A stretch of DNA of 64,000 nt from Gemmiger formicilis (GCA_963612735.1 CAVDWX010000010.1:10387-74386); one strand, 5' to 3'. Shown: positions 1 through 64,000, counted from the first letter of the stretch. Notes: generated by a model not told the origin, from the sequence alone. Translations and numbers: made by a program.

Positions 1-324
1 AAAACGATGGGTGGACTTTGCTTGCCTGCGACACCATGTAAAGAATATGACACTCTTGATAATACTATTTCTGTTTTTAAACAAAGCGTTATTAAAGCGA
101 TGAATGAAAATTTAATGTTTTATGAATCTAGAAAGGCGAAATTATTTTGCTTAGGTAAAATCGATTTACATTTCCAAAATGGAACAGGTCGATCCACGGT
201 TTCACTTCTTAAAGGGAATAATGACCAAGCTAAAATGAGTGTTGATCAAATTATGACTGAAAATTATGAATATATTCGTAAGAATCTATCCGATATTCAA
301 GATTTGATCAATCAAGCTAAATAA
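1..324 (+). CDS. Hypothetical protein, possibly 5'-truncated; the frame is open back to position 1. It is the first gene of the plus-strand glycan operon.
   Basis: ORF 7..324; no stop between position 1 and 7 in the same frame; only 16 nt to the next gene; no recognisable motifs. Confidence 0.4.
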   Translation, partial: KTMGGLCLPATPCKEYDTLDNTISVFKQSVIKAMNENLMFYESRKAKLFCLGKIDLHFQNGTGRSTVSLLKGNNDQAKMSVDQIMTENYEYIRKNLSDIQDLINQAK

Positions 325-340
325 TTAGTAGAGATATATT

Positions 341-2848
341 ATGAAAAATAAAAGTTTAGCGTTTATCTTACTTATAGGTGCCACGATACCAACGATGGTA
401 GGCTGTTCAACCTCTAGCTCCATTTTAGAATGCTTTAGTGTTTATTCCACTGTTAAAGTATCACAAAATGCCGACCATTCAGTTTATTATGATAAATTAG
501 ATCCTAAAATTGATGTCAGCATGATGCAAAATGAATCCGAAGCTGGACAAATCATTTTTAGATTTAGTAGAGATATTAAGAATTTTACGGTTGAAGTTAG
601 CGATTTAGTGAGTAACAACAATAAAACCATTTCCAAAGACAATGTTACTGTTTATATGCAAAGATATCTTGAATTAGATAAAGATTTCGACCATATCGAA
701 GACCTCCCAACTGGGACTATGGTACCTGATTTCTTATTACCAGTCGAATACGCTATTAGCAGTAATGAAAATAAGATTAATAAAGATGATTATCAAGGAT
801 TTGTCGTTGATATTAGATCAAATAGTAATACCGAAGGCGGGACTTATACAGGAACTGTTAAGTTCACATTTGATAATGTTGTTAAAGAAATCCCTGTCAG
901 CGCTACAGTATGGGGTTTTCAATACGAAGGTACTAGAGAAATGAAATCTTCATTCCTCGTTTATCGAGGAGCGTTATTGTCTGGAGAATATAACGCTAGT
1001 GATGAAACAGTTCAAGCCTATACCGACATGTTGACTGATTTTAAAGTTAACGCTATGGTCGTCGAGACTCCGGACAAATATAACGTTACTACCATGAAGG
1101 AATATGTTGATAACCAAGTTAGAATGATAAATGCTAATCCTAATTATTCTTCTATTCCACTTCCAATTGTTAATATTCCTTATTCTTTTAGTGTTGTTGA
1201 TATTCCAAGCAATCGTTCAAGTTTGACTGATAATCAAAAAGTGGTCTGCATGTTATATGATTTCATTCGTAATTTGGTTGCTAATTCATCTAATGATATC
1301 AATTATCTTAAATATGCTTATCTATATTTAACTAATTTTGATGAAATGGATATGTATAAAGGACCTAGTGGTAGTTATGAAAGAGGTTTAAAATTCTTTG
1401 CTAAAGATGGACAACTTGAACAAATTTTAAACCTTATTGTGAACCGCATTAATAAAGATGGAGAGCTTTCTAAATTCAACGTCGATAAAAGAGAAGAAAT
1501 CGTTAATTCCATTTTAAATATCGATAGAGTTAATCCTCTTACTACTTTTGATAGCACCATTGTGGAAACATTGGATCAAGTTTCATGTCCATATATTTCT
1601 CAATTAGAGAACAGTGAATATTATGCTCGTTATGATTATAATCGCGATGAAAACGCGAATGGTGAGTTGTGGACTTATACATGCGTTGGTCCAAAAGCTC
1701 CTTATCCAACTTTCCATTTAGGCGATTATAACCTTGGTAGTAGAACTACTGGTTGGACTATGAAAAGAAGAAATGTGACCGGATATTTATATTATGCCGT
1801 CAATATTTATTCTGAACTTAATAATTCCGCGAATGGAGAATTTATCGATCCTTATACCACTCCAACTAGAAGCGCTGAGTGTCCTGGCGATGGCTTTTTA
1901 ATCTATCCTGGTGGCAAATATGGTAGCACCTCTCCTTTCCCATCTAATCGATTATTATCATTTAGAGATGGAATGGATGATTATGATTTATTAAGCGTTT
2001 ATGAAAGAGAACTTAATAAAGCGGAAACGACATACGGAGTGAGTTTTGACTTTGAAGCTTTGATGAATGAAGTTTATGACAAAGTTATCACCAGTGCTTT
2101 ATATGTTAGTGATGATGAAGCTGTTTTATTAGCAAGACAAGAAATTGCTAATCGCATTTTAGCGCTTAAATCTGATGATAATTTATTAGTCAATTCTTAT
2201 TTAAACGGTGATAAAGTTACTACTGAAATTTATTCTTTATATAATTCATTTAACATTAACGGAAATGACGTTGATTCATCCGATATTGTTAAGTCTAATA
2301 AAGGCTATAAATACGTTTATGAATCCAATGCTTGTCAAGTTTCGTCTCTTAAGATTTTAGGGATGACTTCTAATCTTACTTACCATATCTCTTATCAAGA
2401 TTATGTTAGTACTTTCAAAAATGTAAACGATATCAATGTTAGCGAAGGCTCTTCTATTGGAGTTGAAAATAATACTTTAGTATGTGAAATGAATTCACTT
2501 GATAAGGGTAGTGTTAACGCTAATAGAAGATTTAAATTGTTTGTTGATATCGCTAATAATGATTTAGCTAATGTAAAAGGCATTGATTTTACTATTAAAA
2601 ATGATACTGCTCAACCTTTAACTATCAATGTCAGTCTTGATGGAGTAACTTCTAAATACACTAAGACAGTTTATTTATATCCAAATGAGGAAAGAAGTTT
2701 CCATTATAATTTTGTTCTTGAAGACGAAAATAAAATTTCTTATGCTTCTGGAATTAAATTTGAATTAGAAAATTACGATTCGGTAAATGAAAGCATCTAT
2801 TCTTACGCTAGAAATTTCACCATTAGTAATATTTCATTTTATCGATAG
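341..2848 (+). CDS. Large lipoprotein (835 aa), putative surface glycan-binding or glycoside-hydrolase-like protein.
   Basis: N-terminal signal peptide with lipobox (LIGATIPTMVGC-S); long ORF, tightly packed with the downstream ABC/GH genes; family not recognised from sequence. Confidence 0.8.
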   Translation: MKNKSLAFILLIGATIPTMVGCSTSSSILECFSVYSTVKVSQNADHSVYYDKLDPKIDVSMMQNESEAGQIIFRFSRDIKNFTVEVSDLVSNNNKTISKDNVTVYMQRYLELDKDFDHIEDLPTGTMVPDFLLPVEYAISSNENKINKDDYQGFVVDIRSNSNTEGGTYTGTVKFTFDNVVKEIPVSATVWGFQYEGTREMKSSFLVYRGALLSGEYNASDETVQAYTDMLTDFKVNAMVVETPDKYNVTTMKEYVDNQVRMINANPNYSSIPLPIVNIPYSFSVVDIPSNRSSLTDNQKVVCMLYDFIRNLVANSSNDINYLKYAYLYLTNFDEMDMYKGPSGSYERGLKFFAKDGQLEQILNLIVNRINKDGELSKFNVDKREEIVNSILNIDRVNPLTTFDSTIVETLDQVSCPYISQLENSEYYARYDYNRDENANGELWTYTCVGPKAPYPTFHLGDYNLGSRTTGWTMKRRNVTGYLYYAVNIYSELNNSANGEFIDPYTTPTRSAECPGDGFLIYPGGKYGSTSPFPSNRLLSFRDGMDDYDLLSVYERELNKAETTYGVSFDFEALMNEVYDKVITSALYVSDDEAVLLARQEIANRILALKSDDNLLVNSYLNGDKVTTEIYSLYNSFNINGNDVDSSDIVKSNKGYKYVYESNACQVSSLKILGMTSNLTYHISYQDYVSTFKNVNDINVSEGSSIGVENNTLVCEMNSLDKGSVNANRRFKLFVDIANNDLANVKGIDFTIKNDTAQPLTINVSLDGVTSKYTKTVYLYPNEERSFHYNFVLEDENKISYASGIKFELENYDSVNESIYSYARNFTISNISFYR

Positions 2849-2862
2849 AGGGAGTTAATTAT

Positions 2863-4137
2863 ATGAAAACAAATAGAGCATTATTACTATTATTACTTCC
2901 TACTTTATTATTCACTTCATGTGGTAAAGAAAAAGAACCTTCTTATTCTAACGAAGTACTTTTGAATGGATATGAAACTGTTAGCGATATGTATCGCTCT
3001 AAATTAATTTATTCATTCAACAATTACAACATGAAATGTGCTTTCGAAATTAATAAAGATTCCACTTATATCAAAGAAGGTAGCGGATCTTTAAAGATGT
3101 ATATGGAAAGAGCCGTGAGTGGAGATTATTCCTATTTTGTGCAACGTTTTTCCCAAAGCGAAGCTAAGGAACGCGATATTTTTGATATCGATAAATTCTC
3201 TTTGTGGCTTTATAACACCTCGGATGTAGAAACAACTATTTCTCTTGCTTTAATTGGCACCGGAGATAAAGTAGTCACTAAACAAGACTTTAAATTAGTG
3301 GCTTCTAATTGGAATTATCTCGAATATAATTTATCAAAATTAATTGTTGAAACATCTTATGAAAGCTTAATTGGTTTTGGTATCTTAATTAATGAGACTA
3401 ATGGCACTTATTATTTAGATGATTGGAAAGTTTATTTTGGAGCGACATACACTGATGAAGATTTAAAAGTATTAGATATCATTAATGAAGCCAGCACTAA
3501 AGTGAGTGCCCTAAATTTAAATATGAATTTCAACGACACTAGTGAAGTGGCTAAGCTTGAAGAAGCTTGTACTTTATATTATCAAATCGATTCTTCTTAT
3601 CGAAGCGCCGTTAAAGGGGCTAATAACTTGCTCACCTTAGCGGAATCCTATACCAAATTTTTATCGACGAATAGCGATCCCGCTGTTGCGTTTAATTTTG
3701 CTAATCCTGCAGGCTTAGTTCAAGCTAGCGTCTCTTTATTATCTAGTGGAGGCGTTAACTTATCTTATTCGACTGATATTAAAAGACCTTCCACTAATGG
3801 TTCGATTAAAATCAGTGCGAACGGAAGCACTAAATGGACATATTTAGATTTAACAACATCGTTAACTTTATCTGATTATTCTAAATTTGGCTTCTGGTTT
3901 TATAACGATAGTGCTCAAGAATTTGGCTTCTGTGTCCAATGGAATGCGACCGCTCAATACATCAAACCAAAAGGATATATTAGTGATAATGATGGTTGGC
4001 AGTACTGCGAATATTCTTGTGCCGGATTATCTAATAAAGTCGAATTTGAATATTGCACTGTGGCTGAAGGCGTTGCTGGAGGCATTTTAGATACCGAAGG
4101 CGATATTTACATTAGCGATGTCACATTGATTAAATAA
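2863..4137 (+). CDS. Lipoprotein (424 aa) with two internally repeated beta-rich modules; possible carbohydrate-binding protein.
   Basis: Signal peptide plus lipobox (LLFTSC-G); RBS GAGGGAG; repeated F.LWLYNTSD / FGFWFYNDSA motifs suggest an internal duplication. Confidence 0.8.
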   Translation: MKTNRALLLLLLPTLLFTSCGKEKEPSYSNEVLLNGYETVSDMYRSKLIYSFNNYNMKCAFEINKDSTYIKEGSGSLKMYMERAVSGDYSYFVQRFSQSEAKERDIFDIDKFSLWLYNTSDVETTISLALIGTGDKVVTKQDFKLVASNWNYLEYNLSKLIVETSYESLIGFGILINETNGTYYLDDWKVYFGATYTDEDLKVLDIINEASTKVSALNLNMNFNDTSEVAKLEEACTLYYQIDSSYRSAVKGANNLLTLAESYTKFLSTNSDPAVAFNFANPAGLVQASVSLLSSGGVNLSYSTDIKRPSTNGSIKISANGSTKWTYLDLTTSLTLSDYSKFGFWFYNDSAQEFGFCVQWNATAQYIKPKGYISDNDGWQYCEYSCAGLSNKVEFEYCTVAEGVAGGILDTEGDIYISDVTLIK

Positions 4138-4151
4138 AATAAGGTATTAGA

Positions 4152-4901
4152 ATGCCACAAGTTAAACTTGAAGATATCAGTGTCTCATACTCTTCTAGAA
4201 AAAATAGCAATTATGTTTTAAATGACTTAAATGTTATTTTTGAAGATGGGAAGATTAATGTTATCTTGGGCGAAAGTGGTTGTGGTAAGACCACATTATT
4301 ACATTTAATTTGTGGCACGCTTAATGCTAGCAAAGGCAATATCTATTTTGATGATTTAGATATTACTAATTTCTCTATTCGCGATCGAAATGTGGCTTTA
4401 GTTAATCAAAGCATAACTTTATATCCCCATTTAAATGTTTTTAAAAATATCGCTTTTCCTCTTATGCATACCTCCGCGAGTGGAGAAGAGATTAAAAATA
4501 GAGTTTATGAAGTCAGTAAATTACTACATATCGAACATTTATTAACTCGTAAGCCAAAACAAATATCATTAGGGCAAGCTCAACGTGTTTGTATAGCTAA
4601 AGCGATTATTAAAAGACCATACGTCTTCTTATTTGATGAACCTTTTTCAAATCTTGATGAAGCTTTACGAATCGAATTAAGAACTGAACTAAAAAAATGC
4701 TTACTTGATTTAAAAGCAACATCAATATTTGTCACTCATAATATTAAAGAAGCGATGATGATGGGTGATTATATCTATGTCATGGATGAAGGACATATTA
4801 TAGAAAAAATAGAAGCTAAAAATTTCTTAGAGGCGAAAAGTAAAGCCGCGAAAGAATTGATTAAAAATGAGTTTAAAGATGAAAATGTACTCGACGACTG
4901 A
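4152..4901 (+). CDS. ABC transporter ATP-binding protein (249 aa) with a degenerate signature motif.
   Basis: Walker A GESGCGKTT, Walker B FLFDEPFSNLD, H-loop THN; signature motif is ISLGQAQRV instead of LSGGQ. Confidence 0.85.
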   Translation: MPQVKLEDISVSYSSRKNSNYVLNDLNVIFEDGKINVILGESGCGKTTLLHLICGTLNASKGNIYFDDLDITNFSIRDRNVALVNQSITLYPHLNVFKNIAFPLMHTSASGEEIKNRVYEVSKLLHIEHLLTRKPKQISLGQAQRVCIAKAIIKRPYVFLFDEPFSNLDEALRIELRTELKKCLLDLKATSIFVTHNIKEAMMMGDYIYVMDEGHIIEKIEAKNFLEAKSKAAKELIKNEFKDENVLDD

Positions 4902-5358
4902 TTTAGATATATTTAAGAAAAAATATCGTTTATTTTCGATTCTATTTTTCGTTTCTATATTTTTATTGATTGCTTTATTTGTTCTAAGTCTTTGCTTTAC
5001 TAATTATAAGAATTATTTATATTTTGAAATCATTGGTGGCGTTATTGCGTCGATTTTCGTTTTTATATGCATTTTATTTTATTTTAGATTGATCGATTAC
5101 AAACGTTTAATTAATCACTACCTCAGTGTCTTTAATGAGAAAAAAACTTATATCGATGGAACATTTCTTTCTCTTGGCGAATATATCATCACATTAGATG
5201 ATAATATCAGAGTTAAAGAAGCCTATTTTGAAGTTGATAATAATAAAGTTACTTATTATATTTTATCTATTTTTGATACGGAAAATTTAAAAGCTAATAC
5301 CAAATATAATGTCCTCCTCGCTGATCGTTTTATAAGGAGCTTTAATTATGAAATATAA
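4867..5358 (+). CDS. Small membrane protein (2 TM); the start is uncertain, alternative ATGs at 4879 and 4885.
   Basis: Hydrophobic segments FSILFFVSIFLLIALFVL and GGVIASIFVFICILFYF; overlaps the upstream ABC ATPase gene. Confidence 0.55.
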   Translation: MSLKMKMYSTTDLDIFKKKYRLFSILFFVSIFLLIALFVLSLCFTNYKNYLYFEIIGGVIASIFVFICILFYFRLIDYKRLINHYLSVFNEKKTYIDGTFLSLGEYIITLDDNIRVKEAYFEVDNNKVTYYILSIFDTENLKANTKYNVLLADRFIRSFNYEI

Positions 5359-5956
5359 TTTTCCTTATAAAGCTCATTTTCAAAGAAATATTTGGCTTTA
5401 CATTTTATTAATGTTAATAGTTACTACTTCTTATGAGTTTGCTATTAAAAGTAAATCCGCACTCAAAAAATATCAAAAATTTAATATTTTTGTGGCCACT
5501 AAAAAAGTGGATTTAGATTCACTTAAAGCAAAAATTAACAATTATATCGATAATGATACGATTAAAAATGTCGTTATCAATCAATGTAATCCCACTCTTA
5601 CTTCTTATTACACGATGTACACCACTTTTGGTTTAGAAGACGCTGATATCCTCATCCTTAATAGCGAATATATCTTTATTAATGATTTGAAAAGTCATTT
5701 CACTTCTTTTACAAGTGAATCGTCGTATTATGGTGAGACAAATTATATTTATAATGATGTCCATTATGGGATAGAGATATATCAAAATAAAAAAGGCCGC
5801 CTAACTAACTATATTACCTATGATGAAGATGCAACTTATTATTTATTCATCAATAAAAAATCAAAACATTTATTAGGTTTTACTAGCGATAGTGAAGGCA
5901 AAACGAATTCGCTTATAAAAGTGTTAGGAGGTATTTTTAATGAAGAATCAAAATAA
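5348..5956 (+). CDS. Membrane-anchored hypothetical protein (202 aa).
   Basis: RBS AAGGAG 8 nt upstream; N-terminal TM helix IWLYILLMLIVTT; no known domain recognised. Confidence 0.6.
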   Translation: MKYNFPYKAHFQRNIWLYILLMLIVTTSYEFAIKSKSALKKYQKFNIFVATKKVDLDSLKAKINNYIDNDTIKNVVINQCNPTLTSYYTMYTTFGLEDADILILNSEYIFINDLKSHFTSFTSESSYYGETNYIYNDVHYGIEIYQNKKGRLTNYITYDEDATYYLFINKKSKHLLGFTSDSEGKTNSLIKVLGGIFNEESK

Positions 5957-6863
5957 AGGTAAAAAAGTTAAAAAAGTCACCCCTGATTTTTTATTAGAAC
6001 AACTTCCTTCCACTCGAAGAAAACAGTTTTTTGATATTTTAAAAAATGAATACCGAACGCTTTTATTAATCGGACTCATCTTAGTGCTGTTTTTTATCCC
6101 GTTTATAGTTTCTAATATTTTTGAATATGGTTTTATGAGCGGTACTTCTGAAACAATTAAAAAAGCTATGGAAGCGGAAGGAAGAAATAGTGAAGAAATT
6201 GCTAGAGCTATTAAATTACAAATGAGGTCTATTCATCTTTTATTTACTGGCATTAATATAATTTGCTTTATGATTTTTTCTTTAGGATTAGCGGGAGTAT
6301 CGCGCGTTATAAAATGCCTTTGTTTTGGAGAAGGCGTTGTTTTTAAAAGCGACTTCTTCATCGGCATAAAAGAGTACTATAAATCATTTTTGGCGGTTGG
6401 CTTTTTTTCAGGTCTATTTTATTTCTTAATGACTTATACCGGAGCCATGCTAGACGCTTTAAGTAAAGATAATTCTAGTTTACTTATTGTTAAAGGTTTA
6501 ACGATTGGATTTTATTTTGCACTTCTAGTTCCTTTATTCCTTTTTTCGTTAGCGCAATCAACCTTATATAATGTGCCATTTTTTAAAAATATTTCTAACT
6601 CTATAAAATTTATTATAAATAAATATTATATTTGTCTCATTTTTTCTATAATAATTTATATGATATATCTATTGACTTATATAGTTTATCCACTCATTTC
6701 AATCTTATCTTTTGTAGCGGTTATTATTCTTATTGTCCCTTTTATAGAACTAGCGTTTCATTTATTCGCTTTATCGCTATTTGATAAATACATTAACAAA
6801 AATTATTACCCTCAAATTTATAAAAAAGGGTTATACATAAAAGATAATACAAAGGAGAATTAA
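5940..6863 (+). CDS. Polytopic membrane protein, possibly DUF624/YesL-like accessory component of a sugar ABC system.
   Basis: RBS AGGAGG; at least 6 hydrophobic helices; basic N-terminus followed by TM helices as in YesL-family proteins. The family assignment is tentative. Confidence 0.6.
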   Translation: MKNQNKGKKVKKVTPDFLLEQLPSTRRKQFFDILKNEYRTLLLIGLILVLFFIPFIVSNIFEYGFMSGTSETIKKAMEAEGRNSEEIARAIKLQMRSIHLLFTGINIICFMIFSLGLAGVSRVIKCLCFGEGVVFKSDFFIGIKEYYKSFLAVGFFSGLFYFLMTYTGAMLDALSKDNSSLLIVKGLTIGFYFALLVPLFLFSLAQSTLYNVPFFKNISNSIKFIINKYYICLIFSIIIYMIYLLTYIVYPLISILSFVAVIILIVPFIELAFHLFALSLFDKYINKNYYPQIYKKGLYIKDNTKEN

Positions 6864-6866
6864 ATT

Positions 6867-8501
6867 ATGGCGACTTTATCTTTTAAAAACATTAATAAAA
6901 TCTATGACAATCATGTACAAGCAGTGTTTGATTTCAATCTAGAAGTTAAAGACAAGGAATTTATTGTTTTTGTGGGGCCTTCTGGATGTGGCAAATCCAC
7001 TACGCTTAGAATGGTCGCGGGCTTAGAAGACATCACCAGTGGTCAATTATTAATCGATGGAGTTTATGTCAACAATGTGGTTCCAAAAGATCGTAACATT
7101 GCCATGGTTTTCCAATCCTATGCCTTATATCCTCATATGAGTGTTTATAACAATATGGCTTTTGCTTTGAAATTAAGAAAAGTCAGAATGCCACTTTATT
7201 TACCTAACCCTGAATGCGATGCGATTAGAGAAGAAAATAAACAACTTTTTAAAGCTATTAAAAAATTAAATCGTCAAATTAAAAAGAAAAATGAACCCAA
7301 AGAACTCGTTAATGAACGCGATAATATCTTTGAAAAAATTTATAATAACGAAGAAAAAAGGAAATCGCTTCTCGTTCAACAAACAGGTATCTCTCAATTA
7401 GATATCAAAGAATGCACTAAACTTATTGATATGCTTAAATATGAGATTGAACTATACAATAAAAAAATAGTTCATTTAAATAAAAAGCTCGATCAATATA
7501 CAGCTCGTAAGGAAGCTTTAAGCGCTAATGAAAATATTGATAATGAGAAGAAAAATAAAAGATTAGAAGAACTTACTAATGAAATTAATAAAATTACAAA
7601 TCATATCAATATTATTTCAGATAGCATTGAGCAGAAAAAGAATCAACTTACCGTTACTGAAACGACATTAAATCACTTCAAAAATAATGAAGTCCCATTA
7701 GAAGAATTAAGAAAACATACCGCTTATGAAATTGCGTTAGAAGTTTATAAAGCTGCGAGAACGCTTGGCTTAACTAAATATTTATTACGTAAACCAGCCG
7801 CATTAAGTGGTGGACAAAGACAACGTGTCGCTCTAGGTAGAGCTATTGTAAGACATCCGAAAGTTTTCTTAATGGATGAACCTCTTTCTAACTTAGACGC
7901 TAAATTACGTGTTCAAATGAGAAATGAAATTTCTAAGATTCATGAATCTGTTGGTGCGACAACAATATATGTTACTCACGATCAAACCGAGGCGATGACG
8001 ATGGCTAATCGTATCGTTATTATGAAAGATGGTTATATTCAACAAATTGGAACGCCTAAAGAAGTGTATAACGATCCTAGCAATATGTTTGTCGCAGGCT
8101 TTATTGGTAGCCCAGCAATGAACTTTATTAAAGGAAAATTAGTGGGTCATAATTTTGTCATTGATGGAGAAAAACCAATCAATATCAAACTCAGTAAAAA
8201 AGATGTCGATTTATTATCATCATATCAAGATAAAGAATTATATTTAGGCGTTAGACCAGAATCCATTTTCTTAAAAGATGATGTCAATAATACTAATCCC
8301 ACTAATTCGATTAAATTACAATGCGATTTCGCTGAAATGTTAGGATATGAATTATTGCTCTACACTTATATCAATGGTCAAAAGGTCATCGTTAAAACAT
8401 CCACGAAAGCGGATATTAAGACCCATGATTTCATGGAAATCGCCTTTAATAATGATATGATTTATTTCTTTGATAGCGAAACCACTAATAGAATTAAATA
8501 A
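6867..8501 (+). CDS. msmK: Sugar ABC transporter ATP-binding protein, MalK/MsmK/UgpC-like, with a large coiled-coil insertion in the helical subdomain.
   Basis: N-terminus VFVGPSGCGKSTTLRMVAGLEDITSG, Q-loop VFQSYALYPHMSV, then a ~190-aa K/E/N-rich insertion before LSGGQRQRVALGRAI, Walker B FLMDEPLSNLD, and a C-terminal MalK regulatory (TOBE-like) domain. Confidence 0.9.
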   Translation: MATLSFKNINKIYDNHVQAVFDFNLEVKDKEFIVFVGPSGCGKSTTLRMVAGLEDITSGQLLIDGVYVNNVVPKDRNIAMVFQSYALYPHMSVYNNMAFALKLRKVRMPLYLPNPECDAIREENKQLFKAIKKLNRQIKKKNEPKELVNERDNIFEKIYNNEEKRKSLLVQQTGISQLDIKECTKLIDMLKYEIELYNKKIVHLNKKLDQYTARKEALSANENIDNEKKNKRLEELTNEINKITNHINIISDSIEQKKNQLTVTETTLNHFKNNEVPLEELRKHTAYEIALEVYKAARTLGLTKYLLRKPAALSGGQRQRVALGRAIVRHPKVFLMDEPLSNLDAKLRVQMRNEISKIHESVGATTIYVTHDQTEAMTMANRIVIMKDGYIQQIGTPKEVYNDPSNMFVAGFIGSPAMNFIKGKLVGHNFVIDGEKPINIKLSKKDVDLLSSYQDKELYLGVRPESIFLKDDVNNTNPTNSIKLQCDFAEMLGYELLLYTYINGQKVIVKTSTKADIKTHDFMEIAFNNDMIYFFDSETTNRIK

Positions 8502-8508
8502 TTATATT

Positions 8509-11295
8509 ATGGAAAACAAATATAAATGCATTCCCTTCTGGAGTTGGAATGATGAATTAGAAATTGATGAATTAGTCCGTCAAATAGAATGGATGCATGA
8601 TAATGGAGTGGGTGGTTTCTTCATGCACGCTAGAGGGGGATTAACTACTCCTTATTTAGGGGAAAAATGGTTCCAATGTGTTAATGCCTGTTTAAAAAAA
8701 GCTAAAGAATTAGATATGGAAGCTTATGCCTATGATGAAAATGGGTGGCCAAGTGGCTTTGTTGGTGGCAAATTATTAGAGGACCCTTCTAATTCTGATT
8801 ATGCTGTTAGTTTTAAATACGGCGAATATGACTCTCATGCTGTAGCTAGTTTTTTAGTGGATGAAAATAGTGTTAAGCGTGTTAGCGGTGGAAGCGATGT
8901 TTTAAATGTTTATTTAAATAGAAGTAAATCCACTGTTGATATCTTAAATCCTAAAGTCGTTGATCAATTTATTGCCTTAACTCATGAACAATATAAGAAA
9001 AATGATGAAGTGGGTAATTTAAGAGGATTTTTTACCGATGAGCCTCAATATTTTAGATGGGGTACCCCTTTTACTTATATGCTCGTTGATTATTTTAAAA
9101 AACATTATAACGAGGATGTATTCGATAGAATTGCATTGCTCTTTATAAATAAAGAAGGTTATAGAGATTATCGCTATAAATATTTTAAGGCTTTACAAGA
9201 TTTAATGCTTAATAACTATTCTAAAAAAATATATGAATGGTGTGATTCAAATAATTATAAATTCACCGGTCATTACGTCGAAGAAGTTTCTCTTGGTTAT
9301 CAAATCATGTGTTGTGGTGGCATCATGCCTTTTTATGAATATGAACATATTCCAGGAGTGGATCATTTAGGAAGATGGGTTAAAAGAAACGCCGTTGCAA
9401 AACAACTCGGTTCGGTTATGTCTCAACTCGATAAACGCCAAGGGTTATGCGAAATGTTTGCTTGTGTTGGTTGGGACGCTACTCCGCTTGAATTGAAAAA
9501 GATTGCTGACTTTTATATGGTGAATGGCGTTAACCTTATGTGTCAACATCTTTTACCTTATAGTGAACACGGACAACGTAAAAGAGATTATCCAGAACAT
9601 TATTCCATCATTAACCCCTGGGTGGAGAAAGCTTTTAAAACATTTAATGATCATTTTTCTAATATCGGAGAAAAAATAGCTAAGAGTAGAGATATATGTA
9701 ATGTTGGTTTATTCTCTCCGATTAGAACGGCTTATTTTGAATATCAAAGAGATCAGGAAGCCACTGGTTTTAATGTAAGTGAATTAGATAATGATTTTAT
9801 TATTGCAAATGAAATGTTCACTAATAATGGGATTAATTATCATTTATTAGATGAAGTAATTATGGCTAAACATGGTTATGTCGAAAAAGATGAACTCATC
9901 GTTGGCCAAGTTAGATATAAATACATTGTGATTCCAAAAGGGACTTTAACAATCGATGTTACGACGATGAAATTATTTAAAGAATTCGCTTCTAATGGTG
10001 GCAAATTCTTACTATTAGGCGATGTACCTTCCTATCTAGAAGGTCATGAATTTAATCATGATTATATTCATAACAACGTCACATTTGAACAAATTAAAAA
10101 AGACCAACCTTATACATCGACTTATTCTACAAATATTATGATGACGTATCGTCTTAATGATGACGGACAATATTTCTTCTTTTTGACCAATTGTGGCGAT
10201 AAAGAAGATGATGTTACTATTAATATTGATAATTTTGTTTCGTTTGAATGCGAGGGTCAAGTAATTTCTAATAAGATTCATCTTAATGTTGGTGAATCAA
10301 AAATCTTAATTTCTAGCAAAAAGAAAGCAAAACAAGCGCCAAATTTAGAAATTTTACATCTAGGTCATGAATTTGATGTTGTTAATGAACCTATGAATTA
10401 TATTACTCTTGACTATCTTTCTTATTCATTTGATAACCAAAATTATAGTGAAAAATTACATCATATGGGTGTCTTTGATCGGATTTTAAAGAGCCGTTAT
10501 CAAGGTAAACTTTATCTCAAATATGAATTCGATATTAAACATTTAACTAATAAATATGAAGCTTTAATTGAAGACTGTCATACTCTTTCCGTCCTTGTAA
10601 ATGGACATGAAGTCAATCGATTAGGTCATGTTCTTGAAAAGGATTTATGGAATTATGATATTGGTAAATATCTTTTAATTGGACATAACGAAATTGTTGT
10701 CCTAATTGATTTTATGGAAAAAGAAAATGTCTATTATGCTTTATTTGGTAAAGATGTTTTAGAATCCATTAAAAACTGCTTAGCTTACGATACCACTATT
10801 GAACCGATTTATATACGAGGTGATTTCGGAGTGTATGGTGATTTTAAAGATGGAGAATTTAATCAAGCTATTATTGGCAATAATTTTTATTTAGATAAAC
10901 AAACTTATCACATATCTTCGCTTATTAAAGATGGGTATCCATTTTTTAGAGGTGAAATAGCCTTAAGCACAAATATTAATGTCGATAGCATTAATAAATT
11001 ATTAGTGATTGATAAACGTTTTCATTTAATCGATTTATATATCAATGATGTGTTTGTTAAAAGAATGCTTTTTGATTATAAAGTAGATTTATCTAATTAT
11101 TTAAAAGTTGGAAACAATAAGATTGAGATTAGGCTTTCTATCAGCAATCGAAATTTACTTGGACCATTCCACGATCCTTTAGAAGAACCAATGTCAGTTG
11201 GTCCTTACAGTTTTGAACGATTTGGGACTTGGGATGAAAAGGGTAAATCCTGCCTTTGTTTAGATAGATATAGTTTTATAAAAACAATAATTTAA
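8509..11295 (+). CDS. Large cytoplasmic glycoside hydrolase (about 930 aa); the family is uncertain but the N-terminus is similar to that seen in GH106-like rhamnosidases.
   Basis: N-terminus CIPFWSWNDELEIDEL..GVGGFFMHARGGLTTPYLGEKWF; no signal peptide. The start was placed at ATG 8509 just after the msmK stop rather than at the upstream alternative start 8470. Confidence 0.75.
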   Translation: MENKYKCIPFWSWNDELEIDELVRQIEWMHDNGVGGFFMHARGGLTTPYLGEKWFQCVNACLKKAKELDMEAYAYDENGWPSGFVGGKLLEDPSNSDYAVSFKYGEYDSHAVASFLVDENSVKRVSGGSDVLNVYLNRSKSTVDILNPKVVDQFIALTHEQYKKNDEVGNLRGFFTDEPQYFRWGTPFTYMLVDYFKKHYNEDVFDRIALLFINKEGYRDYRYKYFKALQDLMLNNYSKKIYEWCDSNNYKFTGHYVEEVSLGYQIMCCGGIMPFYEYEHIPGVDHLGRWVKRNAVAKQLGSVMSQLDKRQGLCEMFACVGWDATPLELKKIADFYMVNGVNLMCQHLLPYSEHGQRKRDYPEHYSIINPWVEKAFKTFNDHFSNIGEKIAKSRDICNVGLFSPIRTAYFEYQRDQEATGFNVSELDNDFIIANEMFTNNGINYHLLDEVIMAKHGYVEKDELIVGQVRYKYIVIPKGTLTIDVTTMKLFKEFASNGGKFLLLGDVPSYLEGHEFNHDYIHNNVTFEQIKKDQPYTSTYSTNIMMTYRLNDDGQYFFFLTNCGDKEDDVTINIDNFVSFECEGQVISNKIHLNVGESKILISSKKKAKQAPNLEILHLGHEFDVVNEPMNYITLDYLSYSFDNQNYSEKLHHMGVFDRILKSRYQGKLYLKYEFDIKHLTNKYEALIEDCHTLSVLVNGHEVNRLGHVLEKDLWNYDIGKYLLIGHNEIVVLIDFMEKENVYYALFGKDVLESIKNCLAYDTTIEPIYIRGDFGVYGDFKDGEFNQAIIGNNFYLDKQTYHISSLIKDGYPFFRGEIALSTNINVDSINKLLVIDKRFHLIDLYINDVFVKRMLFDYKVDLSNYLKVGNNKIEIRLSISNRNLLGPFHDPLEEPMSVGPYSFERFGTWDEKGKSCLCLDRYSFIKTII

Positions 11296-11319
11296 TAATA
11301 GTTATATGAGGATTTAAAT

Positions 11320-13281
11320 ATGGGAAAAAGAGAACGCTATTTTGGACTACATTTTGATTATCACGCTAATGAGAATACATTGAATATTGGTAAAAATTTT
11401 GATGCTAGCATACTTGAAACAATCATTAAAGAAGTTAAACCTGATTTCATTCAATGCGATACCAAGGGTCATCCTGGTTTGACTTCATATTGCACTAAGG
11501 TTGGTTTTCCTGCGCCTGGGATAGTGAAAGATTTATTAAGACAGTGGAGAGACGTTACTAAAAAATATAATATTCCTCTTTATGCCCATTATTCTGGAAT
11601 TTGGGATAAAAAAGCCACTAGTGTACATCCTGATTGGGCTGAAGCGTTTGAAGATGGTTCTTTAACTGATAGAATTAGTGTTTTTTCTAATTACAGTGAT
11701 GAATTAATGTTACCTGAATTAAAAGAACTAATTTTAGATTATCAAATGGATGGAGCATGGGTTGATGGTGATTGTTGGGCACTTGTAGTGGATTATTCTC
11801 ATGCCGCAAAAAAAGCTTATAAAGAAAAATATCATAAAGACGCTCCTAAAGTTAATAAAGAAGGATATCGAGAATATCTTAATTTTCTTAAACAAGGATT
11901 TTTCGATTATGTTAAAAAATATGTCGATTACGCTCATTCGCTAAATAAAGACTTCATGATTACTAGCAATTGGCTTAATACCGGATGGGTACCTGATGAT
12001 ATCAATATAACTGATTATATTTCCGGAGATTTATCACCCACTAATAGTGTTGACAGTGCTCGATTTGGTGGAAGGCTAATGGCTATGTCTAATCGAAACT
12101 GGGATATGATGAGTTGGGGTATTTCTTTTCCTGTTCACCATAGTAAAAGTACTGTCCAATTAAAGCAAGAAGCGGCTTGTACATTAGCCATTGGCGGTGG
12201 CTTTCAAATCTACAACATGCAAGATCCTACTAGTGTGGTAGTGGAGCCTAAAGCTATTGCCACTTGGGCGGAAGTTTCTCAGTTTGTTCATGATAGAAAA
12301 GAATATTGCTTCGGAGGAGATTTCATTCCAGATTTAGGTTTATTATATTCCGTTTCTTCTTATTATAAGAGCATTGATACTGTCTTTAATAGAGAATGTC
12401 CTTTTAACGAAGAATTTAATGGCACATTACTCGCTTTATTAGATCAATCAGCTTCCGTTAATGTCGTTAGTGAAGAAAAATTAAGCAAAGAAATATTAAC
12501 TAAATATCCTCGTTTTGCGGTGGGAAATGTTTTAAGTTTGCCTAACAATATTATTGAAATGCTTTTAGAATACGCCTCAAATGGTGGAATTTTAATTCTT
12601 CTAGGTGCTGACACGATGAATGTATTTGAACCATATCTCCACTTAGATATCGAATTACATAAAGATAATCACCCCATCTATTTTTTAAAGGGCGAAAGAT
12701 CCTTTTTAGAAAATAGAGATTCCTATGCTTTTATTAAAAATAAGGAAATTGACACCATTGTTCCTTTATATGAAGGAATTGTGGAAGGAGATTTAGGATG
12801 CACTAATCCGCCTCCAACTATTCTACATGGAGACAAAGAATATCCTGGTTTAGCTAAAATTAAATATGGAAATGGTTCTATTTTACTTGCTCCAATGAAT
12901 TTAGGGCGACTTTATTTAAATGAAAGAACGCTTGAAGAAGAAGATTTCTTTTCTAAATTAGTTTTATCTACTGAAAGACAACTAATTATGCATAATCACC
13001 CGACAGAATTAGATGTCGTATATCGTAAGAAAGATGAAAGAACTTATCTACATCTCATCAATTTATTAGGTTCACATCGAGTTAATACCATATCTACTTT
13101 TAAATCTATTCCTCCAGTGAGCAATGTCGATATAAAGATTAAATCAGCTATTAAACCAAGCGCTATTTATTCTCGTCCTGATCATAAATTAATAGCTTTT
13201 TGTTATGATGAAAAGCAAAAAGAAATACTAATCCATTTACCTTTCATTGAATTATATGAAATTTTAGAATTAGTATTTTAA
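11320..13281 (+). CDS. Putative glycoside hydrolase (653 aa, TIM-barrel-like); family unresolved, possibly fucosidase-related.
   Basis: RBS GAGGA; cytoplasmic; N-terminus GLHFDYHAN..DFIQCDTKGHPG; located in the glycan locus adjacent to fucI. Confidence 0.7.
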   Translation: MGKRERYFGLHFDYHANENTLNIGKNFDASILETIIKEVKPDFIQCDTKGHPGLTSYCTKVGFPAPGIVKDLLRQWRDVTKKYNIPLYAHYSGIWDKKATSVHPDWAEAFEDGSLTDRISVFSNYSDELMLPELKELILDYQMDGAWVDGDCWALVVDYSHAAKKAYKEKYHKDAPKVNKEGYREYLNFLKQGFFDYVKKYVDYAHSLNKDFMITSNWLNTGWVPDDINITDYISGDLSPTNSVDSARFGGRLMAMSNRNWDMMSWGISFPVHHSKSTVQLKQEAACTLAIGGGFQIYNMQDPTSVVVEPKAIATWAEVSQFVHDRKEYCFGGDFIPDLGLLYSVSSYYKSIDTVFNRECPFNEEFNGTLLALLDQSASVNVVSEEKLSKEILTKYPRFAVGNVLSLPNNIIEMLLEYASNGGILILLGADTMNVFEPYLHLDIELHKDNHPIYFLKGERSFLENRDSYAFIKNKEIDTIVPLYEGIVEGDLGCTNPPPTILHGDKEYPGLAKIKYGNGSILLAPMNLGRLYLNERTLEEEDFFSKLVLSTERQLIMHNHPTELDVVYRKKDERTYLHLINLLGSHRVNTISTFKSIPPVSNVDIKIKSAIKPSAIYSRPDHKLIAFCYDEKQKEILIHLPFIELYEILELVF

Positions 13282-13287
13282 TTTTAT

Positions 13288-15090
13288 TTATTTTCTAATG
13301 TTTTTATACATTGGACCGTAAGCTTCGCAAGCTCGATAATCCGCACCTTCTAAGTCTGAACCAAATAAGGCCCATGAAGAAGGACGATATATATCTTTTT
13401 CATCGACGTTATGCATTGAAACTGGAATTCTTAATATCGAGGCAAGTGTAATTAAGTCCGCTCCGATATGACCGTACGTAATAGCGCCGTGATTTGCTCC
13501 CCAATGATTCATTACTTCATATGCACTGGTGAATGGTCCTTTTCCATTTAAACGAGGCGTAAACCAAGTACACGGCCAAGTATAGTCAGTTCGTTTCCAT
13601 AATTTTTCTGATACTTCATCGGGAAGATTAACACTATATCCTTCGACAATTTGTAAGACTGGTCCTAATCCTTTTACTAGATTTAATCTAATCATAGTCA
13701 TAGGCATTTCAGCGCGTGTAAGATATCTAGATGAAAATCCTCCGCCTCTAAAATAACCTAAATCAGCATATGGCCATGTCGTTGCATCCATACATTTTTT
13801 AATATCTTTATCATTCATTTCCCACCATGGTTTCATGACATGGTTTCCATCTTTATCAGTGACTTCTCCACAGGCATCTAAGCACTGTGCACCAGAGTTG
13901 ATTAGATGTAAAAATCCATCAGCTTCTTTAGCATGGCCTTCTATATCGTAACCTGTAACACGTTTAACACTAGATCCGCTCCAATATGTACGGACATCAG
14001 CGAAGATGGCAGCTCTTCCATTTAATAATCTTTCAAATAGCATTCCTAATCCATTTAGCGTGTCGTTTTCAGTTGCTAAAGTATAAGGTTCTCTAGCTCC
14101 ATTCCAATCAAATGAAGAATTTAATAGTGATTCAGGGAAATCGCAATTAGGGTAAAAATCTGTCCATTGTCTTTGACCTTGGAAACCACCTACGATAGCG
14201 TTATGTCCTAAAGCTTCTTCTTCACATCCGACTGGTAAATTATTATTGCCATTAAATAAATCTTTAATAATACAACACATCTTAATTGTAAATTCCCAGT
14301 CTTTTTCTTTTTGCTCTTTACTTCTTTGAAGTTCAGATGGATTCTTATCAATGCCTTCTTTACAATTTTCTTTAGCCCATTTTAAAGCTTTTTGATATTC
14401 TTTTTCATCGTATATACCAAGTGTCATACGTCTAATAATTTCGACTTCATCAACACTTTCTACTCTCATTCCAAGATATTCTTCAATAAAATCATGACTA
14501 ATAATAGAGCCACCTATTCCCATGCAACTAGAGCCAATCTGTAAATAGCTTTTACCTCTTAAGGTAGCGGCAGCAATTGCGGCTCTTCCAAAACGCAATA
14601 TCTTAGTTTTGACATCTTCCGGAATGGATTTATCATCTTTATCTTGAACTTCATGGCCGTATATCCCAAAAGCTGGCAAACCTTTTTGTGCATGAGTGGC
14701 TAATACCGAAGCTAAATATACGGCACCTGGACGTTCTGTGCCATTAAATCCCCATACTGCTTTAATAGTTAAGGGATCCATATCCATAGTTTCTGCCCCG
14801 TAACACCAACATGGAGTAACAGTTAAGGTGATATCAACACCCTCTTTTTTAAAATAATCAGCGCATCGAGCGGCTTCTGGAACTCTTCCAATTGTACTTG
14901 GAGCAATGACAACTTTAACAGGTTCTCCGTTGCTATATCTTAAATTATCTTCTAATAATTTTTTTGCCGCTAAGGCCATACCCATAGTTTGTTCTTCTAA
15001 TGATTCACGAACTTTTAATGGGCCTCTTCTTCCATCAATGGTGGGTCTAATTCCAATAACAGGATAAGAATTAACAAAACGACTTTTCAT
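13288..15090 (-). CDS. fucI: L-fucose isomerase
   Basis: Strong similarity to E. coli FucI over the whole length ([26 protein letters not shown]..., [17 protein letters not shown]); 600 aa versus 591 aa for FucI. Confidence 0.92.
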
Positions 15091-15202
15091 TTTCTTTTTA
15101 CCTCTATTTGTTTAACCAAATATTAGCACATGCAAGTTATAAAAATAAAAAGATAGTAATTAGATAGTAATTTTTTATAAGTTTATATTTAGATTTTTAA
15201 AG

Positions 15203-16669
15203 TTAATCTAACTTGTCTTTATTTTCAAGTAAGAATGATATTGGTCCAACACTCCATCCATGGCATAAAGAATGTCTAAATCCTTTATAACAAAACTTAC
15301 CAAAATCGCCATGTATATCGAGCTGATTTTCTTTAACAAATTCATCGATTTGGCATGAATTAGTGATCCATTCTAAATCAAAATCTTCCCAAAATGTGGT
15401 TGCCCCTTTGTCTAACATGGCTCCGTAATATTCTTTCATCATCGTTATCGCCATATTGAAATCATAATTACTAACCGCTTTTAAAATATAATAAGACATG
15501 AAAGTAGACATACCTTTGGCTCCATCTTTAATGAGTAGTTCATAAGATTCTTTATCTTTATTAACTAGTTGGTAGAAGGCTAATAACTGTTTTTTATGCG
15601 GTAATGACATCTTTTTCTTTGAAAGCGATACTAACATTCTTTGGATAACAGAAGTATCTAAATTGAGTTCTTCAAACATTTTATTTATTAATGGAAGAAT
15701 GTATTTCAGTAGATTGATATGAGCATTAATTCTATCCACTAGTGGTTCATCAAGCGTTGGCCAATCAATAAAATAGAAATCTGAAGGGCATTCTTTTACT
15801 TTTTCAAAGTTTAAATTTCCATCCTCATCAATTGCTTCATTTAACTCATTTATAATTCCTTTTATATAATTAAGATGTCTTTTTGCAAAAGCTTTATTTT
15901 TCTTATAAGAATAAACATCATAAATGATTAATAAATACCAAATTGAATAACTTGGAATATCATTAAGCCAAGAAGGTAATGGATAAGATAATTCAGCGGT
16001 ATTAATGCTTTGTTCAATTTGTTTGATGTTACCATATAAATGTAATATTGCATGAACTTCTGGTTCCATATCTCCAATCCATACCAGACGATCCCTTTTT
16101 ATTCCATCCCATATGCGATTTCCTATGTTTAAATCGATAGTTCTTTTACAAACATCGTATATTTTTTTAATGAGATTATCGCTAGTTTTTATATTATCTT
16201 TAACTTTTAAATCAAGATACCACTCCTTAGCATATATTGATTTAATTTTTAATGGTAATTCACTTTTATTATCAATTCGAACAAATCTAAATCCCGTGTC
16301 TCCAAATGTTTGATCGCTCATTGAGGGCAAATATGTAATAAAATCTCTAAGCGCATGGTCGTTACTTGCACCCTTTTCATTGAGCTCTGCGCACGTTTCG
16401 TTTAATGATTCTCCAAATCTAAAACGAACTAGATATTGATCTTGAGCGGACTTACTATAGCTAGTTAATATTCTAATCCCGCCTATCAATTCTTCGTTAA
16501 AATCGAGGATAATAAAACCATCTTTTTCAATCGTTGTAACATCCAACTCTTTAATTGAAATTTGTAGATCTTTTTCTTTTAAAAGACTTTCACTATTAAA
16601 AACATTATCAGAATGACTAATGATTTTAGTTGGCACTTTGTAGCGAATTTTCCTATTTTCTTTAATCAT
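15203..16669 (-). CDS. Six-hairpin glycosidase, alpha-L-rhamnosidase (GH78 catalytic domain)-like, minimal 488-aa form.
   Basis: KRDRLVWIGDMEPE resembles the GH78 ERLGWTGD motif; C-terminal CHGWSVGP; cytoplasmic. Confidence 0.65.
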   Translation of the reverse strand: MIKENRKIRYKVPTKIISHSDNVFNSESLLKEKDLQISIKELDVTTIEKDGFIILDFNEELIGGIRILTSYSKSAQDQYLVRFRFGESLNETCAELNEKGASNDHALRDFITYLPSMSDQTFGDTGFRFVRIDNKSELPLKIKSIYAKEWYLDLKVKDNIKTSDNLIKKIYDVCKRTIDLNIGNRIWDGIKRDRLVWIGDMEPEVHAILHLYGNIKQIEQSINTAELSYPLPSWLNDIPSYSIWYLLIIYDVYSYKKNKAFAKRHLNYIKGIINELNEAIDEDGNLNFEKVKECPSDFYFIDWPTLDEPLVDRINAHINLLKYILPLINKMFEELNLDTSVIQRMLVSLSKKKMSLPHKKQLLAFYQLVNKDKESYELLIKDGAKGMSTFMSYYILKAVSNYDFNMAITMMKEYYGAMLDKGATTFWEDFDLEWITNSCQIDEFVKENQLDIHGDFGKFCYKGFRHSLCHGWSVGPISFLLENKDKLD

Positions 16670-16710
16670 AAATGGTTCCTATTTATAAGAATTAAAATTA
16701 TGTAATGCTC

Positions 16711-18318
16711 TTAGAAATTATTATAAGTCATCAACCAATCAAAATTATTGTTTAAATAACAATCTTCTGTGGGATCTGGAATATAATTGGCTTTGAGCGT
16801 TTTTTCTTTATATTCTCCAATTTCAACATCATTCTTAATATAGTCTAATAATCTTTCTTTAAGGTATTTAATTCTTGAAAGAAGATAACTATGGTGAAGT
16901 AAAGATATTTCATAACCGTAAGCTTGATATTCATTCAAGAAATATTGTTCAAATGATTTATTGAATACTTCAATAGCTTTAATAAGTTTATCGATGTTGT
17001 TTTTAATATAATTTTCTAAAGCAATTTTGTCTTTTTTATAATAAGCGTTTCTTATATCTTCACTAAGATGAATTTTAAGTGATAATACTTTGGCAAAGTT
17101 AGCTATCATTTCAAAATAATAACTAAAATTAATATCGTTATATTTTTTAGCCAAACGATGATATTTAGCCCCTAATAGGTGGTATTTATGATTGACCTCT
17201 CTACTAGCGTATAAATCATAATTCCCGAGCATCATATCGCTAAAAAAGGCGATATAAGAGGTGTTGTTATAATATTTAGTTCGATCGTGTTTATAAGGAT
17301 TATTTAATAAATCTAGACTCAATAAATCATCATATTCAACACCAACGATTTGATAAAATTTTTCTTTGTTTATTTTATTGTTGTTCGTAATTTTATTTTG
17401 ATTACATTCGCTCGCGATAAATAATGACGGCAATACACTATATATGGAACAAGGTATAGCAAAATCTCCCCATAGAGTTACCATATATTTATCGATATTA
17501 TTGTGACTACATACTTCTAATTGTTTAATTAATCTAGGTATGGAATAAGTATTGCTAGCAACATAACTAATGTGTTTCCAAGCACAACCCGCAAAACCAA
17601 TTTCTGAAGCATGATTTTGCATATCTTTTATTTTTTTATTTAAGGTGGTCGAATCGACACTATCGTAATCCCAAAGCCAAACTAAAGTATGTTCTGGAAT
17701 TTCTTTTTTAATGTCTTCAATTGATATGGATGTACATTTATCATCCGTTAACATATCACCCCATATTTCTATTTTGAAATTATATTTATGAGCAATTTTA
17801 ACGACTTCTTTTAAATATTCTAAAAGCAAAACTTTTTTATCTTTTAATCCATATTTATTAAGATATTCTCCCATGCCTAAGCCGAACGTTTCATCCATAC
17901 CTATATGAATAGTTCTTCCTTTAAAAGAGGATGATATGCTTTTAAACATAGCGTCGACAAATTTATATGATAATGGATTACCAACTTCTAGAATAGATCT
18001 TGTGTCCATAAATTCACGAAATGATTGATGTCTCCATATGAATTGTAAATGGCCTAATACTTGAATTGCAGGAATGACTTTGACTCCTTTTTTATTAGCG
18101 TATTCTTCAATATCTAGTAGCTCTTCTTTTGAATAACTACCGCGATGGTAATTAAAATATGGATATTCTTCAATTTTATAAGCATCAGTCAATCCAAAAT
18201 AAAATTCTTGATAACCAAAAGCACTGATGTAATCGATAAATGTTTTGATTTGAGAAACTTTAGGAGCGTTACCTGAAGCGCATTCAAGATAGCAAGATAA
18301 AGCCATAACTTTATTCAT
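16711..18318 (-). CDS. GH20-family beta-N-acetylhexosaminidase-like protein.
   Basis: KVIPAIQVLGHLQ and TIHIGMDE correspond to the GH20 VIPEID.PGH and HIGGDE catalytic motifs (D-E pair retained); cytoplasmic. Confidence 0.7.
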   Translation of the reverse strand: MNKVMALSCYLECASGNAPKVSQIKTFIDYISAFGYQEFYFGLTDAYKIEEYPYFNYHRGSYSKEELLDIEEYANKKGVKVIPAIQVLGHLQFIWRHQSFREFMDTRSILEVGNPLSYKFVDAMFKSISSSFKGRTIHIGMDETFGLGMGEYLNKYGLKDKKVLLLEYLKEVVKIAHKYNFKIEIWGDMLTDDKCTSISIEDIKKEIPEHTLVWLWDYDSVDSTTLNKKIKDMQNHASEIGFAGCAWKHISYVASNTYSIPRLIKQLEVCSHNNIDKYMVTLWGDFAIPCSIYSVLPSLFIASECNQNKITNNNKINKEKFYQIVGVEYDDLLSLDLLNNPYKHDRTKYYNNTSYIAFFSDMMLGNYDLYASREVNHKYHLLGAKYHRLAKKYNDINFSYYFEMIANFAKVLSLKIHLSEDIRNAYYKKDKIALENYIKNNIDKLIKAIEVFNKSFEQYFLNEYQAYGYEISLLHHSYLLSRIKYLKERLLDYIKNDVEIGEYKEKTLKANYIPDPTEDCYLNNNFDWLMTYNNF

Positions 18319-18322
18319 AAAA

Positions 18323-19345
18323 TTAATGTCCTTCCATTACGTATTCTAATAGTTGAGAAAATTTAGCGGTGGCTAAACCGATATGTTTATCAGCACATCC
18401 GTAATAGATGTAAAGAATATCATCTTTAACAACAGTTCCAGTTGGAAATACACATCCATCATATATGCCTTCTAATTCAAAAGGAGCATCTGGTTCCATT
18501 ATCCATTTATTGGTTTTAGCAACAATCTTTGTTGGATCATTTAAATCTAAAATACATGCACCGACTCGATAGATTCCTTTTTCATCAACGCCGTGAAATA
18601 AAAAGAACCAGCCATATTTAGTTTTTATGGGTGGAGTACCCGCACCTATACGTTGAACTTGCCAATCGTTTTCACCAGTAAAGAGTAATTTCGGTTTCTC
18701 AAAATTTAATAAATCAGTTCCGCTAGTAATCCAAATGCTTGGCATTTTAACATTAGGAGCGTCATTAAATTTAGGGCGAGTAATCATATAATATTTTCCA
18801 TTTATTTTTTCTGGAAATAATAAAACATCTCGATCATCGATATCGCTTTCTGTTAATCGACCTAATCTTTGATAATTAATAAAATCCTTTGTGGCCGCTA
18901 AATAGGTGATAGTGATGTTACTTTTAGCAAATTCTGGTAAATCTAATGTATGAACATCATCTTTTGTTATATAAATAGGTGGAAAAGGCCATTCTGGAAG
19001 CCAATAGGGTCCTGGAGCGTAGCATCTTGCTGCATAAGTCATAAAATAAGTGTCGCCTATTTTAACTAGCCGAGGGTCTTCAACGCATCCTCCATCAGGC
19101 GTTCCTTTAATTGGAGCAAAAACAGGATTATGTTCATATCGTTTAAAATTGATACCATCCTTACTAGTGGCTAAACATAGTCTAATAACATGCGCATCAT
19201 CATTACCAGCAGCGCGATATATCATGATAAATTCTTTTCTTTCTTCATCATATATAACAGCTGGATTTAAAACACATTTTGCTTCAAATTCATTATCCAC
19301 TAAAGGAGATAAAATCGGATTATTTTCATATTTATTAATTAACAT
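18323..19345 (-). CDS. GH130 family glycoside phosphorylase (beta-1,4-mannosyl-GlcNAc / mannoside phosphorylase-like).
   Basis: Typical GH130 N-terminus NNPILSPLVDNEFEAKCVLNPAVIYDEERKEFIMIYRAAG and five-bladed propeller signature; 340 aa. Confidence 0.82.
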   Translation of the reverse strand: MLINKYENNPILSPLVDNEFEAKCVLNPAVIYDEERKEFIMIYRAAGNDDAHVIRLCLATSKDGINFKRYEHNPVFAPIKGTPDGGCVEDPRLVKIGDTYFMTYAARCYAPGPYWLPEWPFPPIYITKDDVHTLDLPEFAKSNITITYLAATKDFINYQRLGRLTESDIDDRDVLLFPEKINGKYYMITRPKFNDAPNVKMPSIWITSGTDLLNFEKPKLLFTGENDWQVQRIGAGTPPIKTKYGWFFLFHGVDEKGIYRVGACILDLNDPTKIVAKTNKWIMEPDAPFELEGIYDGCVFPTGTVVKDDILYIYYGCADKHIGLATAKFSQLLEYVMEGH

Positions 19346-19387
19346 AAGTAATCCCTTTCTTTTATAAATATTATAATTTCAATTTTG

Positions 19388-19419
19388 ATTATAGCATTCA
19401 TATTATTCATATGAATAAA
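19388..19419 (-). promoter_or_regulatory. Putative sigma-A promoter for the minus-strand GH130-GH20-GH78-like-fucI operon, overlapped by a 10-bp perfect palindrome TTCATATGAA (a candidate operator).
   Basis: On the minus strand TGCTATAAT (extended -10) lies about 45 nt upstream of the GH130 ATG; the TTCATATGAA palindrome plus an ATTCATAT direct repeat overlap the -35 region. Confidence 0.45.
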
Positions 19420-19564
19420 ATAGTTACCTTGGTAAAAAATAATCTAGAATTATTAATATTTTTTCTAACTTAGTGAAAATAATATGATTCTAAATATTTA
19501 ATTCTCCTGGGTTAGTTTAGCAAGCGATAAATCATGTTTCTAATAAATCGTCAATAGGCTATTT

Positions 19565-22500
19565 ATGTTAAAAGTGTATAATATTTTTGCTATGGATATC
19601 GTGTTTAAAAAAGATAAAAATCTTCATTCTAAAAAAAGAGGATTCAAATGCCCTAATTTCTTAATCAATAAGGATGGTTATTTTTATTATTTTGTTATTA
19701 GTTTAGTAATTGGAACCCTCTTCTTTTTAGTGATGTTAATCAATAATAATTTTACCCTTTCATATAGTGGCGATTATGCTAGTCAATATATTCCAATGTT
19801 TTATCATAACTGGGATGTTTATCATGAGTTTTTAAAGACTGGCTATTTTCGTTTATTTGATGATGCTGTTTATTTTGGTGCCTCAACTTTAGGGAGCGAT
19901 ACATATTACGGTTTATTTTCCCCCTTTAATTTAATCTTAATTTTATTTCCACGTAACTGGGTGCCTCAGATATCAGCAATTATTTCTATTTTAAAATGTG
20001 CATTTGGATCTTTATTTTTTGCAATTTACCTTCAAAAGTCATTTAAATTAAAGAAATTTGCCTCTCAATTGGGTGGTATTGCTTATGCTTTTTCAGGGTG
20101 GATGGCATTTTATTTATGGTATGGGAATTATCTCGATATGATCGTTTTCTTCCCGCTTGTTTTACTTGGAATAGAACTTGTTTTACAAGAAAAGAAACCA
20201 TGGATTTTAGCTATTGGAGTATTCTTTTTATCGGTTTGTAATTATGTATTAATGACTTCACTTTTATTATGTGCTTTTTTATATGCCATGTTTCGTTATT
20301 TCCAGTTAATAAAAACATATGGAAGCACTAAAAACGCTTTTATTATTCTTGGTTTAGGAGTAGCGGGAGCTCTCACTGGCTTATTTTTATCTTCTGTTAT
20401 TGTTGTTCCTGCGATAATGAATACATTGACCTCTCCTAAATTAGGCACTAATACATATGTAGATAAGTTAAAACATGCACTAGCTAATAAAGATTATCTA
20501 TTATTTTTTAGATGTATTTTTTCTTGGAAATATGCACCTGATCAACACGGCAATATCTATCCTTGGAGATGGGCTTTACCGATTATTGATTTCTTCTTTC
20601 CAACGGTGAGTGATCGAAATGCAGCGACTATAGAATCTTATAGCTGGGACTTTGATGATAATGCTTGTTCATTATGGATGTATTCGCCTTTTATTATGTT
20701 TTTTGTTCCTTCTTTAATTGAAGATATTAAGAATAAGAAGTATTCAGTAATTATTCCTGTTATATTCTTTATTTTTGCTTTATTTACACCTTTTATGTAT
20801 CTATTCTTTTCTTTATTTACTTCAGCCTACGCAAGATGGTCATTATTTGTTTGTACTTCCTTTATTGCTTATGTTGCTATTTATATTAATAAACTACCAA
20901 ACGTTAAAAAGAAATATATTCATTTTGGTTATCTTTTCTATTTAGTGGGCATTACGTTAACTGCCATTTTGACATTTATATTAGTGAAAAAATATGGTTC
21001 TTATCCACTTCCTGATAATGCTTCGCAATCACTCCATTTTAGATTTGCTTATTATACCGCGACTCACTTAGATAAGAATTTTACGATTATTGCCTTTATT
21101 ATTGAGATAGTTTTAGCGACGATTTATTACTTATTAATTATGTTCCTCTATAATAAGAAGATTTTTAAATCGCTTTTGTTTTCTATTCTTTCGATTGAAG
21201 TTTTCGCGGTAGGGACATTTGTCACTTTTGGACATGGTTACACAACAACTTATAATAATGGTTTTAGCGAAAATCATGAATTAGCTAATGTCATTAAAAA
21301 TATTAAAAATAGCGATAATGATTCATATCGCATATATACTTCTTATAACGATGGTTGGTCTGATAATAATGGCTTGATGAATGATTATGGTGGTACTTCA
21401 TTTTTCCACTCTTTATACAATTTTAATACCCGTAATTTTATAGTTTGGACGGGGTTAGGAACCAACACTAATAAAAAAGCTGTGGCTCAATCTTATCGTG
21501 CGAAAAATCAAGAGATGGAAGATTTATTAGGAGTTAAATATTACGTCTTAGAAAAAGACCGAATTGAATATTATGACGACCAATCTATATTACCTATGAA
21601 TAGCGATATTTATACATTATTTAATAATGAAGATGAATATCAATATAATGTTCCACTTCATTATCAATTAGATAATAGCAAATCCACTGATAGATTCTTA
21701 GTTTTTAAAAATACATCATTTGCTTCTATTGGTGTTGGATATGATTCTTATTACCCCGTTAATTCTAAAGATGATGAAACTATTAGTGACCATCCTATTT
21801 ATAGTGATACAATGCGCTATGTCCGCTTATCTTCCTTAATGAAAAAAACTCTTTTTGTCGATTATAAAAGTGAAGAATTTATTACCGAAAATTCGTCAAT
21901 CAGCAAATTTAATAAAAGCACAGGCTCAGTTATTGATTTAAATTATATGAATTTAAAATACGAATATTGCTTAGTTCCTGATGGATATAGCGCTATTAAT
22001 TATCCACTTGATAAAGCGGTCAAACTTTTAAATGAAACTAAAAGCGATGATATAGTTTCTAATATTCCTGCTTTTAAAGGGAATAAATATATTGGATTTA
22101 TATCGATGAAGAGTGGGACTAATTTCCCTGAAGATGAAAATGGATTATCTTTATATATCTCAATTTCAATGACTGATTCGAGAAAATATCGTTTTTATTT
22201 CGTCGACGAAAATGACAAGATCTTCATGTTTGATAATCATGATGACTATCATACGGCAACAAGTACTGGATTAAGAGGATTCTATTTAAAAAATACATCA
22301 TCTCATAAACTGAAGACTATTATGATTGTTGGGCGTTATCCAAATAGCACTGAAAGGCCGTCTATTTATTATCAAAATGGGACTGATTATGAAAATGATT
22401 ATAAGGCATATACGCAATATGCTTTAGGTAATACTTCCTATAAACAGGATTATATAACTTTCACTTCTGATTATGATTCTACAAAACTAGTGAGTACGCG

Positions 22501-22768
22501 TTTACCTTATGATAAAGGATGGCTCTTATACGCTAAAAAAGATGGAGAAAAGAAATATCATAAATTAGATACATTTAATGGTAATGGTGGCTTTACTTCC
22601 TTTATTGCTAAAGAAGGTAATTATTCTTACATTCTTAAATATGAACCACCTTACATAAATATCGGCAGTCTATTGTCGGGATTAGGAATTGTGACTTTCT
22701 TTACTTCTCTAATTGGATATCAATATATCGTTGAAGATAAATTTTACAAGATTTGGTATAAGATTTAA
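19565..22768 (+). CDS. yfhO: YfhO-family polytopic membrane protein (putative glycosyltransferase), 1067 aa.
   Basis: N-terminal multi-TM region with characteristic YfhO motifs (SGDYASQYIPMFYHNW, DTYYGLFSPFN) and a large extracellular C-terminal domain. Confidence 0.8.
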   Translation: MLKVYNIFAMDIVFKKDKNLHSKKRGFKCPNFLINKDGYFYYFVISLVIGTLFFLVMLINNNFTLSYSGDYASQYIPMFYHNWDVYHEFLKTGYFRLFDDAVYFGASTLGSDTYYGLFSPFNLILILFPRNWVPQISAIISILKCAFGSLFFAIYLQKSFKLKKFASQLGGIAYAFSGWMAFYLWYGNYLDMIVFFPLVLLGIELVLQEKKPWILAIGVFFLSVCNYVLMTSLLLCAFLYAMFRYFQLIKTYGSTKNAFIILGLGVAGALTGLFLSSVIVVPAIMNTLTSPKLGTNTYVDKLKHALANKDYLLFFRCIFSWKYAPDQHGNIYPWRWALPIIDFFFPTVSDRNAATIESYSWDFDDNACSLWMYSPFIMFFVPSLIEDIKNKKYSVIIPVIFFIFALFTPFMYLFFSLFTSAYARWSLFVCTSFIAYVAIYINKLPNVKKKYIHFGYLFYLVGITLTAILTFILVKKYGSYPLPDNASQSLHFRFAYYTATHLDKNFTIIAFIIEIVLATIYYLLIMFLYNKKIFKSLLFSILSIEVFAVGTFVTFGHGYTTTYNNGFSENHELANVIKNIKNSDNDSYRIYTSYNDGWSDNNGLMNDYGGTSFFHSLYNFNTRNFIVWTGLGTNTNKKAVAQSYRAKNQEMEDLLGVKYYVLEKDRIEYYDDQSILPMNSDIYTLFNNEDEYQYNVPLHYQLDNSKSTDRFLVFKNTSFASIGVGYDSYYPVNSKDDETISDHPIYSDTMRYVRLSSLMKKTLFVDYKSEEFITENSSISKFNKSTGSVIDLNYMNLKYEYCLVPDGYSAINYPLDKAVKLLNETKSDDIVSNIPAFKGNKYIGFISMKSGTNFPEDENGLSLYISISMTDSRKYRFYFVDENDKIFMFDNHDDYHTATSTGLRGFYLKNTSSHKLKTIMIVGRYPNSTERPSIYYQNGTDYENDYKAYTQYALGNTSYKQDYITFTSDYDSTKLVSTRLPYDKGWLLYAKKDGEKKYHKLDTFNGNGGFTSFIAKEGNYSYILKYEPPYINIGSLLSGLGIVTFFTSLIGYQYIVEDKFYKIWYKI

Positions 22769-23613
22769 TCTTTTTTAATCATTAAATCTTTGATGATGTT
22801 TTTCTTAATTTTTAATAAATGAGAAAGAATTTCAGTCGCGTCTTTATTGGATATATTTTTATTTATTAAATAATCGTATTGCTCTTTTAAATTATTAAAA
22901 TCGATATCTTCTGGACTAGTATTTCCTTCGATAATTATGACCATTTCTCCTTTTAAAGAAGTTGGATCTAGTTCTATAAATTCACTGAGTTGACCGCGAA
23001 TAAATTCTTCATTAATTTTAGTAAGTTCCCTTCCAATTACCGCTTTTCGATCTCCTAAAACACTTAATATCGTTTTTAAGGTCTCTATTATGCGATGTGG
23101 GCTCTCATAGAAAATTAAGGTATTTTTATAAGCCTTAAGTGAATTGAGGGCTTCTAGGGCTTCATTTTGCTTTATTGGTAAAAACCCGTAATAGGTGAAA
23201 TGAGTGGTATCGAGCCCAGAAGAGACTAATGCATTGATAAAAGCGGAGCTCCCTGAGACGCATGAGACGTTAATATCATTAGCTAAACATGTCTTTACTA
23301 AAATATATCCCGGATCACTAATAGCGGGATATCCAGCATCGGACATATAGGCTACTTTCTTACCATTTTTAATTTGATTTATTAAATATAATGAAGCCTC
23401 TTTTTCATTATGTTCGCGTAAAGAAAACATCTCTTTATGAATTGAAAAATTAGCGAGCAATTGTTTAGAATTTCTCGTATCTTCCGCGGCAATGATATCG
23501 CTATTATTAATAATGTTAATTGCTCGAGGAGAAAATTCTTCTAAATTACCGATAGGAGTGGCGATTAGATAGAGTAAATTCTCATGGTTGGTATAACTTT
23601 TATTTCTCTTCAT
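22765..23613 (-). CDS. rsmI: 16S rRNA (cytidine1402-2'-O)-methyltransferase
   Basis: LYLIATPIGNLEEFSPRAINIINNSDIIAAEDTRNSKQLL; tetrapyrrole-methylase fold; conserved position next to ricT-holB-tmk. Confidence 0.9.
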   Translation of the reverse strand: MKRNKSYTNHENLLYLIATPIGNLEEFSPRAINIINNSDIIAAEDTRNSKQLLANFSIHKEMFSLREHNEKEASLYLINQIKNGKKVAYMSDAGYPAISDPGYILVKTCLANDINVSCVSGSSAFINALVSSGLDTTHFTYYGFLPIKQNEALEALNSLKAYKNTLIFYESPHRIIETLKTILSVLGDRKAVIGRELTKINEEFIRGQLSEFIELDPTSLKGEMVIIIEGNTSPEDIDFNNLKEQYDYLINKNISNKDATEILSHLLKIKKNIIKDLMIKKD

Positions 23614-24472
23614 TATCTTTCTTTTTGATTTTGTAACCTGTTAATTTGATAAAGTCTTCGTAACTTAAAATTTTAACATCATCTTCATTTTCAACTTTAA
23701 TAACCGCGGAGATGATATTGATGTTAGTAACAGTATATTGTTTCTTTTCAATAAAGACTTTATATCCTAAATCAGGGTATTTTTTCTTTAAGTCAGTATA
23801 GGTATCATCTTCATATTTTAAGCAGCACATCAGTTTACCGCAGTGACCGCTTAATTTAGGAATATTGATGGCTAACATTTGATTTTTAGCCCTCACAATA
23901 GAGATGCCATCGAATTCATTTAAAAATGTAGAACAGCAAAGTGGCAAACCACATATTCCTAGTCCACCTATCATTTTTGATTTATCACGAGTTCCGATTT
24001 GACGAAGTTCAATACGAGTATGAAGTTTAGAAGCTAAAGCTTTTAATAATTCTCTAAAATCAACGCGTTCATCGGCGAGATAAGTGAATAAAACTTTAGT
24101 TCGATCTAATGTATATTCGCACGATATTAAATTCATATTTAAACCAAGCCGATTTATCTCTTCTTGGCATATTTCCTTAGCAGAAACGGCATCTTTTGCA
24201 TTATTTTCATTATTTTTGATGTCTTCTTCACTAGCTTTCCTAATGATTGGTTTAAGACTCAATTCATCTTTATATTCACTCATTGGAATAGGGGATGAAC
24301 TAACTTCACCAAGAACTAGACCTCTGACATTTTCAATGACGACTTTATCCCCATTTTGTAAATCTAAGTCTTTGACTCCAAAATAATATGTTCTTACACT
24401 TGAGTCAAATTTGATTCTCACAAAATGGGTGTAAGATGAATTATCGATATTTTCTTTTTCAACTATTTCCAT
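23600..24472 (-). CDS. ricT: PSP1-domain protein RicT/YaaT.
   Basis: PSP1 C-terminal domain with the conserved cysteine cluster (GICGLPLCCSTF..CGKLMCC); synteny with holB and tmk as in Bacillus. Confidence 0.85.
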   Translation of the reverse strand: MEIVEKENIDNSSYTHFVRIKFDSSVRTYYFGVKDLDLQNGDKVVIENVRGLVLGEVSSSPIPMSEYKDELSLKPIIRKASEEDIKNNENNAKDAVSAKEICQEEINRLGLNMNLISCEYTLDRTKVLFTYLADERVDFRELLKALASKLHTRIELRQIGTRDKSKMIGGLGICGLPLCCSTFLNEFDGISIVRAKNQMLAINIPKLSGHCGKLMCCLKYEDDTYTDLKKKYPDLGYKVFIEKKQYTVTNINIISAVIKVENEDDVKILSYEDFIKLTGYKIKKKDNEEK

Positions 24473-24475
24473 GGT

Positions 24476-25468
24476 TTATTCCTTTACTATATAAAATATA
24501 AGGTGATCTAAGAGTAATGACATATTGACATTAGTGTTGATTAGATTCCTTTGCTTTAATATTTCCACAAGTGAGTCTTCAATGTGTGGTAGCTTTTTTA
24601 CCAGCGGCTCAAGTATTGTATCATAACTTTTAAGAATAATTTCTTTTTGATATTTAATAGAAAGCATATCTTCAAAAAATAAAACGAGTAGATCTAAAAA
24701 GAATCTCAGCGTTTCTTTAGTCTTAATTTCAGGAATGATTTTACTTTGAAAATAAAAGATGGCTTGCTTTCTAGTAGCATTGATTAATGTATCAAATAAA
24801 TCTGAAATTAGTCCTTTAGCCTTATAATAAAAACTATTTTCATTCTTATTATTAACGAATTCATATATCAATTCAGCGTCATTATAAAAATAAGATAATA
24901 ATTCCGAATCTTGTTCGTTAACACCTAAATTTATCGCGTCAATGATGATTTCTTTTCTATCGATTTGTTTTAAATGTAAGATTTGACATCTTGAAACAAT
25001 GGTGGGCAAAACATTATTTTCGTTATTCGTTGTTAAAAATGCATATATTTGATTTTGAGGTTCTTCTAAAAATTTTAAAATGCTATTTACCGCTTCTACT
25101 GTCATATTTTCGACAAGATGAAGGATATAAATCATTATGCCTTTACTTTCAAATGCTTTCTTTTCAAATTGGGTTTCAATTTGATTTACTGCGTCTTTTT
25201 TAATCATTCCTTTACTGCCATCAAAGACGATGAAATCGGGATAATTATTATCATCGACCCTTAAACAAGTAATGCAAGTATTGCACGCGAGTGGATTTCT
25301 TTCATCGCACAATATTGATTTCGCTAAAAAATGAGCTACTTCGTATAGCGGGGTTCCAGGATTACCAACGAGCAAATAAGCATGACAGAGATGATTATTT
25401 TTTAAAGCATTAGTAAAAGTTTTATAAATAATCGGTTGATGATTTTGTAAATATTTTTCTACTTGCAT
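24476..25468 (-). CDS. holB: DNA polymerase III subunit delta'
   Basis: AAA+ clamp-loader fold with zinc module: [11 protein letters not shown]...[15 protein letters not shown]. Confidence 0.88.
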
Positions 25469-26079
25469 AGTCTATTTAATATTGCATTCATGCTATCTTT
25501 TGCGACTTCTTCTTTAGATTTACTAGCATCGATTATGACATATCTTTCTGGATATCTTTTAGCTAAGAGGAGAAATGTATCTCTTACTTTTTTATGAAAT
25601 TCTAATTTTTCTAAATCTAAACGATTCACTTCTCGATTTGCGTTCGCGGCGATTCTTTTTAATCCAATTTCAGGATCAATATCAAACAATAAAGTTAAAT
25701 CAGGCCAGGTATTTTCAGTGGCAAATAAATTGATGTTTAACACTTCCTCTATTCCTAAACCTCTAGCTCCACCTTGATAGGCAAGAGAAGAATCTAAATA
25801 ACGGTCACATATGACAATTTTGCCTTTTTTTAAAGCGGGCCAGACTTTCTCCACTAAGTGTTGCCTTCTAGAAGCGGCATATAATAAAGCTTCTGTTCTT
25901 GGATCCATATTAGTATTCTTTTTATCGAGGATGACATTTCTTATTTCTTCTGATATCGGTGTGCCACCAGGCTCTCTAGTTCTCACAATTTGATAGCCTA
26001 ATTCTTTTAATTTAGCAACTGCTTCTTCTACCGCAGTAGTTTTTCCTGAACCTTCTGGTCCTTCAAGTGTGATAAACAT
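25459..26079 (-). CDS. tmk: Thymidylate kinase
   Basis: [16 protein letters not shown]-loop, DRY motif ([15 protein letters not shown]); 206 aa. Confidence 0.93.
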
Positions 26080-26092
26080 ATATTAAGCCCTC

Positions 26093-26689
26093 CTAAATAT
26101 TTCTTCTGCCTTCCAATGCTTTAACTAAAGTTAATTCATCAGTGTAATCTAAATTTCCACCCATTTGTAAGCCATACGCAAGACGAGTAATTTTTATATT
26201 ATATTTTTCTAATAATTTAGCGAGATATAAGGCTGTAGTTTCTCCATCTAATGTTGGATTTGTGGCTAAGATAATTTCCTTTATATCGCCTTGCTCCACT
26301 CTTTTGAGCAAAGATGAGATATTTAAATCTTTAATATCTTTCCCTTTTGATATCGATATCTCTCCGTTTAAAACATGATATAAGCCTTTATAACCATGAG
26401 AATTTTCAATAGAGATGACATCTTTTGGATAAGAGACGACAAGAATAGTATCTTTTTCTCTAGACTCATCTAAACAAATTTCACATTTATCATCTTCGGT
26501 TAGTGAGCCGCAGATCGTACAAAAATGAATGTTATCTTTAATTTCTTTTATTGCCAAAATAAAATCATCTAAATCATCTTTAGACATATTTAACATAGCG
26601 TAGGCCATTCTTTCGGCACTGCGCTTTCCTATGCCGGGTAATTTAGATAGTGCTTCAATGAGATGATCTAATGATTTTAAGTTTTTCAC
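26093..26689 (-). CDS. recR: Recombination protein RecR
   Basis: HhH motif LPGIGKRSAERMAY, C4 zinc finger CTICGSLTEDDKCEIC, Toprim domain. Confidence 0.93.
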   Translation of the reverse strand: MKNLKSLDHLIEALSKLPGIGKRSAERMAYAMLNMSKDDLDDFILAIKEIKDNIHFCTICGSLTEDDKCEICLDESREKDTILVVSYPKDVISIENSHGYKGLYHVLNGEISISKGKDIKDLNISSLLKRVEQGDIKEIILATNPTLDGETTALYLAKLLEKYNIKITRLAYGLQMGGNLDYTDELTLVKALEGRRNI

Positions 26690-26991
26690 TAGAAGCCGAA
26701 CCCTCCAGTTTGCCCAGTTATTTTAGAATTGATTTCTTCTTCTGCTTTTTCTATTTCCTTAAGTAATTCATTGATAGTGAGGGTTAACATATCTTGAATA
26801 TCTTCTTTAAAATCAGGTGTGAAAGCATCTTCTTTGATATCGATGGAGACAATGGTTTTATCTCCTCTTATCGTCACAGTTACCGCTCCACCTTTAGATA
26901 AAGTGAATTCTTTTTTAGCTAATTCATCTTTAGCTTTCTTTAATTCTCTTTGCATTCTTTGGGCTTGCATCATTAGTTGTTGCATGTTCAT
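26689..26991 (-). CDS. ybaB: Nucleoid-associated protein YbaB/EbfC
   Basis: 100 aa; MNMQQLMMQAQRMQRELKKAKDEL...GGFGF; located between dnaX and recR as is typical. Confidence 0.9.
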   Translation of the reverse strand: MNMQQLMMQAQRMQRELKKAKDELAKKEFTLSKGGAVTVTIRGDKTIVSIDIKEDAFTPDFKEDIQDMLTLTINELLKEIEKAEEEINSKITGQTGGFGF

Positions 26992-26995
26992 AGTA

Positions 26996-28696
26996 TTATT
27001 CTCCTAAAAATTCGATATGAATATCATTTGCTTTGGGCAATTTTCCAAGCTGTAATAAGTTCATGTATCTTTGTTGAAGTCTCACCGATTCCGCGCGAGG
27101 AACAGCGTAGACAAACATTTGCTTATTAAAGACGTTATAAATGATGTTTTGTAAAACTTGTTGGTTGTCTTTGTTATTTAACTTTTCTGCGACTTTTGGA
27201 AGTGGACATTCTACGATTAGAATCTTGTTATTGACCACGAGTGGATGGGAATCGATTAAGGATAAAGCAATTTTTCCTAGTACTGGATGAGTACTTAATT
27301 TCTTAATGTTTTTCCAATTTTCTAAGAATTCATTTTTCAGTTCTTTTTTAGAAATGACCATCACCTTAATCATCAATTCATCATCGATGGAGAAGTCTTC
27401 ATCTCTTTCAACATCTTTTGGAATAGTAAGGTCTTTTAAATATTGAACTGTTTCAATAAATGGAGGCTCATTTTCTTCAATTTTTTCAACTTTTGTTTGA
27501 TTTATAACGGGTTTTTCATTATTTTCGATATTTTTTTCTTCAATTTCTTCATTTAATAAATCGGGAGTAGGAACCACATTTATTTCTTCTACTTTTTGTA
27601 TTTTTGGAATAGAGTTCGTCTTATTTAATGAGGCTAGTTTTAATAGAGCGACTTCAAAAATAGGATTTATTGAAGTGACATTTTTATAATCTTTAACCGT
27701 TTCCATTAAGATATCGATCATCTTCAATGTGATATCTTTATCTTGGTATTTAGAAAATTCGATTACTTCGTTATCTTTTAACATTTCTAGATAATCGAAT
27801 TTATAAGTTGTTTGATAAATGAGTATATCTTTAAGGATGATTAACAAGTCATTAGTTAAGCGTTTGATATCGCTTCCTTTGGTGATATATTTATTTACTT
27901 TTTTTAATACTTCACCAGTATTGGATTGCATGATGTTTAAAAGAAGCTCTTTTTTCTCTTCTTTACTTTCTAATGAATAGACATCGAGAATATTTTTAAC
28001 GTTAAGTGTTCCACCTGAATAGGCTAAAATTTGATCTAAAATAGATAGAGCGTCTCTCATTCCTCCATCGCATAATGAAATGAGTAAATCAACCGCTTCA
28101 TCGTTGAATTCAATTCTTTCTTTATCAAGGATATATCGAATTCTTTCTTTGATATCGTGATCATTAACTTTATTAAAGTCATAACGTTGGCATCTTGATA
28201 AAATTGTTGGCAATATCTTATGAGGCTCCGTCGTGGCTAAAATAAAAACAACATGTTCTGGTGGTTCTTCTAATGTTTTTAATAAAGCATTAAACGCTCC
28301 AGGAGTCATCATATGAACTTCGTCGATGATATAGACTTTATATCTTCCTAGGATAGTTCCGTATTTAACTTTATCAATTAAATCACGTATTTCATCAACA
28401 CCATTATTACTAGCGGCATCGATTTCAAGGACATCAGGATGAGTCCCTTCATTAATAGCAATACAGTTTTTGCATTCATTGCATTGACAGCCAATACCAT
28501 GTTCGCAGTTTAAAGCCTTAGCAAATAATTTAGCCATGGATGTCTTTCCAGTACCTCGAGGCCCGGCAAATAAATATGCATGAGCGATTTTATTATTTTT
28601 TAAGGCATTTTGTAATGTTTTAACGATATGTTGCTGTCCGGCGACTTCTTCAAATGTGGAAGGTCGGTAAGTTCTATATAATGCTTTATATCCCAT
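26996..28696 (-). CDS. dnaX: DNA polymerase III subunit gamma/tau
   Basis: YRTYRPSTFEEVAGQQHIV, Walker A GPRGTGKTS, zinc module CEHGIGCQCNECKNC, SRC motif. Confidence 0.93.
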   Translation of the reverse strand: MGYKALYRTYRPSTFEEVAGQQHIVKTLQNALKNNKIAHAYLFAGPRGTGKTSMAKLFAKALNCEHGIGCQCNECKNCIAINEGTHPDVLEIDAASNNGVDEIRDLIDKVKYGTILGRYKVYIIDEVHMMTPGAFNALLKTLEEPPEHVVFILATTEPHKILPTILSRCQRYDFNKVNDHDIKERIRYILDKERIEFNDEAVDLLISLCDGGMRDALSILDQILAYSGGTLNVKNILDVYSLESKEEKKELLLNIMQSNTGEVLKKVNKYITKGSDIKRLTNDLLIILKDILIYQTTYKFDYLEMLKDNEVIEFSKYQDKDITLKMIDILMETVKDYKNVTSINPIFEVALLKLASLNKTNSIPKIQKVEEINVVPTPDLLNEEIEEKNIENNEKPVINQTKVEKIEENEPPFIETVQYLKDLTIPKDVERDEDFSIDDELMIKVMVISKKELKNEFLENWKNIKKLSTHPVLGKIALSLIDSHPLVVNNKILIVECPLPKVAEKLNNKDNQQVLQNIIYNVFNKQMFVYAVPRAESVRLQQRYMNLLQLGKLPKANDIHIEFLGE

Positions 28697-28831
28697 AATT
28701 TTTTCCTTAAAAAGATTATACTATCTAGCCCCCTTTATTCAAAGAGATAATATTAAATATTAAGGTCGATAATTCCACCTTTTTAAGATAGCAATATTAT
28801 GATAGAATACATTCGCTTATTGGAGTTAAAT

Positions 28832-29908
28832 ATGGAAGATAGTATGTATCAAAGGCTACAAACAGCCTCAAAGAGATTTGAAGAGATTGAAAACGAACTT
28901 CTCGATGAAAATATTATGAAAGATGTGGCTCATTTTCGTGAAATATCGAAAGAGCGGGCAGTCTTAGAACCTCAAGTCATAGCTTTTAAACAATATTTGA
29001 AAAATGAAGAAGATTATCAAGCTGCCTTAGAAATGTCTCATGATTCTGATCCTGAACTTGTGGAACTCGGAAAAGAAGAAATTAAAAGAATTGAAAAAGA
29101 ACAAGAAGACTTAATTGAATCCATTCGACAAATGCTCATTCCTAAAGATCCTAATGATGATAAAAACATCGTTGTTGAAATTAGAGGTGCAGCGGGTGGA
29201 GACGAAGCCAATATTTTTGCGGGCGATTTATTTAGAATGTATACAAGATACGCTGAAAGGCAAGGTTGGAAGGTTCAAATGGTGGATGAAAATCCTTCTG
29301 AAGCTGGTGGATTTTCAACTGTCTCATTTATGATAAAAGGTAAAAGCGTATATTCTAAACTTAAATATGAAAGCGGAGCACACCGCGTTCAACGCGTTCC
29401 TAAAACAGAAGCATCCGGAAGAATTCATACTTCCACTGCGACAGTACTCGTCATGCCGGAAGCGGAAGAAATTGATGTTCAAATCAATCCAAATGATTTA
29501 CAAGTCGATACTTATCATTCTCAAGGTGCAGGTGGACAAAACGTCAATAAAACTGAATCCGCAGTGAGAATTACCCATATTCCAACCGGGATTGTTGTAG
29601 CTTGTCAAACTGAAAAATCTCAAATTCAAAATCGTGAAATTGCAATGAGAATGTTAAGAGCAAAAATCTATTCAACTTTACTTGAAAAACAACAAGAAGA
29701 AATTGGCAATGAAAGAAGGCTTAAAGTTGGAACAGGTGAAAGAAGTGAAAAGATAAGAACATACAATTATCCACAAAATAGAGTTACTGATCATCGCATT
29801 AATTTCACGATTCAAAAATTAGATCGAGTCATTGAAGGCGAATTAGATGAAATCATTGAAGCACTCATTCATTTTGACCAATCTAGTAAAATAGCGGGAG
29901 AAAAATAA
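28832..29908 (+). CDS. prfA: Peptide chain release factor 1
   Basis: GGQ motif ([20 protein letters not shown]) and a PxT-type tripeptide (PKT). Start placed at ATG 28832, which has GGAG 7 nt upstream; the track ORF starts at 28799. Confidence 0.9.
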   Translation: MEDSMYQRLQTASKRFEEIENELLDENIMKDVAHFREISKERAVLEPQVIAFKQYLKNEEDYQAALEMSHDSDPELVELGKEEIKRIEKEQEDLIESIRQMLIPKDPNDDKNIVVEIRGAAGGDEANIFAGDLFRMYTRYAERQGWKVQMVDENPSEAGGFSTVSFMIKGKSVYSKLKYESGAHRVQRVPKTEASGRIHTSTATVLVMPEAEEIDVQINPNDLQVDTYHSQGAGGQNVNKTESAVRITHIPTGIVVACQTEKSQIQNREIAMRMLRAKIYSTLLEKQQEEIGNERRLKVGTGERSEKIRTYNYPQNRVTDHRINFTIQKLDRVIEGELDEIIEALIHFDQSSKIAGEK

Positions 29909-30750
29909 TGCCAACGAATAGGGAAATTTATTTTTCCCTAAAAAAAGAAAATAATAGTTACCTCAATGAAAGCGTCATTAGAATGCTTTTATGTGATATA
30001 AATGACTTTCTAGATACTGATTTATTTATGAATTTTGATAAAGAAGTATTAAACTACAACCATTTATTGAATAATATCGATAGAGTAAGACACGGAGAAC
30101 CCATACAATACGTATTAGGTTATGCTTATTTTTTAAATGAAAAATATTTTGTTAATAAAGATGTTTTAATTCCTCGACAAGAAAGTGAGCAGCTTGTCAT
30201 TGATACTTCGAAAATCATTGCAGAATTTTTTAAAAATGAGCAAAAGCTCAATATTTTAGATGTTGGAACTGGTTCAGGCATATTAGCAATTAATTTAAAA
30301 AAAAGGTTTGATTATGCCTCTATATATGGCTTAGATATTTCTAGTCTTGCCTTAAAAATAGCAAAAGAAAATAGTCGAATTCATCATGTTGATATCAATT
30401 TTTTTAACGCTGATTTATTAACCTATAATTTTGATAATTTTTATGATGTTATTATTTCTAACCCTCCATATATAAAAAGTGAAGAAACGGTTGATGAACA
30501 AGTCTTAAAATATGAACCACACCTCGCTTTATTTGCCACACCTTCAACTTTATTTTATGAATATATTTTTAAAGCATATTCAAAATTCATAGATAAAAAA
30601 TATGTGCTCGCTTTTGAAATCGGGGAAGATCAAGTTAATGATTTAACTGTTTTAATTAAGCATTATCTTCCATCAAGTAAATACGATTTTAAGAAAGATT
30701 TATATAATAAATATCGATTTCTCTATATAATAAACAACGGAGGTGCTTAA
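29908..30750 (+). CDS. prmC: Release factor glutamine N5-methyltransferase PrmC/HemK.
   Basis: NPPY motif (IISNPPYI), SAM-binding LDVGTGSGILA; start overlaps the prfA stop (TAATG). Confidence 0.88.
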   Translation: MPTNREIYFSLKKENNSYLNESVIRMLLCDINDFLDTDLFMNFDKEVLNYNHLLNNIDRVRHGEPIQYVLGYAYFLNEKYFVNKDVLIPRQESEQLVIDTSKIIAEFFKNEQKLNILDVGTGSGILAINLKKRFDYASIYGLDISSLALKIAKENSRIHHVDINFFNADLLTYNFDNFYDVIISNPPYIKSEETVDEQVLKYEPHLALFATPSTLFYEYIFKAYSKFIDKKYVLAFEIGEDQVNDLTVLIKHYLPSSKYDFKKDLYNKYRFLYIINNGGA

Positions 30751-31378
30751 GATGAGCCATCTTAACAACGTTGACGAACATTTAGACGCTCAGATTCAAG
30801 AAGCTGCTTACCATCTTCTTAATCATGGTGTTGTTGCATTTCCTACCGAGACTGTCATGGGAGTTGGAGTCGTCTATGATGACGAATTCGCCTATAACCG
30901 CCTCAACAATGTCAAACATCGACCAGAAGATAAACCATATTCCTTAATGGTTCAATCTCCTGACCAAATTGGCTTTTTCGCGGTATTAACACCAGAAAGT
31001 AAAAAAGTTATTAACGCTTTCCTTCCTGGACCATTAACTTTGTTATTGCCTGTTAAAAAGAATGTGCCAGTTTGGGTAACTCACGGGGGACCTGTGATTG
31101 GAATTCGTGTTTCTTCTTGTGAAACAACAGAATTACTTCTCAAATATACCGGCAAACCACTTTTGGCTCCAAGTGCAAACCGTTCAGGACAAAAACCCGC
31201 GATGAGTAGTGAAGAAGTTAAAAATATCTTTGGCGATGAACTCGACTATATTGTGAACGGAGTTGCTGAAGGAGGTCTACCTTCTACTATTCTAGATATG
31301 ACCACTCCTGAACTTAAAATAGTTCGTCAGGGACCAATCACCCTTGAAATGATTGAAAAAGTGTTAAAAGGAGAATAG
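30743..31378 (+). CDS. tsaC: L-threonylcarbamoyladenylate synthase (Sua5/YwlC/TsaC family).
   Basis: VVAFPTETVMGVGV...KHRPEDKPYSLMV YrdC-domain motifs; 211 aa short form. Confidence 0.85.
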   Translation: MLKMSHLNNVDEHLDAQIQEAAYHLLNHGVVAFPTETVMGVGVVYDDEFAYNRLNNVKHRPEDKPYSLMVQSPDQIGFFAVLTPESKKVINAFLPGPLTLLLPVKKNVPVWVTHGGPVIGIRVSSCETTELLLKYTGKPLLAPSANRSGQKPAMSSEEVKNIFGDELDYIVNGVAEGGLPSTILDMTTPELKIVRQGPITLEMIEKVLKGE

Positions 31379-31381
31379 GAA

Positions 31382-31828
31382 ATGTGCAAAATCGCGATTG
31401 GCAGTGATCATGGTGGATTCGATTATAAAACCGCTATTATTGAGCATTTAAAAGATGAAGGGTTCGAAGTTATCGACTGCGGAACATATTCAAAAGATTC
31501 CTGTCACTATCCCATATATGGAGAATTAGTGGCAAATAAAGTAGCTTCTAAAGAATGCCAATTTGGGATTTTAATTTGCACTAGTGGAGAAGGCATTTCT
31601 ATCACCGCGAATAAAGTTAAAGGGGTTAGATGTGGAATTGCCTATTGTGATGAAGTTACGGCTTTAATGCGTCAACATAATGATGCGAATGTAGTAGCGT
31701 TTGGTGAAAAATTCATGGAGCTAAAGGATGTTATTAGAAGAGTGGATATCTTCTTAAACACTGAATTTGAAGGAGGCCGACACGCAATTAGAGTCAATCT
31801 CATTAAAGAGATTGAAGCTAAAAACTAA
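31382..31828 (+). CDS. rpiB: Ribose-5-phosphate isomerase B
   Basis: MCKIAIGSDHGGFDYK...ILICTSGEGISITANK RpiB/LacAB fold; 148 aa. Confidence 0.9.
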   Translation: MCKIAIGSDHGGFDYKTAIIEHLKDEGFEVIDCGTYSKDSCHYPIYGELVANKVASKECQFGILICTSGEGISITANKVKGVRCGIAYCDEVTALMRQHNDANVVAFGEKFMELKDVIRRVDIFLNTEFEGGRHAIRVNLIKEIEAKN

Positions 31829-31837
31829 AGCCGTAAA

Positions 31838-31868
31838 GCTGGCAGGGCGCCAGTTTTTTTAAAAAAAA
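31838..31868 (+). terminator. Rho-independent terminator after rpiB (GC-rich hairpin followed by a T-run, then an A-run, so possibly bidirectional).
   Basis: CTGGCagggcGCCAG followed by TTTTTTT and AAAAAAAA. Confidence 0.7.
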
Positions 31869-31894
31869 TAACGATTTTCTTCCTATATATTAAT

Positions 31895-33043
31895 GTGGGA
31901 AGTATTTTTTATAAATGTCCAATCTGTGGGAATGAAGACCCTAAATATATCGGTTACATTAACGATAAACCGTACTGTCGAAAATGTATCTCTTTTAAAG
32001 GTGAAGGAGTTATTTATTATCAAGATCCTCCTAAAAAAGCACCTCTATTTATTAGTTATGAATTATCTAATGAACAAAAAGAGTTATCTAAAAAATTATT
32101 AGCAAATTATAAAAACGGAATTAATTCATTAGTGCACGCTGTCTGTGGAGCGGGTAAAACTGAAATCGTCTTACAAGTTATTCAATATGCATTAAAGTGT
32201 GGAGATAAAGTTGCATTTGCGGTTCCAAGAAGAGATGTCGTAATCGAATTATATGACCGGTTTGCTTCATTTTTTAAAAATAATAGCTGTGAAGCGATAT
32301 ATGGAGGTCATCATCAAATCTTAAAAGCGGATTTATTAATTTTGACCACTCACCAACTATATCGTTATAAAAATTATTTTGATTTATTAATCATCGATGA
32401 AATTGATGCTTTTCCATTTAACGGTAATGATATCTTAAATATCTTTTTCAAGAGATCGATTAAGGGCCATTACATCATGATGTCAGCGACCCCTTCTTTA
32501 AAAGTTATAAACGCATTTAAAAAAGAAGGATTTGATTTACTTGAATTAAATCATCGATTCCACGGTCACCCTCTTCCTGTACCAGAAGTGATTATAAAAC
32601 CTAGACCAATATTAAAATTGTATCTTATAAAATATCTCAAAAAATTTAAAAAGGAGAATAAACAAGTATTTATTTTTTGCCCTACAATCAACGAATCAAT
32701 AGAGATGTATCAATTTATTTCCATCTTCGTTAGGGGTGGGGATTATGTCAATTCCAAAAAAGAGGATAGAAATGAAACAATTTTGCGTTTTAAAAAAGGT
32801 GTTACACGTTATATCGTGACCACTGCAGTACTTGAAAGAGGAGTGACAATAAGGGATTTACAAGTAATTGTTTATCACGCTGATAGCAAGATATATGACT
32901 CGCATGCCTTAGTGCAAATATCGGGAAGAGTAGGTCGAAAAAAAGATGCTCCTACTGGAAAGGTAATATTTTTGTGTGAAGAAAATACTAAAGATATTGA
33001 AAAATGTATTGAAGAAATTAATTACGCCAACAAAGATTTGTAA
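31895..33043 (+). CDS. comFA: ComFA-like DEAD/DEAH-box helicase with an N-terminal zinc ribbon.
   Basis: CPICGN...CRKC zinc ribbon, motif I VCGAGKTE, motif II LIIDEIDAF, and helicase C motifs. Confidence 0.8.
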   Translation: MGSIFYKCPICGNEDPKYIGYINDKPYCRKCISFKGEGVIYYQDPPKKAPLFISYELSNEQKELSKKLLANYKNGINSLVHAVCGAGKTEIVLQVIQYALKCGDKVAFAVPRRDVVIELYDRFASFFKNNSCEAIYGGHHQILKADLLILTTHQLYRYKNYFDLLIIDEIDAFPFNGNDILNIFFKRSIKGHYIMMSATPSLKVINAFKKEGFDLLELNHRFHGHPLPVPEVIIKPRPILKLYLIKYLKKFKKENKQVFIFCPTINESIEMYQFISIFVRGGDYVNSKKEDRNETILRFKKGVTRYIVTTAVLERGVTIRDLQVIVYHADSKIYDSHALVQISGRVGRKKDAPTGKVIFLCEENTKDIEKCIEEINYANKDL

Positions 33044-33656
33044 ATTATGTTTTAAGGAGTATATAGATGTATCAACCTACTCATTAATTCATAATGATTC
33101 ATGTTGTTGCCCTAATTGCTATCATCAATTTAATCCTATTTTTACTATTTCTAAACTGAGCAATATCGAGGTGCTTTCTATCTATAATTACGATGATGTC
33201 ATGCATAATCTAATCTATCAACTTAAAGGTTGCTTTGATTATGAATTAGGACCAATATTTTTATCTAGATACGCTCACGAGTTAAAAATCAAATATAGGA
33301 ATTATTATATGGTTCCAGTCCCTTCCTATCATCTCGATGATGAAAGAAGAGGATTTAATCATGTTAAGGCGATATTTGCTCCTCTTAAGCTAAAAATGAT
33401 TGATTGCTTATATAAAGCCAAAGAATATAAACAATCAGATCATACCCGAAGTGGAAGAAAAGAAATTCATAAGGTATTAAAAATAAGAGATGATAACGAA
33501 ATAAAAGGAAAAAACATCCTTATCGTTGACGATATTTTTACAACTGGAAATACTTTAAGCGCGGCGATACATTTAATTGAACGATTTCATCCTAAACGAA
33601 TTAAAATCTTGGTTTTAGCTAAAGTCATTCCAAAATTTAGCGATGATACTAAATAA
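32976..33656 (+). CDS. comFC: ComFC-like phosphoribosyltransferase-domain protein; the start is uncertain.
   Basis: N-terminal Cys-rich region and PRTase motif LIVDDIFTTGNTLSAA; follows comFA. The track ORF overlaps the comFA 3' end by 68 nt. Confidence 0.78.
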   Translation: MKKILKILKNVLKKLITPTKICKLCFKEYIDVSTYSLIHNDSCCCPNCYHQFNPIFTISKLSNIEVLSIYNYDDVMHNLIYQLKGCFDYELGPIFLSRYAHELKIKYRNYYMVPVPSYHLDDERRGFNHVKAIFAPLKLKMIDCLYKAKEYKQSDHTRSGRKEIHKVLKIRDDNEIKGKNILIVDDIFTTGNTLSAAIHLIERFHPKRIKILVLAKVIPKFSDDTK

Positions 33657-33740
33657 TTTAGTATTAGACTATGAAATGGATGAATGATATATTTATTAAG
33701 CAAATGTCAATGACATTTTAGTATTAGAAAGGCACGATTA

Positions 33741-36158
33741 GTGTTGGTGAATTATATGGGATTTTTCGACAGAAGATTGCTCAAAAAATATGATAAAGAA
33801 GCAAATAAAGTTTTAGCTTTAGAGCCAGTTATGGAAAAGCTTACTAATGAAGAATTAGTGGCCAAGACTGCATATTTTAAAGACTTGTTAGCACACGATA
33901 AAACGCTTGATGATATTAAGATTGAAGCTTTTGCGGTTGCAAGAGAAGCCGCGAGAAGAACATTAGGCGAATTCCCTTATAAAGTTCAAGTTATTGGTTC
34001 ATTAGTACTTCACGCTGGTGATGTCGCTGAAATGAAAACCGGTGAAGGAAAAACCTTAACCGCGACAATGGCGGTTTATCTCAATGCTCTAGCGGGGACT
34101 GGCGTTCACGTCGTCACTGTTAACGAATATCTATCTCAACGTGATGCGGAATGGATGGGACAAATATATCGTTTTTTAGGCTTATCTGTTGGAGTTAACT
34201 TAAGAGCTAAAACCACTCGAGAAAAGAAAGAAGCGTATCTATGCGATATTACTTATACCACTAATTCGGAATTAGGTTTTGATTACCTAAGAGATAACAT
34301 GGCAGTGGATATGGAGAATAGAGTCTTAAGAGGATTAAATTTCTGTTTAGTTGATGAAGCTGACTCTATTTTAATCGATGAATCTAGAACGCCTTTAATT
34401 ATTTCTGGTGGTGCGAAAGCTTCACCTTCCCAATATACAGTTGCTGATCGTTTTGTTAAAACATTAAAAAAAGAAGTTGACTATGTCGTTGATGTCAAAG
34501 AAAAGACTGTTAATTTAACTGATAATGGTAACGCTAAAGCTGAAAGAATGTTTGGTATTAAAAACTTATACGATCCAGAATACGCTGATTTAGTCCATCG
34601 AATTCATAATGCTTTAAAAGCTAATTATATCATGCACCGTGATGTCGATTATCTCGTTGATGGAGAAGGGCAAGTTCAAATCATCGACCAATTCACTGGC
34701 CGTGTCTTACCTGGAAGAGAATGGTCTGATGGATTACATCAAGCTGTTCAAGCAAAAGAAAATGTTACCATCAAACAAGAAACGATTACGATGGCGACGA
34801 TTACTTATCAAAACTTCTTCCGTTTGTATAAGAAAATGGCGGGTATGACCGGTACTGCTAAAACTGAAGAGGAAGAATTTAGAAAGATTTATAACATGCG
34901 AGTGGTTTGTGTTCCTACCAATAAACCAGTCATTCGTATTGACGCATTAGATTATGTTTACGCTCATAAGGGACCAAAACTTGCTGCTTTAATTAAAGAA
35001 GTAAAAGAAAGACATGAGAAAGGTCAACCAATATTAATTGGTACTGTTTCAGTTGAATCAAGTGAAGAAATATCGGCTTTACTTACTGAAGCGGGGTTGC
35101 CTCATGAAATGTTAAACGCTAAAAATCACGCTCGTGAAGCTGAAATCATCTCTCACGCTGGTGAAAAAGGGGCAATAACACTTGCCACTAATATGGCGGG
35201 TCGTGGTACTGATATTAAGATTAATGATGAAGTTAGAGCTCTTGGTGGTTTATGCGTTTTTGGCACCGAAAGACATGAATCAAGACGTATTGATAATCAG
35301 TTAAGAGGACGTTCAGGCCGTCAAGGCGATCCTGGATTCTCACGTTTCTACGTTTCTTTTGATGATACATTACTTATTAGATTTGCTGCGGATGGTATTA
35401 GAAACTTCATCGAGAAAAATTGTGGTGAAGAAGCTCTTGAAGCAAAATTAGTTACTAACGTTATTACCAGTGCTCAAAAACGTATCGAAGGTCAAAACTT
35501 TGATATTCGTAAATCATTGCTTGAATATGATGATGTCTTAGCCAAACAAAGACAAATAGTTTACGATAAACGTGATCGAATTATTGAAGGTAAAAATATT
35601 TCCGATATTATCGATGAAATTTTTGAAACAACTGGCGAATTCTTATGTAAAAAAGCTATCCCAGTTGATTCTAGAGATAATTTAGTTTCAGGGAATTTAT
35701 TAGTTAAGCAATTAGAACCACGTTTCTTGGAACCTGGCACTATTGTTGCCAATTTATATAATGAATGTCCTGTTGAAGACTGCGCTACTGACGTGAGCGA
35801 TTTAATTTATGAAAGATATCTTAAAAATAGAGCGGAGTGGCCTGAAGAAGTGGCTAATCATGTTGAACGTTCTATTATTTTAAGAACAATTGATCAAAAC
35901 TGGACCAAACATATCGATGCGATGGCAAGACTCCGTGAAGGAATTCATCTAAGAAGTTATGCAAATGTTAATCCTTTACAAGATTATGTCAATGAAGGCT
36001 ATCGCATGTTTAGAGAGTGTTTAGAAATGGCTTCTGTGGACGCTGTTTTATCTCTTGTCAATGTAAAAGTCGAAATTAAACCTCAAGTTGAAGAAGAAAG
36101 CACTAATCATCTCGATTCACCTTCTAGTGATAATGCTGAAAATGGAGACAATAAATAA
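33741..36158 (+). CDS. secA: Preprotein translocase ATPase SecA
   Basis: GTG start aligns with the B. subtilis SecA N-terminus (MLGILNKMFD vs MLVNYMGFFD); AEMKTGEGKTLTATMAVYLNALAG, DEAD-like LVDEADSILIDE; 805 aa. Confidence 0.95.
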   Translation: MLVNYMGFFDRRLLKKYDKEANKVLALEPVMEKLTNEELVAKTAYFKDLLAHDKTLDDIKIEAFAVAREAARRTLGEFPYKVQVIGSLVLHAGDVAEMKTGEGKTLTATMAVYLNALAGTGVHVVTVNEYLSQRDAEWMGQIYRFLGLSVGVNLRAKTTREKKEAYLCDITYTTNSELGFDYLRDNMAVDMENRVLRGLNFCLVDEADSILIDESRTPLIISGGAKASPSQYTVADRFVKTLKKEVDYVVDVKEKTVNLTDNGNAKAERMFGIKNLYDPEYADLVHRIHNALKANYIMHRDVDYLVDGEGQVQIIDQFTGRVLPGREWSDGLHQAVQAKENVTIKQETITMATITYQNFFRLYKKMAGMTGTAKTEEEEFRKIYNMRVVCVPTNKPVIRIDALDYVYAHKGPKLAALIKEVKERHEKGQPILIGTVSVESSEEISALLTEAGLPHEMLNAKNHAREAEIISHAGEKGAITLATNMAGRGTDIKINDEVRALGGLCVFGTERHESRRIDNQLRGRSGRQGDPGFSRFYVSFDDTLLIRFAADGIRNFIEKNCGEEALEAKLVTNVITSAQKRIEGQNFDIRKSLLEYDDVLAKQRQIVYDKRDRIIEGKNISDIIDEIFETTGEFLCKKAIPVDSRDNLVSGNLLVKQLEPRFLEPGTIVANLYNECPVEDCATDVSDLIYERYLKNRAEWPEEVANHVERSIILRTIDQNWTKHIDAMARLREGIHLRSYANVNPLQDYVNEGYRMFRECLEMASVDAVLSLVNVKVEIKPQVEEESTNHLDSPSSDNAENGDNK

Positions 36159-37265
36159 TGAAAGACATAGTCCTATTGAAACAAGAACTATGTGCTGTTG
36201 GTGAGAGAATCCATCAACTCGGGTCTTCTCTTTGACCTTGCTAAACTTAATAAAGATATTGAAGATTTAAGTGTAAAGAGTGAAAAACCTGATTTTTGGA
36301 GTAATCAAACCGAAGCTTTAGAAATCATTGCAAAACTCAACTATTCGAAAGATATAGTTGAAAAATATAGCCGAATTAGCGGTGATTTTAATGATTTAGA
36401 GGAATTGTTAGATTTGAAAGATGAATCGATTCTAGATTCTATTTCAGACTCTTTAAATGAACTTAAAACATTAGTTAAAGAATTTGAATTACAGATTTTA
36501 TTTACGGGTGAATTTGATTCTCTTAACGCTATTATTGAAATCCATCCGGGTGCGGGTGGAACAGAAGCTCAAGACTGGGCGGATATGCTTTATCGCATGT
36601 ATGTCTTATATGCTGAAAATCATCGTTTCAAGATGTCTTTAATTTCTTTTGAAGCTGGTGAAGAAGCCGGAATTAAATCCGTTACTATTAAAATAAGTGG
36701 CAAAAATGCTTATGGTTTATTAAAAGGCGAAAAAGGAGTCCACCGATTAGTGCGTATTTCGCCTTTTGATTCCAATAAAAGAAGGCACACTTCATTTGCT
36801 TCAGTCAATGTCATTCCTGAATTTAAAAGCGATAGCATTAATATTGTTATAAATGACTCTGACTTAAAAATAGATACGTATCGAAGTGGTGGTGCTGGTG
36901 GACAAAACGTCAATAAAGTTGAAACAGCCGTTAGGATTACTCACTTACCTACTGGTATAGTTGTCTCCTGTCAAATTGAAAGAAGCCAATTGCTCAATAA
37001 AGAAACCGCAATGAGCATGTTAAAAGGTAAATTATTTTTATTAGAAGAAGAAAAAAGAAAAAATGCCTTGAACGCGATTGTCGGTGAAAAGAAAAATATC
37101 GAATGGGGTTCACAAATTAGATCTTATGTTTTTTGTCCCTATACACTGGTAAAAGATAATATTACTGGTTATGAAGAAACTGATGTTAATAGTGTTATGA
37201 ATGGTAACATTGATGGCTTTATATTTGCTTATTTAAAGAAAGGAGCTAAAGAAAATGTCAAATAA
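36158..37265 (+). CDS. prfB: Peptide chain release factor 2, translated with a programmed +1 ribosomal frameshift: codons 1-25 in frame 0 end at CTT (36230-36232), an in-frame TGA sits at 36233-36235, and translation continues in +1 from GAC 36234.
   Basis: ATG overlaps the secA stop (TAATG). [25 protein letters not shown] then TGA. Classic CTT TGA C shift site with an upstream GGG SD-like element; the downstream frame contains SPF and GGQ motifs ([18 protein letters not shown]; [13 protein letters not shown]). Confidence 0.9.
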
Positions 37266-38223
37266 GATTAAAAATGTTTATAACAATTTTCTTACAACTT
37301 TTAAAAGTAAAAGTAAAAAAGATCATTTGTTTTCATTATTAAGATTTCTTCTTATTATTATCGGTTCTTTCTCTTTAGCTTTTGGAACCGTTATTTTTTA
37401 TACGAAATTAGATATTGTCGCGGGTGGATTAAGCGGCATTGCTATTATCATTCAATATTTTTTCCCTGAGTATCATTTATTAGATATCGTCGTTTGGGGT
37501 TTAACCGCTATTTTTTGGCTTATTGGAAGAATCTTTTTATCTCGAGAATTTGCTTATAAAACTTTAGCGGCCTCAATTATCTATCCTTTATTTTTAACTC
37601 TTTTATACCGAATACCTGCTTTTAACGCGTTAGCCGATAAGGTCGCTAATGAAGGTGATACAGCCTCTTTAATTTTATGTTCCTTATTTGGTGGAGCTTT
37701 TACCGGATTAGGTGTCGCACTTTGTTTCTTAGGAGGAGGCTCTTCCGGAGGAGTGGATGTCTTTTCTTATATGGGGCAAAAATATCTTCATATTAAAGCT
37801 TCAATATGTAGCTTTATTATCGATGGCATCATTATTATTTTAGGTATGACCATTATTCCTGATAATTTTGTTAAAGGATTATGTGGAATGCTTTCGGCTT
37901 TCTTCTGTGCTTTGGTCATTGATTTAGTGTATAACAACATGTTGACATCTTATCAGGCTGATATTATCTCTAATCAACATGAACAAATATCTAGATTTGC
38001 ACAAGACGAATTAGGAAGAGGTGCGACGATTATAGCCGCGAAAGGCGGATATAAAGGTGATGAGCGACCTATCTTAAGAATTGTCATTCCAAAGATGCAA
38101 TATGAAAAACTTCGAGATTATGTTGCTTCTATTGATCCTCATGCCTTTATGACATTAACACGCACTAATGATGTGTTTGGCGAAGGCTTTACAAAAAACG
38201 ATTGTAAAAAAAGAAAAAAATAA
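37255..38223 (+). CDS. yitT: YitT-family membrane protein (DUF161 + DUF2179).
   Basis: Multi-TM N-terminus with an [12 protein letters not shown] motif; C-terminal DUF2179-like [26 protein letters not shown]. Confidence 0.8.
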
Positions 38224-40205
38224 TGAACACTACGACTAAATTTGAGATAGTTTCATCTTTTAAACCCACAGGTGATCAACCTAGTGCGATAAAAAAACTT
38301 GTAGACGGACTTAATAATAATAAAAAATTACAAGTTTTATTAGGTGCGACTGGAACAGGTAAAACTTTTACTATGGCTAATATTATTGAACAGGCACAAA
38401 GACCGGCATTAATTTTAGTTCATAATAAAATTTTAGCGGGACAATTATATAGCGAATTTAAAGAATTATTCCCACACAATCGAGTTGAATATTTCGTCTC
38501 TAATTTTGATTTTTATCAGCCAGAAGCTTATATTCCTAGCAGTGATACCTATATTGATAAAAACGCTGTGATGAATGAAGAAATTGAGATGCTTAGAACT
38601 TCTGCAATTAATTCCATATTAGAAAGAAGGGATACGATAATTGTGGCTTCTGTTGCTTCAATATATGGTTTAACTGATCCGGATGAATATCGAAATTTAG
38701 TTTTTAATATACGTGTGGGAGAAGAAATAGATAGAACATCTTTTTTTAAGCGGCTTATTGACGCTCAATATAAAAGAAATAATCTTGATACTCCTCCTGG
38801 CAGTTTTCGAGTTAGAGGTGATATTATCGAAATTGTTCCAGTTAATTTAAATGATTCCGAACTCATTAGAATCGATACTTTTGGAGATGAAATTGAAAAA
38901 ATACAACTCGTTGATTATCTAAGTGGCGAAATTAAACATACATATCATACTTATCCAATATTCCCTGCTTATGATCATGCTTCTACTCATCAAAGAATGA
39001 TTGAAGCAACCGAAAGCATAAAAAAAGAATTAGATGAGCGCTTATCTTATTTTCAAAAAGAAGGAAAATTATTAGAAGCCGAAAGACTTTCGATGCGAAC
39101 TAATCAAGATTTGGAAAGTATGCTTGAATTTGGGATGTGCCCTGGAATTGAAAATTATTCTAGACATATCGATAAACGAAAACCAGGTGAAAGACCATTT
39201 TGTTTAATTGATTATTTTCCAGATGACTTTATTCTATTTGTTGATGAATCTCATGTCACCTTTCCACAAATTAGAGGAATGTATAATGGCGATAGAGCTA
39301 GGAAAACGACACTTGTTGAATATGGATTTAGACTCCCTTCAGCATTAGATAATCGCCCTTTGAATTTTGAAGAATTTGAAAAAATCATTGGACAGTGCAT
39401 TTGTACCAGTGCCACACCTGGCGATTATGAACTAACCCACACTGATAGTGAAGTAGTTGAACAAATTATTCGTCCTACTGGTTTAGTCGATCCACGTATT
39501 GAAGTTAGAAAAACTCTTGGACAAATTGATGATTTATTACACGAAATAAAAATTCGAAATGAGAAAAAAGAGCGGACAATGATAGTGACTTTGACCATTA
39601 AAATGGCGGAAGACCTCACGAATTATCTCATCGAACAAGGTATAAAAGTTGTTTATTTACATCATGAAACTAAGACCTTGGAAAGAAGCGAAATCATTTA
39701 TCAACTCCGCAAAGGGAAATATGACGTCTTAGTGGGTATTAACCTTCTTAGAGAAGGACTTGATATACCTGAAGTCTCTTTAATAGCCATATTAGATGCT
39801 GATAAGGAAGGCTTTTTACGAAGTGCCAGATCTTTAATTCAAATCAGTGGAAGAGTGGCGAGAAACGCAAACGGGCTAGTCATCATGTACGCTGATGAAA
39901 TGACGGATTCGATGGAAGAGTGCATTAACGAAACCAATCGTAGAAGAGCGGTTCAAGAAAAATATAATACTGAAAATGGAATCATTCCTCAAACCATAAT
40001 TAAGGAAATTAGACCACCAATTCATAATTCTGATGATGAGATATCAAATGTTATTTCATTGACCAATAAAGGTAGCAGGAACGAAATATTAGCAAAAATT
40101 AAGGACTTGGAAAAGCAGATGAAAAAAGCAGCAAAAGAATTTGATTTCGAACACGCTGCGGAACTTAGAGATATCATTTTAGAACTCAAATGCAATTTGT
40201 CTTAA
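38223..40205 (+). CDS. uvrB: Excinuclease ABC subunit B
   Basis: Walker [14 protein letters not shown], beta-hairpin region, helicase motifs, and C-terminal UVR domain ([15 protein letters not shown]). Confidence 0.95.
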
Positions 40206-40277
40206 CAAATTATGTTTGCTTTCTTCGTTAGTTTTTTATACTATAGAAAAGCAATCTTCATAAAGGAGGAAATAAAT

Positions 40278-40511
40278 ATGCTTCAATGGTATGACTGGTT
40301 ATTACTTATCGTTGGTATAATTATTATCGTATTAACATTACTTCAAGGTGGCAAATCAGAAGGTGCATCTGGCGCTATTACTGGTGGCGGATTAAACGTT
40401 TTTGTTAAGACCAAAGAAAGAGGAGCGGAAAAAGTTGTTTCCATTCTCACATTAGTTTGCGCTATTGTTTTCTTCCTTATTGCTGTATTAATTAACGTAT
40501 TAGCAAAATAA
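40278..40511 (+). CDS. secG: Preprotein translocase subunit SecG
   Basis: 77-aa product MLQWYDWLLLIVGIIIIVLTLLQGGKSEGASGAITGG matches the SecG signature (LLQ..K..G.SGA..GG); RBS AAAGGAGGA. The track ORF starts at the earlier 40212. Confidence 0.8.
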   Translation: MLQWYDWLLLIVGIIIIVLTLLQGGKSEGASGAITGGGLNVFVKTKERGAEKVVSILTLVCAIVFFLIAVLINVLAK

Positions 40512-40536
40512 TTATTAATTCATAAATAAAATATAA

Positions 40537-40575
40537 AAGAGGTGACTACTTGATTAATTGTTACCTCTTTTTTTA
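40537..40575 (+). terminator. Rho-independent terminator ending the secA-prfB-yitT-uvrB-secG operon.
   Basis: AAGAGGUGA / UUACCUCUU 9-bp stem (one G-U pair), 15-nt loop, followed by TTTTTTTAT. Confidence 0.65.
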
Positions 40576-40637
40576 TGATAAAATCGATGATTTTTAAATA
40601 TAAGAAATATGGCTTTCCTCTTTATTTGGCCTTGTTA

Positions 40638-41948
40638 TTATTTTATATATCTTAAAAGGAAATCACATACACCGATAATCGTGAACCCTTTTTCATCTCT
40701 TGTTTCTTTAATAGGTTTATTGATAACTATTATTTTTTGTATTTGATCATTTAGTGCTAAATACGGTTTTAATTCCCTATTTTTTGTGGCCTCATTTGAA
40801 TAATCATCGCATACTTGAATGTAATACATCCTATTTCCTTTGACAGCTAAGAAATTAACTTCTAGTGTTTTTCGAATTGTCTTACCATTAGTGTCTTTTT
40901 CAAAAAAGTCGAAAGTACCTACATTAATTTTATAATCATTATATATAAGCTCGTTATAAATAACATTTTTGAGTAATTTGTCTGTATCAGGATATACGAA
41001 ATTCAATCGAGCGTTTCTAAGGCCTGTATCGACATAAAAATATTTCTTAGTTGATTTAATAATATTTTTGCCCTTTAAATCATAGCGGAATGCTTCAGAT
41101 ATAATAAAGGATTCAATAAATGAATTTATGTAAGAATTTACTGTATCAGAATCTATTTTATTATTTGTTTTTGCTTTATATAGATTTGTTATTTTTTGAG
41201 AGTTAATTAAATCTCCAACACAAGTTGCAAGCATTGTGCATATCTCATCTAATGCTTCATGCTTTTTTATCTTGTTACGATCGATGATATCTTTTAAATC
41301 TGTTGTTTCAAATAGTCCTTTTAAATAATTTTCTTTATCGATTCCTTCTTTTAATACTGCGAGCGGCATCCCACCGTATAAAAGGAAGTCATTTATTAAT
41401 AAATTTTCATCTTTGTATTTATATTTATGAATTTCTTCAAATGATAATGGCATAACGCGAATATTAGTGGCTTTGTCTCTAAATTGAGTCACAATATCAC
41501 TAGATAACATTTTTGAATTACTTCCTGTTATGTATAAATCAATATTTTCAATTGATGACAAATCTAAAACAACATCAACAAATGTAATCACAGTTTGATC
41601 TTTAGAAGATGCGATAACATGCTTGCCTTCACTCAATGATGGATTATGTAGTGTATAAACTTCTTGAATCTCATCTAAAATAACATAATAGAATTTATTT
41701 TTATCACTGGTTAGTTTCAATATATGTTCATATAAATAAATTGGATCTCTATATTTTGCATTTGATATTTTTGTTAAATCGAGAATGATTATGTTTTGAT
41801 TAGGTACGCCATTATCGATTAAATAATTTTTATAAATCGTATTTAACAAATAAGATTTTCCACATCTTCTTATTCCTGTTATAACTTTTGGAAAACCGTT
41901 TTGTTTTGATTTAATCAATAAATTTAAATATTTATCTCTAGATATCAT
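40638..41948 (-). CDS. AAA+ ATPase of the AAA_14 + DUF4143 family (orphan, function unknown).
   Basis: Walker A GIRRCGKSYLL, Walker B YYVILDEIQ, and a C-terminal DUF4143-like region. Confidence 0.8.
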   Translation of the reverse strand: MISRDKYLNLLIKSKQNGFPKVITGIRRCGKSYLLNTIYKNYLIDNGVPNQNIIILDLTKISNAKYRDPIYLYEHILKLTSDKNKFYYVILDEIQEVYTLHNPSLSEGKHVIASSKDQTVITFVDVVLDLSSIENIDLYITGSNSKMLSSDIVTQFRDKATNIRVMPLSFEEIHKYKYKDENLLINDFLLYGGMPLAVLKEGIDKENYLKGLFETTDLKDIIDRNKIKKHEALDEICTMLATCVGDLINSQKITNLYKAKTNNKIDSDTVNSYINSFIESFIISEAFRYDLKGKNIIKSTKKYFYVDTGLRNARLNFVYPDTDKLLKNVIYNELIYNDYKINVGTFDFFEKDTNGKTIRKTLEVNFLAVKGNRMYYIQVCDDYSNEATKNRELKPYLALNDQIQKIIVINKPIKETRDEKGFTIIGVCDFLLRYIK

Positions 41949-42029
41949 GTAATCCTCTTTTTAGTGTATATACACATTTTTTCCTAATATATTTTAGGAA
42001 TAGAATTTGAATCAATAGTGGTAAAAATA

Positions 42030-42065
42030 AACAAAAAGGCTGTCAATGTTTTACAGCCTATTTTG
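42030..42065 (-). terminator. Rho-independent terminator for the minus-strand DUF308 gene (hairpin flanked by A- and T-runs).
   Basis: AGGCTGTcaatgttttACAGCCT with acaaaaa on the 5' side and ATTTTG on the 3' side. Confidence 0.7.
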
Positions 42066-42087
42066 ATTAATTTAATAGGTCTAATAC

Positions 42088-42855
42088 CTATTTATTTTCT
42101 ATCTGTTTTGGACTATCTTCACTATTAGTGACATCAATAACATCTGGATTGCTATCGCTATTAGTTGAGGCGTTCTTTTTCTTTTTCTTCTTCTTTTCTT
42201 TGCCTTTTTTAACATTATTACTAATAGAGGTGGAGTTATTATGTCCACTATTAGGTTTTAAGTTTCCGTATATACCATAGCCAAGATTTAATAAACCAAA
42301 GATACAGATGGCTAAACCCACTATCATGTAGATGGCTTCTTTTGCTTTTTCTTGGTATATAAAAATTAAAATTCCGCCAACGACACAAATGACGCCTAAG
42401 ACAAAATTCCAAATCATGATCCCAACATTTAATGGTTTAGTTGTACAGGCGACAATTATACCTTTAAGAATACATATGCCTCCATAGGAGAGGAATAAGA
42501 TAGCAAAGGTATTGATCAAAAATGTCGATAAACTGCCTGAGTTTCCTTTACTTGTTGAGATGCATAATGTCACGCCTAGTGCAATGCAAATTGAAGCATA
42601 CACTAAGGAAGAGGAGAATAACTCATTTGGATGAAGTAACAAGCTTATGCAAATGTAAAGACCACCGATAATGAATAAGCATATGGCAACAAGAATGCTG
42701 AGATAAGTATCTAATTTATCATGATTATTAGCCGCTAAAACAACAACAATAATGCCAACGATAATCATTAATGTTCCGACTACTATTTGCATCCATTTAT
42801 TATTACTAAAGAATTTTTTCATAACTTTATTTTTCCTTTCTTTATTAATATACAT
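42088..42855 (-). CDS. DUF308/HdeD-like membrane protein with a C-terminal poly-lysine tail.
   Basis: Six predicted TM helices with GxxxG-rich repeats; C-terminus KKGKEKKKKKKKNAS encoded by an AAG/AAA tract; paralog of 51159..51746. Confidence 0.72.
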   Translation of the reverse strand: MYINKERKNKVMKKFFSNNKWMQIVVGTLMIIVGIIVVVLAANNHDKLDTYLSILVAICLFIIGGLYICISLLLHPNELFSSSLVYASICIALGVTLCISTSKGNSGSLSTFLINTFAILFLSYGGICILKGIIVACTTKPLNVGIMIWNFVLGVICVVGGILIFIYQEKAKEAIYMIVGLAICIFGLLNLGYGIYGNLKPNSGHNNSTSISNNVKKGKEKKKKKKKNASTNSDSNPDVIDVTNSEDSPKQIENK

Positions 42856-43332
42856 TCTTTTAATTCATTCGTTAATGTCATTTTCTTACTTTTTTGTAGT
42901 TCTTAGAACTTACAAAGTAGATTAGTTTGGATTTCACACACCTCTTTATTAAAACCAAATAATAAATAGCGTATTTTCAAATACAGTTTTCTTTTTAAAT
43001 TGTTGCATTGTTTATAGACTCTTTCATTGGATTATATTGATTACATCAGCTTATTTTATAAATTGTGTACTTAATCCACTTTTAGATGCAGAATTCTTGT
43101 TAAGAACTCAATAAGCTAAAAACGCTCCTAATCAAATTTATTATTCTAACAAGGACAAGATAAAAAATGTCTAGTACTCTTCTTAACTCAATAAAATTTT
43201 ATAAATTGAATTCATCAGTTTTTCTTTCTTTAATAAGCTTTTAAGAAAGCAATATTTTTTAACTTTTCTGCTATCTTTTCATATCTAGAGGACTATAATA
43301 ATTGCCGTTTGTGAAAGAAGGCCTATGAAATT

Positions 43333-44727
43333 ATGAATACTAAAGATATGACAAAAGGCAATTCGTTTATTATCATCTTGTTATTCGCAATACCAATGGT
43401 ATTATCGGTTACCTTACAACAATTATATAACCTTGCTGATAATTTTATTGCTGGACATTTTATCAGCTCAGTAGATAGCTTTAATGCAGTTGGAATTGTT
43501 TATCCTATCACTGTTGTCTTTTTAGATATAGCTGTTGGATTTGGAGTTGGATGTGGAGTTATAAGCGCTAGATATTTTGGTGGGAAAGACTTCATTTCTG
43601 TTAAAAAGTGCGCAAAAGTTGGCTTAATTGGAACGATTTGCTTAGGACTTATCGTTACTGCGATTGGTTTTGGAATCATTTATCCTCTATTAAAAGGAAT
43701 GATTGATAGCAAGAATGGGCAAGGATGTTTTAATGAAGCTTTGTATTATATGCTCATCTATATTGGCGGCGTTATATTTCTTTTTATCTATAATTACGCG
43801 ATGTATATGTTTCAATCGTTTGGCAATTCTAAAACGCCCTTATATTTTTTAATCTTTTCAACCTTGCTTAATGTGGGATTAGATTTATTATTTGTGGTCC
43901 CTATTAAATTCAATAGTGCTGGTTTAGCCCTTGGCACCGTCATTTCGGAAGCTATCGCTGCGATATTATCAGTTATGGTTTTATTTAAAAACATTAATAA
44001 GATGCATGAGGTCAAAATTAAAGGTTTTGATAAACCTATTTTTAAAGAGATTGTTTCTGTTGCAATTCCTAGCATTTTACAAGGCTTATTTATCTCCATT
44101 GGCGGTGTATTAATTACAACAATTCTTACTAATGTTGGTGGAAATGATGTGGCAGGTGGATATTCTGCAGCCTATAAAATTTGTTATATTGCTATCAATA
44201 TTTTTACTGTCCTATGCAATGCTTTATGCAATTTCGTTTCGCAAAACGTTGGAGCGCAAAAATATGAAAGAATTATGCATGGATATTTTTCAACATTGAT
44301 AATTTGCTTTGTTTTCTGCGCTATTTCTATGGCGGTTATTCTTCCTTTAAAAGAATTCTGGGTGAAGTTATTTTTATCAGAAGGCGATAACGCTGATGTT
44401 AAAACCATTATACATTCTGGATCATTATTTATTACGTGTGTTGTTCCCTTTTTCTTCTTAATGGTTATTAAGATTCCACTTGATGGTGTCTTAAAAGGGT
44501 CAATGGATATGTTCGGTTTTACTCTTGGCACATCAGTTGACTTAGCAGTTCGTGTCTTAGCTGCTTTGATACTTGGTAATCTTTATGGCTATGAAGGCGT
44601 TTTCTTTGCGTGGCCGTTAGGATGGGCTGTTGGAGCAGTAATTTCAATTGTTATGTTCTTTGTTGGAAGATGGAAAAAGAAATGTCACTATCCAGTGGGA
44701 ATGAAACTTATTGTGAAAAATAGTTAA
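43333..44727 (+). CDS. MATE-family multidrug/oligosaccharide efflux transporter.
   Basis: 12-TM protein with N-terminus FAIPMVLSVTLQQLYNLADNFIAGHF, typical of MATE (NorM/DinF) proteins; 464 aa. Confidence 0.88.
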   Translation: MNTKDMTKGNSFIIILLFAIPMVLSVTLQQLYNLADNFIAGHFISSVDSFNAVGIVYPITVVFLDIAVGFGVGCGVISARYFGGKDFISVKKCAKVGLIGTICLGLIVTAIGFGIIYPLLKGMIDSKNGQGCFNEALYYMLIYIGGVIFLFIYNYAMYMFQSFGNSKTPLYFLIFSTLLNVGLDLLFVVPIKFNSAGLALGTVISEAIAAILSVMVLFKNINKMHEVKIKGFDKPIFKEIVSVAIPSILQGLFISIGGVLITTILTNVGGNDVAGGYSAAYKICYIAINIFTVLCNALCNFVSQNVGAQKYERIMHGYFSTLIICFVFCAISMAVILPLKEFWVKLFLSEGDNADVKTIIHSGSLFITCVVPFFFLMVIKIPLDGVLKGSMDMFGFTLGTSVDLAVRVLAALILGNLYGYEGVFFAWPLGWAVGAVISIVMFFVGRWKKKCHYPVGMKLIVKNS

Positions 44728-44773
44728 AACTAAATCGACCGACTTTTTTAGTGCCTATATTTTACTTTTTTCC

Positions 44774-44810
44774 TTGGTGCATCTTTGGTGCATTTTTTGG
44801 TGCAAATTAT
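44774..44810 (+). repeat. 37-bp element holding three copies of TTGGTGCA (copy A), 42 nt upstream of the Schlafen-like gene.
   Basis: TTGGTGCAtctTTGGTGCAtttttTGGTGCAaattat; matches 46278..46314 at 36 of 37 positions. Confidence 0.85.
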
Positions 44811-44851
44811 CAAAAATATGATACAATTGTATATAGAAATAGGAGTTAAAA

Positions 44852-46276
44852 ATGTCATTGCCCACAAATATTAATAAGATTTTAAACCCTGACATTGTTG
44901 AAAGTGTTCGTGTTGAATTAAAAGAAGGTTGGAACCCTCAATCTATTCTTCATACAATATGTGCTTTCGCTAATGATATCGATAATTTTTATGGTGGATA
45001 TATTATTCTAGGTATTAAAGATAATAAAGAAGTTATTGGTTTTGATAGATCCAAATTTGACGAACTTCAAAAAGATGTTATTAGATACTGTAAAAAATGT
45101 CTTGAGCCATCATATGAACCTGTCATTGATATCGTTAAATATGTTGATAAAGATGTCGTTGTTTTGTGGTGTCCATCTGGTGAACAAAAACCTTATAAAT
45201 GTTATGAAGATGTCTATACAAGTAAGAGTGAAACGCGCTTTCAAACATATATTAGAAAAGGTTCATTAACTATTATTACTTCTCATGCAGAAGAAAAAGA
45301 ACTTTATAATATTGGCAACTTCATCCCTTTTGATGATCGCGTTAATTATAAATACGATCTAAGTGTGATTGATAAGGATATTGTAAGAGAGTATTTAAGA
45401 AAAGTTGATTCCAATCTATTACTTAATTTTAATAGCCACAGTTTAGAACAAATTTTGTTTGATTTAAGAGTTTTATCTGGACCAATCGAACATTTATGTC
45501 CTAAAAATATAGCTCTATTGATGTTTACAGATAACCCATCTTTATATATCCCGTATTCTTATATTGAAGTTACGATTCTAAAAGATTTATCAGGAGAAGA
45601 ATTAATTGAAAAAACTTTCGATTCTGCCTTATTCAAACAATATGAAAACTGTATGCAATATTTAAAGGATAATGTCATTGAAAAGAAAATCGTTAAAGTT
45701 GAAGGAGACTATAAAGCAGCTACAATTTATAATTATTCATACGAAGTTCTTGAAGAAGTAGTTGCTAACGCTATTCTACATAAGTCTTATCAAATTGCTG
45801 AACCGGTTTCAATTAGAGTTGAACCAGATAAAATTGAAGTGACTAGTGTACCAGGATTTGATCGAACAATTAGCAATACAGCAATTAAAGAATTAAAACC
45901 TAAATCAAAAAGGTATCAATCTCGGCGCATTGCAGAGTTTTTAAAAGAATTAGGAATTGTTGAGGCTAAAAACACGGGCTATCCTCGCATTGTTAAAAAG
46001 AGTTTAGAAAATCATTCTCCTCTTCCAATTATTGAAATGAATGAACAACGTGATTACGTTACTGTAATTATTCCGATTAACAAAAATTTTGTGAATAATA
46101 ACCTTTCGTTAGAAGATAAAATCATTGATTTGCTACAAGAAAAACCTCTTACCAAAACTGAACTTGCTTTAGCGTTAGGATATCCACGAGTCGTTAATTC
46201 TATTAGTTATAGGCTTAATAAGTTAATTAAAGAAAACAAAGTCTCTATCAAGAGTAAAAAATATTATTTGATTTGA
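44852..46276 (+). CDS. Schlafen-like ATP-binding protein / putative transcriptional regulator (AlbA_2 + HATPase_c_4 + C-terminal winged HTH; COG2865 family).
   Basis: N-terminal AlbA_2 signature (VELKEGWNPQSILHTICAFANDIDNFYGGYIILGIKDN), HATPase_c_4-like (NAILHKSY..NTGYPRIVK), C-terminal wHTH (LTKTELALALGYPRVVNSISYRLNKL). Confidence 0.85.
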   Translation: MSLPTNINKILNPDIVESVRVELKEGWNPQSILHTICAFANDIDNFYGGYIILGIKDNKEVIGFDRSKFDELQKDVIRYCKKCLEPSYEPVIDIVKYVDKDVVVLWCPSGEQKPYKCYEDVYTSKSETRFQTYIRKGSLTIITSHAEEKELYNIGNFIPFDDRVNYKYDLSVIDKDIVREYLRKVDSNLLLNFNSHSLEQILFDLRVLSGPIEHLCPKNIALLMFTDNPSLYIPYSYIEVTILKDLSGEELIEKTFDSALFKQYENCMQYLKDNVIEKKIVKVEGDYKAATIYNYSYEVLEEVVANAILHKSYQIAEPVSIRVEPDKIEVTSVPGFDRTISNTAIKELKPKSKRYQSRRIAEFLKELGIVEAKNTGYPRIVKKSLENHSPLPIIEMNEQRDYVTVIIPINKNFVNNNLSLEDKIIDLLQEKPLTKTELALALGYPRVVNSISYRLNKLIKENKVSIKSKKYYLI

Positions 46277-46277
46277 T

Positions 46278-46314
46278 TGGTGCAACTTTGGTGCATTTTT
46301 TGGTGCAAATTACG
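46278..46314 (+). repeat. Second copy (copy B) of the 37-bp triple TTGGTGCA element, starting 2 nt after the Schlafen-like gene stop.
   Basis: TTGGTGCAactTTGGTGCAtttttTGGTGCAaattac. Confidence 0.85.
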
Positions 46315-46372
46315 GCGTAATACATAATATCGACATCAAGTATTTCATGTTATTATCTATATTTTATTATTG

Positions 46373-46408
46373 TGCACCAAAGCATAGATTATTGGTGCAT
46401 TTTTATTT
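46373..46408 (+). terminator. Inverted TGCACCAA-N11-TTGGTGCA repeat followed by a T-run: either a terminator-like hairpin or a palindromic operator built from the same 8-mer.
   Basis: 8-bp perfect arms, 11-nt spacer, then TTTTTATTT; the motif is identical to the direct-repeat arrays. Confidence 0.55.
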
Positions 46409-46469
46409 CCTATGAGGTTAAATAAATGTATAGATATTTTCTTCCTTTTAGTGGAAAATTATATTAGTC

Positions 46470-49400
46470 ATGAAATTAAGCATTAAAAATACGCTTTATC
46501 TTTCCATCATACAAAATAAATGGATAGATATTTCTTATCTTAATAAAAATAATGAATCCACCTCTTATTTCATTGGGATAAAAGATATCAATATTAAAAA
46601 GGAAATCATTTATTGCGATATTTTCAATCCATTTAAACAATTATTAAAAGATAATAAAGAAACATTCATTTATATCAATTCCATTCAAAGCGCTGAAATT
46701 ATTGAAGAAAGCTATTATGAAGTTCCTTCCTCTATCCTTAGGAAAATAAAAAAAGATGATGAATTGAAAGAATATTTACAAGTCATCAATTTTGATAATA
46801 ATATTTTGAAATATTTATCCGATTGTTATCGTTATGATAATGATCCGTTTTTAAAAGATATCGTCATGATTGACGGGATTGATTTGCATGTTCTTTCTTC
46901 CACTAATAAATACAAATTAAATGATAAACAATTTGAAACTATTTTAGATAAAGTTTTCAAAAAGAAAAAGAAAGATGCGGAAGCTATTGTTCGTTTCCAA
47001 ACCTTGGCTATAAATGTCTTTTCTATCGACATCAATGATAAGCAATATGTTGTCGCCTATAAAATGCTTAATCTCAATTTTAAGAACAAAACTCTAAAAA
47101 TGAGCAATAATTCTATAATTAATAAATCCTTTCTTATCAGTGAAGAAAAGAAAGTCACATTAGGAATGTATTTAGATATTAATCCTGAAACATTTATCTC
47201 TACTTTTGACGCTCATAAGGATGAATACATTGAAGGAATTAAAGCTAATTTCCATAATCATGAATTAGTCAATACTCGACCGACTATCTTTTTGTTGGCG
47301 AGAACTTTTTATAAAGATGTCGATATCACTTTTGAATCGATCCATCAAATGGACAAAGATAATAAATTAACTTTCCCTATAAAAGCCTTTTTTGGAAGGA
47401 CAAAACCCACTAAAGAGAGAACTAAAGAAGTTAATGTTGTCATCTTTAATCAAAAGAAAATAAACATTGATCAGATGAGAGTTATTTATAATTCTATGAT
47501 TAATCATGTCACCTATGTTAAAGGTCCACCTGGTACAGGTAAAACCGAGACCATATTTAATGTTTTATTATCAGCATACGCAAATGATATGAAAGTTTTA
47601 GTTTGTTCTAATAATAATCATCCCGTTAGCGATATTTATTTAAAGATGCAAAATTCGTTAACGGTGCAATTTGATAATCAAGATAAGCCGACACCAATTC
47701 TTTTTCCTCTTATTAGATTAGGCAATAACACTGAAATGGTAGAGACAATCGCAAAACTCAAATCTATTGTTATCTATATTCAAGAACATGCTAAGGTCAA
47801 TATTTCAGAAAACGCCACTGCTGGAAGTAAAAAGCGCTTTATGGAAACGTTTAATAAATTAAAGGAAACACTTAAAGAATATGAAGATAGCATTGATCTA
47901 TCAGAACGACTCAATATTTTAGAAAAGATAAAAAGCATGAGCGAGATTTCCGCTATCAATAACAAATTAGATGAACAAATTGCGACATATCGTAGTTTAC
48001 TAGAACGTTCTAAAATTGTCTCAGATGATGAAGTGATGTCTCTTGCTATATCAGCCTCAAATGATCGCAACTTCCAATATTATTTATATTATTCATCGTT
48101 AGCTAAATATAAAAAATTGTTAACTGAACCTTATAAAGACTTAATTAATATTCTTAACCTATCCGATGTCGATGATGCTGTTATGGAATTCAATCGATAT
48201 TTACGAAATGACGACAATTTAAAAAAGTTTTTACATGTTTTCCCGCTTGTTTTATGCACAAATTTGTCTTGTGGTAAATTAGGTGGAGCTAAACCACAAT
48301 TTGATTTAGTAATCATGGATGAAGCGGGACAATGCAATATTGCTACTTCTTTAATTCCTATTATAAGAGGCAATAATTTATTACTTGTTGGTGATACTAA
48401 TCAACTTCAACCTGTCACTGTCTTAGAAGATAACGTTAATGAATCTTTAAAAAAAAGATATGAGATAGGTGATGAATATGATTACATTCATAATTCCATT
48501 CTTTCGACAATGATGAGAAAGGATAATAATTCAAAATGTATCTTGCTTAGATATCATTATCGATGTGGTAAAAAGATTGCTAATTTTGTCAATAAACGCT
48601 TTTATAATGATCAGCTTAAATTATTAAATCAAAATGTTGGCGAATTGATTTACTATAATGTGAAAAATACTACTACTAAAAATAATCGAAACGCCTATAA
48701 AGAAGAAGCTATTCAAATTGCTCGATTAATAAAAAATAAAAAATATAAAGAAGTTGGAATTATCACTCCATTTGTTAATCAGGCCGCTCTTATCAATCAA
48801 TATTTATCAGAATTGGATATCAATGATGTTAAAGCCGGAACTATTCATACGCTTCAAGGTTCTGAAAAACAGATCATTATTATGTCCAGTGCCATATCAC
48901 TTAAGACTGGTTTTAAAACGATGGATTGGATCAAAAATAACCATGAATTAATTAATGTTGCTGTCACTAGAGCTAAAAGTAAATTTATCTTTGTGGGTGA
49001 TAAACAAGCTATTGATTTATTGAGCAAAGACGAAGATAACGATATCAAAATTTTATCTGACTACATCTATAGTAATGGAACGGTGATTGTTCCGCCTAGC
49101 GACGCTATTATTTCATACGATTTTTCAAATGATTCGAAAAATGAAAAAGATTTTTTTGAAACAGTTAGACCATACTTTAATCGAAGAGGCTCTAAATTTA
49201 AGATTGAAAGAAATGTTCCAATCATGAATGCGATTAAAAATATTAATCCCGAAGATTATCATCTAATTGGTAAGAAGGAATTTGATTTGATTGTTCAAGT
49301 AAGCAGCGGCTTATTTAATAAACATTTTCACACTATTGTGGTTTTTGAAATTGATGGTGGAGAGCATATTGGTAGCAATAAACAAGCTAAATTAGATCGA

Positions 49401-49571
49401 CAAAAAGAAAAAGTTTGTAAAAAATATGGGATTAAATTAATCCGTATTCCTAACAGTGCAGTCAAAGATTATGAAACCATTATTTCTTTATTTGAAATGG
49501 TGGTCAAAGGTTTAAAAGATATGAAAGAAGCGTTTTCTCAACTTTCTTTATTTGATAACGAAACTGTTTAA
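46470..49571 (+). CDS. Upf1-like SF1B helicase (AAA_11/AAA_12) fused to a C-terminal Vsr/DUF559-like PD-(D/E)xK nuclease domain, with an uncharacterised ~340-aa N-terminal domain; architecture is Hhe-like.
   Basis: Motif I VKGPPGTGKTETI, Ia VLVCSNNNHPVSD, II LVIMDEAGQ, III LLVGDTNQLQPV, V GTIHTLQGSEKQIIIMSS, VI NVAVTRAK; C-terminus FDLIVQ...VVFEIDGGEH...LIRIP. Confidence 0.88.
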   Translation: MKLSIKNTLYLSIIQNKWIDISYLNKNNESTSYFIGIKDINIKKEIIYCDIFNPFKQLLKDNKETFIYINSIQSAEIIEESYYEVPSSILRKIKKDDELKEYLQVINFDNNILKYLSDCYRYDNDPFLKDIVMIDGIDLHVLSSTNKYKLNDKQFETILDKVFKKKKKDAEAIVRFQTLAINVFSIDINDKQYVVAYKMLNLNFKNKTLKMSNNSIINKSFLISEEKKVTLGMYLDINPETFISTFDAHKDEYIEGIKANFHNHELVNTRPTIFLLARTFYKDVDITFESIHQMDKDNKLTFPIKAFFGRTKPTKERTKEVNVVIFNQKKINIDQMRVIYNSMINHVTYVKGPPGTGKTETIFNVLLSAYANDMKVLVCSNNNHPVSDIYLKMQNSLTVQFDNQDKPTPILFPLIRLGNNTEMVETIAKLKSIVIYIQEHAKVNISENATAGSKKRFMETFNKLKETLKEYEDSIDLSERLNILEKIKSMSEISAINNKLDEQIATYRSLLERSKIVSDDEVMSLAISASNDRNFQYYLYYSSLAKYKKLLTEPYKDLINILNLSDVDDAVMEFNRYLRNDDNLKKFLHVFPLVLCTNLSCGKLGGAKPQFDLVIMDEAGQCNIATSLIPIIRGNNLLLVGDTNQLQPVTVLEDNVNESLKKRYEIGDEYDYIHNSILSTMMRKDNNSKCILLRYHYRCGKKIANFVNKRFYNDQLKLLNQNVGELIYYNVKNTTTKNNRNAYKEEAIQIARLIKNKKYKEVGIITPFVNQAALINQYLSELDINDVKAGTIHTLQGSEKQIIIMSSAISLKTGFKTMDWIKNNHELINVAVTRAKSKFIFVGDKQAIDLLSKDEDNDIKILSDYIYSNGTVIVPPSDAIISYDFSNDSKNEKDFFETVRPYFNRRGSKFKIERNVPIMNAIKNINPEDYHLIGKKEFDLIVQVSSGLFNKHFHTIVVFEIDGGEHIGSNKQAKLDRQKEKVCKKYGIKLIRIPNSAVKDYETIISLFEMVVKGLKDMKEAFSQLSLFDNETV

Positions 49572-49607
49572 ATTAAAATTTATATAAAGTTTTAGGAGGA
49601 CAAAATC

Positions 49608-51080
49608 ATGATGACAATATATAAGGTAGCTGAATTAATAACTAAAAATCCGAATGATATAATTTTTTATATTATCGATAAGGAAGAAGTTATTACTTTT
49701 CCACACAAAGATTATAAAAAGTTATTGAAAAATTATCATGACGAATCTATTTCGCAAACTACTTTTGAAACGCTAGCTCGATTAAAGCTTGAAAACGACA
49801 ATAATTTTTATATATTGCCTTACTTTACTAAGAAAGATTTAACTAAAATTGTTAATGAATTTGTTTCTCTACACCAAAACGACTACTTCCAAAATTTCAA
49901 GTCTATAACAATCACCCAAATTAAAAAGAACATGTTGAATGATTCTTCTTTTAAAGATTGCTGGATTAATTTCTTTTGCGATTTAATTGGTATTCATTTT
50001 TTGAAATTTGCTGAAGCTTTTAAAATTAAAGAAGATGAGGCAAGCCCAGAACTTTATAAAAAAGTTGTTGATTTGCTAAAGGAATATGAAGAAGGCCATT
50101 ATGAAAAGATTTTCGCTGATAATCATCGCTTTAATTTATTTTTTGATAAGACCTTTGGCGCAGATGCTTTATGTACTATTATGGGACATGGAGGAATCAC
50201 TAATGGCATCAGTTTTTACATTCACGAAAAAGCTGAAGCTATGCATATTTTGCTTACTAATGACAACAACGACTTAGATGATTATTATGTTCCGACTTTA
50301 ACTTTTTTAGGAAAACAAATTACTTTTTATTTTAATGATGAAAGTTGTGCAACAAATAATGACAAATTTGGAAGTCTAAATCCATTTGGCGATGATGATT
50401 CAATTACATCGTTTGTTACTTATGTAGGTACTTCTTACCATTGCTATTTAACTGCCTCTATGGCACATGGTGTGATTAGATATTTAACTAAGCTTCTTCT
50501 TGCAATGAAAGATTTTGTTAAAGAAGCTAAAAAATTAGATTTAGAAGATACTACTTATGATTTTATTATGGTGGATGAACAAACTCATGTTACACCAATC
50601 GATACAAATTCTGATGATTTTGTAGATGATATTACTATTGACCTACCCACTGCTAAAATTTTTGATAAGAAAAAGAAAATTAAATTAAAGACTAATAAAA
50701 AATGGGACTTTGCTGTTCGATTTGTTCCTGGCGCTAATGTGGCTGAAGAGACAGGACGAATTTGTGATTGGGTTTTTTATTATTGTTTCTTTGATCATGA
50801 TAGTGGCGATATCGTTCGTTTTGAAATGGTACCACCTGAATTTATGGATACAATAAGCACTTTAATTGACAATTTGACTGAGACATTACACTTAATTGGT
50901 TTAGCGGATACTGTTTATTGCTCAAGCTTTTTCGACGCCGCTATTTTATCTCTTGCATTAGGAAAAGATAATGATATCTGTAAAAAATTTAATTTTGTTT
51001 TTACTCGAAAGTTAAAAGACCAAATCAACACATTATCGGAATCGCTAATGGAAGAATTTGATAAAGAAGCTGATGCTTAA
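49608..51080 (+). CDS. Uncharacterised acidic 490-aa protein, co-transcribed partner of the helicase-nuclease.
   Basis: Strong RBS AGGAGGA 7 nt upstream; 37-nt gap after the helicase gene; no recognisable domain; rich in D/E/F/Y. Confidence 0.78.
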   Translation: MMTIYKVAELITKNPNDIIFYIIDKEEVITFPHKDYKKLLKNYHDESISQTTFETLARLKLENDNNFYILPYFTKKDLTKIVNEFVSLHQNDYFQNFKSITITQIKKNMLNDSSFKDCWINFFCDLIGIHFLKFAEAFKIKEDEASPELYKKVVDLLKEYEEGHYEKIFADNHRFNLFFDKTFGADALCTIMGHGGITNGISFYIHEKAEAMHILLTNDNNDLDDYYVPTLTFLGKQITFYFNDESCATNNDKFGSLNPFGDDDSITSFVTYVGTSYHCYLTASMAHGVIRYLTKLLLAMKDFVKEAKKLDLEDTTYDFIMVDEQTHVTPIDTNSDDFVDDITIDLPTAKIFDKKKKIKLKTNKKWDFAVRFVPGANVAEETGRICDWVFYYCFFDHDSGDIVRFEMVPPEFMDTISTLIDNLTETLHLIGLADTVYCSSFFDAAILSLALGKDNDICKKFNFVFTRKLKDQINTLSESLMEEFDKEADA

Positions 51081-51158
51081 TTTCATACTTTTTTAATTCG
51101 ATAGTACTTAATCTTACCATTTATAGTTTCTATAATTATAAATAGGAGGAAGAATTTT

Positions 51159-51746
51159 ATGTCTTATTTTAAAGATAAACTCAAACAGTGCAAATGGGAC
51201 AATATTGTTATTGCTCTTCTTACTTTAGCACTTGGTATTTTATGTCTAATTTTCCCGCATGAAACAGGCGATACACTAGTTTATGTATTTGGTGTTTTAG
51301 CTATGGTAATCGCCATCTTGTTATTTGTTAGATCATTTTATATGGTCTCATTTCTAAGCGTTTATTCTCTTGCTTTAGGGATAGTTTTACTTTCGGTTGG
51401 CATTTTTACAATCTGTTTTCCAGAATTTATCAAAGCCTTGCTACCATTTTTCTTTGGTTTGTATATCGTTGTCGATAGCGCATCATCTCTTGCGGAATCA
51501 GTCCAATACGGTTATATGAAAGTCCGCGGATGGTGGTTATTAATGGTCTCATCTATTCTCACTATCATTTTTGGTGTGATTGTCATGATGTTTGCTAAAT
51601 TTAACGATGTTATGATTCTTGCTGGTATTGCCCTTATTGTTGAAAGCGTGAGAAGATTCATCTTTACATTTACTGTCGAATATAAAATTAAAAGACTTAA
51701 AAAAGATGTTAAAGATGTAATTGATGCTGAAATAATTGATAAATAA
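51159..51746 (+). CDS. DUF308/HdeD-like membrane protein (paralog of 42088..42855).
   Basis: RBS AGGAGGAAG; six TM helices; NIVIALLTLALGILCLIFP...GVLAMVIAILLF typical of DUF308. Confidence 0.75.
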   Translation: MSYFKDKLKQCKWDNIVIALLTLALGILCLIFPHETGDTLVYVFGVLAMVIAILLFVRSFYMVSFLSVYSLALGIVLLSVGIFTICFPEFIKALLPFFFGLYIVVDSASSLAESVQYGYMKVRGWWLLMVSSILTIIFGVIVMMFAKFNDVMILAGIALIVESVRRFIFTFTVEYKIKRLKKDVKDVIDAEIIDK

Positions 51747-51763
51747 TAATAATTTTAAGCGAT

Positions 51764-51793
51764 AAAACCACTTGGGAAACTGAGTGGTTTTTA
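51764..51793 (+). terminator. Rho-independent terminator after the DUF308 gene.
   Basis: AACCACTtgggaaactgAGTGGTT followed by TTTTAT. Confidence 0.7.
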
Positions 51794-51810
51794 TCTTATT
51801 GATTATTATA

Positions 51811-51862
51811 ATTTACTCATTTACCTATTTGATTTACTCATTTACTCATTTAATTTACTCAT
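51811..51862 (+). repeat. Tandem array of the octamer ATTTACTC (about 5 copies, some degenerate) just upstream of the second Schlafen-like gene.
   Basis: atttactc-atttacct-atttg-atttactc-atttactc-attta-atttactc-atttg. Confidence 0.8.
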
Positions 51863-51893
51863 TTGATATATTTTTAGTATAGCAATCGAAGAA

Positions 51894-53312
51894 ATGGATA
51901 TTCTTAATTTAAAAGATGAACATTATGTAGAATTGAAAAGCACTGATGGTGGATTGCCGTTAAGCTTATATTAAACAATTTCTTCTTTTGCTAATTCGGA
52001 TGGTGGCACCATCTATTTAGGTGTTGTCGAAGGAAACCCTAATCAATTGCGAGGTTTGAACAAAAATACTTGTGATAAATATAAGTCTGATTTGCTTAAC
52101 TCCATTCATAACAAAAACAAGATTTCATTTCCGGCTATTTCTGATGACAACTTTATGCTCATTTCACTAGCTAATGAGAAATATGTTTTGGCTATTGAAG
52201 TTAAAGAAGCTCATTATTTGCAAAAACCTGTCTATATAAATGGAAATGTGCTTTTAGCCTATGGTAGAGATAATGAAGGTGATTATTTGCTTAGAGAAGA
52301 TCAAATTAAATCTTTATTTGAAGATAGTGGTCATGGACTTTTTGATTCTCTTCCAAATAATATGCATTACGGTTTTGAAGAAGTCGATTTAGACACTCTG
52401 CACATTTATCGAAGCATGCTGAATGAAAATGATCCGACAAATTTATATAAAAAATATAATGATGTAGATTTTTTAAAAAAGACTGCTTTTTTACTTCCAA
52501 ATAGTAATGGCAATTACGTTCTTTCGAATGCTGCAGTACTTCTTTTTACCTCATCTTCATTAATTAAAACTATTTGTCCTTACTATTATCTAGATTATCA
52601 ACAAAAAGAAAATATTAGTGAAAAGTGGAATAATAGAATATCTAGTGATGACACAAATTTGTCAGGAAATCTCTTTGATTTTTATTTAAAAACATTTAAT
52701 GAAATATGCAAACAACTCCCATCTAGTTATGTTAGTGATGGAAGCAAAAACATTGGTCCTCGTTTAATGCAAGACGCCATTAAAGAAACTTTGGCTAATG
52801 CTTTAATCAATCACGCTTTTATGTTGAATGGGTCGTTAACTGTATTCTGGTATTTAAACGGAATAGAAATACAAAATAATGGTAAGATGCTTGTGCCTTT
52901 AGATGTTGCCTTTCGAGGTGGAACATCTCTCCCACGGAATTCTATGATTTTAACTGCGTTTAGAAGACTTGGCATTGCTGATCGAGCTGGCACTGGTATT
53001 CCAAAAATCATTGAAGCTTTAAAAGATAATCATTTTCCTGATTTAGTTATTAAAGAATTTTCTTATCCAATTGATAAAACTACTTTAGTAATATCTTTTA
53101 TTTCACTTAATAAGACCAAAGGAAATGGTAATAAAGATATAGTGCTTTCATTACTAGCTAAAAATAATGATGGGCTCAGCATATTAGACTTTATGAATTT
53201 AACTAATTGGTCTAGATCAACTGTTTCTAAACTCCTCAATAATTTATTACAAAAAGGGCAAATTACCACAAACGGAAAAGAAAAGAAGGCACGTCGCTTC
53301 CTTTTAAAATAA
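51894..53312 (+). pseudogene. Second Schlafen-like (AlbA_2 + HATPase_c_4 + wHTH) gene, interrupted by an in-frame TAA at 51972..51974 (codon 27).
   Basis: ATG 51894 encodes MDILNLKDEHYVELKSTDGGLPLSLY, then TAA, then the same frame continues TISSFANSDGGTIYLGVVEG... (AlbA_2 core). The stop sits where the family usually has Lys, so AAA to TAA is a likely cause. Confidence 0.7.
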
Positions 53313-53362
53313 TTAAATTAATTTAATTCTTGTATGAAATAACTTCCAAAGTTATCATATTT

Positions 53363-54031
53363 ATGGGAAAAAAATACCTTATGGATGAAAAAGAAAGCCA
53401 AAAATATATTTCTAATAACTTTTTAAATAGACTTCCATATTATTTAAAGCACCTTACCACATTAAAAGAAAAAGGTGTTCAATTTGTAAATGCTCGCGAA
53501 TTAGCGCTTGACCTTGGTTATAATGCTGAACAAGTTAAAAAAGATCTTCAAATAGTCTGTAAAGGAAAAGGGAAACCTAAAATTGGAAGAAGCGTTTTAG
53601 AACTAATTTCAGACATCAATGACTTTCTTGGCTACAATAATACGACTGACGCTATTATAGTTGGTATTGGCCATTTAGGGACTGCTTTTTTAAATTATCC
53701 AGGCTTTGCAGACCTCGGTTTAAACATTGTTGCTGGTTTTGATATCGACCCCACTCTTTTTGGTAGACTTATCAATAATAAGATGATTTATAGTATGTCT
53801 CGTCTTAGCACAGTTGTGCCTCGATTAAACGTTCATATCGCTATATTGACGACGCCAAGCTCAGCTTCTAATGTAGTTGCTCAAAAATTAGTAAAATGTG
53901 GAATTAAAGCCATTTGGAATTTTTCACCAATGGTTTTAGATGTTCCTGAAGATATTATTGTGGAGAATGTTAATCTTGCTTCTTCACTTGCGGTTTTATC
54001 TCATAAATTAAATAAAAAAATGAAAGAATAA
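53363..54031 (+). CDS. rex: Redox-sensing transcriptional repressor Rex
   Basis: Aligns with B. subtilis Rex: RLPYYLKHL wHTH, Rossmann GIGHLGTAFLNY, and C-terminal swap domain. Confidence 0.88.
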   Translation: MGKKYLMDEKESQKYISNNFLNRLPYYLKHLTTLKEKGVQFVNARELALDLGYNAEQVKKDLQIVCKGKGKPKIGRSVLELISDINDFLGYNNTTDAIIVGIGHLGTAFLNYPGFADLGLNIVAGFDIDPTLFGRLINNKMIYSMSRLSTVVPRLNVHIAILTTPSSASNVVAQKLVKCGIKAIWNFSPMVLDVPEDIIVENVNLASSLAVLSHKLNKKMKE

Positions 54032-54056
54032 ATCATAAATAAAAGGAGAATTAATC

Positions 54057-54308
54057 ATGATTGTTTCTGTCTGTGTTGGTTCAGCTTGCCATTTAAAAAA
54101 TAGCTACGATATCATCAATCTATTTAAGGAAAATATCGCTAACCATAATTTAGAAGATAAAGTTGAATTAAAAGCGACATTTTGTTTAGGGAAATGTGGT
54201 ATTGCTGGAGTTTCAATTAAAGTTGATGATCAAATTATTACCGGTGTGACTGTCGATAATTTTAACGACATCTTTAAGAATTATATTCTCGATAAATTAA
54301 GCGCCTAA
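54057..54308 (+). CDS. Thioredoxin-like [2Fe-2S] ferredoxin (NuoE/HndA-like small subunit).
   Basis: 83 aa with VCVGSACHLK ... CLGKCGIAG cysteine motifs; RBS AAAAGGAGA. Confidence 0.72.
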   Translation: MIVSVCVGSACHLKNSYDIINLFKENIANHNLEDKVELKATFCLGKCGIAGVSIKVDDQIITGVTVDNFNDIFKNYILDKLSA

Positions 54309-54309
54309 T

Positions 54310-55986
54310 ATGGAATTCCCATTATTATCAAAGACGACTAATTGTCGCAATTGTTATAAATGTATTCGAAATTGTCCAGTTAAAGCTATTTCGTTTTTTG
54401 AAAATAAGGCAAATATTATCGCTGATGAATGCATTCTTTGTGGACATTGTTATTTATATTGTCCGCAAGGAGTTAAAGTGATACGCGATGATTTAGTGAA
54501 AGTTAATTCATTTTTATTTCTAAAAGAGAAAGTGGTTATTTCACTAGCTCCATCTTTTTTAGCTAATTATCCTGGTGTTTCTATTAAGAGCTTTAAAAAA
54601 GCTGTGAAAAAGGTTGGCTTTTTTGATGTTGAAGAAACAGCAGTTGGCGCGACAATTGTTAAAAATAAATATGATGAAATGCTAAACGATAATAGTAGAG
54701 ATGTCATCATTTCTTCTTGCTGTCATTCCATCAATCTATTAATTGAAAAATATTATCCAGAAGCACTCCCCTTTTTAGCGGATATTCTTTCTCCAATGTG
54801 CGCACATGGTAAAGATATTAAAGAAAGACTAGGAAAAGATACAAAAGTTGTCTTTGTAGGACCTTGTATTGCGAAAAAAGATGAAGCTGATCATAGCCCT
54901 TATATCGACGCTGCTTTATCTTATGCTGAGTTTGATAAATTATTAGAAAATAATGATGTTGAATTAGAAGTTGATAATGATGTTTTAATTGAAAAATCAA
55001 AGGCTAGATTATTTCCAACTTGTGGTGGAGTTTTAAAAACCATGGCAAAAGCCAATCCAAATTATCAATATTTGGCTATTGATGGGGTAAGAAACGCTAA
55101 ACAAGCTTTGCAAGATATCATTGATGGAAAGATTCATCACTGCTTTGTTGAAATGTCAACATGCGCTGGAAGTTGTATTAATGGACCTCTAGTTAATCCC
55201 ATTCATCGCGCGGTTTTAGAAGGTTCATTAAATGTCAATAAAAATGCTGGGCAGTTAGATTTTGACGCTAATAATGATTGCGATATTTCTACGACTTATC
55301 ATTCCTATAATACGGTTGCCTCGATTCCTAGTGAAAACGAAATAAATGCGATGCTTATCAAAATGGGTAAGATTAAAGAATCAGATCAATTAAATTGTGG
55401 TTCCTGCGGATATCCATCTTGTAGGGAAAAGGCTATTGCCATTATTCAAGGCAAAGCCGTTATTGAAATGTGCTTACCATATTTAATGAATAAAGCTAAT
55501 TCATTATCTGATAAATTAGTCAATGCTTCCATTGAAGGTTTGATGGTAATCGATGACGAACTTAATATTAAATTAATCAACTCTTCGATGTGTCATATGG
55601 TGAGGATTCCTCGTCCAGAAGATGTTTTAAATAAAAAGATTTATTTACTATTTGATGGAAGTGATTTTGTTTCATGCTTACAAGAAAAAAAGAGCATTAA
55701 ATCTAAAATCTCCTTCTTAGCGGAATACAATAAATACCTTGAAATGTCCATTTTATATGATGATGAATACCGTCTTTTAATCTGTGCTTGTCGAGATATT
55801 ACTGATGAAGTTGTGGCACGTAGTGAAAAAGAAGAGAGAATTAATAAAACCATTTCTCTTACCGAAGAAATACTTAACCGCAATTTAGCAGCGGTTCAAG
55901 AAATTGCTTCTTTATTAGGTGAAAATGCCGCTTCCACCAAAGTAGCCTTAAATCGTATTAAGGAAACGATAAAAGATGATAAGTAA
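54310..55986 (+). CDS. hydS: Sensory [FeFe]-hydrogenase (HydS-like, group C) with N-terminal 4Fe-4S ferredoxin motifs and a C-terminal PAS domain.
   Basis: CRNCYKCIRNCP and CILCGHCYLYCP clusters; H-cluster motifs SSCCHS (L1), VGPCIAKKDEA (L2), EMSTCAGSCINGP (L3); C-terminal PAS-like region (ASIEGLMVIDDELNIKLIN...). Confidence 0.82.
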   Translation: MEFPLLSKTTNCRNCYKCIRNCPVKAISFFENKANIIADECILCGHCYLYCPQGVKVIRDDLVKVNSFLFLKEKVVISLAPSFLANYPGVSIKSFKKAVKKVGFFDVEETAVGATIVKNKYDEMLNDNSRDVIISSCCHSINLLIEKYYPEALPFLADILSPMCAHGKDIKERLGKDTKVVFVGPCIAKKDEADHSPYIDAALSYAEFDKLLENNDVELEVDNDVLIEKSKARLFPTCGGVLKTMAKANPNYQYLAIDGVRNAKQALQDIIDGKIHHCFVEMSTCAGSCINGPLVNPIHRAVLEGSLNVNKNAGQLDFDANNDCDISTTYHSYNTVASIPSENEINAMLIKMGKIKESDQLNCGSCGYPSCREKAIAIIQGKAVIEMCLPYLMNKANSLSDKLVNASIEGLMVIDDELNIKLINSSMCHMVRIPRPEDVLNKKIYLLFDGSDFVSCLQEKKSIKSKISFLAEYNKYLEMSILYDDEYRLLICACRDITDEVVARSEKEERINKTISLTEEILNRNLAAVQEIASLLGENAASTKVALNRIKETIKDDK

Positions 55987-57154
55987 ATACGCTACTGATA
56001 TTGCATATCTTTCTTATAATCACTATGGCGAAGAGTTGTGTGGTGACCATGTCGAATTAGTTAGACCGAATGAAAATGAAGAAATATTCGTTTTAGCGGA
56101 CGGTCTTGGTAGTGGTGTGCAAGCTTCTATTCTTTCGATTTTGACAAGCAAAATGCTTTCTACCATGGTTGCGTATAATATCTCTTTACAAGAATGTGTC
56201 AATACGATTGTTGAAACGCTTCCTGTCATTAAAGAAAAAGGTGTTGCCTATTCCACATTTACTATTATCAAGGTTAAAGATTCTTCTTTTGTTGAAATAT
56301 ATAATTATGATAATCCTTTGCCGTTTTTAGTAAGAGATAATCAATCGATTAACATTAACTATACGGAGAGCGTCATCGCTAATAAAAAAATTAGTTATGC
56401 GGCTTTTCATGTTCGTTTACATGATGCCATTATCGCTATGAGTGATGGCAATGTCTATGCCGGAATGGGAAATCAATATAATTTTGGTTGGGATATGCCT
56501 AATATCATGGATTTTTCTTCTAAAATGTGTTCCCCGACTTGTTCAGCGATGAATTTTGCGACCTTTTTTATCGATTATGTAAGAGGCTTATATGATTATA
56601 AATTAGGCGATGATTGTACGATTGGAGTAATCAAAATAAGAGAAAGAAAAACTGTCAATTTTATGATTGGCCCGCCTTCTAATAAAGATGATGATGAAAG
56701 AATGGCGTCTTTATTTATGGGGAAAGACGGGATTCATATTGTTTCTGGAGGAACAACTAGTCAAGTTGTCGCTAATTATTTGCATGAAAAAGTGGAGCAA
56801 AGTATGGACTATATTAAAAAAGATGTCCCACCAATTGCGTACATAAAAGGTGTGGATTTAGTGACAGAAGGTGTGATAACTGTTAATAAAGTTCTTGAAT
56901 ATGCAAATTCTTATTTAAAAGATAATAATAAAGAATATTATGAATGGTATGGCAAAAAAGATGGTGCTTCTTTAATTAGCCAATATTTATTTGAAGAAGC
57001 AACTGAAGTGAATTTCTTTGTCGGATGTGCTATAAATGAAGCTCATCAAAAAGGAGATGGCAGTATTAATCACTCCATTAAAATGCACCTCATTGATGAA
57101 CTTGCTAATGCATTGAAACAAATGAGAAAAAATGTTAAGGTTAATTATTTTTAA
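55976..57154 (+). CDS. PP2C/SpoIIE-type serine phosphatase (HydS-associated regulator).
   Basis: ELCGDHVEL...VLADGLGSGVQASI..MSDG typical PPM metal-binding motifs; overlaps the hydS 3' end. Confidence 0.8.
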   Translation: MISKYATDIAYLSYNHYGEELCGDHVELVRPNENEEIFVLADGLGSGVQASILSILTSKMLSTMVAYNISLQECVNTIVETLPVIKEKGVAYSTFTIIKVKDSSFVEIYNYDNPLPFLVRDNQSININYTESVIANKKISYAAFHVRLHDAIIAMSDGNVYAGMGNQYNFGWDMPNIMDFSSKMCSPTCSAMNFATFFIDYVRGLYDYKLGDDCTIGVIKIRERKTVNFMIGPPSNKDDDERMASLFMGKDGIHIVSGGTTSQVVANYLHEKVEQSMDYIKKDVPPIAYIKGVDLVTEGVITVNKVLEYANSYLKDNNKEYYEWYGKKDGASLISQYLFEEATEVNFFVGCAINEAHQKGDGSINHSIKMHLIDELANALKQMRKNVKVNYF

Positions 57155-57173
57155 GGAATTGAGGTAGACCAAA

Positions 57174-58625
57174 ATGAATGAAAGATTTGATACGGATGTA
57201 CAGGAACTGAAATATAAAGTTCTCAAAGAAATAGCGAGATCCGCTTTTAGCGATACATTATTAGAAGATTATAATGATATTCCAAAACGCGTTATACCAG
57301 GACCAAAACCTACTTATAGATGTTGTATTTTTAAAGAAAGAGCCATTGTTTTAGAAAGAATTAAGTTAGCCTTAGGTGGAAATAAAGATATTCATAACAT
57401 TGTTGAAGTTATCGATATCGCTTGTGATGAATGTCCATTAGGTGGATATGAAGTGACGAACAGATGCAGAGGATGTATTGCTCATCGCTGTCAAAAAGCA
57501 TGTCATAGAAACGCTATTAGTTTCGATCCAGTGACTAGACGCGCTCATATCGATAAGAGTAAATGTGTTAATTGTGGATTATGCGCAAAAGCATGTAATT
57601 ATTACGCTATCACTAATTATCAAAGACCTTGTGAACAAGCATGTAAAGTTAAAGCTATTTCTCGAGGAGAGAATGATCAAGCCGTAATCAATGATGAAAA
57701 GTGTGTTCAATGTGGGGCATGCGTCTATCAATGTCCTTTTGGCGCGATTGTTGATAAATCAAGCATTGTCGATGTCATTAATGAACTCAAAAATAGTGAT
57801 TATTCTAAAAAATATAAGGTGTATGCCATTGTCGCTCCTTCTATTTCAAGTCAATTTAAAACCGCTAAATTGGGCCAAATTGTGACTGCTATTCAAAACT
57901 TAGGATTCCATCATGTCATTGAAGCTGCTTTAGGAGCGGACATGGTTGCTTATAATGAAGCAAAAGAATTAGAAGAAAAAGGTCTATTAACTTCTTCTTG
58001 CTGTCCTACTTTTGTAACATTTATTGAAAAATATTTTCCTGAATTAATCGATAAGATTTCGACAAATCTATCTCCAATGGCGACCATCGGTAAATGGATT
58101 AAGAAAAATGATCCCACTTCAAAAATTGTCTTTATTGGACCATGTATTTCCAAAAAAGCTGAGATTCAAAAAAGTAAAGTTCGCGATATTATCGATTATG
58201 TTCTAACTTTTGAAGAATTAAACGCTCTAATTGACGCTAAAGAGATTGATGCTTCTACGTTAGAAGAATCTCCACTTGATAATGCTTCTTATTTTGGACG
58301 TATCTTTGCTCGAAGTGGCGGTCTTAAAGATGCCGTTGTTCAAGCTTTAAAAGAACAAAATTCCACTTTTGAATTAAATGCCTTATCAGTGGATGGATTA
58401 GAAAATTGCCGTTTAGCCTTAAACAAGTTAAAGAGTGGTACACAAGATTTTAACTTTTTAGAAGGTATGGGCTGTGTTGGCGGTTGCATAGGTGGACCTT
58501 GTTGTTTGACACATGAAATTCGCGATAAAGCTGATGTCGATCGATACGGAAGAGAATCTAAAGAAGCTAATATTACCGGTGCAATTGAAAATTATCTCGA
58601 TATTGATACAGGTGAAATAAAATAA
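57174..58625 (+). CDS. [FeFe]-hydrogenase family protein (catalytic HydA-like, possibly group B) with N-terminal Fe-S cluster domains.
   Basis: CVNCGLCAKAC and CVQCGACVYQCP ferredoxin motifs; H-cluster motifs TSSCCPTF (L1), IGPCISKKAE (L2), EGMGCVGGCIGGP (L3). Confidence 0.78.
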   Translation: MNERFDTDVQELKYKVLKEIARSAFSDTLLEDYNDIPKRVIPGPKPTYRCCIFKERAIVLERIKLALGGNKDIHNIVEVIDIACDECPLGGYEVTNRCRGCIAHRCQKACHRNAISFDPVTRRAHIDKSKCVNCGLCAKACNYYAITNYQRPCEQACKVKAISRGENDQAVINDEKCVQCGACVYQCPFGAIVDKSSIVDVINELKNSDYSKKYKVYAIVAPSISSQFKTAKLGQIVTAIQNLGFHHVIEAALGADMVAYNEAKELEEKGLLTSSCCPTFVTFIEKYFPELIDKISTNLSPMATIGKWIKKNDPTSKIVFIGPCISKKAEIQKSKVRDIIDYVLTFEELNALIDAKEIDASTLEESPLDNASYFGRIFARSGGLKDAVVQALKEQNSTFELNALSVDGLENCRLALNKLKSGTQDFNFLEGMGCVGGCIGGPCCLTHEIRDKADVDRYGRESKEANITGAIENYLDIDTGEIK

Positions 58626-58640
58626 GTTAAATTTATTCAA

Positions 58641-58658
58641 TGTAAAGAAAACTTTACA
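58641..58658 (+). promoter_or_regulatory. 18-bp perfect palindrome TGTAAAG-N4-CTTTACA upstream of glnA; resembles GlnR/TnrA-type operators (TGTNA-N7-TNACA) with one extra spacer nucleotide.
   Basis: tgtaaagaaaactttaca; the 7-bp arms are exact reverse complements. Confidence 0.4.
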
Positions 58659-58667
58659 ACAAAATTT

Positions 58668-58686
58668 GTCCATATTGGACTTTTTT
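58668..58686 (+). terminator. Weak rho-independent terminator after the hydrogenase cluster; a possible -35 TTGACC for the glnA promoter starts just downstream at 58688.
   Basis: GTCCAtatTGGAC followed by TTTTTT. Confidence 0.45.
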
Positions 58687-58762
58687 GTTGACCAAAAACT
58701 ACTTTTGAGTGCATTATTTTGATATTGCAATTGTAAGTTGCTGTAATAGGAGATGATTTGTA

Positions 58763-60097
58763 ATGGATAAAAAATATATAATCAATTGTATCAACGAAGA
58801 AAATATTAGTTACATTAGACTTCAATTTACGGACATGCTTGGTAATGTCAAAGCAGTTGAAATTCCTTCATCTAAAATTGAAGATGCTTTAAATAATAAA
58901 ATAATGTTTGACGGATCATCTGTTGAAGGGTTTGTCCGTATTAAGGAAGCGGATATGTATCTTCATCCCGATTTAGACACGTTTTTAGTTCTTCCTTTTG
59001 AAGATGATAAGTGTGGTTCTGTAGCTCGATTTATATGTGATGTCTATACTCCCGACGGTCTTCCTTTTGAAGGCGATCCACGTTACATATTAAAAAAACA
59101 AATAAAAAAGATGAAAGAACACGGTATTGAAACGCTTAATATTGGTTTTGAACCAGAATTCTATTTATTTAAATTAAATGATGATGGTACTCCCTCATTA
59201 AAGCCTACCGATGCTGCTTCTTATTTTGATTTATCCCCTTTTGATGGAGGAGAAGATATAAGAAGAGAAATCTCATTAACTCTTGAAAAAATGAATTTTG
59301 ATATTCAAACTTGCCATCACGAGGTGGGACCTGGACAAAATGAAATCACTTTTAAATATAGTGATGTTTTATCATCTTGTGATAAGGTTCAAACTTATAA
59401 ACAAGTTGTGAAAGTTATTGCCAGAAAAAGAGGATATCTAGCTTCCTTTATGCCTAAACCTTTGAACGGACAAGCTGGAAATGGAATGCATACGAATTGT
59501 TCTTTGATGGATAAAGATGGCAATAACCTTTTCTATGATGAAAAAGATCCAATGCAATTATCTTTATTATGTCGTAAATGGATAAGTGGAATATTACGAC
59601 ATAGTCGAGATTTAGCGTTGCTCACTAATCCGATTGTTAATTCTTATAAACGTTTAGTGTCTGGCTTTGAAGCACCTATTTATGCTTGTTGGAGCGATGC
59701 AAATAGAAGTTCTTTGATTCGTATTCCCGCGATTAGAGGAGTGGCAACTAGAACTGAAATTAGAAATGTTGATCCGACCGCTAATCCATATATTGCTCTA
59801 GCGGGCATATTAGCAGCGGGTTTAGAAGGAATTGATAATTTGAATGATGCTGAATTAATTCCTCCTGTTAAAGATAATCTATTTGACTTAAGCGATGATG
59901 AAATTAATGAAAAAGGAATTGCTCATTTACCGGAAACATTATTTGAAGCAGTTCAAGAATTTAAGAAATCAAAATTATTACACGAAGCATTAGGAAAACA
60001 TTTGTATTATCGCTATATTGCCGCGAAAGAAAAAGAGTGGAAAGAATATCACACGACTGTCAGCGAATATGAGATAATTAATTACCTTGGGAGATAG
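58763..60097 (+). CDS. glnA: Glutamine synthetase type I
   Basis: 444 aa; RLQFTDMLGNVKAVEIP, FDGSSVEGF, and C-terminal NPYIALAGILAAGLEGI signatures; RBS AGGAG. Confidence 0.93.
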   Translation: MDKKYIINCINEENISYIRLQFTDMLGNVKAVEIPSSKIEDALNNKIMFDGSSVEGFVRIKEADMYLHPDLDTFLVLPFEDDKCGSVARFICDVYTPDGLPFEGDPRYILKKQIKKMKEHGIETLNIGFEPEFYLFKLNDDGTPSLKPTDAASYFDLSPFDGGEDIRREISLTLEKMNFDIQTCHHEVGPGQNEITFKYSDVLSSCDKVQTYKQVVKVIARKRGYLASFMPKPLNGQAGNGMHTNCSLMDKDGNNLFYDEKDPMQLSLLCRKWISGILRHSRDLALLTNPIVNSYKRLVSGFEAPIYACWSDANRSSLIRIPAIRGVATRTEIRNVDPTANPYIALAGILAAGLEGIDNLNDAELIPPVKDNLFDLSDDEINEKGIAHLPETLFEAVQEFKKSKLLHEALGKHLYYRYIAAKEKEWKEYHTTVSEYEIINYLGR

Positions 60098-60099
60098 TT

Positions 60100-61887
60100 A
60101 TGTGTGGAATAGTAGGAAGTTTAGGATTAATTGAAACAAAAGAATACCTAATTGAAGGATTAAAAACTCTTGATTATCGAGGTTATGATTCCGCAGGTAT
60201 TGCTTTATTAAATAGAAATGAAAATAAAATAAATGTTTATAAATATGTGGGTTCTGTAGAGTATTTAGAAAAAAACATTCCAAATTTAGTTAATGGATAT
60301 TTAGGAATTGGCCATACGAGGTGGGCTACCCACGGTAAACCTAGTGATATAAATTCACATCCGCATTTATCGATGCACGGTTTATTTGCTTTAGTGCATA
60401 ATGGAGTCATTGAAAACTATTTAGAATTAAAAGAAGAACTCATCAATAAGGGCTACAAATTTAAAAGCGATACCGATAGTGAAGTTATTGTTAATCTCCT
60501 CGAAGATAATTTTTTAGAATGTAAAGATGTTTTATTGGCCTTAAACAAAGTCATCAAACAACTCGTTGGTAGTTATGCAATTGTTGTTATTTATAAAGAT
60601 GATAGTGATCATTTATATGTATTAAAAAATGCCTCTCCACTTCTCATTGGTGTTGGTAAAGATTTTAGTCTTGTCGCATCTGATGCCACGCCGATGATTA
60701 AAAGAACTAATAAATTTATCGAATTGAACGATAAGCAATATGGAATTATTTCGCGTGATAAAGTCAGTTTATTTGATGTAAACGGCAAGCCTATTGACAT
60801 AAATTATGTTTCTAAAGAACCAGAATCATGCATTAAAGATTTATGTGGTTATCCTCATTTTATGCTTAAAGAAATTGAAGAAAGTGAGACTGTTGTTAGA
60901 AAATTATTATCTACTTATTATAAGGATGGTAAATTTGCATTCGATCAAACTCTTATTAATAAAATAAAGGATAGTGATCATATTATTTTTGTTGCTTGTG
61001 GCACTAGTTATCATGCCTCTTTAGTGGGCGTTAGATATTTTGAACACATTCAAAAAAGTGCTTCTTCATATATCGCTAGTGAATGGGCTTTTTATCCTTC
61101 TATTCCCGGGAAAGAACCTTTTGTTATCTTTATTTCTCAATCGGGGGAAACCGCTGATTTGATTCACTGCTTAAAAATAGCTAAGGAACATAATTTGCCA
61201 ACCTTAGTTTTAACAAATACTAAAGGTTCAACATTAGAAAGAGGATGTGACTATTCCATTCTCCTTTTAGCGGGCTTAGAGGTATCAGTGGCTTCTACAA
61301 AAGCATATGTTGCCCAAACTGCAGCCCTCGCTTTACTTGCTAATAGTGTAGAAGGTCGATATAAAGTTGATAAAGATTTATTAGATTGTTGCAAGATAAT
61401 TTCATATATTAGAAGCGAATGTAAAGATAAAATTAAAGCCATTGCAAAAATCTTAAAAGATAAAAAAGATATTTTCTATCTCGGGAGAGGATATGACTAT
61501 TTCTTATCAATGGAAGCTTCTTTAAAATTAAAAGAAATCAGCTATATTCATTCTGAAGCTATTGCAGGAGGAGAGCTTAAACATGGCCCAATCGCTTTAA
61601 TTGATAAAGGGACTCCTGTTATTGTCTTTATTACTGATAAAATTACCGCAAATAGTATGAGATGGAATATCGAAGAAGTTAAATCCCGTGGAGCGGATGT
61701 AACAGTTATATCGACTAAATTGCTTTCTAAAGATAGTGACGCTATTGTTGTCGATGATTATCCTTTTTATCTATCTTCTATTGCTGTTTCCACAATTGCC
61801 TTTTATTTAGCGTATTATGTTACCGTTTATAAAGGACTTAATGTCGATAAGCCTCGTAATCTTGCTAAGAGTGTGACTGTTGAATAA
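60100..61887 (+). CDS. glmS: Glutamine--fructose-6-phosphate aminotransferase (isomerising)
   Basis: MCGIVG N-terminal nucleophile Cys, two SIS domains, C-terminal ...KSVTVE; ATG 2 nt after the glnA stop. Confidence 0.95.
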   Translation: MCGIVGSLGLIETKEYLIEGLKTLDYRGYDSAGIALLNRNENKINVYKYVGSVEYLEKNIPNLVNGYLGIGHTRWATHGKPSDINSHPHLSMHGLFALVHNGVIENYLELKEELINKGYKFKSDTDSEVIVNLLEDNFLECKDVLLALNKVIKQLVGSYAIVVIYKDDSDHLYVLKNASPLLIGVGKDFSLVASDATPMIKRTNKFIELNDKQYGIISRDKVSLFDVNGKPIDINYVSKEPESCIKDLCGYPHFMLKEIEESETVVRKLLSTYYKDGKFAFDQTLINKIKDSDHIIFVACGTSYHASLVGVRYFEHIQKSASSYIASEWAFYPSIPGKEPFVIFISQSGETADLIHCLKIAKEHNLPTLVLTNTKGSTLERGCDYSILLLAGLEVSVASTKAYVAQTAALALLANSVEGRYKVDKDLLDCCKIISYIRSECKDKIKAIAKILKDKKDIFYLGRGYDYFLSMEASLKLKEISYIHSEAIAGGELKHGPIALIDKGTPVIVFITDKITANSMRWNIEEVKSRGADVTVISTKLLSKDSDAIVVDDYPFYLSSIAVSTIAFYLAYYVTVYKGLNVDKPRNLAKSVTVE

Positions 61888-62017
61888 ATTAGATTAGTTT
61901 TTTTCTTGCTTATTATAAATTTTTATATTTCATTCTTATCATTTTTTGTTCCACTTTCTTAAAATTCTTCACTTATAATTAAAAAAGAAAGAAAACATAC
62001 TTTGATATTAACTTATT

Positions 62018-62980
62018 ATGATGTTGGTAATTGATATGGGCAAAATTAAAATTATTTGTACTTCTACTGGTTGTTTAGAATATGCTGGAGAAAAGTATAA
62101 GAATGCGGGTATCGATATTATTCGCATTCACATGTTTTTCCAAAATAAGGAATATTTAGAAGGACCAGATTTAGATCCATGGCATTTTTATAAAGTATTA
62201 GAAAATGTCAACGATGTTAAAGGCAATCTTCCTCATACCGCGATGCCAACTAGGGAAGAAATTGAGACGGTTTTCAACAAGGCTTATGAAGAGGGTTATG
62301 AAGAAGTTATCGTCGTAGTCTTATCTTCTTATTTAGGTGGAACTTGGAATTTTATTCGACTAGTGGCTGAAGATTATCATGATAAATTCAAAACAATCAC
62401 TGTGGTAGATGCTCGTATTGCTTGTTTCCAAGAAGGATTATTAGCCTTCAAAGCCAAAGAATTTGTTGATAAAGGTTATGATGTACCTCATATTTTACAA
62501 GAGCTCGAATGGATGAAAGCCCATCAAGAATTCATCGGAGTTTCATCTCGCCTTGATTATATGATTTTAAATGGGCGCTTAAAGGGTGGAAAAGCTTATT
62601 TAGGCAAATTGATGAGTATTTGCCCAGTTGTTCATTTCAATCACAAAGGTGAATTAGCGCCACTTACTAATGCCATGGGCGTAAATAGAGCAATGAATAA
62701 GATGGATGAACAATTACTAGCTTGGATTGGAAATAGAGATAGCAAAGATTACATCCTATATAGAGCTTATACGGGCTATTCACTTCAACCAATACAAAAG
62801 CGTTATGAAGAAAAATATGGCATTAAAGTCAATCATGAAGATGTCATTATGTCCACGGTAACTGGCTGTCATGTCGGGCCATGGATTATTGGCTATGGCT
62901 ATTCACCGATAAGAAGAGAAGATGAACCTCTTGAAGAGATTCCACACTATTATTATGAACAAAATAGAATTAGTCGTTAG
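62018..62980 (+). CDS. degV: DegV-family fatty-acid-binding protein (EDD domain); the true start is probably ATG 62036 (MGKIKIIC...).
   Basis: N-terminus KIKIICTSTGCLEY and overall DegV-like length (about 315 aa). Confidence 0.8.
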   Translation: MMLVIDMGKIKIICTSTGCLEYAGEKYKNAGIDIIRIHMFFQNKEYLEGPDLDPWHFYKVLENVNDVKGNLPHTAMPTREEIETVFNKAYEEGYEEVIVVVLSSYLGGTWNFIRLVAEDYHDKFKTITVVDARIACFQEGLLAFKAKEFVDKGYDVPHILQELEWMKAHQEFIGVSSRLDYMILNGRLKGGKAYLGKLMSICPVVHFNHKGELAPLTNAMGVNRAMNKMDEQLLAWIGNRDSKDYILYRAYTGYSLQPIQKRYEEKYGIKVNHEDVIMSTVTGCHVGPWIIGYGYSPIRREDEPLEEIPHYYYEQNRISR

Positions 62981-64000
62981 TGAAGTAAAAACTAAAAAAG
63001 ATAAGCGAGAATTCATCGCTTTTCCAATAAAATTATTCAAAAATGTGAAATATTATTCACCTTGCTTTCATATGGATGAAGTCGCGATTTTGAATGGCAC
63101 TTCTAAGTATAGTCAAGAATCTTTGTCCTACTTTCTTATTGCTCATAGAGGCAAAAAAGTAGTAGGGCGATTATCGATTATCATTCAAAAAAGGTTCAAT
63201 GAAAAATCTCATCTTAAGCAAGCTCGATTTACTCGATTCGATGTCATTGATGATATCGATGTCAGTAGAGCCTTATTCAGTAAAGGTGAGGAATGGGCAC
63301 GTCTTCAAGGTATGGACACTATTGTTGGGCCACTTGATTATAACGACTTTGAAAGAGAAGGACTACTTATCGAAGGCTTTGATGAATATATGACCTTTGA
63401 AGAGCAATATCATCCACCATATTATCAAAAACATATTGAGGCATTAGGATTTAAAAAAGATGTTGATTGGTATGAATTTCAAATCACTAAAGATGAGGAA
63501 GCTCGAAAGAATATTATAAAACTTGCCAATGCGGTGAGAAGATTTTCAAAAGTCCATTTAGCGGATACTAACATGAGCAAGAAGAAATATCTAAATAAGT
63601 ATAAGAATCAATTTTTTGATGTCATCAATGAATGCTATAAAGATTTATATGGTACGACCGTTTTTACTAACGAAGCGATGGACGATATGATTAAAAATTT
63701 CTCACCCCTTCTTTTGCCTAAATATATTCCGATGGTAGTGGATGAAAATGATCGAGTTGTTGCGACCGCGATTGTTTTTCCCTCCATTTCTAAAATTATT
63801 AAAAGAAGTAAAGGAAGACTTACTCCGCTTGCTATTATTTCTTTACTTAAAACAGTTAAAAAACCAAAAGTCATCGATTTAGGATTAATTGCGGTAAGAC
63901 CTGAATATCAAAAAATGGGTATTAATGTTTTATTTTTAGAAGGAATGTATAAATTACTTGATGAAGGCGTAGAATTTTATGAGACTAATTTAAACTTAGA
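62955..64000 (+). CDS. Putative GNAT-like N-acyltransferase, 3'-truncated by the window end. Absent from the ORF track because no stop is reached.
   Basis: Continuous open frame from ATG 62955 (alternatively ATG 63072) to position 64000; GNAT acetyl-CoA-site-like motif LIAVRPEYQKMGINVLF near the end. Confidence 0.5.
   Translation, partial: MNKIELVVSEVKTKKDKREFIAFPIKLFKNVKYYSPCFHMDEVAILNGTSKYSQESLSYFLIAHRGKKVVGRLSIIIQKRFNEKSHLKQARFTRFDVIDDIDVSRALFSKGEEWARLQGMDTIVGPLDYNDFEREGLLIEGFDEYMTFEEQYHPPYYQKHIEALGFKKDVDWYEFQITKDEEARKNIIKLANAVRRFSKVHLADTNMSKKKYLNKYKNQFFDVINECYKDLYGTTVFTNEAMDDMIKNFSPLLLPKYIPMVVDENDRVVATAIVFPSISKIIKRSKGRLTPLAIISLLKTVKKPKVIDLGLIAVRPEYQKMGINVLFLEGMYKLLDEGVEFYETNLNL

Follow-up and report, generated by a model that had tools for sequence, protein, structure and literature searches.

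A Rex-linked hfsABCD hydrogenase operon without adhE in an uncultured low-GC lineage of Bacilli

Overview and organization of the locus

The 64-kb stretch of DNA that was analyzed (the window) contains what we read as an intact copy of an operon of an already known kind, the well-described Rex-linked hfsABCD hydrogenase operon. The best explanation overall, which we hold to be likely, is that the locus is orthologous to a known operon of fermentative hydrogen metabolism, rex-(adhE)-hfsABCD, and has lost adhE. A first-pass annotation had placed an Hfs/HydS-type gene set behind Rex, and this stands: there are five ORFs, and both the order of the hfs genes and their similarity, which runs over the full length, agree with hfsABCD of Thermoanaerobacterium saccharolyticum and also with the HydS/HydA2/AdhE cluster of Ruminococcus albus, which responds to H2. 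The cluster and its surroundings comprise the following features (window coordinates):

53363-58625, + strand: rex-hfsABCD cluster, five co-directional, tightly spaced, intact ORFs
53363-54031, + strand: rex, NADH/NAD+-sensing transcriptional repressor, 222 aa (NF003994, 238.4 bits; cutoff, 130)
53365-53378, + strand: degenerate copy (GGGAAAAAAATACC) of a conserved, oriented stem-loop element, with one mismatch to GGTAAAAAAATACC
54057-54308, + strand: hfsA, minimal thioredoxin-like [2Fe-2S] ferredoxin, 83 aa (PF01257, 36 bits; cutoff, 24.8)
54310-55986, + strand: hfsB/hydS, M2f-type (group C) putative H2-sensing [FeFe]-hydrogenase, 558 aa (domain content and similarity to T. saccharolyticum HfsB)
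55976-57154, + strand: hfsC, PP2C/SpoIIE-type phosphatase, 392 aa (PF07228)
57174-58625, + strand: hfsD, group B [FeFe]-hydrogenase, 483 aa (TIGR04105 FeFe_hydrog_B1, 573.8 bits; cutoff, 450)
58657-58690, + strand: intrinsic-terminator-like hairpin and U-run 3′ of hfsD (terminator scan, 58668-58680; RNA fold, −14.1 kcal/mol, z = −2.74)
58688-58717: promoter-like site for glnA, after the operon-ending hairpin

From rex to hfsD, consecutive genes are spaced by +25, +1, −11 (an overlap), and +19 bp. The 25-bp gap between rex and hfsA holds a ribosome-binding site, AAAGGAGA; no clear Shine-Dalgarno sequence lies upstream of rex. A terminator scan returned no internal terminator within the cluster and a terminator-like hairpin only after hfsD; this terminator and the gene spacing are consistent with a single transcript, and co-transcription of all five genes is probable. 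In comparison with the closest relative (HydS 93% identical), the cluster genes are under purifying selection, with dN/dS values of 0.016 to 0.043; the glnA value is looser, at 0.060.

Distribution of the module and loss of adhE

The module had been presented as unusual for its host, a view that the database searches overturned: HydS and HfsC each return at least 8,000 significant matches, many of them from Bacilli. The nearest named matches are “Bacilli bacterium” MAGs and Solobacterium, and the module also occurs in Erysipelotrichaceae and Breznakia. By these matches, the module is common in the lineage of the host, an uncultured low-GC gut-type Bacilli bacterium, and the cluster is thus to be regarded as ordinary. 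As to the suggested affinity to Mollicutes, the window encodes both RF1 and RF2, from which we conclude that the host reads its genes with code 11 and does not belong to the code-4 Mollicutes.

Synteny was examined in a sample of 80 species genomes, with denominators that vary by neighbor gene. The hfs order A-B-C-D on one strand is repeated in many of these genomes: HfsC is adjacent in 68 of 73, HfsA is adjacent in 57 of 78, and HfsD follows HfsC in 32 of 62. In 17 of 62, Rex is encoded no more than 6 kb upstream, and adhE often separates rex from hfsA; close relatives have the order rex-adhE-hfsABCD. In the window and in the relative with the 93%-identical HydS, adhE is absent; it has been lost recently in both, which is why rex adjoins hfsA directly. 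The adjacency to Rex noted in the first-pass annotation is real, rex being directly upstream of hfsA, but it is a recurrent feature, and the direct junction reflects the loss of adhE.

Rex and the upstream region

Rex combines the Pfam domains Put_DNA-bind_N (PF06971) and CoA_binding (PF02629), corresponding to a winged-helix N terminus and a Rossmann NADH site whose GxGxxG motif reads GIGHLG. We place its start at the ATG at 53363, and gene calling on an identical Logan contig gives the same start; an in-frame alternative ATG exists at 53381.

A search for Rex boxes within the window (operator consensus, TTGTKAA-N4-TTMACAA; either consensus, ≤3 mismatches allowed) detected no operator between 51.7 and 54.1 kb, i.e., upstream of rex or hfsA, and counts across the whole window equal the chance expectation. 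Other lineages do have Rex boxes ahead of hfsA or adhE, with near-perfect examples 40 to 100 bp upstream of hfsA. In close relatives, a stem-loop element of the form (Y)RGTAAAAAAATACY(R) stands ahead of the cluster's first gene. Six loci (L004 and L082 to L086) each contain a single exact copy, and in another (L090), an exact copy lies 29 bp upstream of rex. The element folds in relatives (z = −4.06 in L085) but not in the window copy (z = +0.52).

The putative sensory hydrogenase HydS and its ferredoxin

The following regions are recognizable within HydS:

54334-54474, + strand: N-terminal two-[4Fe-4S] region, residues 9-55 (Pfam Fer4_10, Fer4_7, and Fer4_9)
54529-55188, + strand: H-cluster domain, residues 74-293 (PF02906, Fe_hyd_lg_C, 152 bits)
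55396-55473, + strand: accessory C-terminal [4Fe-4S] motif, Cx2Cx4Cx16C (PF04060, 45 bits, residues 360-390; C363, C366, C371, and C388)
55513-55806, + strand: PAS domain, about residues 402-499 (PF00989, 22.9 bits, borderline against a cutoff of 22.6; weaker PAS_8 and PAS_9)

The PAS region is collinear with that of T. saccharolyticum HfsB (36% identity between the two proteins over 560 aa; E value, 2e-115); beyond it, a conserved helical tail extends to the stop codon. The Cx2Cx4Cx16C motif follows the published definition for subclasses M2e and M2f (PMC8163306). An assignment of HydS to the TamHydS type (M2e, group D) was rejected, given its PAS domain and the residues G184 and S283.

The H-domain was aligned to the HydA1 subunit of an electron-bifurcating hydrogenase (8a6t) and to Thermotoga maritima HydA (7p5h). 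The altered active-site motifs reported for this PAS-bearing group C protein, SSCCHS and GPCIAKK, are both present. Loss of the H-cluster cysteines had been set beforehand as a refutation of the annotation; there is no such loss, and the four ligands align in both hydrogenases of the cluster. In HydS, these are C138, C186, C285, and C289 (C300, C355, C499, and C503 in CpI), located in the P1, P2, and P3 motifs, and they are strictly conserved along with the equivalents of K358 and E361. The two methionine sites are occupied by G184 (for M353) and S283 (for M497). In the proton pathway, E279 is replaced by N, S319 by A, and R286 by M, with a conservative E282-to-D change, whereas C299 is kept (C137), and the resulting CC pair is maintained in all 120 of the 120 closest homologues. 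A Cys at this position is a minority state, found in 17% of sensory hydrogenases (PMC10055695).

That HydS is an M2f, group C hydrogenase that binds an H-cluster is well supported. With small residues at the M353 and M497 positions and most of the fast proton pathway gone, the enzyme is probably built to equilibrate with H2 rather than to turn it over rapidly. Since the C299-equivalent Cys is kept, HydS may be more active than the T. maritima enzyme TmHydS, which, according to its published description, has Ala at that position. H2 sensing is putative for any group C enzyme.

HfsA is indeed the small thioredoxin-like ferredoxin that had been proposed. It covers only positions 67-144 of the PF01257 profile, the C-terminal half of NuoE/HoxE, and its four cysteines (Cys6, Cys11, Cys43, and Cys47; C-x4-C-x31-C-x3-C) also occur in the protein encoded directly upstream of T. 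saccharolyticum hfsB, with which it is collinear over its full length (48% identity; E value, 3e-28).

The phosphatase HfsC

HfsC divides into two domains:

55976-56650, + strand: N-terminal PP2C (SpoIIE/RsbU/RsbX-type) Ser/Thr phosphatase domain, residues 1-225 (PF07228, 38.7 bits; cutoff, 25)
56651-57154, + strand: C-terminal conserved alpha/beta domain, residues 226-392 plus stop codon (AlphaFold2 model, pLDDT 86.4)

The anticipated PP2C partner gene is thus present. The AlphaFold2 model of residues 1-225 (pLDDT 85.5) matches SpoIIE (5mqh; E value, 6.6e-14) in Foldseek, as well as RsbX and the RsbU of Rv1364c, and the metal-binding residues D24, D42, D157, D212, and D213 are invariant across 36 homologues. 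As modeled, the PP2C fold and its catalytic Asp residues are intact. The C-terminal domain has no significant fold match in the PDB (best E value, 0.02) and no sequence match in Pfam or the PDB. The family comprises 1,130 representative clusters, and every full-length member listed contains the domain at the C-terminal end (approximately residues 225-392). The domain is also shared by T. saccharolyticum HfsC, with which the window protein is collinear over its full length (40% identity; E value, 3e-98). Neither a STAS protein nor an anti-sigma kinase is encoded near HfsC, among either the window ORFs or the neighboring genes in relatives.

The group B hydrogenase HfsD

The second HydA-like hydrogenase of the first-pass annotation exists, but its class can be refined from a generic HydA to group B: TIGR04105 spans residues 5-447, and identity to the HfsD region of T. 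saccharolyticum is about 49%. Its motifs are SSCCP in P1 (C276 and C277), GPCISKKAE in P2 (C324), and EGMGCVGGC in P3 (M432, C434, and C438), so that all four H-cluster Cys ligands align; the proton-pathway residues E262, E265, and S296 (equivalent to E279, E282, and S319) are retained. Like CpIII, HfsD has Gly at the M353 position (PMC10055695). The assignment as an intact group B [FeFe]-hydrogenase is well supported by these residues, and on the basis of its active site and of T. saccharolyticum genetics (PMC11837493), HfsD is presumed to be a working, H2-evolving enzyme, probably linked to ferredoxin. Family scans of nearly all ORFs of ≥110 aa in the 64-kb window recovered no hydE, hydF, hydG, kinase, or STAS genes, in agreement with the earlier statement that the window lacks HydEFG and any kinase or anti-sigma component.

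Proposed mechanism and alternative readings

By analogy with characterized systems, the co-translated [2Fe-2S] protein HfsA would probably be the electron partner of HydS. HydS could pass on its redox or occupancy state via the accessory [4Fe-4S] cluster, the PAS domain, and the C-terminal helices to the translationally coupled PP2C HfsC, which would dephosphorylate a putative phosphoprotein and thereby adjust HfsD and the fermentation enzymes, in expression or activity, to H2 partial pressure, with Rex contributing NADH/NAD+ sensing. In five thermophiles, deletion of hfsA or hfsB increases adhE expression and ethanol yield, and deletion of hfsC or hfsD does not (PMC5707799). In Ruminococcus albus, the cluster encoding AdhE, the ferredoxin-only hydrogenase, HydS, and the phosphatase is expressed 111-fold lower at low H2 (PMC6776011).

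HfsA, HfsB, and HfsC might sense cellular redox (the ferredoxin pool, via the Fe-S clusters or PAS) instead of H2, with the H-cluster vestigial or serving as a redox buffer; we regard this as improbable. HydS does possess three accessory clusters and a dedicated [2Fe-2S] partner, the PAS domain of HfsB has been described as possibly responsive to redox potential (PMC11837493), Rex and AdhE, to which the cluster is linked, are both redox-related, and the redox state of the accessory cluster in the group D enzyme TamHydS does not respond to H2 (PMC13104023). [quoted passage not shown] In addition, the strict conservation of all H-cluster ligands and of the K358 and E361 equivalents, under strong purifying selection, is hard to square with an irrelevance of H2 binding.

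Alternatively, HfsABCD could form a multisubunit catalytic hydrogenase without H2 sensing, with HfsB as a second catalytic subunit and HfsA as an electron-transfer subunit, which was reportedly the original proposal when “hfs” was named; this appears quite improbable. Consistent with catalysis, HydS has every H-cluster ligand and the Cys that TmHydS lacks, HfsA resembles NuoE/HydC-type subunits of multimeric hydrogenases, the hfs genes are translationally coupled, and deletion of the whole operon lowers hydrogenase activity (PMC5707799). Yet E279, S319, and R286 are replaced and M353/M497 are G/S, as in the slow TmHydS (PMC10055695); the PAS domain and the phosphatase would have no role in catalysis; and deletion of hfsB raises hydrogenase activity, while hfsD by itself restores the phenotype (PMC5707799, PMC11837493).

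Finally, a decaying remnant, whose target vanished with adhE and whose regulatory module is drifting toward pseudogenes, would accommodate the missing adhE, the degenerate stem-loop element, the lack of a clear Shine-Dalgarno sequence for rex, and the lack of a Rex box, but it is scarcely credible given five intact ORFs, intact catalytic and ligand residues throughout, and selection tighter than on glnA when measured against a relative that is itself without adhE.

Comparison with known systems

The closest counterpart of the preferred reading, a rex-hfsABCD operon that has lost adhE, is hfsABCD of T. saccharolyticum and T. thermosaccharolyticum (Shaw 2009; PMC5707799; PMC11837493): the order of small 2Fe-2S protein, PAS-hydrogenase, PP2C, and group B hydrogenase is the same, and the unannotated C-terminal domain of HfsC is common to both. 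The window differs in having rex fused at the 5′ end of the operon, in the Cys of its HfsB (SSCCH) where T. saccharolyticum has Ser at the C299 position (TTSCP), and in its host, a mesophilic-type low-GC uncultured lineage of Bacilli. Unlike the window, one locus from Thermoanaerobacterium (L077) carries a Rex box, located 78 bp ahead of hfsA.

A second counterpart is the eight-gene HydS/HydA2/AdhE cluster of R. albus 7, which we take to include Rex and a kinase. It shares a sensory group C PAS hydrogenase, a Ser/Thr phosphatase, and a ferredoxin-only hydrogenase (Zheng 2014; PMC6776011); close relatives of the window also carry adhE in the hfs cluster, but the window does not.

Among sensory hydrogenases, TmHydS (M2f, group C; PMC10055695) has the same two [4Fe-4S] clusters, H-domain, Cx2Cx4Cx16C motif, and PAS domain, and its M353G and M497S replacements (G177 and S267) correspond to G184 and S283 here; the Ala at C299 sets it apart. 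TamHydS of Thermoanaerobacter mathranii (M2e, group D; PMC8163306, PMC13104023) is likewise a putative sensor with N-terminal clusters, Cx2Cx4Cx16C, and a disrupted canonical proton pathway, but it has no PAS domain and carries M353S and M497L.

The partner-switching phosphatases SpoIIE, RsbU, and RsbX provide the best structural matches to HfsC residues 1-225, with the metal-binding Asp residues conserved. Where SpoIIE or RsbU has regulatory domains, however, HfsC has a C-terminal domain specific to its own family, and no STAS substrate or anti-sigma kinase is encoded nearby. The regulatory [NiFe]-hydrogenase system HoxBC-HoxJ-HoxA of Cupriavidus necator has an unrelated metal centre and unrelated proteins, and its output is a histidine kinase and response regulator rather than a PP2C; the likeness of the hfs module to it, which we would read as functional only, lies in a slow hydrogenase that acts as an H2 sensor and signals through a PAS-like module to a phospho-signalling protein (PMC5707799, PMC6776011).

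An operon-like hfs cluster directly downstream of rex

Five open reading frames (ORFs) in a six-frame listing fill positions 53363-58625 of the forward strand, all in one direction and with operon-like spacing: a 25-bp gap holding a AAAGGAGA ribosome-binding site is followed by a 1-bp gap, an 11-bp overlap, and a 19-bp gap. They encode, in order, Rex (NF003994 in NCBIfam, 238 bits versus a cutoff of 130); HfsA, an 83-aa thioredoxin-like [2Fe-2S] ferredoxin that matches the C-terminal half only of PF01257; HydS (the product of hfsB, 558 aa), in which Pfam finds two 4Fe-4S motifs, the Fe_hyd_lg_C H-domain, a PF04060 Fe-S motif, and a PAS domain whose match is borderline (22.9 bits versus 22.6); HfsC, a 392-aa SpoIIE/PP2C phosphatase (Pfam/NCBIfam); and HfsD (483 aa), which scores above the cutoff of the curated group B1 model TIGR04105 (573.8 bits versus 450). 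The description of the cluster in the first-pass annotation is therefore accurate. No matches came from scanning the window for tRNAs or against Rfam.

Features within and next to the cluster
54031-54057, forward strand: rex-hfsA junction, without adhE
56651-57154, forward strand: C-terminal alpha/beta domain of HfsC (residues 226-392, 167 residues; pLDDT 86.4)
58657-58690: hairpin with U-run, 3′ of hfsD (z = -2.74)
After the hairpin at 58657-58690: glnA promoter-like site

Thermoanaerobacterium hfsABCD has the same gene order, with a small Fe-S protein first and then a PAS-hydrogenase, a PP2C, and a second hydrogenase (PMC5707799, PMC11837493). Scanning genomes with HydS yielded 80 loci from 80 species, including T. 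saccharolyticum (L072), whose proteins are full-length collinear matches in pairwise BLASTP: 36% identity for HfsB (E 2e-115), 48% for HfsA (E 3e-28), and 40% for HfsC (E 3e-98), the unannotated C-terminal half of HfsC included. By sequence, the window cluster is orthologous to hfsABCD, and its initial identification as Hfs/HydS-type was correct. Where the flanking DNA in these 80 genomes was long enough to judge, hfsC lies directly 3′ of hfsB in 68/73 loci and hfsA is located ahead of hfsB in 57/78 (frequently as two tandem copies). The hfsD gene comes after hfsC in 32/62, rex is no more than 6 kb upstream in 17/62, and adhE is just upstream in 9/62. Two tandem hfsA paralogues 5′ of hfsB are present in many Oscillospiraceae/Ruminococcus-type loci (L002, L006-L014, L017-L019, L021, L022, and L066, at about 7480-7970 in locus coordinates); the window has one.

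Such a module had been expected to be unusual for this organism, an expectation at odds with the abundance of homologues: HydS and HfsC have at least 8000 significant matches each, hundreds of them full-length at 50 to 58% identity, with “Bacilli bacterium” MAGs and Solobacterium among the named sources, and genome loci with HydS include Erysipelotrichaceae and Breznakia. The system is already described and common in this lineage. The nearest named relatives of the window's UvrB are likewise “Bacilli bacterium” (81% identity). A possible affinity to Mollicutes was also raised; both prfA (RF1, 28799-29908) and prfB (RF2, 36192-37265, the listed ORF starting at GTG) are encoded in the window, so UGA is a stop in the standard bacterial code and the organism is not a code-4 Mollicute.

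Active sites of the two hydrogenases

Both hydrogenases were aligned to solved [FeFe]-hydrogenases, from which CpI numbering was taken. All four H-cluster ligands of HydS are kept (C138, C186, C285, and C289, corresponding to CpI C300, C355, C499, and C503), as are the equivalents of K358 and E361. The residues at M353 and M497 are Gly and Ser, exactly as in Thermotoga maritima HydS (TmHydS, group C; PMC10055695), and most of the proton pathway is substituted (E279N, S319A, R286M, E282D). At the C299 position HydS has Cys, and this CC pair is kept in 120/120 of its closest homologues; since 17% of sensory hydrogenases are reported to have Cys there (PMC10055695), it is a known minority state. 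The accessory-cluster motif Cx2Cx4Cx16C (C363, C366, C371, C388) is diagnostic of subclasses M2e and M2f (PMC8163306), and in combination with the PAS domain it predicts that HydS belongs to M2f/group C, not group D. Assignment to group D was rejected: its representative TamHydS has no PAS domain and carries S/L at M353/M497 (PMC8163306, PMC13104023), whereas the window protein has the domain and G/S.

HfsD bears the motifs SSCCP, GPCISKKAE, and EGMGCVGGC, retains M497, E279, E282, and S319, and has Gly at M353, as does CpIII; its site is predicted to be that of a catalytically competent group B enzyme. Loss of the H-cluster cysteine ligands, named beforehand as grounds for refuting the hydrogenase reading, was not seen, the ligand sets being intact in both proteins.

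Published work on homologues suggests how the parts would act together. HfsD would use reduced ferredoxin to make H2; HydS, paired with HfsA for electron transfer, would report H2 or redox state through the PAS domain and a helical tail to HfsC; HfsC would dephosphorylate a target that sets the levels of hydrogenase and fermentation enzymes; and Rex would contribute control by NADH/NAD+. Two other readings are less well supported than this one, namely, that the Hfs proteins constitute a purely catalytic multisubunit enzyme, and that the module senses redox state instead of H2.

Loss of adhE and selection on the remaining genes

Relatives carry a bifunctional adhE (870 aa) between rex and hfsA. 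The order rex-adhE-hfsABCD occurs in “Bacilli bacterium” MAGs and in a relative whose HydS is 57% identical, adhE adjoins hfsA in a relative with a HydS 71% identical, and in three loci rex is divergent from adhE-hfsABCD. The closest relative (L087, HydS 93% identical) has the window layout, rex-hfsABCD-glnA-glmS; in L085, one of the loci with rex-adhE-hfsABCD, glnA and glmS lie slightly farther downstream, past two extra genes absent from the window.

adhE in relatives (locus coordinates)
L085, 5076-7688
L090, 6115-8730
L089, 1-306

Because relatives carry adhE at this junction and both the window and its closest relative do not, rex came to adjoin hfsA by a recent, lineage-specific loss of adhE from the conserved ancestral arrangement. 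The genes that are left in the cluster are under purifying selection and show no decay: measured against the closest relative, dN/dS is 0.033 for HfsA, 0.043 for HfsB, 0.036 for HfsC, and 0.016 for HfsD. That the cluster is a decaying remnant, a reading that loss of adhE might suggest, is less well supported, as this range (0.016-0.043) lies below the value for glnA (0.060).

Rex boxes and an upstream stem-loop

Searches with both consensus forms of the Rex box, allowing up to three mismatches, found no sites near the operon, and counts across the window are those expected by chance. In other lineages, near-perfect matches (0-1 mismatch) to the consensus TTGTKAA-N4-TTMACAA lie 40-100 bp 5′ of hfsA; L036 has a Rex box upstream of adhE, and L055 has weaker sites 5′ of adhE (two mismatches, at 2852/2873). 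Unlike in the window, these boxes would place hfs in the Rex regulon of those lineages.

Rex boxes 5′ of hfsA (locus coordinates)
L027, 7683 (0 mismatches)
L033, 7676
L077 (Thermoanaerobacterium), 5388
L080, 1167

Close relatives of the window have one copy per locus of another element, (Y)RGTAAAAAAATACY(R), about 15-30 bp 5′ of the cluster's first gene, be it rex or adhE. The element is oriented, its A-run lying on the coding strand, and forms a 5′ stem-loop (z = -4.06 in L085); L090 shows a compensatory change relative to L085 (G-C to A-U). The window copy, at 53365-53378, is degenerate and non-folding. The element is not a Rex box. It may act as a lineage-specific operator or as a 5′-UTR hairpin. 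Of 120 matches to the exact 16-mer CGGTAAAAAAATACCG in a metagenome scan, none lies beside rex, adhE, or hfs genes, an uninformative result.

Copies of (Y)RGTAAAAAAATACY(R) (locus coordinates)
L004, 30-43
L082, 5103-5116
L085, 4402-4415
L090, 5444-5457

HfsC and its C-terminal domain

AlphaFold2 models HfsC with confidence (pLDDT 85.5). Residues 1-225 match PP2C structures of the SpoIIE, RsbX, and RsbU type (E down to 6.6e-14), the metal-binding aspartates are invariant among 36 homologues, and the PP2C site is intact. Residues 226-392 make up a conserved domain of their own, with no significant fold match in the PDB and no sequence match in Pfam or the PDB; they contain the invariant motifs GGTTS, VDLVTEG, DGAS, and AxNxAHQ. 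Searching 1.84 billion representatives with a profile gathered 1130 clusters, and every full-length member listed is of HfsC length (about 380-405 aa) and carries the domain C-terminally. Family scans that covered nearly all ORFs of at least 110 aa in the window found no STAS protein, anti-sigma kinase, or Ser/Thr kinase, which bears out the earlier remark that a kinase/anti-sigma component is missing.

Identifying the interaction partners of sensory hydrogenases is an open problem named in work on TamHydS (PMC13104023), which is why this domain merits attention. One speculative scheme, which we regard as rather unlikely, is that it is the missing output/partner-binding module of [FeFe]-hydrogenase H2 signalling, with the stem-loop as a lineage-specific operator/5′-UTR control site and with HfsD or a global regulator, not adhE, as the primary target, since the sensor-phosphatase pair has been kept under strong selection after loss of the co-transcribed adhE.

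Other features of the window

The block immediately 5′ of rex (40638-53312) has the look of a variable or defence island. Near its end, a strong terminator hairpin (51764-51791) stands just before intergenic ATTTACTCATTT direct repeats (about 51811-51865; three full and one partial), which lie 5′ of a HATPase_c_4/winged-helix gene.

Genes encoded in the 40638-53312 block
AAA_14/DUF4143 ATPase (PADLOC PDC-S01, 316 bits)
AlbA_2/HATPase_c_4 protein
Mokosh-like (MkoA/MkoC) helicase, 1033 aa, then a 490-aa protein without family
HdeD-like membrane protein; second HATPase_c_4 and winged-helix protein

Elsewhere, a dense glycan-degradation region (341-19345) encodes GH123, GH20, GH106-like, fucosidase-like, rhamnosidase-like, and GH130 mannobiose-phosphorylase-like proteins and an L-fucose isomerase, consistent with a host-glycan-foraging gut organism. 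A MalK/UgpC-type ABC ATPase (544 aa, 6867-8501) aligns to its family profile over two segments (about residues 1-144 and 281-543), pointing to a putative insertion of roughly 140 aa within the nucleotide-binding domain. Another ORF nearby, of 249 aa (4152-4901), matches the N-terminal ATPase part only.

Comparison with known hfs systems

The equivalent cluster of R. albus combines a ferredoxin-only hydrogenase, AdhE, a sensory group C hydrogenase, and a Ser/Thr phosphatase and is 111-fold down at low H2 (PMC6776011). The hfs operon is thought to make the choice of fermentation products depend on H2 partial pressure and NADH/NAD+, a picture that the present locus leaves unchanged. Its value is comparative, in that the sensor-phosphatase-hydrogenase core persists under selection after loss of adhE, and it adds a further example, from an uncultured, low-GC, gut-type Bacilli lineage, of the regulatory hydrogenase operon known in Thermoanaerobacterium and Ruminococcus.
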